Positions 1 to 64,000 of a DNA stretch of 64,000 nt are shown here, one piece after another. Every line of letters starts with the position of its first letter. Within the stretch, counting starts at the first letter, position 1. This stretch comes from Macrostomum lignano (taxonomy: Eukaryota), in the NCBI GenBank assembly GCA_002269645.1, contig NIVC01001780.1, positions 124,001 through 188,000 on the forward strand. Direction: 5' to 3'. Below the pieces are notes generated by a model. The model was not told the DNA's origin. It ran no database searches and saw nothing but the letters and a program-made list of their open reading frames with translations. Made by a program: the position numbers and the translations under genes.

Positions 1-350
1 TCTCTAGTCGCTAATCTCTTATCTCTAATTTCTAGTCTCCTTAAACTCTTATCTCTAAATTCTAGTCTCTATAAACTCTAAACTATAATCTCTAGTCTCT
101 ATAAACTCTTATCTCTAATCTCTAGTCTCTAATCTCTAGTCTCTAATCTCTAGTCTCTAATCTCTAATCTCTAGTCTCTAATCTCTAGTCTCTAATCTCC
201 TATCTCTAATTTCGAGTCTCTATAAACTCTTATCTCTAATCGATCTATAGTCTCTAATCTCTTATCTCTAATTTACAATTTCTCATATCTAATCTCCCTT
301 CTTTAATCTCTCTTGTCTAATCTTTAATCTCTAGTATCTAATCTCTGATC
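1..350. repeat. Degenerate TCTCTA(G/A)-type low-complexity tandem repeat
   Basis: Repeated TCTCTAATC/TCTCTAG units read directly; truncated by the window start. Confidence 0.85.
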
Positions 351-377
351 TCTGATCTCTGACGATTAGAAAGTCAG

Positions 378-480
378 AGGCCCGCTGTACACTCTGTGTG
401 AGCGGATTGGGCCGTCAACGATAGGGTTGTGGGACCGATGTCCCCGAAGGCATTGCTTCAGGGTGGCACACACTTCTCAA
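378..480 (+). mobile_element. Divergent 3' fragment related to SINE family B
   Basis: Shares CCGCTGTACACTC(C)TGTGTGAG and GGTTGTG..ATGTC..CAGGGTG(G)CACACA blocks with the element strand of the family-B copies. Confidence 0.5.
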
Positions 481-545
481 CTCTTTGCACTTTTAATTAT
501 CTTTATGAATATATTCTTTTCAAGTAAGTATTTTAGACAAATTAA

Positions 546-800
546 GATATGCAACCGACAGCTCAGCCGCATCTGAAGGCTGCGTACGGCTGTTCAGTCC
601 AAGGACTGGGGGGGGGGGTGGGGTCGCCACACAGCCTCAATTACCCCAGCTAATGCTGGCACCATTTTACAGCTGGGTGAACTGAAGCAATGCAGAGTCA
701 AGTGTCTCTTGCTCAAGGACACAAATTGTTCCCGAGTGGGTCGAGAATCGAACCCCCGACCTTCAAGTCGTGAGTTCGACGCTCAAACTACTAGGCTACA
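546..800 (-). mobile_element. tRNA-derived SINE family A (CORE/MIR-like), copy 1
   Basis: Minus strand starts with an A box (TAGCCTAGTAG) and a B-box-like GGTTCGATTCT. The body is shared with five other copies in the window. Confidence 0.8.
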
Positions 801-1374
801 ACCCTTCGAATTGAAGTTTATTATTATTTCATCAGAAAAAAACACAGAAGCATCTTGATCGAATACTCAAAGCAGAGTAATTGCAATCAAATTTTGCAAC
901 TAAGCAGTTACTCTGATGTTTTAAAATAATCTTGTAGCGTTCCCTAAGCACAGCTGTCATCGTTTAGAACTCAGTCAGTCAGTCACAACGACGTCCCAAA
1001 CTGAACCCTTGAGCTCCCCGAAACGTAAATTCCTCTTCAAGGGAAATCTTGTGACGGAAGTAAATTCTATATTTTGTTCTGTTCCCCAATTTTTCGACTG
1101 ACAGGGAAGAGTGTTGTGACAGTTTTATCGGCAGAACCGCTGCCAGGTCCCTCAGGACAGATTCTCGAGATGATTTCGGCGAAAGAGAGGCTGACATTAG
1201 AGGCAGACAGAAATGATTGAGTGAACAAGAATTTGCTAAAGATTTTCTCCGTTTTTTCCTCTGTCAAGTGCGGACTGAGTTGATTTGCCTGCAAACTGAT
1301 TTGAGCAACTGCTCAGCGAGTGCGCTTGCACCAGGAAAATTAAGGCCGTAAATCTTAGCTTTACTCATGTAGGA

Positions 1375-1573
1375 TTCTGCTCATAAACCTATGGATTCTG
1401 CTCATTAACCTATGGATTCTGCTCATAAACCTATGGATTCCGCTAATAAAAATATGGATTCTGCTCATAAACCTATGGATTCTGCTCATTAACCTATGGA
1501 TTCTGCTCATTAACCTATAGATTCTGATCATAAACCTATGGAATCCGCTAATAAAAATATGGATTCTGCTCAT
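1375..1573. repeat. Minisatellite, 21-bp unit ATTCTGCTCATAAACCTATGG
   Basis: About 9 tandem units read directly. Confidence 0.9.
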
Positions 1574-1659
1574 AAAACATTACACTTGTAAATTCATGGA
1601 TTTTGTTTAAAATATCAAAGTTTGATTTTTAACAAATTGTGCTCATGGCACAATCATAG

Positions 1660-2190
1660 ATAACTGCTCATAGCACAGTCATAGACACTGCTTATAGCAC
1701 AGTCATAGACACTGCTCTTAGCATAGTCATAGACACTGCTCATAGCACAGTCACAGATACTGCTCATGGCACAGTCACAGATACTGCTCATAGCACAGTC
1801 ATAGATACTGCTCATAGCACAGTCATAGACACTGCTCATAGCACAGTCACAGATACTGCTCATAGCAAAGTCATAGATACTGCTCATAGCATAGTCACAG
1901 ATACTGCTCATAGCACAGTCACAGATACTGCTCATAGCAAAGTCATAGATACTGCTCATAGCACAGTCACAGATACTGCTCATAGCACAGTCATAGATAC
2001 TGCTCATAGCACAGTCACAGATACTGCTCATAGCAAAGTCATAGATACTGCTCATAGCACAGTCACAGATACTGCTCATAGCAAAGTCATAGATACTGCT
2101 CATAGCATAGTCACAGATACTGCTCATAGCACAGTCATAGATACTGCTCATAGCGCAGTCATAGATACTGCTTATAGCAGATACTGCTCA
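1660..2190. repeat. Minisatellite, 24-bp unit GCACAGTCATAGATACTGCTCATA
   Basis: About 21 tandem units; explains ORF 1654..2151. Confidence 0.95.
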
Positions 2191-2829
2191 GGGTTTTTGG
2201 AAAACAATATTTCTAGAATCAAACGAGAGCAATATTCTCCTGTTTGTTACATTGCTTCTCCTGCACACTCCGACACCGAACTCTGATGAAGTTCCGCATT
2301 GATCGCAGACTAGAGGAATCATAGAAAAGAGTGATGAAGTGCACGAAACTCCCCACGCGATACCCAGACTGTTGAACAGTCGAGTCTGGCTTCAATTCCG
2401 CATGGCAACACATTTCCATCAAATGAGAAGATAGATATATATTCGACTAGCAGTAGATAGGGAAACTTTTAAATAAAATAAAAAATTAAGGTTAGTTCTA
2501 GTATAGTCAGAATTAGGAATAATCTAGTGAGGCATCTGGTCCAGTGCGCGTGTACTTCTGTGCACTTTGGTACGCAAATTTTACGATAGTCATTTCGTAC
2601 TGCAATAATTACCGTATAATGTTACCTATGACTGATTGAACTGAGTTTTTATCAATGATTTAAACAAAAAAATGTAACGCTTTTTAAAAATATCTTTTCT
2701 AACCATCACGGGACTGTCTGATGTCTGTCCTTCCATCTTCAGATAATAAAGATTGAGTCCGATACAAATTTGATATCATTTTCTATCTCTTTTTACGATT
2801 TCGCTTGTTGTTGTTTCGAGTGTTGGATG

Positions 2830-3400
2830 TCAATAGCTTCAAGTTGGCTGTCAGTAGCTTCAAGTTGGCTGTCAGTAGCTTCAAGTTGGCTGTCAGTAGC
2901 TTCAAGTTGGCTGTCAGTAGCTTAAAGTTGGCTGTCTGCAGCTTAAGATTGGCTGTCAGTAGCTTAAAATTGGCTGTCAGTAGCCTAAAATTGGCTGTCT
3001 GCAGCTTAAGATTGGCTGTCAGTAGCTTCAAGTTGGCTGTCAGTAGCTTAAAATTGGCTGTCAGTAGCTTAAAGTTGGCTGTCTGCAGCTTAAGATTGGC
3101 TGTCAGTAGCTTAAAATTGGCTGTCAGTAGCCTAAAATTGGCTGTCTGTAGCTTAAAATTGGCTGTCAGTAGCCTAAAATTGGCTGTCTGTAGCTTAAAA
3201 TTGGCTGTCAGTAGCCTAAATGTAGCTTAAAATTGGCTTTCAGTAGCCTAAATGTAGCTTAAAATTGGCTGTCAGTAGCCTAAAATTGGCTGTCAGTAGC
3301 TTAAAGTTGGCTGTCAGTAGCTTAAAGTTGGATGTCAGTAGTTTAAAGTTGACTGACAGTAGCTTAAAGTTCGGCTGTCAGTAGCTCTCAACCAGGTGTC
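2830..3400. repeat. Minisatellite, 21-bp unit TTGGCTGTCAGTAGCTTAAAG
   Basis: About 25 tandem units read directly. Confidence 0.95.
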
Positions 3401-4799
3401 AGTAACCCAAACTTGAGTGTCAAACGGCTCGAGTTGGTTAAAAAGACTTCAAGTACTCAACGTAATCCACTCTTTCACACAATCATCCCCCCATCGCACC
3501 TCCTCATTGATTTCTCTTTGAAAATTGACATCCTTAAAATGCTCACTGAAGAGAACTCGTTTAAGCGATCACTCTAGCCTAGCAGGTATTTAGCGAGCTT
3601 ACGGGAGGCCCCACACCTCGATTCTTGCAGCTCTTCAGAACTTCCTCTTGCCGTTAGCAGCACCCGTCAGCTCCACCAGCTTAAATCACGGTTCCCTGCG
3701 GAGCTCCAAATAGTCTGGGTAGAACTTTTTTTCACTTCGAGTTTTCAGATGAGGTGGTGGGGCGAGAGAGGCGAAACTCTTGCAGAATCATTAGGGAACT
3801 CTTTTTAGTAGTCGCTTGTCGAACGGGCACTTAATTATCGGAGTAGGGGAAGAGTCGGGAGCTGAGGTCTTCTCAAAGTCTACCGAATCGCACACTCCCT
3901 TACCCTGGAATCTCTGACGGCACAGGCCAAGTCGCGCTGCTAATGAAGGACTCAAGGTTACTTCTCAATTTTCTACTCTGGGGTTCTTTCCTACTCACAT
4001 CGTCGGGTCTAAAAATTTAGTCAATATTAGGCGTAGCGAGTGAATTGGGGAGACTTTGCAGCGATTTGGGATAATGTGTGTCATGTGTCCCCGCCTCGAC
4101 CTCCCGCGGGTTGTCCCCATTGGCACTGCCTGATTACGTAACCAAGCAAATCCAGCGTAAAATAAGAGGGCGGTGGCAAAGAAGAGGCTGGCAGGGCTGA
4201 CTGACTGACTGGTATCCAAGACTTTGCTTTTGCTGAAGAAGACGCACTGCGCAGACACACGGAGATGGGGTGAGAACAAGTGTCTGTGTTGCAGGGCCTA
4301 TCAGTCAATTCCTTTTTTGGATGCCACACGTCCTCCATAATATTGTTGTCAAAGGAGAATTTCCACCAGAGAAATATAAGAGAATTATGTCTTTTTTCTT
4401 AAATAGATGGAGCTCCAGATACCCGACCAGATCTTGCATGTCAAGAAGATGAAAGTCTTGCAGGAAACTGGAAATTGTGAGGCGGGGAAGCTGCTCAGAA
4501 GCATGATCTGAAAGTATAATTTGAGCACGAAAAGAATCGAGAGTTTCTGCAGACATCTTTTCGCGTTGGATATCGAGAGCGCAGGTTTTTAATTCGGAGA
4601 CCGGAGACCGCGGATCCGTTCTCAGGGACAGTTTTCGAGGCTCTAATTGCTCTGGAAAAAAAGCCCGAAATTTCAAAGTTCTTTTCTGCTCCAGGTGGAA
4701 CTTATTTCAGGTCAATTTGAGGTCTTTCTTCAGGGCAAAAGCTTCATCGAATGACGCCTTTTCTTAGGATATATTTCGCCTCATCATGCCCCCCCCCAT

Positions 4800-5030
4800 T
4801 TTATCTCATCTCATCACATCTCATCTTTATCACTTCTTATCTCATCTCACCTCATCTCATCTCATCTCATCTCATCTTGTCTCATCTAATCTCGTCTCGT
4901 CTCACCATGTCTCATCTCATCCTATATCATATCACCTCATCTCATCTCAATAGCTTCTCTTCTAAGATTGTTTAATCTATTAAATATCGTCTTATCTCGT
5001 CTGTTCTTATCTAATCAAATCTTATCACAT
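4800..5030. repeat. Degenerate (ATCTC)n microsatellite
   Basis: Read directly. Confidence 0.85.
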
Positions 5031-5038
5031 CTACCGTT

Positions 5039-5413
5039 TTTTTATTAGAGGCAGGGGGGTTGTGTGCACCCTGGCGCACTTTAAGCGACATAGGCACACA
5101 ACCGGCGAGAGGCATTACTGGCCATTCCGCCGACTCCCCTGAGCAGGCATACAAGCGCGCGGATACGTACGCAGGCACACACTCACACAGGAGTGTACAG
5201 CGGCCCTATTATTAACTTTATATTATCGTTAGGCATGTACACTTCACTGCGCCTTGGGGGGGGGGGTTGGCTCTCAAGGCCGTTAATTGCACGAGCAGAG
5301 CCAAGCCGAGATTCCAATTCAGCCCCAAATTAATGTGACTGCACTTGGAATCGAGCCTGGGTCGCTGGCACCAGAGCAGCTGCGCTACCGCTGGGCTACG
5401 CCCCCCCCCCTTA
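5039..5413 (-). mobile_element. tRNA-derived SINE family B, copy 1, with 13-bp TSD
   Basis: Minus strand has A box TAGCCCAGCGG, B-box-like GGCTCGATTCC and an AATAAAA tail. TSD CACATCTACCGTT at 5026-5038 and 5414-5426. Confidence 0.9.
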
Positions 5414-5507
5414 CACATCTACCGTTATCTCTAAAATGATCAACTAATCTCTTCATTTTTATTATTGATCTAATCTCAAACTAAATCTGATCTCCTTCCA
5501 CTTGCAG

Positions 5508-7704
5508 GTCTACCGGCCGCTCTACATGATGGACTGTCGAGGCGGTGCAGGCGGCGGCGGTCCCCCAGACTGCCTGGCAATGCAGGAGCACTTCGCCCCG
5601 ATCAACCGCAGCAACCACACCTTCGGCAGAGCTGTGCCCGGGTCGCCAAGGGTAAGCGAGGAACCACCTGCTTGCTTGGAGTTGGTGATGGCATTGAATG
5701 CAAACATCTGCTGCTGCCATTGGGATATAATTCACAATTATCCCTACGCAGAATAGGATATTTATCCTTTCTCTCCTATCGCTGTGCTGACTCTGTTCTG
5801 CAGATGTGATGAAAAAAAAATTAGGGACTGTTATGGACCAGTGTTATTCTGACCATATGATGGAGTTATTTTTTCTAATTTTACAAAGAAAATTCACTTT
5901 TCTGACTTTTGAATTTTGGATTTGAATTTGTCTGCTTTCTGTGGGCGTCTGTCTATCTAAAAATATTACGAATAGTAATAGTCAATGTCCTAGATTTAAA
6001 TTACATGTAAGGTCGTTTTATATCTTGACGTCTCTAGATATTCAGTAGATTTCTCTATATTTCCATTAGATCTCTGTAGATATTCAGTAGATATCTCTAG
6101 ATATTTACTAGTTCTTTCTAGATATTCAATAGATTTCTCTAGATATCCAGTAGAGTTCTCTAGATATTCACATAATTTCTCCAGATATTCACTAGATTTT
6201 TCTAAACATCCACGAGATTTCTAAAGATTTCTACTAGATCTTTCTAGATGTCCACTAGATGTCTCTATTTTTTACACTAGATCTCTCGATCTTCAGACAT
6301 CTATGTGTACATGTTTGAGATGTCTCAAATTAATTCACTAGAGAAGTTTTTTCCGTATTTCTCTAAATAGACAGATAATCCAGACGATCGCTGATGCCAC
6401 AACCAACAGAAGCACTATATATAAAATCATTTCATCATATTTCTGATTTCTATCCAGTTATAAAATATCACACACACACACTGCGCCACCAACTATGCAA
6501 AGGAAGTCAGGCATATTGGGGGTGGATTTAATCCTAACTAAACTGACCCAACTGACCCAATAAATATGATTGACAATTGGTCGTTCCATAGGAAGAGAGA
6601 GGAGACAGAGGGGCTGCCGCTACGCACACACTGCCAGCTAGTGGTGGACAAAGCGTTGCTATTAAATAGCCTTTGAACTGAGACCCTGGCGGCCCACGTG
6701 AGCCCACGTGACACCATTTTTTACTTTTTCATCTCTCGCCCTCTGCAGCATTGATTTCGCCACTTCAGTCATCAGAGTCTAATAATTGGGCTAGACATTT
6801 TTTCTACTTCTCAACTGGGTCTTTAAATTTCTGCTAACCCCCGACTTATTATCAATTAATAATAAAAATTGATTACACCTGCCCCAATTGGGCCCCAGAT
6901 GTGCAACCGACAGCTCAGCCGCAGCTATTAATACCCTCAATTAACGCAGCTAATGCTGGCACCCATTTTACAGCTGGGTGAACTGGAGCAATGCAGAGTT
7001 AAATGTCCTGCTCAAGGAAAGACACAAATTGTTCCGAGCGGGATCGGGAATCGAACCCCCAACCTTCAAGTCGTGAGTCCGACGCTCTAATCACTAGGCC
7101 TGTAAACATCACAGAGGTCTAGGTTTGGGCCCAGCAGTCACAGATCTCCCTGTGTTTGAGAGCGTTGACTAGAGGACCTTACTTTTAGTGACTGACTATT
7201 GCCAACCTCGGACTTCGGACATTTGTTAGTCAGAAAAAACATAAAGAGGGACTTTAGGAGCAATTTTTTGGGGAAATTTTCAAGACTGCAAAGTTTGTAC
7301 AATATGACACTTTGCAGCGAGGGACAAACAAACCTGTTTTTTTTCTAGCCTATAAATCGTTTCTATTAAAGTCACTCAATGTTTCTGGGGCCATACTTTG
7401 TCAGAGCTTGGCAAACATCACTGTTTGCGAGGGCAGGGAAAGTATAGAACTCTTTCCTACATAGTGTGACAGAGGCCATATAATATCCCTTAAGTTATAC
7501 TCCCCCAAATCTCCCCTTCCCACAGCCCGTGTTTGCAAGTTTGCTCACCCATACAGCGGGGTCTGGGCTGGGGGGGGGGGGCTGGAAGTTTGAGAAGGTA
7601 AAACATTAAAGCGACTCGGTTAAGTTCCGTCAGTGAGACAAGCCGCATAATGTGTGCTCAAATATCTGAGCACAGACAGACACAGCTCGGGGGTTCGGAC
7701 ACTG

Positions 7705-7758
<54 letters not shown>

Positions 7759-7759
7759 T

Positions 7760-7796
<37 letters not shown>

Positions 7797-10700
7797 CGAT
7801 TTTTACCGTCTCAGCCATGTCCTGAGAAATCTTTCAATTTCTTTCGGCACAGAGCAAGTCTTCCGGCTTTGGCCAAAACTGTTTCTAGGAAACACTACAC
7901 TTGCACGTAGAAATTACCTTTTGGATAGCGATCTCTGATCTACCTGTTTGGCTGTCTACTGTCTACTGTCTGACTTGTCTGGCTGTCTACTGTCTATTGT
8001 CCACTGTCTACTGTCCACTATCTACTATCTACTGTCTGACTTGTCTGGCTGTCTACTGTCTATCGTCTACTATCTACTGTCTACTGTTTACTGTCTACTT
8101 GTCTACTGTCTATTGTCCACTGTCTACTGTCCACTATCTACTGTCTACTATCTACTGTCTACTGTCTACTGTCCACTATCTACTATCTACTGTCTACTTG
8201 TCTATTTGTCGACTTTCTACTTGTCTACTGTCTACTATCTACTGTCTAATATCTACCTTCTACTCTCTACTTCTCTCTGTTCTACTAATTATTTACGCTC
8301 TACCATCCTTTCTTCCCAACTCTAATTCTCATTTCTAAGAATTCTTCGAAGTAAAACCCAAAATCAGTTCGCTGCATCTGCAAAAGCAACAGCAGGCAGA
8401 AATGTTGCTACAAATGCGCCCCAAATTGACTCTCAAGGGAATCCGAACAAGGAATCTGCGCGATTGCGTAACACCCCATCGTCCATCCGGTTAGCAGTAG
8501 ATAAATTAAAAAATATCTAACCTGCTGAATGACCCGAGAAAGATTTCTTAGCCTGTTATCGCTCTTTGCTGCTTTTCAATTGCTTGTGAATCAATCAGCA
8601 AGTTGCTTTTAGTGCCTCGGAAGGCAGATAAGGTGATAATTTCTGCTTTTTTGATGTAAAGAGGCCACAGTTCCTGTGCAACTTTCAGCTAGCTGAAGTG
8701 AAACAAATTAAAATGTTTAGGGATACATAATGCTTCCCGATTCGCTCCTGAGTGCTTCCTGATTCACTCCTGAGTGCTTCCTGATTCACTCCTGAGTGCT
8801 TTTTGATTCACACCTTAGTGCTTCCTGATTCACTCCTGAGTGCTTCCCGATTCGCTCCTGAGTGCTTCCTGATTCACTCCTGAGTGCTTCCTGATTCACT
8901 CCTGAGTGCTTTTTGATTCACACCTTAGTGCTTCCTGATTCACTCCTGAGTGCTTTCTGATTCACTCCTGAGTGCTTCTTGATTCACTCCTGAGTGCTTC
9001 CTGATTCACTCCTGAGTGCTTTCTGATTCACTACTGAGTGCCACTGATTCACTCCTGGGTGCCTCTGATTCACTCCTGATGAGTGCCTCTGATTCACTAC
9101 TGAGTGCTTCCTGATTCACTCCTGAGTGCTTCCTGATTCACTCCTGAGTGCTTTCTGATTCACTCCTGAGTGCTTCCTGATTCACTCCTGAGTGCTTTCT
9201 GATTCACTCCTGAGTGCTTCCTGATTCACTCCTGAGTGCTTTCTGATTCACTACTGAGTGCCACTGATTCACTCCTGGGTGCCTCTGATTCACTCCTGAT
9301 GAGTGCCTCTGATTCACTCCTGATGAGTGCCACTGATTCACTCCTGATGAGTGCCACTGGTTCACTCCTGATGAGTGCCACTGATTCACTCCTGATGAGT
9401 GCCTCTGATTCACTCCTGTTGAGTGCCACTGACTCACTCCTGATGAGTGCCACTGATTCACTCCTGATGAGTGCCACTGATTCACTCCTGATGAGTGCCA
9501 CTGATTCACTCCTGGGTGCCTCTGATTCACTCCTGATGAGTGCCTCTGATTCACTACTGAGTGCTTCCTGATTTACTCCTGAGTGCTTTCTGATTCACTC
9601 CTGAGTGCTTCTTGATTCACTCCTGAGTGCTTCCTGATTCACTCCTGAGTGCTTTCTGATTCACTACTGAGTGCCACTGATTCACTCCTGGGTGCCTCTG
9701 ATTCACTCCTGATGAGTGCCTCTGATTCACTACTGAGTGCTTCCTGATTCACTCCTGAGTGCTTCCTGATTCACTCCTGAGTGCTTTCTGATTCACTCCT
9801 GAGTGCTTCCTGATTCACTCCTGAGTGCTTTCTGATTCACTCCTGAGTGCTTTCTGATTCACTACTGAGTGCCACTGATTCACTCCTGGGTGCCTCTGAT
9901 TCACTCCTGATGAGTGCCACTGATTCACTCCTGATGAGTGCCTCTGATTCACTCCTGATGAGTGCCTCTGATTCACTACTGAGTGCCACTGATTCACTCC
10001 TGATGAGTGCCTCTGATTCACTCCTGATGAGTGCCACTGATTCACTCCTGATGAGTGCCTCTGATTCACTACTGAGTGCCACGGATTCACTCCTGATGAG
10101 TGCCTCTGATTCACTCCTGATGAGTGCCACTGATTCACTCCTGATGAGGGCCACTGATTCACTCCTGATGAGTGCCTCTGATTCACTCCCGTGACCTCTC
10201 TAGAGCTTAGAGAATACCACTACATTAACAAACTCTTTTTTAACATCATATATGACCTAACAGAAATTTTCATAGTTCAAGGTAAACAACTATACGAAGT
10301 TAATAGGTTAACAAGTTTGTGGAACAAGCATGGTGCCTGACTGATTTATATTACCTCATTCCGTGATCTCCGCAATGGGGAGTGGGCAACTGCAGTCACC
10401 TCTGTTTGCCAAACAGGGGTATCTGTATCTGCAGGGGGCCTGCTGTCCCAGCTGCATGGTGATAAATGAACGCAGGGTATTCTGGTCTGTTTGCGGCTTC
10501 AAGGTACGAATGGTAGGAACAAGCTGGTTGGACCGCTGCATCACTGAACATATCCTGACAATCCTGCATTGACAGCCTGTAGGCAGAGCCAGGGAACTGT
10601 TTAGAACCTCATCTATAAATTCCCCAAAATATGAACTGGAAGCTGAATTTATGGAAAAGTCAGTTTGAAATTTCAGCGGGAGATGGTGCACTTGCAGACT

Positions 10701-12387
10701 GAATGAAGAGACACGAAATTGACGTGACTGCATAGGTATTGAATCGGTGTCAGTGGATGCCAGTCTGGGGGTGTCAGGGGTGCCAGTTTGGGTGTCAGGG
10801 GTGCCAGTTTGGGTGTCAGGGGTGCCAGTTTCGGTGTCAGATGTGCCAGTTTGGGTGTCAGAAGATGCCAGTCTGGGGGTGTCAGGGGATGCCAGTTTGG
10901 GTGTCAGGGGATGCCAGTTTGGGTGTCAGGGGATGCCAGTTTGGGTGTCAGTAGATGCCAGTTTGGGTGTCAGGGGATGCCAGTTTGGGTGTCAGAGGTT
11001 GCCAGTTTGGGTGTCAGTAGATGCCAGTTTGGGTGTCAGAGGTTGCCAGTTTGGGTGTCAGTAGATGCCAGTTTGGCTGTCAGGGGATGCCAGTTTGGGT
11101 GTCAGTAGATGCCAGTTTGGGTGTCGGAGGTTGCCAGTTTAAGTTTATTATGATCAAGCCGCAGATTTTATCCCTCAGCTACAATGTTGTGGCATCCGCT
11201 TATTCATGAAATCCAGCTACAGCTAAAGAGATTAAAATTCAAAAAATAGCCGAGGTAGAAGCTTACCAGTTTATCCTGCTACCGGCATAACAACGGATAG
11301 AAGGTCAACTAAGAATTTATTGTTGTCAGGCACACATCATTTACAACTTGCTTTACCAACCTTAATTTTTTGTGTCAGTCAAGCTACTGATGAAGATGAG
11401 ACCTTGGGGAGGCTGAGCATGAAGTTTAACATTATTTGAGTTCAAAGAACGGCAACTTTGATAATCAGTGGAGTTGAGTATAGTGCAGTGTTTACCTGAT
11501 AACTCTCTAGAGCTGTCCTACGACTCTCTAGATCTGCCTAGATAACTATAGATCTCACTATATCTCCTTAGTTATCTAGTTCTCTCTAGAACTCTCTAAA
11601 ACTCTCTATATCTCTTTAGAACTCTCTAGATCACTTTAAGAACTATTTAGAACTCTCTAGAACTCTCTAAAACTCTCTATATCTCTTTAGAACTCTCTAG
11701 ATCACTTTAAGAACTATTTAGATCTGACTAGGACTCTCTAGATCTCTCTAGAACTCTCTATAACTCTCTGGATCATTCTAGAACTCTCTAGGTCTCTCTC
11801 TATAACTCTCTAGAACTCTCTAAACTTCTTTTCTGTATCTCTTCAAGAGCTCTCTAGATCTCTTTCAGAGCTCTCTAGATCTCTCTCAGAGCTCTCTAGA
11901 TCTCTCTCAGAGCTCTCTAGACCATACAAGACTCTCCAGATCTCTCAACTTTATAGATCTGTCGAGAACTTCCTCTTTGGCTATCCTGAAGTTTCTCGAT
12001 CTTAAACACGAATATCTGCCGCCTTCATAAATGCTTATTGTAATTTTAATAATCACCATTCCTTCTCTTCCACTACAGCCTCCGCCAGCAATGCTCTCTT
12101 GCTCAGGCGGCCTGGCTCCAGTCTCTCAGAGCCAGCAGCAGCAGCCGCCGCCTCATCAGCCTCATCACGAGCGTCGCAACTCCGAAGACGCCAGCGTGGA
12201 CGACTCCGGACGAGGCGGTTCCGTTGAGGACATCAAACCAGGCGTAGGCGGAGTCCTTGGCACCTTCGTGTCGCCGGCTTCAGCCAGCAGCGGCAGCGGC
12301 GCCACAATCAGGAGGGGCCAGCAGCACCAGCACGCCAGCACCCTCCTGGTCAGACCGGATCCCAGCGCCTCAGGCACCATGATCTGA
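5508..12387 (+). CDS. Last coding exons of an unidentified spliced gene (exons 5508-5651 and 12079-12387)
   Basis: Exon 5508-5651 is flanked by TTGCAG and GTAAGC (phase 0/0, VYRPLYMMDC...GSPR). Exon 12079-12387 follows CTTCCACTACAG (phase 0, PPPAMLS...GTMI*). Both are GC-rich islands in AT- and repeat-rich introns. The family is not recognised, and joining the two exons is inference. Confidence 0.65.
6035..6300. repeat. Degenerate TCTCTAGATATTCA-type tandem repeat
   Basis: Repeated TCTCTAGA/CTAGAT units. Confidence 0.7.
6869..7100 (-). mobile_element. SINE family A, copy 2
   Basis: Same body as 546-800; includes the family 3' end (ACACCTGCCCCAATTGG on +). Confidence 0.8.
7704..7793. repeat. 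(CT)n microsatellite
   Basis: Read directly. Confidence 0.95.
7950..8280. repeat. (CTACTGT)n 7-bp degenerate repeat
   Basis: Read directly. Confidence 0.9.
8735..10190. repeat. Minisatellite with 22-bp (CTGATTCACTCCTGAGTGCTTC) and 24-bp (CTGATTCACTCCTGATGAGTGCCA) variants in alternating blocks
   Basis: About 60 units with block-level duplication. Confidence 0.95.
10750..11140. repeat. Minisatellite, 22-bp unit GGGTGTCAG(GGG/TAG)ATGCCAGTTT
   Basis: About 17 units read directly. Confidence 0.95.
11500..11960. repeat. Degenerate CTCTCTAGA tandem repeat
   Basis: Read directly. Confidence 0.8.
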
Positions 12388-12675
12388 TCTGGAACCGTCG
12401 CCAATGACCTTCCTTGTCCCCTCCTTGTACTGGCTTTCACGCAGCTAGACAATATCATAGATAGATAGAGACCTAAAGTACGTTTTCTGGCTTTTAATTT
12501 AGCTTGCAATAGTAATTGATGAGCACTGCTGCTTTGATATGAGTAATGCTTTCCGTGTTTTCGTGTTGATTTAGAATTGCTTTTTTGTGTGTCCGTGTGC
12601 ACTTATTCTTGCCATGGATTGTTGTTCATCCTGTTGTGCGTACTTTGCCTCTCTGCTCGCATCTAGTCTTCTGTC

Positions 12676-13000
12676 ATCTCCTCTCCTCTCTCCTCTCCTC
12701 TCCTCTCCTCTCCTCTCCTCTACTCTCCTCTCCTCTCCTCTCCTCTCCTCTCCTCTCCTCTCCTCTCCTCTCCTCTCCTCTTCTCTCCTCTCCTCTTCTC
12801 TCCTCTCCTCTCCTCTCTCCTCTCCTCTCCTCTCCTCTCCTCTCCTCTCCTCTCCTCTCCTCTCCTCTTCTCTCCTCTCCTCTCCTCTCCTCTCCTCTCC
12901 TCTCCCCTGATCTCCTCTCCTCTCCTCTCATCTTCTCTCTTCTTTCCTCTCTTCTCCTCTCCTCTCTCCTCTCCTCTCTTCTCTCCTCCCCTCTTCTCTT
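12676..13000. repeat. (CTCCT)n microsatellite
   Basis: Read directly. Confidence 0.95.
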
Positions 13001-13686
13001 AGCCAGCTTTGAACTCGAGTCACAATATCAAATCAGATAGTTGTGTCATCTTTAAAAGCGTACCACACAGTGGATAAAATATTAAAGTACTTAATTAAAT
13101 TAACTACACCCAATCTAAGTTTGGGAAATGTCTTATTATAAACACACCCCATATGCTACCAACCGTTGCTGCCTAGCTACAAGCATCCTCCATTTTTCTT
13201 TGTGAATCTTTTCCTCCTGACCCACAGCAACAGACTCTGTGACGCCCGTGATAACAATGGTCTGCTGCTTTGATGGAGCAGAAAATCATTTTTAAATTCG
13301 CAAATGAACAAACCAGCTCTTTTAAAATTGATTAATTAAACTTCTATGAACGCAAAAGCTTTTCAAGCGGATTTTTCGGATATTTTTCGAGTTTCTGTCA
13401 GTCAATTCAACCTTCAATCAGTTTGCTTTTTCAATGCCCTGTGTACATTGAAAATATGGTAGCTTGCTTGCTTGTAGTTGAGAAATTTCTACACAATACT
13501 TACTTGCGCTAGAAACACTTAGTGTCCGACTTGTGTACATAAATTATCTGAATTATAATTTGTAATTTTAATAAACTATGTATTCATAGCACTGCGCGCC
13601 CTTCTGTCATATAAAACACACCTGATTTTGCTGATGTATTCTGAGTCAGACAAGCTCATTCTACCTGACATGTGTCAGTCATTTCT

Positions 13687-14354
<668 letters not shown>

Positions 14355-14468
14355 GTACAGCTTGGTAAGATAAAAAAGAAAAAAAGTGAAACTGGACTCT
14401 CAGCAGACATCTGGCTTGGTGGATTATTATATTTCTTGTTTCTAATCTTTTTTCATGTCCAATCTGAG

Positions 14469-16539
14469 TCAATAAGCATAGAATGCCGCCTCCGCCACTG
14501 TAATAATTTTATTGGCAGCGTCAGAATATCTGTGATTAATTTTTATGTCCTTGACAGAGTTGTACTTGCACTGGTCCTGAACGGCATAGTATTTGCCTGG
14601 AAGATATTTTTTATCAAATCGGCAGACCTTCGCATTGTTAGGCATGACAACTACTTGGAGAATCCTGCTGCCCTCTCTGCAGCAGCCGTACTTGCCCCAG
14701 ACAATGACGCCCCTCAAGTTTATTGAAGTGCCGAATTTGTATACAAAATGCGTTCCACTTTCTGGATCCGTAGGCTTGGAGTGCAACTTGTGCAGCGCCT
14801 GTCCGTAGGAATGCACGTCATTGTCGATTGTGCGCTCGCAATTTGGCGTGCTCTCCCGGCAGGAGACTTTCACCTTTTCTGAAATGGCAGTTTCGGAGTC
14901 GGGGGTGAGGTTCTCAGAGGCTTATTTTTTATTAGAGGCAGGGGGTTGTGTGCACCCGGGCGCACTTTAAGCGACATTGGCACACAACCGGCGAGAGGCA
15001 TTACTGCCCATTCCGCCGACTCCCCTGAGCAGGCATACAAGCGCGCGGATACGTGCGCAGGCACACACTCACACAGGAGTGTACAGCGGCCCTAACTTTA
15101 TATTATCGTTAGGCATGTACACTTCACTGCGCCTTGGGGGGTTGGCTCTCAAGGCACGATTGCACGAGCAGAGCCAAGCCGAGATTCCAATTCAGCCCCA
15201 AATTAATGTGGCTGCACTTGGAATCGAGCCTGGGTCGCTGGCACACCAGAGCAGCTGCGCTACCGCTGGGCTACGGCCCCCCTTCTCAGAGGCTTACTTA
15301 AGAGTGTTCTTTCGACCTTTCGTTTAAGTTCTAGACTTTCTCGAGGTAAAAGAGACAGAAAATAAATAATCATAATCGATAGCACCTGTCCCATTTGTGC
15401 CAGATGTGCAACCGACAGCTCAGCCGCAGCTATTACCAATGCTCAGTCCAAGGCTTGGGGGTCGCCACAAACCCTCAGTTACCCCAGCTAATGCTGGCAC
15501 CCATTTTACAGCTGGGTGAACTGAAGCAATGCAGAGTTAACTGTCTTGTTCAAGGACACAAATTGTTCCGAGTGGTATCGGGAATAGAACCCCCGACCTT
15601 CTAGTCGTGAGTCCGACGCTCTAACCAGTAGGCTACAGCCTAGAATAAGCCTAGAATATTGCAATATTGATATCCAAGGGTTCTCAAGGGGTTTAACGAG
15701 CTTGACATAACAAACAAGAGAACTGCCGGAAGCTCACTGTAGCAGCGGTTCTCCCCAAAGCTGGCACCGCCGCCAGGGCACAGGTCGCATTTAGTCATGC
15801 CGGACCTGATCGCCAGGGCGAAGTTCCTGTCGCACTGCTGGCATTCGGCTGCACCCTCCGCGTCAGAGAAGGTGCCCGGTGGGCAGGCCTTGCACTGCTT
15901 GCTGCCTTCCTCAGAGAACTGGCCGGCCGGGCAGCGGGTGCAAGCCGAGGCGCCCGCCGCTGAGAAGCTGCCGGCCGGACACGGCGTGCATTCGATCGAA
16001 CCGCTCCGGCTTGAGAACTTGCCGGCCGGACACGACGTGCAGGCGGCCGCTCCAGCTGGGGAGACGTGGCCCGGCTGGCACTTGCTGCACTTTGCTGCTC
16101 CAGCCTTGCTCCAGGTGCCGGCGGGACACTGAACGCAGGCTGGGGAGCCGCTGAAGCTGATGAAGCTACCGGCAGGGCACGGCGTGCAGCTCGACAAGCC
16201 GTCCGTGGAAGCCATCGAGCCTTTGGCGCACTTCTGGCAGTTCGCCGAGCCCGAGCTGGCGGCGAAGCTGCCCGGCCAGCACTTAGAGCAGGCGGCGGCC
16301 CCGGCGCGGCTGTATGAGCCTTTCGGGCACTTCTGGCACTTGGAACTCACGGCTATCTCCCTATAAGTGCCGGCGCTGCAGGGCTCGCAGATGAAGTCCG
16401 AGTCATTGCTGAGCTGGTGGCCCGACAGGCACACGCTGTGGTCTTCACGCTTGTCTCTTGGCAGTTCCTCGGCCAAATTGAGAGATGGTCCGGTCAGAGC
16501 GGCCACCAGAGCCGCGGCAACTAGCAGAGAAAAGTTCAT
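14469..16539 (-). CDS. Secreted 403-aa protein: signal peptide, 13 CxxC (GCC2/GCC3, TNFR/ephrin-receptor-like) repeats, and a C-terminal F-type-lectin/discoidin-like domain; exons 16539-15738 and 14878-14469
   Basis: [17 protein letters not shown] signal-like start; CxxCPAGxFS repeats every 16-17 aa. The phase-1 donor A|GTGAGC matches acceptor TTTCAG|AA, giving 1212 nt, or 404 codons. The domain assignment of exon 2 is by motif resemblance only. Confidence 0.8.
14925..15282 (-). mobile_element. SINE family B, copy 2, with 14-bp TSD
   Basis: Near-identical to 5039-5413; TSD TTCTCAGAGGCTTA at 14911-14924 and 15283-15296. Confidence 0.92.
15383..15637 (-). mobile_element. SINE family A, copy 3
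   Basis: A box TAGCCTACTGG, B-box-like GGTTCTATTCC and the shared body. Confidence 0.8.
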
Positions 16540-16545
16540 TGCTGA

Positions 16546-16690
16546 GAGTAGATTGTGTGAGTAGATTGTGTGAGTAGATTGTGTGAGTAGATTGTGTGAG
16601 TAGATTGTGTGAGTAGATTGTGTGAGTAGATTGTGTGAGTAGATTGTGTGAGTAGATTGTGTGAGTAGATTGTGTGAGTAGTTTGTGCAC
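16546..16690. repeat. Minisatellite, 13-bp unit GAGTAGATTGTGT
   Basis: About 11 units abutting the acceptor of the Cys-rich gene. Confidence 0.95.
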
Positions 16691-17094
16691 AAGATAGGAT
16701 CTGGCTAAGGCAGCTACTCATTTTATATCTCAGTAGCTGAATTTCCGAAACTATTTTTCTTTGAGGAATGTTAAAAGCAAATTAAATTTTAAAACGTTGT
16801 TTCAATTTTTAAAGGGCAAAACTTTCAGTGCAGGATTCCAAGCACTCATAATTCCTATTATTCCAATTATTAGAAAATTCCCACACAGAAAATATCAATC
16901 TATTTCTTGTTTGAGCTGCAAATTTTGCAAATTTTGAAGGTAAATTGAGAATAATTTCAACTACATTCTGCGCATTAAAATTTAATTTCTAGTTAAGGGA
17001 ATGCATTTCTTGATTGTGAAATGCATTTCTTGATTGTGAAATGTATTTCTTGAGTTGAGCTAAGCTCACCCACCTCACTCCGCACCCACACAGG

Positions 17095-17383
<289 letters not shown>

Positions 17384-17513
17384 CAAACTGTACGCAGACA
17401 GCCTCAGCAGGTGCCGGGGCTGTTGCCCCCAGGACCCCGGGTCCTGCACGTAATGGCGTGGTGAACTATCTGTGCAGTATGAGACTGGTATGGCCTTTAT
17501 CCCAGCCAGCGAT

Positions 17514-17660
17514 GCTCACACCTGCCTCCCCTGGCGGGCTGATAGCTCAAGAGACTCTGTCTCCTGATTTTCACCTTGCAAGGCGCACTTCGAAGGGTAC
17601 TCGTCCCGTGGGTGTTAAGGCAGGCCCCCTTGGGCCCTGCCGAGCTGATTCGTTGGCGCC
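17514..17660 (+). ncRNA. Predicted HDV-like (double-pseudoknot) self-cleaving ribozyme in the LINE 5' UTR
   Basis: Manual fold: P1 GCTCAC(17514-19)/GTGGGT(17608-13); P3 GGG/CCC around L3 TACTCGT; P1.1 C17600-G17614 and A17599-T17615; P4 17619-17641; J4/2 C17645-T-G-A; P2 CGAA/TTCG plus GGCGC/GCGCC. Activity untested. Confidence 0.72.
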
Positions 17661-17692
17661 GGGTCCTGGTGTGACCATAAACGCACCCTCTA

Positions 17693-19407
17693 ATGTCCCA
17701 GTGTAACTCCGTGCTGATGGACGCTTGGCCAGGGAGTAGTCTGGTCGCTAACGGTTCCCCTTGCGCTTTTGGGTCCCCCGCAGGGTGGTATTTTGCTTTT
17801 TGGGGGCCTGCCGCTTGGTTTGGGGTTGCGGCCTTGCGGCTCTTTGCCTGTGTTCTGCAGGAAGTCCCACCTTTTTACTTCCAGCCAATGGCTTCTAACC
17901 GAAGAAATCAACCGGCTGTGGATGACACAGTGCCTCCGGCCTCGGCTGGGGCCGTGGACTCCTCGGCCATACCACCTGCTACCATCGGGGACGCCTCGGC
18001 GAGACCCGTGGAGCCAACTCTGAGCGGTGCCTCCGAGAAGACACCTGCTACTCCAGCTGCTAAGAAACGCAGCACCACCTCTGGAGCTGCCCGCCGTCGA
18101 CTTAACAAGGCGAGGCGGGCCAAGGAGGGCGGAAGCCAAACCGGTGCCAGGGGCCAACGGCCCGCGGCAGCGGAAGCTTCCCAGTCTGGGGCGGTGGCGG
18201 AAGAGGGCCTCGAGCCCACGGAAGCCCCTGCCCAGGATAGGGAGGCCGATGCAGCCGGGAGGGTGGACAGCCCACCTGAAGAAAGCTCCACTGACCCCCG
18301 GGCCTCCTACGCTGATGCGGCAAAGAGGCAACCGGCGGTTGTCATCCTGGGAAAGGACGCGCGCCTGTCTCCCGATCAGCTGAAGCAGGTGAGAAGTGCC
18401 GTTGATGGCCTCCTGTGGAAGCAAACTCTGAAGGGCACGCCTCTGAACATTCATTCGAATGCGACGAGGGACTCGTGCCTTCTCATTTGGCCCAGTGATG
18501 CTGACTCGGGTCGGCGGCTCCTTGAGCTGCTGCCCGAGCAGAGCTGGGACCTCAACCTAGCCTTCTGCAGAGAGGACGAGCGCCCCCGGACCAAGAGGCA
18601 TCGAATCTGGGTCCCGGCCAGGAGCGTTGTTACCTCTGCTGACGAGCTCCGGAAAGGACTGCTAGCAGTCAACCGGGAGCTTCCCGCCGCGGGCCTAGTG
18701 GTGCATGACACCCTTAAGCGCACCGACGGCACTGGCTTCACAGCCATCCTGGGGCTGTCGGACGCCTGGATGAGGCGTTATCCACACGGCAGCTTCATCA
18801 ACGTCGGCCTTTGGAAGCTGCGCATCCGCTCCTACGAGGCCGACCCTCCCCGTGGCAGTGAGCAGGGCGGGCGGGATGCGGAGGCGGCCGGGCCGAGGCG
18901 CAAGCCTCTGCTCAGACTGCCAAAGCAAATCGCCCTGCCCGGCAGCACGGCCGCGCGGGCAAAGCTGAGCGCGCTGCTGAGGGCGGAGGCGACCGACGCC
19001 CGGCGCGCAGCACCAAGCGGCGCGGCCTGTACCAGCGTGCAGCTGAGGCAGTCCGTACCGCCAAAATCTCCCAGCTGAGGCGAGAGGTCGCCGGGATGCC
19101 TAGGCGCACCAGTTCGTCCAGGGAGGGTGGGGACGTCCCAGCTGGGCCCAACCCCTCGGGGCAGGGCCGACTGGAGACGGACCCGCCTGCCCAGGCGGCT
19201 GGCTGCTCCAGGGCATTGGGCCAATCTGAGGCGGAGGACCCCATGGATGGTGGGCAAAGGGCGGCGAACGCTGCCTACTGCCTTCCGGCCAATCGGGGGC
19301 CTTTTGCTGAAGAAGAGCCCATGGACACCGGCGACCCCGACCCGAAGCCGGTGAGCGCCGAGGAGGAGGAGGAACTCCTGGCGGCTGCAACATCCGATCT
19401 GCAATGA
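17693..19407 (+). CDS. Retrotransposon ORF1 (gag-like, DUF4780-like central domain), one frameshift between 18862 and 19075
   Basis: ASYADAAKR motif and RIWVP...LLAVNREL...NVGLWKLRIR pattern resemble LOA-type ORF1. A second frame is open from 18862 to the TGA at 19405-19407. Confidence 0.75.
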
Positions 19408-22400
19408 TGCCAGCGACTACCTGGTGTCTGCAGATCAACACCCAGCACTGCGTGGCGGCGTCGGTCAACCTGATGCGCACGGCAGAGCAACAGCTTCCGG
19501 GCCTGGTCTTCGTACAGGAGCCCTGGATGACTAAAGGTAAGCCAAATAATGTGCCATCTGGCTACCACTGTTTTTGCATGGCGGGCTCTCAGCCTCGCCC
19601 AAGATCTTGGTCTTTGCTGCAAAAGCTTTTGAGGCATGGATGAGACCTGATCTCTCGACTGGGGACATCTGTGTTGTTCAAATCAATAACCTCATTCCCA
19701 ATAAACCTGTGCTGGTAGCTTCTGCCTATTTCCCGGGCGATGCCCCAGTTGTCTGCGACGCGTTAGTCAACCTTACTGACTATGCTGCGTCCCATCGGTT
19801 CGAGCTGCTCATTGCAGGGGATGTGAACGCACACCACCTGCATTGGGGCAGCAAGAACATCAATAGCAGAGGCGAGAGCTGCTGGCCTATGTCAGCAGCA
19901 CTAACCTCAACTTCTGTAACGTGGGCAATGCACCAACGTTCAATAATGGGCGGTGGGCCGAAGTCATCGACACCACCATCGCCTCACCCGGACTGCTTTC
20001 CGCAGTTACGGGCTGGCGAGTGTGGGACGAGGACTCGCTCTCGGACCACCGCTTTATCCGCTTTTGCATTGGGCCGACCAAGCAAAAGCCTAAGGTCACT
20101 TGGAGTCGGAACGTCAGGAACACCGATTGGGCCGCCTTTGGCTCGAAGCTGAGCCGCGGCCTTCGGGATCTTGACCCCCCAGTGACCTCTCTGACTGCCA
20201 GGTGGTGGACGATCTCGCCTCCTCCCTGGGCGGGGCGATCACCACTGCCTTTGAAGCAGCCTGCCCCTAAAGGCCTATAAAGGCAAGAAATCTGCTCCCT
20301 GGTGGAACCCAGAGCTCGGGCCCTTCGGCGCCGAGCCAGGACCCTCCAAAGGCGAGCGCTCAAAACCAAAGACCCATCTGACAGAGAGGCCTATACCCGT
20401 GCGATCCACGAGTTTAAGGGCCAAGTCAGAAGGGCCAAGACGGCCAAGTGGCGCCAATATTGCGAAGGGCTTGAGGGCTCTCGCCCCGTAGCCCGCGTGG
20501 TTAAGGCACTCACTAATGACCGTTTTTCTAAACTCTCTGTTGTGAAGAGACCTGACGGCTCGGTCACAGAGAGTTCGGAAGAGACTCTAGAGCTCATGCT
20601 CAACAGTTTTTTCCCTAAATCTCCGACTCAGCAGGGCCCGCCCGACCACACAGTGGGAGGGCAAGGCCTAGCAAAGTCTATGATCACCAAAGACCGCATT
20701 ATTAGAGCGGCAAGGTCCTTTAACCCGTTCAAGGCGCCTGGGCCCGACGGCATCTACCCAGCGTTCTTGCACGAGGCGGTGAAAAACCACCGCTTTCCTG
20801 GACCTGCTCTGTCGTCTCCTCGAGCTTGTGTGGAGCTGGGCTATGTACCAGTTGCATGGAGAGAGGCCCGGGTGGTCTTTATCCCCAAGCCTGGAAAGAG
20901 CGACTACCAATCGGTGAAGGCCTTCAGGCCTATCAGCCTCACTTCTTTCTGCCTCAAGCTCCTCGAGAGACTGGTGCTTTGGCGCCTACTTTCGGTCGAG
21001 CTGAAGCGCTTCCCACTCTCGCAGAACCAGCACGCCTTCCGCGCGGGCAGGTCAACGAGAGTGCTCTCCATGTCATTGTTGACTTCCTGGAGAGGGCCGT
21101 TCTTGGCAGCGGCTTTGCCCTCTCGCTTTTCCTGGACATTGAGGGGGCCTTCGACAACGTCATCTTCGAGGCCTTTTGCAGAGCCCTGGAATCCAGGGCC
21201 ACGCACCCTCACCTTGTCCGGTGGATCATGTTCATGATCCAAACCGCACTGTTGTGGCCCACCTGAGCGGCAGCTCTCTTTCGGTGCCTGTCCTGAAAGG
21301 GGGCCCCCAGGGCGGCGTTCTCACCCCCGTTCTCTGGAACATGGTCATGGATGAGTTGCTTTGCAGTGATCTCCACGACCCCATTCTCAAGGTGGGCTAT
21401 GCCGATGATGTGACCGCGATATGCGCGGGCCCCTCGGTTGATACCATCAGAGACCTTCTGCAGGGCTTTCTGGGACGAGCGGAGCGTTGGGCAGACCAAT
21501 GTGGCCTTAGACTCTCAGAGTCGAAAACCACAGCAGTCATGTTTACCAACAAACTGCTCTGGACCATTAAGCCCCTCACCCTCTATGGAAAGAATATTTC
21601 CATGGAGAAGCAGGTCCGCTGCCTGGGCCTCACTCTGGACCACAGGCTTAACTGGACTCCGCACATTCAAACTAAAGCCAAAAAAGCCCTGGCTGTACTG
21701 GCTCAGATCAGGCGCGCCGTGGGCACCACCTGGGGGCTCACCCCCAGGAAGCTGTGGTGGATTTACACTGCCATCATCCGCCCCTCGATCAGTTACGCCA
21801 GCCTCGTGTGGGCTAGCGGCCTGAGCGTCAAGAGCAACCTCGACGCTCTCTACAAAATCCAGGGCAGAGCCTGCCGCATGACTATGGGCGCTCCACCCTC
21901 TACTCCTTTTGAAGGCATGAATGCCTTCCTCTGTGCCCCTCCTTTGGATATTTATATCAAAGGAGAGGCGGCGAAGAGCACCCGGCGTCTTCTGGATGCT
22001 GGGGTGGCCTTCAAGAAAGTGCGGGCCTTTAAGAAGCGGTCGCTTATCCAGCACTCTGACCTCTGCCTCAAGGCTCTCGAGGAGTGTGGCGGGCTCAACA
22101 TTCTCACGGACTCGATCCCAGCCACCCTTCTCCTGAGCCAAAGGTATAAGGTCACCATTCAGCCTCGACACGAGGCGAGTGACAGCTGGAGCGACTCTGA
22201 AGTCCACTGTTACACTGACGGCTCTATGAGGCATGGTCTTTCAGGCTTCGGAGCTTGCGTCTTCTTCAAGGGAGAAGTGGTGTGGAGCTACTCCCAGCAC
22301 ACTGGGCTCAACTCCAGTGTTTTTCAGAGCGAGGTGCTTGCCATCAGCTCCTGCGCGGCAGAGCTGCGCCGAAGGCAGCTTAGCGGCCGGAAATTTATTT

Positions 22401-23101
22401 TTCACTCTGACAGCCAAGCAGCCCTTCGGGCCCTCTGCCGCAGCACCGCCAGCTCCAGGTCCGTCCTGGACTGCAACACCCAGCTCAACGGGCTTGCGCT
22501 AGGCAACCAGGTGGAGCTCAGATGGATCCCGGGCCACGCCGGCTTCCTCGGCAACGAGCGCGCTGACCTGCTGGCCAAGGCTGGCTCCGCCGGCGCGCTA
22601 TTGGGGCCGGGCCCGGGTGCCCCCATCCCCGCCTCGGTGATCAATTCCCGCGTTAAGCGCTGGGCTGACTCCGAGCATCTCCGCAGGTGGCATGACACCC
22701 GGAATTGTAGGCAATCCCGTGCTGCCGTCCCCTGTCCCTCTCCTCTCCTGCGTAGAGCCCTCCTCAGGCTCAACCGCAGAGACCTCAGAGCAGTTAGCAT
22801 GGCCCTCTCCGGGCATGGCTGCTTCTCTCGCCACCGCTTCCTTCAGGGCCAAGTACCCGAGGAGCGGTGCCCCTTCTGCCGCTCAGGCAGTGAAAACGCC
22901 GAGCATTTTATCTGCCACTGCCCGGCTTTCACCAGGGCCAGGCTTACTCACCTCGGGCCAAACCCGGTTCTCTCCGACGTTTGCAGGCCCGAGAGCATCC
23001 CGCTGCTCGCCCGGTACCTCAGGGACACCGGACGAGCTGATTTCTTCCCCACCGTCGGTGAGGAGGACCGCGCTGCAGGCGAGACCGACGGGTCCCCCTG
23101 A
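19404..23101 (+). pseudogene. Retrotransposon ORF2: AP endonuclease, reverse transcriptase, RNase H and C-terminal CCHC; frameshifted in this assembly
   Basis: QINTQH/VQEPW/GDVNAH/DSLSDH (APE); KAPGPDG, FRPISL, QHAFR, LDIEGAFD, PQGGVL, YADD (RT); YTDGS, SEVLAI, SDSQAAL, WIPGHAG.GNERAD (RNase H); CPFC..HFICHC. At least 5-6 frame changes. Confidence 0.93.
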
Positions 23102-23669
23102 GCGACACCACTTCAACGGAAGTCGTTGGTCGCCAGGGGCTAGCGGAATGGGCGGTCTCCTCCGCCTCCTCGCTGCATCCGCCGGACGCCCCCTGCAGCT
23201 AAGTCAGTAAGTCAAGCCTCAGCAGGTATTGATGAAAAGGAAAAGCGGGAACACACAAGAGTTGCAAGTCTGGGAAGATGCAAAGCAATGCAAAGCAGAC
23301 AGTCCGCGATTCCCTCAGAGAAACTGCGCCCCCTCCCCTTCCTCAGTCTCGAGGTCAATTGCCGGGGGAGCCGGCGCTCCATCTCAGAAGCAGAAGTGGA
23401 TAGAGGAGTAAAAAAAAGAGGCAAGGGAGGAAGAGGGTGAGACGGAGATACCCTCACTTTTGAGTAGCTATGCAAATCTGCCCCCCGCTAAAGCGACTGG
23501 AAAACCTATTAAAGAAGAATTGCTCGCGTGTTCTCGACGCTCAGGAAGTGTGGGGCTCGTGCATTTCTCTTCTGGTAGGGGGATCTCTACAGAAATGGGG
23601 ATCCATTCATTCAAGATTTTGAACAAGAGGACGCCCTGTGTTAGTTTCTTTGAGACTATCAGATCTCAA

Positions 23670-24727
23670 GCCTTGGCCTTAGCCTTGCCTTAGCCTTGGC
23701 CTTAGCCTTGGCCTTAGCCTTGGCCTTAGCCTTGGCCTTAGCCTTGGCCTTAGCCTTGGCCTTAGCCTTGGCCTTAGCCTTGGCCTTAGCCTTGGCCTTA
23801 GCCTTGGCCTTAGCCTTGGCCTTAGCCTTGGCCTTAGCCTTGGCCTTAGCCTTGGCCTTAGCCTTGGCCTTAGCCTTGGCCTTAGCCTTGGCCTTAGCCT
23901 TGGCCTTAGCCTTGGCCTTAGCCTTGGCCTTAGCCTTGGCCTTAGCCTTGGCCTTAGCCTTGGCCTTAGCCTTGGCCTTAGCCTTGGCCTTAGCCTTGGC
24001 CTTAGCCTTGGCCTTAGCCTTGGCCTTAGCCTTGGCCTTAGCCTTGGCCTTAGCCTTGGCCTTAGCCTTGGCCTTAGCCTTGGCCTTAGCCTTGGCCTTA
24101 GCCTTGGCCTTAGCCTTGGCCTTAGCCTTGGCCTTAGCCTTGGCCTTAGCCTTGGCCTTAGCCTTGGCCTTAGCCTTGGCCTTAGCCTTGGCCTTAGCCT
24201 TGGCCTTAGCCTTGGCCTTAGCCTTGGCCTTAGCCTTGGCCTTAGCCTTGGCCTTAGCCTTGGCCTTAGCCTTGGCCTTAGCCTTGGCCTTAGCCTTGGC
24301 CTTAGCCTTGGCCTTAGCCTTGGCCTTAGCCTTGGCCTTAGCCTTGGCCTTAGCCTTGGCCTTAGCCTTGGCCTTAGCCTTGGCCTTAGCCTTGGCCTTA
24401 GCCTTGGCCTTAGCCTTGGCCTTAGCCTTGGCCTTAGCCTTGGCCTTAGCCTTGGCCTTAGCCTTGGCCTTAGCCTTGGCCTTAGCCTTGGCCTTAGCCT
24501 TGGCCTTAGCCTTGGCCTTAGCCTTGGCCTTAGCCTTGGCCTTAGCCTTGGCCTTAGCCTTGGCCTTAGCCTTGGCCTTAGCCTTGGCCTTAGCCTTGGC
24601 CTTAGCCTTGGCCTTAGCCTTGGCCTTAGCCTTGGCCTTAGCCTTGGCCTTAGCCTTGGCCTTAGCCTTGGCCTTAGCCTTGGCCTTAGCCTTGGCCTTA
24701 GCCTTGGCCTTAGCCTTGGCCTTAGCC
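23670..24727. repeat. Near-perfect 12-bp tandem array (GCCTTGGCCTTA)n
   Basis: About 88 units; only a single-base deletion near 23688 was noticed. Confidence 0.98.
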
Positions 24728-25181
24728 ACAGGCACTCGAAAAATGGCATGGCAGACAATCCGGAGCCACCCACCATCTGTTAATTGCTGCATCAGAGGAG
24801 AAATTGCAAACACAACACAATAGAACTGTGGACGACTGTTTTGAAGCAGAATTTCCTCCAAAGCCGGCTGTCTATTGTGTTTCCTTCTGTGGCCTTGGGC
24901 TCACCGGTTTGACTTCCCTAATAGAGGAAACACTGAGAATTGCAGAGCTGACAGAATAAATGGGGCTGACACATGTCACACTTCGCGCTTTCCCGCAACC
25001 GCAGCGGCCTGACTTCTGCAGTCCAATATTTGATTTATGGCTCTCAGAAGTGTCTAGGATAATCCGCGGGAGGATTATCGATTTTCGGGTCGGATTTGTG
25101 CGAGTAAAAAGTTGCAAACGGGACAGAAAAGTGCTGCGGTGTGACAGAGGAAGGGACATCTGCTGCGGATTAGGGCTCGTG

Positions 25182-25520
<339 letters not shown>

Positions 25521-25974
25521 TAAAATTAGGCACCTTGTACCTCTTAACTCCTACAGGTATTGTAGATGAATCATCATATCTAATGTGTTTTCCGAAATAA
25601 CAAATTTTCGGAAGCTTGCAAATTGGACTGATTAATGGGTTTCCAATGACCCAGCTAGTAAGAAATGCTTCGTGTCTAAAATAACACTATAGCTTTCACC
25701 AATCTCCTTGATAACGAACAGGCGCCACATTAAACTCTTTAACTGGAACTTCGGGAGAAAAGGTGTGAAAGTTATTGGCACCGGATTACTGTTTCGTAGC
25801 ATCCATTGCAAAGAATTCGATTCTTCTGCATCCTTATCGATGGTACAATAACTTTCTATTTAGACCTGATTAAGATTACGAACAATATTTGTCACGCCTG
25901 AAAATAGGACAGCCAAGACCAATGTACACCCTTGACAGGGTTGCGGATTGGCTTTCACTTTGATCTGCGGCCTC

Positions 25975-26390
25975 TCGACCCTCTCTCTCTCTCTCCACTC
26001 TCCCTTGTCTCCCCCTCTCTCTCCCTATCTCCCCCTGCCTATCTTCTTCTCTCCCTCCATTCTCCCTGTCTACTTCTCTCCCTCCATTCTCCGTGTCTCC
26101 CTCTCTCCCTCTCCCTGTTTCCCTCTCTCCCTCTCCGTGTCTCCCTCTCTCCCTCTCCATGTCTCCCTCTCCGTGTCTCCCTCTCTCCCTCTCCCTCTCT
26201 CCCTCTCCCTGTCTCCCTCTCTCCCTCTCCGTGTCTCCCTCTCTCCCTCTCCCTGTCTCCCTCTCTCCCTCACCCTGCCTCCCTCTCTCCCTCTCCCTGT
26301 CTCCCTGTCTCCCTCTCCCTGTCTCCTTCTCCCTCTCCCTGCTGTCTCCCTCTGTCCCTGTCTCCCTCTCCTTCTCCCCATCTCTCTCGG
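25975..26390. repeat. CT-rich (TCTCCC) degenerate repeat
   Basis: Read directly. Confidence 0.9.
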
Positions 26391-26994
26391 TTTCATGGGT
26401 AAGAAATCCAACACTGACATTACCGATTGCTCAGCACAGCATCAGCAGTTTAGGAGGAACACGCAGAAAAGTTTGCAACACAAGAAAATTACAGGCTGTC
26501 ACTGAAGTCTCATTACCAGACCACTCCGGTCACAAACATGAAAACACGGCTCTTCAAATTCCGCTACGGCACGATATTGATTTCAGTGTTCGATCATCTC
26601 AACGGCAAGAGATTGCTCATCTGTGCTATCATGGTCACTCGATCTCCGCTCCATCTTCTCTTTCATAGCCGACAATTCGATTCCGATTTGATGAAGAGAG
26701 CAGAAGCTGATGCTGATGCTGCATGCCGGGGATGCAATGGATTACGTCATCAGGGGTCCTTGGGCTCGCTGTTTGGCTGGAGAAAATTTGAGCATTAATA
26801 GGAGGGAGCACTGGGCACGCTCAAACGCGCTTTGAAGGAAATTCTCAGACCAGCGTGTCAGCGACAGAGACAGGCTGTGTTGGGGAGCTGCGGAGAAGCG
26901 AGAGTTGAATTGGGATGGCTGAGGAAATGAGATTGCTCTGCAGCTGCTGGGCCTGACACCCATGGCTGCGGCTGACAGCTGCGTTGGGAATGAA

Positions 26995-27403
<409 letters not shown>

Positions 27404-27724
27404 CTGGAGAAGAATTTCAGTACCGCAGTCACACAATCATTGATTATTATCCAAGTGAGTGACTGAACTCTACATGCAGAGGCAGCTGCACACCATTGGA
27501 ATCAATGTCACTCAATACCTGTCAGACGGAGTTGAAGCCACAGCCTCATTTCTCAAAGCCACTTCGCTCCGTTGCTGCGCAAACGAACCATATGACCCAA
27601 CTTTGCTTAGCAAAACTTCAATAGAATCGGAAAGCAGGTAAGAAATGCGAGTTTAAAATCGAATTCATCCCCTTCGTTCAATGGGTAGACGGTGGCACTT
27701 TAAATGTGTGGACGGGCACCGAAC

Positions 27725-28043
27725 TGAGTGTCAGTAAGCTACAAACTGGGTGTCAGTAAGCTACAAACTGGGTGACAGTAAGCTACAAACTGGGTGACAG
27801 TAAGCTACAAACTGGGTGACAGTAAGCTACAAACTGGGTGTCAGTAAGCTACAAACTGGGTGTCAGTAAGCTACAAACTGGGTGTCAGTAAGCTACAAAC
27901 TGGGTGTCAGTAAGCTACAAACTGGGTGTCAGTAAGCTACAAACTGGGTGTCAGTAAGCTACAAACTGGGTGTCAGTAAGCTACAAACTGGGTGTCAGTA
28001 AGCTACAAACTGGGTGTCAGTAAGCTACAAACTGGGTGTCAAG
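27725..28043. repeat. Minisatellite, 22-bp unit GGGTGTCAGTAAGCTACAAACT
   Basis: About 14 units. Confidence 0.95.
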
Positions 28044-28669
28044 CTCTAAATCTGGTTGTCAGACAAGGTCAAATATAACCTTGACCTGTTGCGTCACACC
28101 TGAAGCCAATGCCAGGCATTCAGGCACCTTCATAAGCTCATTATCGCACCCGCAGTCACGCACTGGGGCAGCAAAGCATTGAATTAAAATTAGGATAAAT
28201 ACAATAAGAAGTTATGCACCAGCAGAATAGGCACTAATATCCCAAAAGTCATGCAAAGTTTTTCTTCCGACAATGTCCAAACCGCATAGCCGAGCCTTCA
28301 GGCAATTGCTAAAGAAGAAATCCAGCCTCAAAAACAGAGAAGGGCGAATGACTCACCGCTCTTCGAGTTCCGCTCCGCACTGGACGAGACTAAATTATCG
28401 GACGAATCGAGAGGTTTGAGCACTGCAGTGGAGGGCAAATCGAGTTAATCCTTTATCCCTCGCATTCTCGCGTCATCGCATTCTGGGAAGAGGGGGCTGA
28501 GGAGCGGAGGAGAGGGGGTGTGGCGATGAGGGGATTCTGGACGAGCTGATGAAGACCGGACACTCAGGTTGCCGGGGCTTTGTGGGGACCTGCTAGCGTT
28601 CTGTCTGGCAGTCTGCATTTCCTATGACGGTCGCTGAGCTGGCGTTGATATCGGATCTGGAGAGTGGAA

Positions 28670-29372
28670 GTTCTGCTGTAGGAATGGCGCCAAATCTATT
28701 GTTGAAATGGCGCCAAATCTAATTTTTGTGATTAGCGCAAAGTCTGTTGCAAGGATGGCGCCAAATCTACTGTAGGAATGGCGCCAAATCTACTGTAGAA
28801 ATAGTGCCAAATCTACTGTAGAAATAGTGCCAAATCTACTGTAGGAATGGCGCCAAATCTACTGTAGGAATGGCGCCAAATCTACTGTAGAAATAGTGCC
28901 AAATCTACTGTAGAAATAGTGCCAAATCTACTGTAGGAATGGCGCCAAATCTACTGTAAGAATGGCGCCAAATCTACTGTAGGAATGGCGCCAAATCTAT
29001 TGTAGGAATGGCGCGAAATCTACTGTAAGAATGGCGCCAAATCTACTGTAATAATGGCGCCAAATCTACTGTAGGAAAGACACCAAATCTACCGTAGGAG
29101 ATAAAAGTAAATCTAATTTTAGGATTAACGCCAAGTCTGTTGCAAGATTGGCGCCAAATCTACTGTAAGAATGGCGCCAAATCTACTGTAGGAATGGCGC
29201 CAAATCTATTGTAGGAATGGCGCGAAATCTACTGTAAGAATGGCGCCAAATCTACTGTAATAATGGCGCCAAATCTACTGTAGGAAAGACACCAAATCTA
29301 CCGTAGGAGATAAAAGTAAATCTAATTTTAGGATTAACGCCAAGTCTGTTGCAAGATTGGCGCCAAATCTAC
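28670..29372. repeat. Minisatellite, 23-bp unit GGCGCCAAATCTACTGTAGGAAT, with a higher-order duplication of about 200 bp
   Basis: Read directly; the GACACC...GCAAGATT block occurs twice. Confidence 0.93.
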
Positions 29373-30039
29373 TTGACTGACTCTCACCATCGTCAGGCAG
29401 TGCAATCAACTTCCTTTATGGTTTAAAGTCTTGAGCATAAACTCTAAATTACAAAAACTAAAAACAACAGAACTCAGTTAAAATTTATCAGTGCTTCCAT
29501 TCCAGTTTTTGTCCAGTCCAGTAGTCCTTGAAGGCGCAGCCCCCCCCCCCCCGAGGCGATGCTTTTACAACTACTAAAAGCTACTAACAATCGGGTAGAT
29601 TCAGTCCGTTAGTCGAAATCCACTCTACTGAGCAGAGAGGGCCTTATTTGTGGTTGTGCAATGCAGCCAAATACAGTAGTTAGTGGCTGTTACGTGGACA
29701 TCAATTCATTTAAGCATGGGTACCAGTGGACAGTTGCATTATTGCTGCAGAAGGCGGGTGGGTCATCCTTCAACACCGCCCATCCCCTAAGTGGCACTCG
29801 CGGGAAACTGCAGTTTATAACGCCCGCTTTTAATTTGCTGCTTTCTATATATTATAATCCTTAAATGACTAATCCGGGTAATCCCCTTTGGTTAATCCTC
29901 TTTAATCGTATGGCCGTCGTTATTTAAATTCATTCTGAATGGCCAGACAGATGCCTGCTCTGTAGGAGTGAATTGAAAATGTGGGAGCTGTTGGTTTCAG
30001 ATTGCTTTTGCGCACAGAACGCCATGAAGCGTGCTCAAA

Positions 30040-30700
30040 ATGTCACAGTGTGCTTTAACGGGTCACACAGTGTGCTCGAAGAGTCAAAGGGTACTCTCCA
30101 AGAGTCATAGTGTGCTCAACGGGTCACAGTGTGCTCAATGGGTCACAGTGTGCTCAATGGGTCACAGTGTGCTCAAGGAGTCAAAGTGTGCTCAATGGGT
30201 CACAGTGTGCTCAAGGAGTCAAAGTGTGCTCAATGGGTCACAGTGTGCTCAAGGAGTCAAAGTGTGCTCAATGGGTCACAGTGTGCTCAATGAGTCAAAG
30301 TGTGCCCAATGGTTCACAGTGTGCTCAATGGGTCACAGTGTGCTCAATGGGTCACAGTGTGCTCAAGGGGTCACAGAGTGCTCAAGGAGTCAAAGTGTGC
30401 CCAATGGGTCACAGTGTGCTCAAGGAGTTAAAGTGTGCTCAATGGTTCACAGTGTGCTCAAGGAGTCAAAGTGTGCCCATGGGTCACAGTGTGCTTAAGG
30501 AGTCAAAGTGTGCCCATGGGTCACAGTGTGCTCAAGGAGTTAAAGTGTGCTCAATGGTTCACAGTGTGCTCAAGGAGTCAAAGTGTGCCCATGGGTCACA
30601 GTGTGCTTAAGGAGTCAAAGTGTGCCCATGGGTCACAGTGTGCTTAAGGAGTCAAAGTGTGCCCATGGGTCACAGTGTGCTTATAGGATCGCAGTGTACT
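30040..30700. repeat. Minisatellite, alternating 19-bp units GGGTCACAGTGTGCTCAAT / GGAGTCAAAGTGTGCTCAA
   Basis: Read directly. Confidence 0.93.
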
Positions 30701-31424
30701 CAAAGGGTCACATAGTGCTAAATAAAACGCCCGTATATCTTGGTCAAAAAATTTTGATTAAATTTTGAAACCTTCAAACCGCGGCAAGACAAGCGGGTTC
30801 CGGGCGCCAGTCGAATAGCAGGTCTTTGTTCCCTCAGCTCCAGTTTATAATGGGGCAATATAATGATGGACAAGAATATGTCAAGCTAAAGTAAACACAC
30901 GACATGACGAGACCATGGCGGCGCTGACTTCGTGAATAAACAATGCGGTGATGATATGGTATAATTTGAACTCCATTTGACTGCCTATGGCTGTCTTCCT
31001 CTCGCATCCCTCGTCAACGCTTCTGAAACTAATTAAAGGCCATCTGGTCAACCGTTCCGTTATGGCAGATCAAAGCAACTTTGATCAGGACCTCGCCAAT
31101 ACTGCAGAATCCGCGGAAGCCATAAAGTTTAACAGGAGACAATTGCTTCGTTGTTAAGGGCTCCTGTCTAAATCGTCTTGCATGGCAACTGGTTTTAATT
31201 GCTAATTTAATTTTAATAAGCCATAGATAATATAACAAGTCTAAGAGATTCTTTGATGGATTGCTTGCTTTCCAATGAAAAACTGGTAGATTCAAGTGAT
31301 TAGTGCCAAGATCAAAGCAGGCATAAAAGGCACCAAAAAGAGGCGCCCAGAGAAGAGCGCCATATGAGAAAAGTGCTATTTGGAGAGCCAAAATGAAACC
31401 GTTAAGAGAAAAATGTCAAAATGC

Positions 31425-31870
31425 GAGATAAGTGCCAAGAGAAGCGCCAAGACAAGCGCCGAGATAAACGTAAAAGTAAGCGCCAAGATAAGCGCGAAAG
31501 TAAGCGCTAAGATAAGCGCCAAGATAAGAGCCAAGGTAAGCGCCAAAGTAAGCGCCGAGATAAACGCAAAAGTAAGCGCCAAGATAAGCGCGAAAGTAAG
31601 CGCTAAGATAAGCGCCAAGATAAGAGCCAAGGTAAGCGCCAAAGTAAGCGCCGAGATAAACGCAAAAGTAAGCGCCAAGATAAGCGCGAAAGTAAGCGCT
31701 AAGATAAGCGCCAAGACAAGCGCCAACAAAGGTGCCAAGGTAAGCGCCAAAGTAAGCGCCGACATAAACGCAAAAGTAAGCGCCGAGATAAACGCAAAAG
31801 TAAGCGCCAAGATAAGCGCGAAAGTAAGCGCCAAGATAAAGCCAAAGTAAGCGCCAAGATAAAGCCAGCA
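31425..31870. repeat. 12-bp minisatellite (GCCAAGATAAGC variants) with higher-order repeats
   Basis: Read directly; one + frame stays open (AKIS/AKVS). Confidence 0.9.
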
Positions 31871-32948
31871 AGATACATGCACGGACTACTTAAGTAGGCC
31901 ACTATCTACTAGTGGTCCTTGGATACATGTGGATTAAAACATGTTGCACAAGTCTTGATTAATTTTCAGCTCTACTGTAGGCGATAAATTTATTGAAAAT
32001 TCGCGAGTATCATCTCTACAAAAAATAAATTATAAAGATCAACTCGGTAAGGAGAAGTCACGCTCCAAAACCCAGGGCTGACAAATTATCTGTGTTAGTC
32101 CACCTGCAGTGTTTTCATTTTGATTTTTGACCTCAACAAAGGGAAGCTGCGACAGGATGACTCCGTGACTTTACCAAAACAGAGAACGAGCTTCAAAATA
32201 GTTGCAAAAATTTAGTTTGAAAAATGAAGATTAAAGTCGTTTTTCAACAAGCTTCGAAAATTAATTTTTTAATAACCATATTCGCTGTTAGCTACTATTT
32301 ACACATTATTCAGTAGTCTAAAAAGCAAATCTACCATTTAAGTGTAAAATAAAGTCAGTAAAAATTGCCATAGACACCAGCAAAAAGCTGCTTGAGCAGA
32401 TGCAGGAATATTTTTGCCAATTGATCAATAATTTTAAGCACATTCCGTTCGAGCGAGTGTTTGAGAGATCTTTTGAAACAAAGTGGCAGATATCGAACCA
32501 ACGTCTGTACAATGCTTCGTCTCGGTAAGTTGTCATCTTTACATACTATTATTTTACATTCCTATAAATCAGGGGTCGGAAATCTTATTTAATTCAAGGG
32601 CAAGATAGAGAATCTAGCGTTTTAATGCGTGCCAGAGGGGAAAGATGAGAGAGAATAGAGAATAGAGATGAGAGATAGTTAAAGTGGAGAGAGGAGAGAA
32701 GAGAGGCGATGAGAGAATAGGCACAGATCTTAAGCGGGCCGGATTGCTATTGTGAAGTTATAAACGACCCGAGGGCCTAGCTAAAGCCAAGTTTGGTTTA
32801 TCATCTTAAAATACTTGATTTACGTACGTCTCAATAACTGTAATGCTTCCATCAGAACCGCTAAAAGAAGTTTGAATGAATAAACATTTAAAAAAGATCG
32901 CAAGTCCCAAACACCTCTCGCCACCCAGACGAGAGCCCAGTCGTATCC

Positions 32949-33283
32949 ATGACCTACGGCCGGATTTCTTCCGACACAAACGAGACTTCAACAACCGCCA
33001 GCACAACTTGGGCAGCCATCGCTGATACAGTTGTCCAGTCCATGTCGGCAGCCGCCACCACGTCCACAGGGGACGGAGCTGACCCGGAGATAATCACCGA
33101 ATTGAATGTCTCCTCATCGGCCGCCGACAGCTCGGATTGCACAACGACAAGTTCCACTTCGGTTTCGTCATCCTCTGGCTCTGTCGACGGTCAGCCAGTG
33201 CAGCTTCGAATGTCTTCTCGGGAGTCGACAGTGCTCGCCGAAGCGCTGAGGCTTGCCGGTCGACGAAAAGTTGTCCGACCGTT

Positions 33284-33324
<41 letters not shown>

Positions 33325-35033
33325 TAGCGTTGACTCAGCCTCCGCCACCACCTCCGCCCCCGAGACCGTCTCTAGCCGGGCACAACATCTCCCATCGGCG
33401 ATCCGAAAGCGCCCAGGAAAAGTCGCAGAATGTGAAACAGCCCGCGATGCTGCAAAATACAGGCAGCACGAGGACGGAGAGCGAGGAGAACTACGGGCTT
33501 CCGCCAGCTACGAACCAGAAGCCTCTAGTTGGCAACATGGCGCCAGATTGGTCGCTCATGCAGCCGATGCTGCAGAAAATGGTAGCGGACATGTCAACCT
33601 CGGATAGGCGAAAGTACGCAGTCAATCAGCTGACGGAGGGAGACCTCAAAGACGCGATGCGACTGTTTTTAGAGAAACAAAAGACCAAACTGAGGCAGCA
33701 CTCGACCACCCAATCGAAAACCCCAGGCTCCGGTCAAACGCAGCGGGAAGTTGAGGTCAGCAGCGGTAGCGGAGACGGGCCTAGGCAGCTTGTTAAGCTG
33801 GTAATCTGTGTGCCCCGTCAGAAGCATCAGCACCGATCAATGTCAGTGTCCAGAACCAGCACTATCGACCAATCGGCCATCACCGCGGCCGGTCAGGCCA
33901 AGAAGCCTCCCCAGCCGGTTCTGTCGTCAAGACCAAAACAGTCTCAGCAGCCTTCAAAGTTGTCAATGCAGGACAGCGTACACCGGGGCAGCATAATGCC
34001 GGTGAAGATGGCCGTTCCAGCCAAGGAAGAGTCTCCAGAGGAGGACTGCCTGACGATGCCAGGAGTGGAGCTCTGCCGCGACAGCAGCACCAGCAACACC
34101 CCGCCAGCGGCAACGACGGCAGCCAAAGAAGCCAAGCCGTCTGACGTCACCAAGCTCGCGCAGTCGAAACCTGTCAATCAGCCGGTCGGGAAAGGTCACG
34201 AACGAATCTCGCTGGCTCCGGAGCTGATTGGTGGCCTCAGCAAGCGGTTGCAGAAGGAATACGACGAGGCGCAGAGTACTACCTCATTGCCGGGCAATCA
34301 GAAGAAGGACTGGAGTAACGATACCTCTAGCGATCAGGTGCACAATGATGCCAGCATCAAAGAGAACGCTAAAAAGGCGGAGACGGCTGTCGTCAAATAT
34401 CAACTGAACCTAACCAGTGAGGAAACAACCAAGAAAACAGAGTCTAACGAAGCCAGTGCAGGGCCAGACGAGGACAAGGAGGCAATCGCGGAAGACGAGG
34501 ACCCCTGGCCGCAGAAGGACTCTGTAGTTTTCTGCGACGAAGCCAACAGAGTGCAACGCGCTAGCGAGGAGATCATCGAAGAGGAAGATGAAGATGAAGA
34601 ATCTGAAGACGGCTCGGATTGTAAGAAGTCTCTGAGGTTGTCTTATCAAAAGGAAGAGGAGGAGAAGCTGCGAAGGCAGCGCGAACTCGAAGAGGCTGCC
34701 GAGGCGGCGGCTGCAGCAGAGGCGGCGGCGAAGCAGACGGCAATCAATGCGGCCATCAGGAATGAGCTGTGGCGCAGGCTGCTGTCAGCCAGGGTGCCAC
34801 GGCTGAGCTGCCCGCCAAAGCTCACCGGTCATCTGTCCGGTCACGAGGAGCAAGTGGCGGTTGCCAAGAGACTCATAGCCAACATGAGTCGAATGCAGCC
34901 CCGCCGTAGCCGTATGGACATGGAGCGGCTGAAGCACACACTGAAGCTGGACAACAAGGAGCTGAAGCTGAACCAGTGTCGAAGGAGCAGCAGCGACGAT
35001 ACAAACGGACAGGAGAAGTGGCTGGAGCTCTGA
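32949..35033 (+). CDS. Intronless 694-aa low-complexity protein of unknown function
   Basis: Long ORF in non-tandem, GC-rich sequence with poly-Q, poly-P and acidic tracts. Followed by an AT-rich 3' region with AATAAA near 35113. No family recognised. Confidence 0.8.
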
Positions 35034-35894
35034 TGATCCAAGTTCTGTTGTTCAACCCTTGTATTCATTTTTCCTTCATCATTCATGCTTATTTACATTC
35101 AACCAACTATGATAATAAAAAGTGTACTTTTATTTTTGTATGCAATCTATTTAAAGAACGAAGACCAGTCAAGCTACTCATAGTAGCTGAAAAAAACAAA
35201 CATTTTTTTATTTGTTGATTTTACAGACTGAAAAATATTCATAATTATATATTTGACAAGATTAAGTTCTTGCTAGCGTTCTATAAACTCTATGTTTATA
35301 TATTTAAATACCATTCCACCGAAACGAAGACAACAGTTACAGAAAAAACATTCAGTAAGATACTACTCATAGTGTGCAAGTACTTATTACTTTAAATTAA
35401 ATTAAAAATGACAAACTAAAAATAAAATACTTAAATTACTTTGAATTTGAACTGACATTAAATAGTTGAACATTCGCAAAAACTGATAACTAAGAATCTG
35501 AGATAACTCGTGGATAACTGAGAATGACAGCAGGGTGGGGATTACGAGCATTTTACAACATAGCGATGCCTTTATGCTGCGCTAGAAATCAATTATAAAA
35601 CAAGAGAATTTAAACATGCTTTCAGACAAGGCTGAAATAAAAATTGCCAATGAAATCGTTGTACGAAGTATGTCACAAGACGAAAACAGCAAGCACTGTG
35701 GCTGTATAGTGACACTACAGAAACACTTGGAAAAACCAGCTCGCAAAAGCGCTGACACCAGCAATGTTCTATGCATACAAGCGATAATTATGGAATTAAA
35801 AAAATATTGATTTTTTGGCTACTAAAACTTAATGCTTATAAAATGACTTTTAAGTTTAATTGAGAGTTTATAATGCATTTCATTCTTTGGGATC

Positions 35895-38285
35895 TGAGGG
35901 GCTGGTCCAGCAACTGAGGATCTGGGAGGCTGGTGGCCCAGCAACTGAGGATCTGGGAGGCTGGTGGCCCAGCAACTGAGGATCTGGGAGGCTGGTGGCC
36001 CAGCAACTGAGGATCTGGGAGGCTGGTGGCCCAGCAACTGAGGATCTGGGAGGCTGGTGGCCCAGCAACTGAGGATCTGGGAGGCTGGTGGCCCAGCAAC
36101 TGAGGATCTGGGAGGCTGGCCCAGCAACTGAGGATCTGGGAGGCTGGCCCAGCAACTGAGGATCTGGGAGGCTGGTGGCCCAGCAACTGAGGATCTGGGA
36201 GGCTGGCCCAGCTACTGAGGATCTGGGAGGCTGGCCCAGCAACTGAGGATCTGGGAGGCTGGCCCAGCAACTGAGGATCTGGGAGGCTGGCCCAGAAACT
36301 GAGGATCTGGGAGGCTGGCCCAGTAACTGAGGATCTGGGAGGCTGGCCCAGCAACTGACACTCTGGGAGGCTGGCCCAGCAACTGAGGATCTGGGAGGCT
36401 GGCCCAGCAACTGAAGATCTGGGAGGCTGGTGGCCCAGCAACTGAGGATCTGGGAGGCTGGTGGCCCAGCAACTGGGGATCTGGGAGGCTGGTGGCCCAG
36501 CAACTGGGGATCTGGGAGGCTGGTGGCCCAGCAACTGAGGATCTGGGAGGCTGGTGGTCCAGCAACTGAGGATCTGGGAGGCTGGTGGCCCAGCAACTGA
36601 GGATCGGGGAGGCTGGTGGTCCAGCAACTGAGGATCTGGGAGGCTGGTGGCTCAGCAACTGAGGATCTGGGAGGCTGGTGGCCCAGCAACTGGGGATCTG
36701 GGAGGCTGGTGGCCCAGCAACTGAGGATCTGGGAGGCTGGCCCAGCTACTGAGGATCTGGGAGGCTGGCCCAGAAACTGAGGATCTGGGAGGCTGGCCCA
36801 GAAACTGAGGATCTGGGAGGCTGGCCCAGCTACTGAGGATCTAGGAGGCTGGCCCAGAAACTGAGAAACTGGGAGGCTGGCCCAGCTACTGAGGATCTGG
36901 GAGGCTGGCCCAGCAGCTGAGGATCTGGGAGGCTGGCCCAGCAGCTGAGAATCTGGGAGGCTGGCCCAGCAACTGAGGATCTGGGAGGCTGGTGGCTCAG
37001 CAACTGAGGATCTGGGAGGCTGGTGGCCCAGCAACTGGGGATCTGGGAGGCTGGTGGCCCAGCAACTGGGGATCTGGGAGGCTGGTGGCCCAGCAACTGA
37101 GGATCTGGGAGGCTGGTCCAGCAACTGACACTCTGGGAGGCTGGCCCAGCAACTGAGGATCTGGAAGGCTGGTACAGCAACTGAGGATCTGGGAGGCTGG
37201 TCCAGTAACTGAGGATCTGGGAGGCTGGCCCAGCAACTGAGGATCTGGGAGGCTGGTGGCCCAGCAACTGAGGATCTGGGAGGCTGGTGGCCCAGCAACT
37301 GAGGATCTGGGAGGCTGGTGGTCCAGCAACTGAGGATCTGGGAGGCTGGTGGCCCAGCAACTGAGGATCTGGGAGGCTGGTGGTCCAGCAACTGAGGATC
37401 TGGGAGGCTGGTGGCTCAGCAACTGAGGATCTGGGAGGCTGGTGGCCCAGCAACTGGGGATCTGGGAGGCTGGTGGCCCAGCAACTGAGGATCTGGGAGG
37501 CTGGCCCAGCTACTGAGGATCTGGGAGGCTGGCCCAGAAACTGAGGATCTGGGAGGCTGGCCCAGAAACTGAGGATCTGGGAGGCTGGCCCAGCTACTGA
37601 GGATCTAGGAGGCTGGCCCAGCAACTGAGAAACTGGGAGGCTGGCCCAGCTACTGAGGATCTGGGAGGCTGGCCCAACAGCTGAGGATCTGGGAGGCTGG
37701 CCCAGCAGCTGAGAATCTGGGAGGCTGGCCCAGCAACTGAGGATCTGGGAGGCTGGTGGCTCAGCAACTGAGGATCTGGGAGGCTGGTGGCCCAGCAACT
37801 GGGGATCTGGGAGGCTGGTGGCCCAGCAACTGAGGATCTGGGAGGCTGGCCCAGCTACTGAGGATCTGGGAGGCTGGCCCAGAAACTGAGGATCTGGGAG
37901 GCTGGCCCAGAAACTGAGGATCTGGGAGGTTGGCCCAGCTACTGAGGATCTGGGAGGCTGGCCCAGCAACTGAGAAACTGGGAGGCTGGCCCAGCTACTG
38001 AGGATCTGGGAGGCTGGCCCAGCAGCTGAGGATCTGGGAGGCTGGCCCAGCAGCTGAGAATCTGGGAGGCTGGCCCAGCAACTGAGGATCTGGGAGGCTG
38101 GCCCAGCAGCTGAGAATCTGGGAGGCTGGCCCAGCAGCTGAGGATCTGGGAGGCTGGCCCAGCAACTGAGAAACTGGGAGGCTGGCCCAGCTACTGAGGA
38201 TCTGGGAGGCTGGCCCAGCAGCTGAGGATCTGGGAGTCTGGCCCAGCAGCTGAGGATCTGGGAGTCTGGCCCAGCAGCTGAGGAT
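35895..38285. repeat. 2.4-kb minisatellite, 28/31-bp units CTGAGGATCTGGGAGGCTGG(TGG)CCCAGCAA
   Basis: About 80 units; explains all ORFs from 35822 to 38291. Confidence 0.97.
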
Positions 38286-38787
38286 AATCAAACTTACAAC
38301 AAAAGAATCAGTGATGAGGCAGATGCATCTCTAACTTAAATATTCAAACCGGCAAGTTTAGTTGCAATTTTTCGATGCGATGGAACATAAACAAACGCAG
38401 AAAAAAATAATAATAACAAAACTGTAAAAAAGTTTGTGGAAACACAAGCGGAGACGCAGCTCGGGGTCTACTAATAGGCGCGCTAGGCAACACATAAAGC
38501 ATAAAAAAACTTGGACAGAACGGCTAATAAAAGCAGTCAAAGCCAGCGCTAAACGGACTGTATTAAGTAGTGCACAACAACCGTGTGATAACAATAAGAA
38601 ATTAATGAATCAAGAAAATCTAAAATCAATGAAAGAAGACTGCTAAAAAATAGACTCTAGACTCTAGACAACTCTAAAACGATAAGTCGCCTCTCAATCA
38701 CTCAATTGTTTGTTGTTAAACTGTTTGCAACAAATTTTCAGACAATTGTTTTTGTCACAGGTAACGTTTTCTTCTAAACGAAAAAAT

Positions 38788-41461
38788 CTACTTTGACAGA
38801 GCCGGTGTCGGAGGCGGCGGCGCGGCGCCGTTCGATGCAGCGACCTGATAATTACTCTGGTCAGTATCTGTTGACGAGAACTCGAATGATTCTTTAACAA
38901 AACCGGAGTCTCCAGAAGTGTTAAGAAGAGTTTCCTGATCCTGATTAGCAACTGTTGCTGCTGAAGAGCTTGCCCAGGTAGCAGAGACGATTGGAGTGCT
39001 TACAGCAAAACGGCCAACCTTTCTAGTGGGCGGAGGAGGCGTTGGTTCGGCACCTGTTTCACCTGAAATTTTCAACAGTCATAAAAATGGTTAAGGTCGG
39101 TTAATTGTCGAGTTACTACACCTGTCCTAATAGGCAGATGTGGCCCTAATAGACAGCTCAGCCGCAGCCTATTGCGCGGCGCATCTGAAGGCTGCGTACG
39201 GCTGTACAGTCCAAGGACTGGGGGGTCGCCACACACTCTCAATTACCCCAGCTAATGTGGGGAGAATCGAACCCAACGCTCTAACCACTACCCAGAGAGT
39301 GCCCTCCTGTAAATATTAATTTCTTATTTGTAACAACTATTATCCTTTATATTGATAAAGCTCTCTACAATGTACATAAATATCGCAAGATTTATCAGGA
39401 TAACGAACGAGAATTAACGAATCAAAATAGTGATGGAACTGCGTACTGAAAGCGCACAGACAGACAAAAGCAAATTGTGAAATTTACTAAATTTTGTAGC
39501 ATATATACTACTTCCTTTGCTAGGTTTACTAGCAGTAGTATATATAAAAGAAAGTTACTGCTCAGCTTACAAAAAAGCAAGGAAAAAGCATAAAGGCAAA
39601 ATTAACAGCGAAATAAATAAAAACTACAACTTGTACTTGCTTTTTCTGTAGACGAACAATTTACGGATTTAATGCTGTGAGGGATCTGTCACAGTTTTTT
39701 TACTGAAAATTGGCTGGAAGTAGTATGTTACACCAATACTGTAAATATAGTGCGAAATATTAAAATGATAAAGGCTAATACTTTTTTTACTACTTATTAC
39801 TCTAAGTCTACTTATGATGCAATGATTATAATTGATAATAATATCAATAATTCACATATTCTACAATAGATATATGCCATAAAAGGAAAATTTAGGTTTA
39901 TTTGGTGTTATAAGTCGAAGGATAAAGGATAGATGATAAAACACCAGGGAAACAGGTCGAAAAGGCAGAGGAGATGCAGAGGAGGAGAGGAGAGAGGAAA
40001 GGTTGTAGAGGAGAGAGCAAGACAGAGGGGAGAGATATGTAGAGATGAAAGGAAGATAGGTATGGAGACGTGAGAGAAATGGAGAGGGGAGATGAGAAAG
40101 AGTGAGACAGAGAGAGGAGGGAGGGAGACAGAGAGGAGAGAGATGGAATTAAAGGGAGATAGATGTGGAGATGTAAGAGAGATGGAGAGGGGAGAGAGTG
40201 AGATAGAGAGGAGAGAGTGAGATAGAGAGGGGAGAAAGTGAGATAGAGAGGAGAGAGAGTGAGATAGAGAGGAGAAAGTGAGATAGAGAGGAGAGAGAGT
40301 GAGATAGAGAGGGGAGAGAGTGAGATAGAGAGGAGAGAGAGTGAGATAGAGAGAAGAGAGAGTGAGATAGAGAGGGGAGAAAGTGAGACAGAGAAGAGAG
40401 AGAGTGAGGTAAAGAGGGAAGAGAGTGAGATAGAGATGAGAGAGAGTGAGATAGAGAGAAGAGAGAGTGAGATAGAGAGGAGAGAGAGTGAGATAGAGAG
40501 GAGAGAGAGTGAGATAGAGAGGAGAGAGAGTGAGATAGAGAGGAGAGAGAGTGAGATAGAGAGAGGAGAGGGTGAGATAGACATGGGAGAGAGTGAGATA
40601 GAGAAGAGAGAGAATGAGAGATTGAGAGACGGAGATGAAAAGGAAAGAGCGAGATGGAGAAGGGTGAGAATGGGGGATAAAGAGAGGAAGAGGGGACACC
40701 GCAAGCAGCCGACACACAGACAGACAGACAGCCCCGCCAGACCAAAGCCCCAACAGCCTCACCAATAGGACTGGAAGACGCAACAGGCGGCTCGGTGGGC
40801 AGCCCGGCAGTTGGCGCCGCTGGAATTGAATCAGTTGAAGGTGCAGCGGAGCGCTGCACAGTCTGCAGCAGGGCCAGCACATCGGTCAGCCGCATCCCGG
40901 GGCCGCATTGGAAGGCCGTAGCGGTGACCTGGCCGGTACCGGCGCTACTGGAACCAGACTCAGCGGAAGCTGGACAGATCAGAACGCACCGACCGGACTG
41001 CAGCTCAGGCAGAGGAATCTGGATTGGCGGCTCGCCATCAACTTGAGACGGCAGCTGGAGTATGGGTGGCAGTCTTTGCTGTTGCTCTTGAATCAGCTGT
41101 TGCTGTCTCTGCTGCTGCAGCAGGTAGCTCTGGTACTGCTGCTGAGGCCAGTGAGGAGCCACGCCAGGTCTGGACGGTCCGGGCGAAGGCAGGGTGGCGC
41201 ATTGATGAGGCGTCTCCCCCGCCGCCACTGTCATCAGGGCTGTTGCCGAGCGATCGTCGGCAGCAACCGCGACGGCGTCGGGATGGCTGAGACGCCGGCT
41301 GGCTCCCGGGCTGGCAGGCTGGGGGATGTCGGGGTGCTGCTGGTGCTGCTGCAGGTGCCTGGATGCGGACACAGTAACGACCGCTGTAGCGGCTGGTGGC
41401 GGCGGCAGGAGCAGAGGGTTTTTCTGCGGCTGCGGAGTGGGCGGTGGAGCCTGCTGTTGCT

Positions 41462-41492
<31 letters not shown>

Positions 41493-44400
41493 TGGCTGCT
41501 GAAGGTGCGGGAACGAACGGGTCTGGAAGGTGTTTTTTTGGTGAGTGAATGATTGAATTATAATGAGTGAATGAGTTAGCGAACGAGTGAATAAGGTGAA
41601 TGCATCAGTGAAAAAATGAGTGAATACGGTGAATTAAGGAGTGACTGAGTGACCGAGTGAACCGAGACAATGTGTGAATGACCGAGTGAATGTGACTGAC
41701 TGACTGAATGACTCTTTGAATGATTAAGTGAATGTGTGTGAATGCATCAGTGAGTAAATGTGTGAATGAATGAGTGAATGTGTGAATAACCGAGTGAATG
41801 TGACTGACTGACTGAATGACTCTTTGAATGATTAAGTGAATGTGTGAATGACTGAGTGAATGTGTGAACGACTAAGTGAATATGTGAATGACTGAGTGAA
41901 TGTGACTGACTGACTGAATGACTTTGTGAATGATCGAGTGACTGTGTGAATGCATAAGTGAGTAAATGTGTGAATTCAGTCAATCAAGTAGTGAATAAGC
42001 TAGTGAATGCGAGAATAAGTGAATAATCAAATCACACAGACACCCCCAGCCCGGCAGTACTCACTTCATCTGCCTGCAGCCGATGGAACTGAACGCCATC
42101 AGCTGCGGTCACTGCCGTTATACTGCCGTTGGCATCAGCGGAGCCCGCCTGCTGCTGCTGCTGAGCCTCGAACTCTTCCTCCCAGCGGGCATTGTAGTCG
42201 TCTCGCTCTTTCAGCGTCCGGCGCTTGGCCTCGGCCCAGCGACGCGCCTGCAGGCCAAGGCGGACAATGGGCGAGACGTCGGTCTCGGAGTCCTGCTCGG
42301 GCTCTGACTGCCGGATCTTCTCCATGAAGTGGCTCCATACGCCGGCCAGCACCTGCAATAGGTCACGGCCGAGGGTCAACAAATTTTAAGGCTCAATGGG
42401 TTGCTGAGGGTCATAGGGTTAGTGAGTCATAGTATCATACAGTCAGATAATTTTAGGTTCAACGAGGACATAGGGGCGATCTATAGGGTTTTATAGGGCC
42501 TTCGATCATAGAGTCACATGATAAAGTTGGTGGGTCATAGAGACATAGAATCATAGGGTTAGTGGGTCATAGAGCCAGAGAATCATAGGGTCAGTGGGTC
42601 ATAGAGCCAGAGAATCATAGGGTTAGTGGGTCATAGAGCCAGAGAATCATAGGGTCAGTGGGTCATAGAGCCAGAGAATCGTAGGGTTAGTGGGTCATAG
42701 AGACAGAGAATCGTAGGGTCAGTGGGTCATAGAGCCAGAGAATCGTAGGGTCAGTGGGTCATAGAGCCAGAGAATCGTAGGGTCAGTGGGTCATAGAGCC
42801 AGAGAATCGTAGGGTCAGTGGGTCATAGAGCCAGAGAATCGTAGGGTCAGTGGGTCATAGAGCCAGAGAATCGTAGGGTCAGTGGGTCATAGAGCCAGAG
42901 AATCGTAGGGTCAGTGGGTCATAGAGCCAGAGAATCGTAGGGTCAGTGGGTCATAGAGCCAGAGAATCGTAGGGTCAGTGGGTCATAGAGCCAGAGAATT
43001 GTAGGGTCAGTGGGTCATAGAGCCAGAGAATCGTAGGGTCAGTGGGTCATAGAGCCAGAGAATCGTAGGGTCAGTGGGTCATAGAGCCAGAGAATCGTAG
43101 GGTCAGTGGGTCATAGAGCCAGAGAATCGTAGGGTCAGTGGGTCATAGAGCCAGAGAATTGTAGGGTCAGTGGGTCATAGAGCCAGAGAATCGTAAGGGT
43201 CAGTGGGTCATAGAGCCAGAGAATCGTAGGGTCAGTGGGTCATAGAGCCAGAGAATCGTAGGGGCAGTGGGTCATAGAGCCAGAGAATCATAGGGTCAGT
43301 GGGTCATAGAGCCAGAGAATCGTAGGGTCAGTGGGTCATAGAGCCAGAGAATCATAGGGTCAGTGGGTCATAGAGCCAGAGAATCATAGGGTCAGTGGGT
43401 ATAGAGACAGTAAATCATAGAGTCAATTGGATTACAAGATTAGTGGGTCATAACGTCATAGTGTCCAGTCATTGGGCTATTGATTTAAACGACTCAAACA
43501 TTCACAAACCTTTTTCCTATAATAGTTGAGCTGATTCCTGATGCTGCTCACAACCTTCTGACGGAGTCGTTTTTGCTGGTCGCTGGTCATGGCGCTGCCA
43601 GTGTCAGACTCGGCAAAATCGGCGAAAGAATTCACAACGGTGTCCAGATCCTCGTCGATGAAGCAGTCTAACTGGAACTCAAAGCCGACACCAGGCAAGA
43701 TTCGCATCTGCTGCTGCAGAGTCCGGTCGTTCACCACTAGACGGAAGTCGGCCACGTGATAGAATTTGTTGGGGTCGCCGGAGTACTCCACGGGCTCGTG
43801 ATCGCGACGGTCGGGCGGCGACGTGGCGACTTGCTTGGGCGGCTCCTGGCGTTGGGGGGGGAAGAGATTTGAGCATCTGATTCGCATTCACGCTGACACT
43901 TACTTTATCTGACTCTTTGGCTGACTCTGATGTCTTACTTCGCGACTCTCACTCCATATCTAACAGTCAATATATCTGACTCTCACTGCACATCTGACAG
44001 TCAATCTATCTGACTCTCACTGCACATCTGACAGTCAATCTATCTGACTCTCACTGCATATCTGACAGTCAATCTATCTGACTCTCACTGCACATCTGAC
44101 AGTCAATCTATCTGACTCTCACTGCACATCTGACAGTCAATCTATCTGACTCTCACTGCACATCTGACAGTCAATCTATCTGACTCTCACTGCACATCTG
44201 ACAGTCAATCTATCTGACTCTCACTGCACATCTGACAGTCAATCTATCTGACTCTCACTGCACATCTGACAGTCAATCTATCTGACTCTCACTGCACATC
44301 TGACAGTCAATCTATTTTACTCTCGGTCTCCTTTAACTCATCTCATCTGACTCATTTCCTGACTCTTATGTTCCAGAGTTTCATTCATTCATTGTTTTTC

Positions 44401-47400
44401 TACAATACGTAATCCCTGCAATGAAAGTACTCGTATTTTTATTGCAATAATATTTAACCAATCAGTACTCACCCCAGACAAAGTAGATCCGCCATCCGTC
44501 GTTGTATCGCTCGAGTCCTGCCATTTCAAAGTCTGCGACAAGCGAACCAGCTGCACCTGAATCGGGATGGGCTTCAGGTTGAATATCTGCAGGGACAGGA
44601 GCTCCTCAACTGTAGGACGGAAATCCGGCAGCGGATGGGTGCAGGTGAAGAACACGTCCCGGATGTCATGACTCTCGATGCTGCAGAAGGATAACAGGTC
44701 GGTTGGTTAATGGCGAGTGTAAAATATCAAAATGCTACCTTGCTTTTACCACCCCTACAAGCACCCACCACCCCCACAAGCACCCACCACCCCTACAAGC
44801 ACCCACCACCCCCACAAGCACCCACCACCCCTACAAGCACCCACCACCCCACAAGCACCCACCACCCCACAAGCACCCACCACCCCACAAGCACCCACCA
44901 CCCCTACAAGCACCCACCACCCCTACAAGCACCCACCACCCCACAAGCACCCACCACCCCCACAAGCACCCACCACCCCACAAGCACCCACCACCCCTAC
45001 AAGCACCCACCACCCCCACAAGCACCCACCACCCCTACAAGCACCCACCACCCCTACAAGCACCCACCACCCCCACAAGCACCCACCACGCCCACAAGCA
45101 CCCACCACCCCAACAGACACCCAGCAGCCCTACAAGCACAACAATTATAACCAAAAGTATTCAAAGCCTCTAACCGAGTCAGCACTTTAGGCGGCGTATT
45201 GCTGGCAATCCTTTGCCAGACATCTAGAAAATTCTGGCACTCCTGATACGGTATACTATTGGTGACCATCTCTACAATGAGGATGCCAAATGCGAAAATG
45301 TCAACTTTTTCGTCGTATCGTTCCTGCAGCATCTCGGGAGCCATGTAGCCCAGAGTACCCAGCATAGTCTTGCGAGTCTGGGTCTTAGCCGTGGCCAATC
45401 CGAAGTCGCCAATTTTGATGTTGTAATATTCTTCGGGATTCTCGCCATCAGCGATGAACACGTTCTCGGGTTTGAGGTCGCGGTGGATCACTGGCGGGTT
45501 CATTCTGAGATGCGGTTTTTCAATTGGCGTTGATTGAGATTATGGGATTGGTTATTTGAGATTAAATTGATGATAGCTGAGATTAGGTATGTGACTAAAG
45601 GGTGAGATTGGGTGTGAGACTGAAGGGTGAGATTGGATATATGAGACTGAAGGGTGAGATTGGATATATGAGACTGAAGGGTGAGATTGGATATGAGACT
45701 GAAGGGTGAGATTGGATATGAGACTGAAGGGTGAGACTGGGTATGAGAATGAAGGGTAAGATTGGTTATATGAGAATGAAGGGTGAGATTGGTTATATGA
45801 GAATGAAGGGTGAGATTGGTTATATGAGAATGAAGGGTGAGATTGGTTATATGAGAATGAAGGGTGAGATTGGTTATATGAGAACGAAGGGTGAGATTGG
45901 TTATTAGAGAATGAAGGGTGAGATTGGATATGAGACTGAAGGGTGAGATTGGATATGAGACTGAAGGGTGAGATTGGGTATGAGAGACTGAAGGGTGTGA
46001 TTGGGTACGAGAATGAAGGGTAAGATTGGTTATGAGACTGAAGGGTGAGATTGGTTATTTGAGACTGGAGGGAGAGATTGGTTATTTGAGAATGAAGGGT
46101 GAGATTGGTTATGAGAGACTGAGGGCTGAGATTGGTTATTTGAGAATGAAGGGTGAGATTGGGTATATAAGACTGAAGGGTGAGAGTGGATATGAGATTG
46201 AAGGGTGAGATTGGCAATAAGTGAAAAGTAAGATTGGGACAATATTCGCAAAGCAGGAGGGCAATTCCCCAGCGACTCACTTATGATGCATATGCCGCAG
46301 CCCTTCGAGAATCTGCTGCATCCAAGACTGAAACACGTTGAAGTCAACCACAGCCTCTCTTGTCTGCTCGTTATAGAACGTCTTCATCTTCTCTTTAAGA
46401 GTGCCCTCGCTCATAAACTCTGTGACAATCACTGTGGCTTTGACTTTTTCGCCTCGATCGCCATTCTCTTCCAATTCGAAATAGAAATCGAACAGATCGT
46501 AGTAGCGGACTATGTTAGGGTGCTCGCATTTGATCATCATTTCCACCTGTGGGTTGTCGGTAATTTTTATGCTAATCACCCCAGACGAAAACGGTACCCA
46601 GGCTAAGAAGCGTCTCAAGAGTGGTTGCAGGCACTCGTAATGATTATAGAACTCTAAAACGACGATATGTCACCAATAAGTCGTCAGAGTCGCCAAAAAG
46701 CGTTGTCACCACTCGGAACAACCAGTGGGTAGCTTCTAAGCACAGGGAGAGGTGGGCTGACGCCCTCCGACTGCCGGCAATCTCGCTCGGCTGTCCCCTG
46801 TCGTTCCTCCACCCTGCGCAGGGCCCTGCTTGGACTCAACCGCAGGGACATCAGGGCGGTGGCCATGGCCCTCTGGGGTCATGGCTGTTTTGCCAGGCAC
46901 CGTCACCTCCAGGGAAAAATCCGCAGTGAGGAATGCCCATTCTGCCTCTCCGGTGTCGAGAATGCGGAGCACTTCATCTGTGAATGCCCCGCCTTTACTC
47001 AGGACAGGTTCACCTACCTCGGCCCGAACCCGGACCTCTCCGACGTTTTCAGGTCCAAGAATCTCTGCCTACATAAGGGCTACTGGGCAAGCGACTAACA
47101 ACCTCCTGGACTCTCCGGAGGGGGACCGCGCTGCGGACACCGGAACCACCGGAACTCCCTGCGGGCAGCAACGCCTCCTCGCTGCATCCGGATGCCCGGA
47201 GCCCCCTGCAGCTGAGTCAAGTCAAGTCGCCAAAAGAGTCAATTTGAGACATTTTATTGTCTACGACTCTGGAGCCGTTGAGTCGCTGCAAAATCACCGA
47301 GTTGCGTCTAAAGCCAACTTGCGTCACTTAATGAATTAAAATTGCATTTCGCATTATAACAACAAGTCTATTTAGTCTACTTAGAGTGAGTAGAAAGTTA

Positions 47401-50400
47401 AGCGCTAACACAGCGACTCTTGTTCTCTCTCCGTTGCATTAAGAGTCGTTTGAGTCGTTAAAAATTGACAAGATTCGCCCCACAGTGAGTTGTTTGCAAC
47501 GAATTTTTAGCGATTCTTGTCACAGGTAACGCTTTTTCAATGGGCCAATCACTTAGGGCACAGAGTGTGCATGCCTGGCGATAAGAAATGCAGACTTGTA
47601 TGTGCCCTAAGATGCTCTAAATGCCTTGCAATTTAATATCATTATTAAAGTTGTATCAGCAGTAGCAAAGAGCAGCCTCACCTCTTTTCTAACCTGCTCC
47701 CTCTCTGCCGGTTTATCTTTCCCAACTTGAAACTTCAACTCGCACCAAGCAATGGGCCGGCCCTGCTCTCTATCGTAGCCGCGGAACACTCGCTTATAGG
47801 CGCCTTCGCCGCACTTCAGATTATGCTTAATCCACCGACCGCACGGGCTGACGGCGATGCCTCGCTGTTTCAACTGCAGCTCAATCTGATGCCGGCGCCA
47901 CAACTGCTCTTCGCGTTTTCTTTCCCGTTCTTTGGCTTTTATTTCTTTAGATTGTTTGGCTTTGCTGGCCGCGGAGGAGGATGTCACGGTGGTACTGGTT
48001 GTTGCAGGCGCTGCCGATGACTGCTTTTGCTGTTGTTGTTGCTGCTGCTGCAACTGCGGCGGCTGTTGAACATTTGCACCTGTAGATGTAGTTAAAGAAC
48101 TCGATGTCGAGGCAGCGGTTGACATGGTCGCTAAAGATGCAGCCGCACTGGATGAAGTGCTCAACAGACTGTGAGAACTAGTAACTGGCAAAGCTGTATT
48201 GCTGGCATCTTCTGGCTGGCTCTGTTGTTGCGGCTGCTGCTGCTGCTGCTGTTGCGTCTGAGAATCCAAATTTGCGCCCTCTGACGCTTCAACAAGCTGC
48301 GGTTGCTTGGCAATGCCAAGACCAGACAGTGGCTCGCTGACAATGCGACGGCGCCTTCAGATTGAGAATTATCGGAGGGGGGGTTTGAAAATATAGAATG
48401 CAATATACGTGAAAAAAATGTTAAGAAATGAGAGAAACGAAAAGCATTCAAATGAGAAATTACAAGCATAAGTACGAGAATGAAAAAATGAGAACCTTGA
48501 TAATAATTAAAACACGAAATACGGTACTAGATATATTTGAAACACCTACACTTATCTGTTAGATCACTTATATAAATCCGATAAATGACTTATACTCATC
48601 TAATAGATCACTTACACTAATCCGATAGATCACTTACACTAATTTGATAGATCACTTACACTAATCCGATAGATCACTTACACTAATCCGATAGATCACG
48701 AACACCAATCTAATAGATCACTAACAGTAATCCAAAATATCACTTACACTAATCTAATAGATCACTAACAGTAATCCAAAAGATCACTTACACTAATCCG
48801 ATAGATCACTTACACTCATCCGATAGATCACCAACACCAATCTAATAGATTACTTACACTAATCCGATAGATCACTTACACTTATCTAATAGATTACGTA
48901 CACTAATCCAATAGATTACTTACACTAATCCGATAGATCACTTACACTTATCCGATAGATCACTTACACTTATCTAAAAGATCACTTACACTCATCCGAT
49001 AGATCACCAACACCAATCCAATAGATTACTTACACTAATCCGATAGATCACTTACACTAATCTGATAGATCACTTACACTAATCTAATAGATTACTAACA
49101 GTAATCCAAAAGATCACTTTCACTAATTTGATAGATCACTAAGAGTAATCCGATAGATTACTTACACTAATCCAATAGATCACTTACACTAATCCGATAG
49201 ATTACTTACACTAATCCAATAGATCACTTACACTAATCCGATAGATTACTTACACTAATCCAATAGATCACTTACACTAATCCAATAGATTACTTACACT
49301 AATCCGATAGATTACTTACACTAATCCAATAGATCACTTACACTAATCCAATAGATTACTTACACTAATCCAATAGATCACTTACACAAATCCAATAGAT
49401 TACTTACACTAATCCAATAGATTACTTGCACAAATCCAACACAGGAGTAACTTTCAGTAGCAAAACAGATAGGCTACGAATCCAAATGATTCAATATTCA
49501 GGCTACACAGGGCACAAGAAAACTGCAAGTATTCAACTCTCAGCATTTTTATTCTTTCCCTCAGTCTAACTATTTTCCAGCGAACACCCAGCCTTGGACC
49601 CAATCCGAACGGTTGGTAGCTGCTGCTGCTGCTGCTGCGAGTGAATGAAAACAGATGAATTTGAAGAGAGACAGGGTGGTTAACGAACACCTCCCCAAAA
49701 CCATAACGTCGGTGAAATGTACGGATTAGCAGGCCAACTACATATAAATATTAGCGCAGCAACAAAGGCAGTCTAGGCTGCGAAAGTGGCTAGAAAATCA
49801 TCACCATCACCACCCGTTTGTCGCACCACAGTCTCACTTCTCTCTTATTATAAATGTATCGAACAATATATTAGTAGATAAATAGCAACAAATAAAAAGT
49901 GCATTACAGAAGAGAAGAGGGGTGAGAGGGAGTGGGTAGGGGGAGAAAGAGAGAGGGATAGAAGGAAGACAGGGAGAGGATAGGAGTAAGATGGGGAGGG
50001 AGGGAGAGTAGATGGAAGATGGAGAAGGTAAGAGGGATAGAGGGTGGGGGATGGAGGGTGATAGGGAGAGGGATAGAGGGTGGGGGATGAAGGGTGATAG
50101 GGAGAGGGATAGAGGGTGGGGGATGGAGGGTGATAGGGAGAGGGATAGAGGGTGGGAGATGGAGGGTGATAGGGAGAGGGATAGAGGGTGGGGGATGGAG
50201 GGTGATAGGGAGAGGGATAGAGGGTGGGGGATGGAGGGTGATAGGGAGAGGGATAGAGGGTGGGGATGTAGGGAGAAAGGGAGAGGGATAGAGGGTGGGG
50301 GATGTAGGGAGAAAGGGAGAGGGATAGAGGGTGAGGGATGTAGGGAGAAAGGGAGAGGGATAGAGGGTGGGGGGTGGAGGGTGATAGGGAGAGGGATAGA

Positions 50401-52593
50401 GGGTGGGGGATGGAGGGTGATAGGGAGAGGGATAGAGGGTGGGAGATGGAGGGTGATAGGGAGAGGGATAGAGGGTGGGGGATGGAGGGTGATGGGGAGA
50501 GGGATAGAGGGTGGGAGATGGAGGGTGATGGGGAGAGGGATAGAGGGTGGGAGATGGAGGGTGATGGGGAGAGGGATAGAGGGTGGGAGATGGAGGGTGA
50601 TGGGGAGAGGGATAGAGGGTGGGGATGTAGGGAGAAAGGGAGAGGGATAGAGGGTGGGGGATGTAGGGAGAAAGGGAGAGGGATAGAGGGTGGGAGATGT
50701 AGGGAGAAAGGGAGATGGAGGGAGAGCGATGGGGAGGGCAGAGGAGGGGAGAGAGGCGGGCAGAAGGAAATGTTAATTCAGTAATTTTTTTAAATCACCT
50801 TCCAAAGCGAAATACATTGAGGAAAATCTGCATATAGCAGATTGGCCAGAGCTATCTCAGGACACTCATTGATAAATAAATAATTCTATTCACTGTATAG
50901 AACTGTAAAACACCGCTAACAACCGTTTGTTTTGATCCTACTGGGACTCAACAGTAAGTAAATTTCAGATTTGGCACTTTTACGGCAGAAACACAAAGAA
51001 AGAAGATACACAAACACAAACACACATTAATATTTGGACTTTGCACGCGAAAATTGACATTTCTTCGAAAACTGATTGCGTAATTTTAATCATGACTGTT
51101 TAAATTCTTGACGCAAATTTAAGCGTATATAAATTTGGCAAATTAGGTTGCTAAAAAGATTAGCTAACTATCTGATACAATAGGGATAGAGTTACGATAG
51201 TAAGATAGTGAAATATAAACCGTCATTAAAGAATTTTAATTAGCAGTACTACTTACCAAGCAGTAGAAAAACTGGAAAAAAACAGATTCAGAAAGATGTT
51301 TTAATAATAAACAAAAGATATAGCAGTTGCCAGCACTACTTTAGATAGAAAGTAGTATGTAATTGCATTAGAGATGGCCAGCTTTAATTAGCAAGATAAA
51401 TGAAGAAAACTTTAGTATCTAATTTTAAAGTAAAATAGTTGCGAGTAAAAAGTCTTTAACTCACTAATTCACTCTCAATTGTTTATTTTCACTTTATTTT
51501 TGCCCTATGTCACTCTTTACTGTCTAATGTCACTCTTTACTGTCAAAGGTCACTCTTTATTGTCTAATGTCACTCTTTACTGTCTAATGTCACTCTTTAC
51601 TGTCCAATTTCTCTCTCTACTGTCTAATTTCACTCGTTACTGTCTAATTTCACTCTTTACTGTCTAATTTCACTCGTTACTGTCTTATTTCACTCTTTAC
51701 TCTCTAATTTCACTCTTTACTGTTTAATGTCACTATTTACTGTCTAATGTCATTCTTTACTGTCTAATGTCACTCTTTAATGTCTAATGTCACTCTTTAC
51801 TGTCTAATGTCACTCTTTACTGTCTAATGTCACTCTTTACTGTCCAATTTCTCTCTTTACTGTCCAATTTCTCTCTTTACTCTCTAATTTCACTCTTTAC
51901 TGTTTAATGTCACTATTTACTGTCTAATGTCACTCTTTACTGTCCAATGTCACTATTTACTGTCTAATGTCACTCTTTACTGTCCAATTTCACTATTTAC
52001 TGTCCAATACACTCTTTACTGTCTAATGTCACTCTTTACTGTCTAATTTCACTCTTTACTGTCAAAAATTTATTTTTCAATATTATGATTTTTACTACTA
52101 ATGTTAGTTCTTATAGTAAACCTAGAATTAAAGAATGAATATCTCTCTTAACGATTACTCACTCAGAAACCTGCACGCCAGTTGTTCCATCCGAGACGTC
52201 GGTAGCTCCTGACTCGCTCACCGAATGCGGCGACGACGAAAGCACAGTCTCCCAAATAGTGACCTTCTTGCGTGCCCGGCCCCCGAACCCGCCGCCGCCA
52301 ACTCTCAGCAGAGAGCTCTTTAGCGGCTGCTGTCGGGCTGCCGAGCTGCTGGAGCCGACAGAATGCGGAGCCGGCGTAGCATCAGATGGGCCGCCGCCGC
52401 TAATAGCCGATGTGCTAGCGGTGTCGATTCGCAGCAGGCCAGTAGAATTTGATCGAGACTCTGGCGAGCTGATTGAACGATTCTGTTGAAATATTTGCTG
52501 CTGATGCTGACTAGAGGAATTACTTGTGTTACTGCTGTTGTTAGCAACGTGACCGCCGCCGCCGCCTTCGCCGTTGCCTTCCGTGGTAGACAT
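38788..52593 (-). CDS. WNK: WNK-family (with-no-lysine) Ser/Thr kinase, 9 exons, about 1188 aa
   Basis: Exons 52593-52163, 48354-47682, 46546-46281, 45504-45175, 44680-44473, 43845-43510, 42352-42065, 41522-40763, 39062-38788; all GT-AG with matching phases (3567 nt). GEGAYKRVF plus IAWCEL is the WNK signature. Also [23 protein letters not shown], and a C-terminal GRFAVS (RFxV) motif. The final stop is provisional. Confidence 0.9.
39117..39292 (-). mobile_element. SINE family A, internally deleted copy 4
   Basis: Shares the CAGCTCAGCCGC...CATCTGAAGGCTGCGTACGG and GAATCGAACCC blocks; the CORE-like part is missing. Confidence 0.7.
39960..40680. repeat. GA-rich intronic repeat (GAGAGAGTGAGATAGAGAG units)
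   Basis: Read directly; WNK intron 8. Confidence 0.92.
41540..42000. repeat. Degenerate GAATGTGTGAATGACTGAGT repeat
   Basis: Read directly; WNK intron 7. Confidence 0.85.
42540..43410. repeat. Minisatellite, 32-bp unit AGGGTCAGTGGGTCATAGAGCCAGAGAATCGT
   Basis: About 27 units; WNK intron 6. Confidence 0.97.
43950..44315. repeat. Minisatellite, 34-bp unit ATCTGACAGTCAATCTATCTGACTCTCACTGCAC
   Basis: About 10 units; WNK intron 5. Confidence 0.96.
44745..45140. repeat. Minisatellite, 18/19-bp unit CACCCACCACCCC(T)ACAAG
   Basis: Read directly; WNK intron 4. Confidence 0.96.
45585..46220. repeat. Minisatellite, 25/26-bp unit GAGACTGAAGGGTGAGATTGGATAT
   Basis: Read directly; WNK intron 3. Confidence 0.95.
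46699..47224 (+). mobile_element. 5'-truncated copy of a related LOA-like LINE subfamily (3' about 525 bp)
   Basis: Encodes GHGCF.RH...[18 protein letters not shown] like the ORF2 C-terminus, with the same 3' UTR motif and AGTCA tail. TSD AGTCGCCAAAA at 46688-46698 and 47225-47235; antisense in WNK intron 2. Confidence 0.92.
48545..49440. repeat. Minisatellite, 22-bp unit CTAATCCGATAGATCACTTACA
   Basis: About 40 units; WNK intron 1. Confidence 0.95.
49910..50760. repeat. G/A-rich minisatellite, 36-bp unit
   Basis: GAGGGTGATAGGGAGAGGGATAGAGGGTGGGGGATG repeats; WNK intron 1. Confidence 0.93.
51500..52065. repeat. Minisatellite, 20-bp unit TGTCTAATGTCACTCTTTAC
   Basis: Read directly; WNK intron 1. 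Confidence 0.95.
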
Positions 52594-52759
52594 GGTCTTT
52601 TTGCCTAACTAAATAGGCGCTAAGACACTGTAGATTGTGGTTATGGTATGCATAGATTAATAGACTCTACTTAGTTAAGTAGTCTGATTAGTATATTCTT
52701 TTCAAATGTCCTATGTTTGTGGTGGAGGGTGTTATCGACTGTCTGCTGACCACTTAGCT

Positions 52760-53670
52760 TTAATTTATCCCTGACGTGTTTGGTGTGGTGGGTGCTATCG
52801 ACTGGCTGCTTGCTGACCCAATTAACTCCAATTTATCGCTGGCGTGTTTGGGGTGGTGGGTGCTATCGACTGGCTGCTTGCTGACTCTTAACTCCAATTT
52901 ATCGCTGGCGTGTTTGGGGTGGTGGGTGCTATTGACTGTTTGCTGACTATTTAGCTCCAATTTATCGCTGGCGTGTTTGGGGTGGTGGGTGCTATTGACT
53001 GGCTGCTTGCTGACCCTTAACTCCAATTTATCGCTGGCGTGCTTGGGGTGGTGGGTGCTATCGACTAGCTGCTGACCCAATTAACTCCAATTTATCGCTG
53101 GCGTGTTTGGGGTGGTGGGTGCTATTGACTCGCTGCTTGCTGACCTTTAACTCCAATTTATCGCTGGCGTGTTTAGGGTGGTGGGTGCTATCGACTAGCT
53201 GCTGATCCTTCAACTCGCACTTATCGCGGGCGTGTTTGGGGTGGTGGGTGCTATTGACTGGCTGCTTGCTGACCCTTAACTCCAATTTATCGCTGGCGTG
53301 CTTGGGGTGGTGGGTGCTATTGACTGGCTGCTGACCCAATTAACTCCAATTTATCGCTGGCGTGTTTTGGGTGGTGGGTGCTATCGACTGGCTGCTTGCT
53401 GACTCTTAAATCCAATTTATCGCTGGCGTGTTTGGGGTGGTGGGTGCTATTGACTGGCTGCTTGCTGACCCAATTAACTCCAATTTATCGCTGGCGTGTT
53501 TGGGGTGGTGGGTGCTATCGACTGGCTGCTTGCTGACTCTTAACTCCAATTTATCGCGGGCGTGTTTGGGGTGGTGGGTGCTATTGACTGGCTGCTAACC
53601 ATTTAGCTCCAATTTATCGCTGGCGTGTTTGGGGTGGTGGGTGCTATCGACTGGCTGCTGACCCTTTAAA
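52760..53670. repeat. Minisatellite, about 62-69-bp unit (ACTCCAATTTATCGCTGGCGTGTTTGGGGTGGTGGGTGCTA...)
   Basis: About 14 units upstream of the WNK ATG. Confidence 0.95.
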
Positions 53671-54940
53671 GCGTGTTTGGGGGTGGCGGGGGGGGGGTGG
53701 GTGCTATCTTAAACTTGCTGGCCCCTCTGCCTTAACAAATCTCTGGCGTCCTTTTATGAAGTAAGTGTTATCGACAGTCTGTCCTGAATTTTCTTCTTGA
53801 ATCTAACTTTTGCACTTAAGTTAAAGAAAAAACCCAGAAGTAAGCCATCAAATAAATTTTGTGCATTCACGCATTTATTATTCATATATGTCAGTGGCAA
53901 AGTTAATTATAGTAGTATATATTATAGATGTTAATCGCAGCACACTGAATCGTTGCGCTCGCTCCCGCTGTTCATGATCGCAAAAGTTAGCGGACACATT
54001 TTAAACAAGTTGGATAGATAAAAGAGACACAAACAGAGTCAGTTAGGCATACCATAGGAAAGAAACAAACAAAAAACGACACAAGAATGATAAAAAGACA
54101 TTAGAGTCAAAGCGCAAATAAATGTAAACACGTGCAACATACCACTCTGCTACTACTTAGAATATTAGTCAGCAAAGTAGTGCACAAAGAACAACACGCG
54201 TTCGCTTTTCATGCATTGTTTTAAAAAGCGTTTTTTTCAAGTTTTGTACAAAAGTTTTTATTTATTCAGAAAAAAACTGATTACCATCGGCAATAATTGT
54301 AGAAGCTGACACTGATAATTAAGTCGGTGCCAAAAAACAGACATTATTTGATTTATTATTAATACATGTGGAATCGGGAATCAAAAGTATAATATATAGC
54401 ACATTCATTAGTAATCAACAAGCAATTCACAAAGACTTTTTAAAAGGGGAGAAAAAGTTACATTGGCAATAAAAATATTATGTTCCACAGACAGACAAGC
54501 GTAGGGATTAACTATCGAATAACTCACTGGGATAGCCGTTACGGGGGGGGGGGTCAGACTCTGCTCAAATGTATCTCGCATTACACATTAAATTATTAGA
54601 ACTGAAGGAAATAAGACAAATGTTTGTCCAGTTTCACATCACTAACACATCAATAATAGGAAGATGCTCAATATATAATCATTAAGTTTTAATTGAAAGG
54701 CATAGAATATAGACACGGTGAAAACAATTAAAATTATTAGATTTGCATAGAAAGGAAAGCCGAGTCAAAACTAAAAACTACAAAACACGATTAGCAGTGT
54801 AATAACAACAAAACAAAGGAAAACAGTCTTAAAATATACACTAAAACAAAAAAGTTAAACAAAAAAATCTAAAAACTACGAGGGATGTTGCAAAAGCTTT
54901 CCGGACTGTGTTTCTTTCACTGTGTAAAACAATTTGACAT

Positions 54941-55200
54941 CCTGGGTCGGGGGTTCGATTCTTGACCCACTCGGAACAATTAAATATTTGTGTCCTTGAG
55001 CAAGACACTTATCTCTGCATTGCTTCAGTTCACACAGCTGTAAATTGGGTGCCAGCATTAGCTGGGGTAATTGACGGTGTGTGTGGCGACCCCCCAGTCC
55101 TTGGACTGAACAGCCGTACGCAGCCTTCAGATGCGCCGCGCAAATAGCTGCGGCTGAGCTGTCGGTTGCACATCTGGCCCAACTGTGGCAGGTGTAATCA
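54941..55200 (+). mobile_element. SINE family A, copy 5 (A box missing)
   Basis: Reverse orientation of the same body; begins at GGTCGGGGGTTCGATTC. Confidence 0.8.
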
Positions 55201-55822
55201 ATTATTAATTATGATAATTCAATCAATCAGTAAACGTACAATCCACGAAAAATGATGCAGCACCCCTCGTATTAACTAAATATTAAAACATCAACAACAG
55301 AATTCTGAATGATTCATAAAGATTTTATCTCATTGAAAATCAAACGCACAATAATTTTTTCTCAGAAATGATTTCAAAAACGAATCAAAATTCAATCAAA
55401 ACAATCTCAAATACGTATACAGCTATTGAATCATAAAGCATAAAAATTCTAGAATAAAAACTGACAAAAAGCGGCTATCAACCTAAAAAGCAAGCAAGCG
55501 AATAAGCGAATACCATAGAAGACGCGGAGTTGATAAGCATTCAATTTTAATTATATAAAAACAAATGATTATATTGAAATAGTAGACTAATAAAAATCGC
55601 TTACAGAGGTACACACTGATTAAACTTTCTTCTTTTCTGCAACCAACACAAAATCAATTGTTGCTAAAAAGTTTTTGATTTATAACACGTTAAACCTATT
55701 TATAATAGCTCGTAACTCTGCATTTACCATTTCTTTTTCATTGCAATTATCAGACAGAATCAGACTGTGCGGCAGCAGAAATCCTTTTCAATGAGCGCAA
55801 AGACAAGTCAGGCGAAGTTCAC

Positions 55823-58725
55823 TCAAGATTCCTCATCCTCTTCTTCATCCTCTTCTTCATCATCGTCTCCGCCCTGCATCTTGTTGGTGCCCCTGTCGCT
55901 ATCAGTGTCCTGGAACCGGAACTCCGGTCCGGCCATGTCGATGGCCCATTGAAATTTCTCACGCTGCGTTTTGTTATAAACTTTCTCAACTGGAACGTTG
56001 AACCGGCGGCACCAGGCCACCGTGATGCGCGGGTCCAGGTAGTTTAGCTTGGACGTGCCCAGTGCGATCTCTTTGTTCTCGTCTTTGTCCGTCTTTTGCA
56101 CTTTTAGCTTGAGCAGCTGATCTTCTAGGCGACGTAGGGCGGCCTTCTTCTTTTCGTAGGCCTGATGAATATTCGATAAGGTTGGAATTTTGTCTTAATA
56201 GTCTAATTAGCCTTCAAGCTTTTTAATTAGGATAAAAATAGTCGGAGATACACATAAACTGGGGTCATGACCTCGGAGATAACACCTAAACTAGGGTCAT
56301 GACCTCGGAGATAACACCTAAACTGGGGTCATGACCTCGGAGATAACACCTAAACTGGGGCCATGACCTCGGAGATAACACCTAAACTGGGGTCATGACC
56401 TCGGAGATAACACCTAAACTGGGGTCATGACCTCGGAGATAACACCTAAACTGGGGTCATGACCTCGGAGATAACACCTAAACTGGGGCCATGACCTCGG
56501 AGATAACACCTAAACTGGGGTCATGACCTCGGAGATAACACCTAAACTGGGGCCATGACCTCGGAAATAACACCTAAACTGGGGCCATGACCTCGGAGAT
56601 AACTACACTAGGGTCATAAACTCGGAGATAACTACACTAGGGTCATAAACTCGGAGATAACTACACTAGGGTCATAAACTCGGAGATAACTACACTAGGG
56701 TCATGACCTCTGAGACAACTACACTAGGGTTATGACCTCGGGGATACCAAAGTGTCAAAGTGCAAGAGTCCAAAGACAACTTCCATTTCACACAAAACCC
56801 ACCTGTTTATTCTTGACGCTCTTCTGCCTCTTAGCAACCACCTTAGCTGCCTTAGCCTCACGTTTAGCTGCCTTGACCGCTTTCTCTTTCTCTTCCACCT
56901 TTTTGTTGAGATTCTCCATTGACTTCTCGAAAGTCTTGGGCACGGCGCGCTGGTGATTGCAGAGTATGGCCACCTCGCGATTGGCCCGATTGTAGCTGAG
57001 AATCTTGGCGGCAACCGGTTCCTCGGGATTAGTGAGCTTGTCCAGCTGCTCCTCCAGCGTCTTACTGGCGTTGTACGTCCTGAACACCTTGGCGGTTAGA
57101 CCGTCCATGAGCTCTTTGAGATGAGCATTCAATATGCTAGTGTTCAGCCGGTCAAACAAGTCGTCGCCCTCCTTCTTATTCTCCATAAAGAGGCGCAGAT
57201 TTTTGAAGACCCGCTTCTCAACAGGCACTGCATTGTTGTACCGAATCGAGTCTTTGCCAAGAAAGTCGAATTCGACAACGTAATTGCCCATCTCCGGATG
57301 CTGCTTGTGCAGCTTGATGTGCTCGTAGCGCAGCGAGCAGCATCCAACAGTATCCGCTTCATCGTCATCCTTTTCATTACCAGCACGAAGCGCCAATTTG
57401 TCAATAAAGTACAGAGCAACAGCCCTCTGCCTGAGGCGCATCTCTTTGCTCTTTAAATCAGCTCGATACTGCGACCGGATCTTATCCACAACTTTGTGCA
57501 ACTGTCTGGCTGTTTCGTACTTTTTCCAATCTTTTTCGCCTTTCAACCGACTGGCGGCATTCAGCATGACGTACTTGAAGTTGCCCTGCACATTCTCTAC
57601 CCAGCAAGCTAACCAGCTGACCGTGTTATCGTGACGGACCTCCTTCCACTTGCGACCGTCTGGCGGTTTGGGCACTTTCGAGTCTTTGCTACAGTTAATA
57701 ATGACATCCTCCGGACGGACTCGCCTCTTTAGTTTGCCCATTTTCGGATGATTACCCCGACCGCGGAACAGGCCGGGCGGTTCGATGCGAAAGTTAGCAA
57801 TCTTCTGCTTGTGCCCATCCAGGGTGCACACTCCGTACTCTTTCATCAGGCGCTCATTCTCCTGTTTGAGTTTGAGTTTCTCCTCTTTACTGCGATTCTT
57901 GCGCTCCTCAGCCTGCTGAGTGAAGTACCGATGCATCTCTTTAAAGTCGCACTTCTTTAGGGACTTGATACGCTTCTGCTCGTCGTGAGTCATCACCGAG
58001 CGCCAGTCCTGGAAGAAATTATTATTGAACACATCCTTGCTAGTGTAGTCATGGTCCAGCATTCTGGCGTAGAAGCCAGCCACCTCCTCAGCCTCCGGCG
58101 ACAACTGCATCGGTTCGCCATCGTAGTAGAATTTCACCGATTTGGGCAGCGGCTCGTAAGCGGGCGCGAACACCGGACCTTTGTGCTCGAGAAATTTCCA
58201 CTTGGAACCGTCGCTAGGTTTGGCCTCCTCCCACCAGCGCCAGACTTCCGGCTCGTCTGGCTTGCCTTCCTTCTTCACGGGCTTTTTGTCCTTATTAACT
58301 GTCGGCTTGGACTTCTCTTTAGCCTTGGCAGCGAGGCGCTCCTTTTCTTTCTCCTTCTCACGTCGCTTCTCTTTCTCCAGTTTCTTTTTCTTCTTCAACT
58401 CTCTCCTAGCCGCAGCCGAGGCTGATGACGAAGACGCTTCAACGCCGTTGGATTCAATCGGCTCCTTTTTGACCTTCTTGCTAGACGGTTGGTCGCCGTT
58501 GGCTTCGGCGGAAGCTTTACCGCCAGACGAGGCGCCAGCAGTAGCGGCAGCGGCTGACGACGACTGCTCCGACGAAGGCGTCGGCGGCGGAGACGCTTTC
58601 CGCTTGGCGACGTTGAACTTCTTAGCTAGAGGCACGTCATCATCACTGCTGCTGGTATTGCCGTTTTTGAAATCGCCGGAACCGCCTGGCGCCAGCATCG
58701 GCTCGCGTTTCACAGCAGCGGACAT
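55823..58725 (-). CDS. TOP1: DNA topoisomerase I (type IB), exons 58725-56803 and 56161-55823, 753 aa
   Basis: [82 protein letters not shown] and the catalytic [10 protein letters not shown]. Phase-0 junction CAG|GTGGGT ... CATCAG|GCC. Confidence 0.98.
56250..56730. repeat. Minisatellite, 32-bp unit GGGGTCATGACCTCGGAGATAACACCTAAACT, then a 29-bp variant
   Basis: Fills the TOP1 intron. Confidence 0.96.
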
Positions 58726-59675
58726 GCTTTTATTTTAATAACAAAAATTGCTGTCTGCTGTGTCCGAATTTGAGATGCTAGTACTTTTAGAGTAGACTAG
58801 AAGAGGAGCCTGGATAGATAAGACGCTGTTATGCTAGAGTCTACTCAAATTTAGTTTAGCAACAACAACAATAACAACAGCGGGATACGGAACAGCATGA
58901 ATTGATAACACAAAGTTGAATATGACTAATAATGATAATATCAACTGAGCCTACCTACTTATATAGTAATGACTGGAGTTAATTACTGCACTAATCGTTA
59001 GGCATGTACAATTTTACACTTTCTGTGCCTTGGGGATTGGCCTATTCTATTTCTATACTTTTAAGGTATATAAAAGATACAAGATGAAAACAAACAGTTA
59101 TAATTTGCACCGTCAAACTGACCAAAATTGACCACTTTATTGTAGTTAAATAAATCATAACCACACAAGGGAGGGAGAGAATAATTGGGGACGGTAAAAG
59201 TTGTTTCTTGGAAAATATATTTTTTGAAGGCTGACTTTACCTTTATCCAATTAAGTCATAGGGATAAATATTATATACTATAGGAGACATAAAAATCTTT
59301 TAATCAGGCTAAATCGATTATGTACTGAATCAAGCAATGTATTATGCTAGACGTATCGTCACATACTAGATATGGTATTAAAAAACGAAACATACTCTAC
59401 ATAAACTGATCATGAAGTATGTGTTACAATCGAGGCAATCATATGTACTCAAATCACTAGCCTAGAGATACTAAAAAGCATACAAGTCATTAGCATTATT
59501 ATATTATTATTGGCACTCAGTAGTATAACTTGTTACTATACTACTTAAGCTAATGAGTAGTATCCACTTGAAATTAAACAACCACAAAATCATGATCGCA
59601 GGAACTCACTATAGGCATAGGAAACGTCTTTCTAACTACTACTCAGAATATACTACTGATTAGGAAAAAAGTAGT

Positions 59676-62600
59676 TTAAGAATTCACGGAAGCTGCGGGT
59701 TTCGCAGCGCTTCCGCCGCCGCCAGTGGCTCCTCCGGCGGGTTGTTTCTCTTCGATCTGTTTGCCCAGATACTCCCTAGCAACGAATTTAGTAGTTAAAA
59801 ATAAACATTATCAGCGTGTTCAAAAGACCAAATTCAAAATTCAAATTAAACAAGATATCCAACTTGGGTAAGACTGCTTACCAATTATGAACCATAATTT
59901 TCTGCACTGCAATGAGAGCATTGTAACGAACATTCGGATCTTCGCTAGACAGCATCTTCATCACCAGCTCTTTGGCGCCGAGCTGCTCAATCACTCTGGA
60001 ATTTGAGTCAATTGTGCATTCTTAAAGTTTATGTTATGTTCTGGACTGATACTGCTGCGAATGAGCGGTGGCTCATAACATGGCACTTAAATTAATGATC
60101 ATGCTAAGGTACTCTAGGGAGACCTGTAACAATGGTCCACTCATATAGGCTGGGCATACTATGACACTCGTATAGGCTCATACTATGACACTCGTATAGG
60201 CTCATACTATGACACTCGTATAGCCTCATACTATGACACTCGTATAGGCTCATACCATGACACTCGCATAGGCTCATATTATGACACTCGTATAGGCTCA
60301 TACTATGACGCTCATACGGAATCAGACTATGACGCTCATACAGCCTCATACTATGACACTCGTATAGGCTCATACTATGACACTCGCATAGGCTCATACT
60401 ATGACACTCGTATAGGCTCATACTATGACACTCGTATAGGCTCATATTATGACACTCGTATAGGCTCATACTATGACACTCGTATAGGCTCATACTATGA
60501 CACTCGTATAGGCTCATACCATGACACTCGTATAGGCTCATACTATGACACTCGTATAGGCTCATACTATGACACTCGTATAGGCTCATACCATGACACT
60601 CGTATAGGCTCATACTATGACGCTCATACGGAATCAGACTATGACGCTCATACAGCCTCATACTATGACGCTCATACGGAATCAGACTATGACGCTCATA
60701 TAGGCTCATACTATGACACTCATACAGCCTCATACTATGACGCTTATACGGAATCAGACTATGACGCTCATTAAGGCTCATACAATCACGTTCGTTAAGG
60801 CTTATACTATGACGCTCATATAAGCCCAAACCATGACACTTATACAGGCTTATATTATGACGCTCATTAAGGCTCATACTATGACGCTGATAAACAGAAG
60901 TATATTATATGACGCTACTTAAGAATGTCATTCTAAATTTATAACTCTTTTATAACTCGAAAAAACTCACACAATGAAAATGAAAGGATTATACAATAAC
61001 CAGGATAAGAGGGAGGCTCATCTATAATAAGCCAGCACTCACGTCTTGCCCCTGGGATAATGCCGGACATACTCGCCAACATCGTGAGCAGCCACGCACA
61101 GCACTAGCGAATCCTTGCTGCTCTCCAGCAATCGAACAAGAATCTTCAACAGTTCATAGTTGCGCTCATTCAGTCTGATGGCATTCTCGCGCCAGAACCG
61201 CTCAGACTTGTGCACCGGACTCCATTCGAGTCGGCCTGCCTTGAGCTCGCTGGCGTACTCATCGAACGAGCTCAAATCGTGAATAGAATTGCTCAACACT
61301 TCAACAAGATATTTGAGATCATCTTCGTGCTCAATATCGTCGTACTTCTTCTGGGCTAAGAGTTCAACCTGTTTGAGCACTTTGCAGTGAACCATGGCCA
61401 ATGCGCTCTCCTGGGTGAGCTGGGAGTCGGCCGGCTTCTCAAGCAGATGACGAAAGAATGCGCACACAATGCGGTTCACCTTCTCCTTCTCGGATTCGCA
61501 CAGGATGTCTGCGCAGATTGGGATCAGGTTGTACCTGCGGAGTGGGGTGAAGTTTAATTGGGATAGTTAGTTATAATCAGCTACTCATTTGTGCAGCAGT
61601 AGTATCATTAGAATATAGTAGGAAAATAGTATTATATAATTGGTGCCGTGTGCACCCTAGCGCACTTTAAGCGACATTGTCGCACAACCGGCGAGAGGCA
61701 TTGCTGCCTATTTCGCAGGAGTGTACAGCGGCCCTAACTTTATTTATCGTTAGGCATGTACACTTCATTGTGCCTTGGGGGGTTGGCCCTAAAGGGCGTT
61801 AATTGCACGAGCAGAGCCAAGCGGAGATTCCAATTCAGCCCCAAATTAATGTGACTGCACTTGGAATCGAGCCTGGGTCGCTGGCACATCAGAGCGCCGC
61901 GCCAGACCACTGGGCTACCAGCGCCTTAGTAGTATATAGATACTACTTAGTAATTATTCTCGTAGTAGTAGGTTAAATGGCCAGATGTGCAACCGACAGC
62001 TCAGCCGCAGCTATTGCGCGGCGCATCTGAAGGCTGCGTACGGCTGTTCAGTCAAGGACTGGGGGGGTCGCTACACACACCCTCAATTATTACCCAAGCT
62101 AATGCTGGCACCCATTTTACAGCTGGGTGAACTGAAGCAATGCAGAGATAAGTCTCTTGCTCAAGGAATGACACAAAGTGTTCCCGAGTGGGTGGAGAAT
62201 CGAACCCCCGACCTTTCAGTGGTGAGTCGGACGCTCTAAGCACTAGGCTATAACTTCCCTTTACAAGAAGTAGTGGTATTGCTAGTGTTTTTATAATAGC
62301 AGTAGCATGAAGAAGTATTAGGCGCACTACTAATAATGAAGAGTAGTATGCCTATCGATTCTTTCAACAATTCAACAATTACAATAACAAGGGCGACTAA
62401 CTTTTTCATTCTGGCAACAATGTCGGCATCGAAGCTTAAGCACCACAGGCAGAACACCAGCTGGTATTGAATCTGATAATTCACTTTGCCGCTGAGCACG
62501 TTGGCTAGAGTGCCAATGCCGTCAATATCGCAGAACACCTGCCTGTACTGGCTCACCCGCAGCAGCATTTGAAGGCAGCGAGCTACCGTCTGTAGGTATT

Positions 62601-63421
62601 CGTTTGACTGGGGAAGTGGGTAGATTAAATTTGTACTTTTAATATATCGTAATTAAAACATATTGAATATCCACTAATGAGATACAGCAAATTATCTCAT
62701 AATCCATAATAGAGATGGATAGTCAGGATAGACAGTGAGATAGAGATGGATAATGAGGATAGACAGTGAGATAGAGATGGATAATGAGGATAGAAAGTGA
62801 GATAGAGATGGATAATGAGGATAGACAGTGAGATAGAGATGGATAATGAGGATAGAAAGTGAGTTAGAGATAGATAATGAGGATAGACAGTGAGATAGAG
62901 ATGGATAATGAGAATAGACAGTGAGATAGAGATGGATACTGAGGATAGACAGTGAGTTAGAGATGGATAATGAGGATAGGAAGTGAGATAAGCACAGGTA
63001 TCTCACAGGAATTCTGAGCTGCTCATTTAGCCAGTTAAGATAGTGCACCAAGTCAGTCTGCTCCATCAGGCGGCTGCCCCAGCAGGCGAACTTGGCCACA
63101 ATCCTGGACGCCTGGTTAACAATAAAGCCGTCCTGCCGGTGCAGCAGCGAGAAGAACGGACTCCAGACGTTCTCTTTCCGCTGCTCCATGTAGCGTTTAA
63201 ACACATCGACGCGAGTTTTCTCTTCTTGAAGCAAATCGTCCAGCAAAGTGAGCACGTATTGCACAGTTTGATCCTTTGAGATCTTAGCTAGCATGGAGAA
63301 AAATGTGCGAGCGAACTGATCCGAGTTGGCCTCCAGTAGAGCCTTGCGCTGCTCGGGGACGGCCGAGAGAGACTCCAGCTTCACCATGAAGTCGTAGTCT
63401 TCGGGGTCGATCATCTGGCCT
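59676..63421 (-). CDS. ATP6V1H: V-type proton ATPase subunit H (5' exon lies beyond the window); exons 63421-63007, 62607-62402, 61534-61043, 59995-59882, 59775-59676
   Basis: [101 protein letters not shown]; splice phases match. Confidence 0.96.
60135..60895. repeat. Minisatellite, 24-bp unit ATACTATGACACTCGTATAGGCTC
   Basis: About 30 units in a V-ATPase H intron. Confidence 0.96.
61644..61922 (-). mobile_element. SINE family B, copy 3 (internal deletion, more diverged)
   Basis: Same blocks as 5039-5413; possible TSD TAGTA(T/G)TATATA at 61627-61638 and 61927-61938. Confidence 0.8.
61978..62250 (-). mobile_element. SINE family A, copy 6
   Basis: A box TAGCCTAGTGC, B-box-like GGTTCGATTCT and the full body. 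Confidence 0.82.
62700..62995. repeat. Minisatellite, 31-bp unit GATAGACAGTGAGATAGAGATGGATAATGAG
   Basis: About 9 units in a V-ATPase H intron. Confidence 0.95.
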
Positions 63422-63554
63422 CTGCTCGGGGTCAGGGGAGGTGAGGGGCGCTGGGCCTGACTTGCGGTACTTGAAATTGGAGGGATTGTCATGTGGGAAA
63501 ATAGGTGAGCTGGCATGCTCAGATTGAATTAAACAAAGACAGGCCGATCTAGAG

Positions 63555-63585
63555 TAGACAGAAAGACGGGCAGACAGACAGACAC

Positions 63586-63660
<75 letters not shown>

Positions 63661-64000: not shown

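What the first reader, a model, noticed from the sequence alone, without database searches (positions are those of the whole stretch)
17514..17660. HDV-like self-cleaving ribozyme in the 5' UTR of the full-length LINE
Seen: every element of the nested double pseudoknot can be placed in order. G1=17514 starts P1 GCUCAC, pairing with GUGGGU (17608-13, G1.U wobble). A structured J1/2 of about 60 nt follows (hairpins CCUGCC/GGCGGG and GAGAC/GUCUC). P2 is GGCGC..CGAA with UUCG..GCGCC. P3 GGG/CCC closes L3 UACUCGU, keeping the HDV U20, C22, C24 and G25 equivalents. P1.1 is C17600-G17614 plus a compensatory A17599-U17615 pair where HDV has C-G. P4 is a GC-rich hairpin (17619-41), and J4/2 is C-U-G-A with C17645 as the catalytic C75 equivalent. 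Known: HDV-like ribozymes process 5' ends of R2, RTE, L1Tc/ingi and some insect LOA/R1-group elements. Inference: this may be an unannotated member in a non-insect LOA-like lineage that makes an uncapped RNA 33 nt upstream of the first ORF1 ATG. One deviation is that P1 has 6 bp rather than the usual 7.
Basis: partly seen in the sequence, partly recalled or inferred. Interest (0 to 1): 0.9.

Follow-up and report, generated by a model that had tools for sequence, protein, structure and literature searches.

The report
HDV-like ribozyme heading a flatworm LINE
The leader of a retrotransposon in a Macrostomum lignano-like flatworm genome carries a well-formed, evolutionarily conserved HDV-type self-cleaving RNA fold that would cut the element's RNA free from upstream transcript: a new example of a known trick, with cleavage itself still untested.

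Summary
A generic HDV-like descriptor finds this locus and nothing else in 64 kb on either strand. [quoted passage not shown]

A related LINE on a Logan contig (L002; ORF1 47% identical) has the same core. P3, the L3 consensus bases, the P1 3' strand, UAA and CUGA are invariant. P2 and P4 keep pairing through four two-sided changes, and the L3 differences fall only at the free positions.

Weak points:
- No Rfam HDV-family model matches, even at E<=10.
- The P1 5' strand, and so the cleavage site, has no comparative support, because L002 is cut off upstream.
- No target-site duplication marks G17514 as the element's 5' end.
- The closest ORF1 relative (L001) has an unrelated leader.

Corrections:
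- The real ORF1 start is ATG 17888, 374 nt after G1, not 17693.
- The copy has at least four frameshifts.
- A 6-bp P1 is normal for the class.
- "LOA-like" is untested.

Verdict: probably a genuine HDV-like 5'-processing ribozyme, a new member of a known kind.

The parts
17514..17519 (+). P1 5' strand GCUCAC; predicted scissile bond is 17513/17514 (5' of G1)
   Evidence: Pairs with 17608-13 (6 bp, two G.U); duplex -5.8 kcal/mol. No comparative support, because L002 is truncated.
17520..17581 (+). Structured J1/2 insertion (62 nt) with hairpins 17521-38 and 17551-63
   Evidence: both hairpins are in the MFE. Its sequence is not conserved in L002, which has a different long hairpin there. A structured J1/2 (P1.2) is known in drz-Agam-2-1 (PMC4908430).
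17582..17594 (+). P2 5' strand (GGCG..CU.CGAA), extended helix with internal loop
   Evidence: Pairs with 17649-60. Three pairs change on both sides versus L002 and stay paired.
17595..17607 (+). P3 (GGG/CCC) closing L3 UACUCGU
   Evidence: P3 is invariant in L002. L3 differs from L002 (UUCCCGU) only at the two free N positions of UNCNCG.
17608..17615 (+). P1 3' strand GUGGGU (17608-13) and P1.1 3' side G17614, U17615
   Evidence: identical in L002. C17600-G17614 is conserved. A17599-U17615 is a U/U mismatch in L002.
17616..17644 (+). P4: core hairpin 17619-41, 2x2 loop AA/GA, closing pair U17616.G17644
   Evidence: The outer P4 pair G-C becomes U-A in L002, and the inner stem is replaced by a different hairpin. 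The closing pair U.G becomes U-A in L002 (U114-A147).
17645..17648 (+). J4/2 CUGA; C17645 is the proposed catalytic cytosine (C75 equivalent)
   Evidence: CUGA is invariant in L002 and fits CNRA. drz-Agam-2-1 has CUAA.
17649..17660 (+). P2 3' strand UUCG..GG.CGCC
17661..17887 (+). Conserved structured leader between the ribozyme and the ORF1 start; ends in a polypyrimidine tract + CAG (AG 17883-84)
   Evidence: 69% nt identity to L002. RNAalifold predicts a hairpin with two compensatory pairs. The Y-tract/CAG is seen in the window, L002 and L001.
17888..19407 (+). ORF1 (MASN...), 1-nt frameshift at about 18892 relative to the M. lignano protein P0004
19404..23101 (+). ORF2: APE endonuclease, RT, RNase H. 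Frame changes at about 19589-19631, 20149-20281 and 21143-21234
23669..24727 (+). 3' tail: (AGCCTTGGCCTT) x 88

Best explanation
Window 17514-17660 (+) encodes an HDV-like (nested double-pseudoknot) self-cleaving ribozyme. It forms the first about 147 nt of the RNA of an APE/RT/RNase H non-LTR retrotransposon in a Macrostomum lignano-like genome.

Proposed mechanism (inferred, not shown):
1. The element is transcribed as part of a longer read-through or host transcript.
2. As the RNA emerges, the J1/2 hairpins and P3 fold, P1 (17514-19/17608-13) and P1.1 form, and P4 and the extended P2 close the fold.
3. C17645 in J4/2, with a bound divalent ion, catalyses attack of the U17513 2'-OH on the 17513/17514 phosphate.
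4. This leaves a 2',3'-cyclic phosphate on the upstream RNA and a 5'-OH on G17514.

The released, uncapped LINE RNA keeps the folded ribozyme at its 5' end, followed by a conserved 227-nt structured leader and then ORF1 (ATG 17888). Because both P1 strands lie inside the element, a full-length cDNA made by target-primed reverse transcription would regenerate the ribozyme at each new insertion.

Shown: the fold fits at the stated coordinates, is far rarer than chance, and is conserved with covariation in one diverged relative. Inferred: cleavage, its position, and its role in 5'-end definition and translation.
For: 1. All elements are in order at the stated coordinates.
2. The descriptor gives one hit in 128 kb of strand, against 0.005-0.012 expected. 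It recovers drz-Agam-2-1. Even with the P1 requirement removed, it finds only this locus and its L002 homolog.
3. The MFE folds of both the window and L002 contain P2+P3 (7-nt loop)+P4.
4. L002 is 47% identical in ORF1 protein and 68-74% in coding nucleotides. Its core is 82% identical. P3, the L3 bases U1/C3/C5/G6, the P1 3' strand, the P1.1 G, UAA and CUGA are invariant. Differences fall at the L3 N positions and in helices. On the named structure 95% of cells pair and 4 pairs change on both sides, against 32-58% paired and 0 such pairs when partners are slid.
5. The position and strand are right: at the head of a LINE with APE, RT and RNase H.
6. The architecture matches the experimentally fast drz-Agam-2-1: structured J1/2, extended P2, L3 UNCNCGU, a UAA after P1.1, and CURA in J4/2 (PMC4908430).
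7. HDV-like ribozymes at LINE 5' ends are established for R2, R4, Dong, Baggins, L1Tc and RTE (PMC3774820, PMC6765202, PMC3185411).
Against: - No Rfam HDV-clan model matches at gathering score or at E<=10, in the window or L002.
- There are only two sequences, so covariation is thin: 41 of 500 shuffles reach the observed values.
- The L002 contig starts inside J1/2 and has no P1 5' strand within 92 nt of P3, so P1 and the cleavage site have no comparative support.
- The second P1.1 pair is A-U here and U/U in L002.
- P1 is weak (two G.U pairs, -5.8 kcal/mol). The MFE pairs GCU 17514-16 with AGC 17544-46 instead.
- The overall MFE z-score is only -1.4.
- No TSD abuts G17514, and 130 nt of unassigned sequence lie between the (ACAG)n repeat and G1.
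- The closest ORF1 relative (L001) has an unrelated, tandem-repeat leader with no ribozyme within 334 nt of its ATG.
- The whole leader is conserved about as well as the coding sequence, so conservation alone is not specific to the ribozyme.
Confidence: 0.72

Rival explanations
1. The HDV-like pattern is a coincidence inside a leader conserved for another reason, such as an internal promoter, a translation or packaging signal, or a binding site for the element's proteins. The RNA does not self-cleave.
For: The whole 5' leader is conserved at coding-like levels and has other conserved hairpins. There is no Rfam hit. P1 is unsupported by comparison and weak. No TSD sits at G1. The descriptor was written post hoc.
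Against: The chance expectation is 0.005-0.012 per window, or roughly 1e-4 for the sense strand of a 400-nt leader. Substitutions versus L002 avoid exactly the bases needed for HDV-type catalysis and are compensated in P2 and P4. A generic structured leader would not need UNCNCG, CNRA and a 3-bp P3 in this order.
Confidence: 0.15
2. The fold descends from a real HDV-like ribozyme, but this copy or lineage is catalytically dead or very slow. It persists as a stable 5' structure or simply as a relic in a decaying element.
For: The copy has at least four frameshifts. The second P1.1 pair is A-U rather than C-G, and unpaired in L002. There is a 2x2 loop between P4 and the catalytic C. P1 has two wobbles.
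Against: Every position known to be essential is intact and identical in L002. The frameshifts may be assembly errors, since the P0004 protein from another assembly or allele reads through 18892. One- or two-bp P1.1 helices and 6-bp P1 helices occur in active members (PMC4908430, PMC3774820).
Confidence: 0.1
3. The region is a protein-coding exon of a host gene, as in the UniProt M. lignano model P0004. That model translates 17596-17668 and splices it to 17885.
For: P0004 contains LVLVPWVLRQAPLGPAELIRWRRVL|PMASN, the +1-frame translation of the ribozyme's 3' part.
Against: The model is chimeric. Its upstream 'exon' 15746-16315 is antisense to a strong Ephrin_rec_like cysteine-rich exon. Its 3' half is LINE ORF1. 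The same stretch in L002 is in no conserved frame, and conservation there follows RNA pairing, not codons.
Confidence: 0.02

Closest known systems
drz-Agam-2-1 (Anopheles gambiae large HDV-like ribozyme; PMC4908430)
   Same: Both have a nested double pseudoknot with a structured J1/2 (P1.2) domain and an extended, interrupted P2. L3 is UNCNCGU, P3 is 3 bp, UAA follows P1.1, a U.G-type pair precedes the catalytic C, and J4/2 is CURA. P1 begins GCUC. Both are found by the same descriptor.
   Different: Here P1 is 6 bp with a G1.U wobble, against 7-8 bp with G1-C. P1.1 is C-G + A-U rather than two C-G pairs. J1/2 has two hairpins rather than one. P4 is short (about 9 bp) with a 2x2 loop at its base. 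There is no detectable sequence homology beyond the core consensus, the host is a flatworm, and no activity has been measured.
R2 / R4 / Dong / Baggins1 / L1Tc 5'-terminal HDV-like ribozymes (PMC3774820, PMC3185411, PMC4035085, PMC6765202)
   Same: An HDV-like fold sits at the 5' end of a non-LTR retrotransposon RNA and is proposed to release the element from a co-transcript. As in R4, Dong, Baggins and L1Tc, the P1 5' strand lies inside the element. P1 of 6-7 bp, a variable P4 and an imperfect P2 are all within the R2 range.
   Different: The element is an APE/RT/RNase H LINE with a separate ORF1 and a 12-nt tandem-repeat tail, not a site-specific REL-endonuclease R2. Its J1/2 is much longer. 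A 227-nt conserved leader separates the ribozyme from ORF1. The clade relationship to Baggins (LOA) was not tested.
Twister T-variant ribozymes at the 5' end of Perere-3 (RTE) in Schistosoma mansoni (PMC8501958)
   Same: This is the functional analogue in another flatworm: a self-cleaving ribozyme heading an APE-type LINE, co-transcribed and cleaved, with the ribozyme retained on the LINE RNA.
   Different: It is a different ribozyme class (twister, not HDV-like). In Perere-3 the P1 5' strand comes from the TSD or flank, whereas here both P1 strands are internal. For Perere-3 the TSDs abut the cleavage site, which could not be shown here.

Membership tests
HDV-like self-cleaving ribozymes | Nested double pseudoknot with P1, P2, P3, P1.1 and P4 in the canonical order and connectivity | tested here: met
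   Coordinates were verified. The descriptor hit is unique in the window. P2/P3/P4 appear in the MFE.
HDV-like self-cleaving ribozymes | Catalytic cytosine in J4/2 (C75 equivalent) in a CNRA context directly before the P2 3' strand | tested here: met
   C17645-U-G-A is followed by UUCG, which pairs with CGAA 17591-94. CUGA is invariant in L002.
HDV-like self-cleaving ribozymes | 3-bp P3 closing a 7-8 nt L3 with conserved U, C, C and G (UNCNCG) | tested here: met
   GGG/UACUCGU/CCC. L002 has UUCCCGU and differs only at the N positions.
HDV-like self-cleaving ribozymes | P1.1 of one or two pairs between L3 and the nucleotides after the P1 3' strand | tested here: inconclusive
   C17600-G17614 is present and conserved. 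The second pair is A-U here and U/U in L002. PMC4908430 speaks of 'one or two base-pairs'.
HDV-like self-cleaving ribozymes | P1 of 6-7 bp whose first nucleotide (usually G) is the cleavage site | tested here: inconclusive
   A 6-bp P1 with G1.U exists in the window. It cannot be checked in L002 because the contig is truncated.
HDV-like self-cleaving ribozymes | Helices supported by covariation among homologs | tested here: inconclusive
   P2 and P4 have 4 pairs changed on both sides and 95% of cells paired, against 32-58% for slid controls. With only two sequences, 41 of 500 shuffles reach this value.
HDV-like self-cleaving ribozymes | Match to a curated covariance model of the family (Rfam HDV, CPEB3, drz-Agam and related models) | tested here: not met
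   There is no hit at gathering score or at E<=10. This is a detection criterion rather than a definition. The models are narrow, cannot represent the pseudoknots, and would be broken by the 62-nt J1/2.
HDV-like self-cleaving ribozymes | Divalent-ion-dependent site-specific self-scission giving 5'-OH and 2',3'-cyclic phosphate, abolished by mutating the catalytic C | not testable with these tools
   This needs an in vitro transcription and cleavage assay.
Ribozyme-terminated non-LTR retrotransposons (5' processing) | Ribozyme on the sense strand upstream of the first ORF of an element encoding endonuclease and RT | tested here: met
   APE, RT and RNase H lie downstream on the same strand. ORF1 homologs were found.
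Ribozyme-terminated non-LTR retrotransposons (5' processing) | Full-length copies begin at the cleavage site, with the TSD or variable flank immediately upstream | tested here: inconclusive
   No TSD was found. Only one genomic copy is available, and P0004 maps to the same or an allelic locus.
   No reference LINE library was available. Only the APE + RT + RNase H architecture and a weak TRAS1 (R1-clade) endonuclease hit at E=0.019 were obtained.

The most novel reading that the evidence does not exclude
The ribozyme may be one half of a two-way leader. Ribozyme cleavage at G17514 would make the uncapped full-length RNA used as the retrotransposition template. A strong polypyrimidine-CAG acceptor sits just before the ORF1 ATG in all three related elements. 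It could let the same co-transcript be cis-spliced or spliced-leader trans-spliced into a capped ORF1/ORF2 mRNA. M. lignano is known, from general knowledge, to use SL trans-splicing. That would be a LINE separating its template and messenger RNAs by two different 5'-processing reactions.
Probability: 0.1. Interest if true: 0.7.

Novelty: new member of a known kind. Interest (0 to 1): 0.45.

Why it matters
HDV-like ribozymes are an established way for promoter-poor LINEs to free their RNA from host transcripts. Documented cases are mostly R2, insect RTE/Baggins elements and trypanosomatid L1Tc. In flatworms the papers I found report a predicted R2 ribozyme in planaria and twister variants in Schistosoma Perere-3.

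A conserved HDV-like ribozyme in a Macrostomum APE/RT/RNase H LINE would extend the mechanism to another LINE lineage and phylum-level branch. It would do so in a transgenic-tractable regeneration model. It would also show that curated covariance models miss large-J1/2 members. The gain is incremental rather than conceptual.

Tried and rejected
- Rfam cmscan: whole window at gathering score, and 281-nt, 161-nt and L002 slices at E<=10. No HDV-family hit, only chance miRNA or leader matches.
- Other copies in the window: none for the 5' part. Only a 72% match to the 3' end, at 46776-47226.
- ORF1 protein searches (single sequence and alignment): five proteins in all.
- The look-up of encoding contigs: only P0001 and P0002 had contigs. 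Five queries were not on record: window ORF1, P0004, P0005, and two leader ORFs.
- A six-frame chimeric 'protein' of the leaders, meant to fish out spurious ORF calls over related UTRs: nothing.
- Metagenome DNA scans: the leader block gave 0 hits. The ribozyme core gave one hit, L003, a chance match in bacterial-looking DNA with no P3.
- Viral contigs core scan and the search for related loci on viral and prokaryotic genomes: nothing.
- TSD search between the flank upstream of G1 and the flank after the tail: only 7-mers that belong to the tail repeat.
- Local alignment of L002 1-92 and of the L001 leader to the window leader: not above shuffled scores.
- P0004 first looked like a second LINE copy. 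tblastn shows it maps to this same or an allelic locus, so I dropped it as independent evidence.
- Pfam on ORF1 homologs: no family.
- The conserved CUGAUGR block downstream looked hammerhead-like. It has no Rfam support and is better explained as one arm of a conserved hairpin.
- The Ruminski 2011 and Webb 2009 papers are not held in the library.

Full report
**1. Observation.**
- P1 is GCUCAC 17514-19 with GUGGGU 17608-13: six pairs, two of them G.U, including G1.U17613.
- J1/2 is 62 nt and holds two hairpins: CCUGCC 17521-26/GGCGGG 17533-38 and GAGAC 17551-55/GUCUC 17559-63.
- P2 is GGCGC 17582-86/GCGCC 17656-60 plus CGAA 17591-94/UUCG 17649-52.
- P3 is GGG 17595-97/CCC 17605-07 and closes L3 UACUCGU.
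- P1.1 is C17600-G17614 plus A17599-U17615.
- P4 is the GC-rich hairpin 17619-41.
- J4/2 is CUGA 17645-48.

One refinement: U17616.G17644 can close a 2x2 loop (AA/GA) at the base of P4. That puts C17645 directly after a pair. L002 has U114-A147 at the same place.

**2. Is it more than chance?** I wrote a generic HDV-like descriptor with these requirements:
- P1 of 6-7 bp starting with G
- J1/2 of at most 100 nt
- P2 of at least 4 bp abutting P3
- P3 of 3 bp
- L3 matching UNCNCGN(N)
- G after the P1 3' strand
- P4 of at least 4 bp
- CNRA in J4/2

It hits one place in the 64-kb window on both strands, and that place is 17514. In 1000 dinucleotide shuffles of the window the strict form averaged 0.005 hits. 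Shuffles with the composition of the LINE gave 0.002 per 6.26 kb. A relaxed form (G1 paired to U or C, longer P4) averaged 0.012. It still gives only this locus, and it recovers the experimentally validated drz-Agam-2-1 sequence taken from PMC4908430 Table S1. With the P1 requirement dropped altogether, the only hits in the window and all fetched loci are this site and its L002 homolog. The descriptor was written after seeing the candidate, so the rates are optimistic, but its elements are the published consensus. RNAfold puts P2, P3 (7-nt loop) and P4 in the MFE on its own. The overall z-score is only -1.4, and the MFE pairs GCU 17514-16 locally instead of in P1. That outcome is expected for a pseudoknot, but it is not positive evidence for P1.

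**3. What surrounds it.** Downstream on the same strand are three parts of a non-LTR retrotransposon.
- ORF1 has homologs but no Pfam family.
- ORF2 carries APE endonuclease, RT and RNase H.
- The tail is a 1,059-bp repeat, (AGCCTTGGCCTT)88.

A UniProt Macrostomum lignano protein (P0004) is 99% identical to ORF1, so the window is M. lignano or something very close. The conserved start of ORF1 is ATG 17888 (MASN...), not 17693. Homology to P0004, P0001 and L002 begins there. In L002 the ATG equivalent to 17693 is followed by a stop after four codons. So G1 lies 374 nt, and the ribozyme's 3' end 227 nt, upstream of ORF1. The copy is full-length in extent only. ORF1 has a 1-nt frameshift at about 18892 relative to P0004. 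ORF2 changes frame at about 19589-19631, 20149-20281 and 21143-21234. These could be mutations or assembly indels.

**4. Comparative evidence.** Only one informative relative could be obtained: Logan contig L002 (ERR14788467, organism unknown). Its ORF1 is 47% identical in protein and 68% in nucleotides over the conserved domain. Positions 81-162 of L002 carry the same core.
- Invariant: P3 GGG/CCC, the P1 3' strand GUGGGU, the GU after it, UAA and CUGA.
- L3 is UUCCCGU against UACUCGU, different only at the two free positions of UNCNCG.
- The P2-proximal CGAA/UUCG becomes CAGA/UCUG, which is two compensatory swaps. A distal G-C becomes U.G.
- The outermost P4 pair G-C becomes U-A, and the inner P4 is replaced by a different hairpin.

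On my named structure, 95% of cells pair and four pairs change on both sides. Sliding the partners gives 32-58% paired and zero such pairs. With two sequences the shuffle control is weak: 41 of 500 reach the observed value. The L002 MFE also contains P2, P3 and P4 (z = -2.6). The second P1.1 pair (A-U) is U/U in L002. The L002 contig begins inside J1/2 and has no RYYYRY partner for GUGGGU in its 92 upstream nucleotides. Its J1/2 is unrelated in sequence but also forms a long hairpin. So P1, and with it the cleavage site, is not corroborated.

**5. Evidence against, and limits.**
- No Rfam HDV-clan model matches the window or L002, at gathering score or at E<=10. I treat this as a failed detection criterion rather than a failed definition. 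Those models are narrow, cannot encode the pseudoknots, and would be disrupted by a 62-nt J1/2.
- No TSD links the flank before G1 to the flank after the tail. About 130 nt of unassigned sequence lie between the (ACAG)74 repeat and G1, so the 5' boundary of the element is unknown.
- The closest ORF1 relative, L001, has an unrelated leader built of about 95-nt tandem repeats, with no ribozyme within 334 nt of its ATG. The ribozyme leader is therefore not universal in this group.
- The whole leader is conserved about as well as the coding sequence.
- P0004 initially looked like a second copy carrying the ribozyme. It maps exon by exon onto this window, so it is the same or an allelic locus, and it is a chimeric gene model. 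One of its 'exons' is antisense to an Ephrin_rec_like exon.

**6. Mechanism.** The best-supported reading is the standard one for LINE-borne HDV-like ribozymes. The element is co-transcribed with upstream sequence. The RNA folds into the double pseudoknot. C17645 with a divalent ion promotes attack of the U17513 2'-OH. The LINE RNA is released with a 5'-OH at G17514 and the ribozyme retained as its 5' structure. Because both P1 strands are internal, each full-length insertion would regenerate the ribozyme. The fit and its conservation are shown. Cleavage, its site and its role are inferred.

**7. Comparison with known systems.**
- A 6-bp P1 is normal: '6- or 7-bp P1' in PMC4908430, '6 or 7 bp' in PMC3774820.
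- Structured J1/2 domains with an extended P2 are the hallmark of drz-Agam-2-1, where they accelerate cleavage (PMC4908430). The candidate shares that ribozyme's UNCNCGU L3, the UAA after P1.1 and CURA in J4/2.
- HDV-like ribozymes at LINE 5' ends are documented for R2, R4, Dong, Baggins, L1Tc and RTE (PMC3774820, PMC6765202, PMC3185411, PMC4035085).
- In flatworms, the papers I found report a predicted planarian R2 ribozyme (PMC3774820) and twister variants on Schistosoma Perere-3 (PMC8501958).
- Searches for Macrostomum or non-R2 flatworm cases found none.

This is a new member of a known kind. The 'LOA-like' label is untested: only the domain architecture and a weak TRAS1 endonuclease hit are available.

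**8. Verdict.** I put 0.72 on a genuine, selectively maintained HDV-like 5'-processing ribozyme. The rivals are a coincidental motif in a leader conserved for other reasons (0.15), a decayed or inactive descendant (0.10), and a host coding exon (0.02). Interest is moderate (0.45). The finding is well formed, missed by Rfam, and sits in a tractable flatworm model, but the principle is established.

Noticed in passing
window 17661-17887; L002 163-435: The 227-nt leader between the ribozyme and ORF1 is conserved at about 69% nt, the same as the coding regions. RNAalifold predicts a long conserved hairpin (about 17686-17704 with 17711-17735, containing CUGAUGG..GCUUGGCCAGGGAGUAGUCUGGUC) with two compensatory pairs. 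It might be a translation or packaging element for an uncapped RNA.
   Followed up: partly
window 17866-17890; L002 about 415-438; L001 about 288-337: All three related elements have a strong polypyrimidine tract ending in CAG just upstream of the ORF1 ATG (window CCACCTTTTTACTTCCAG|CCAATGG). This looks like a 3' splice or SL trans-splice acceptor. The P0004 gene model uses GT 17669 / AG 17884 as an intron.
   Followed up: no
window 5580-5678, 12055-12348, 15746-16315, 17596-17668, 17885-19404: UniProt M. lignano protein P0004 ('DUF4780 domain-containing') is a chimeric gene model. It joins + strand 'exons' (one antisense to a cysteine-rich Ephrin_rec_like exon at 15640-16692 on the - strand), part of the ribozyme, and LINE ORF1. 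It reads through position 18892, where the window copy is frameshifted.
   Followed up: yes
window 19402-19409: The ORF1 stop codon TGA (19405-07) overlaps the ORF2 start ATG (19404-06), an AUGA overlap suggesting termination-reinitiation coupling. In L002 the two ORFs are instead separated by about 48 nt.
   Followed up: no
window 23669-24727, 17090-17383, 25182-25522: The LINE tail is unusually long: 88 copies of AGCCTTGGCCTT (1,059 bp). The element is flanked by large microsatellites, (ACAG)74 immediately upstream and (TAC)113 downstream.
   Followed up: no
L001 1-334: The closest ORF1 relative (Logan SRR28338163) has a completely different 5' leader made of about 95-nt tandem repeats, a monomer-type possible promoter. 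This points to modular swapping of 5' leaders between related LINE lineages.
   Followed up: partly
window 46776-47226: A fragment 72-83% identical to the 3' end of the LINE (22710-23216), probably a 5'-truncated copy of a related family.
   Followed up: no
window 56788-58725 (-), 62692-63516 (-), 32949-35033 (+): Host genes: an apparently intronless 645-aa DNA topoisomerase I ORF and a V-ATPase subunit H exon. A 694-aa + strand ORF has no Pfam match.
   Followed up: no
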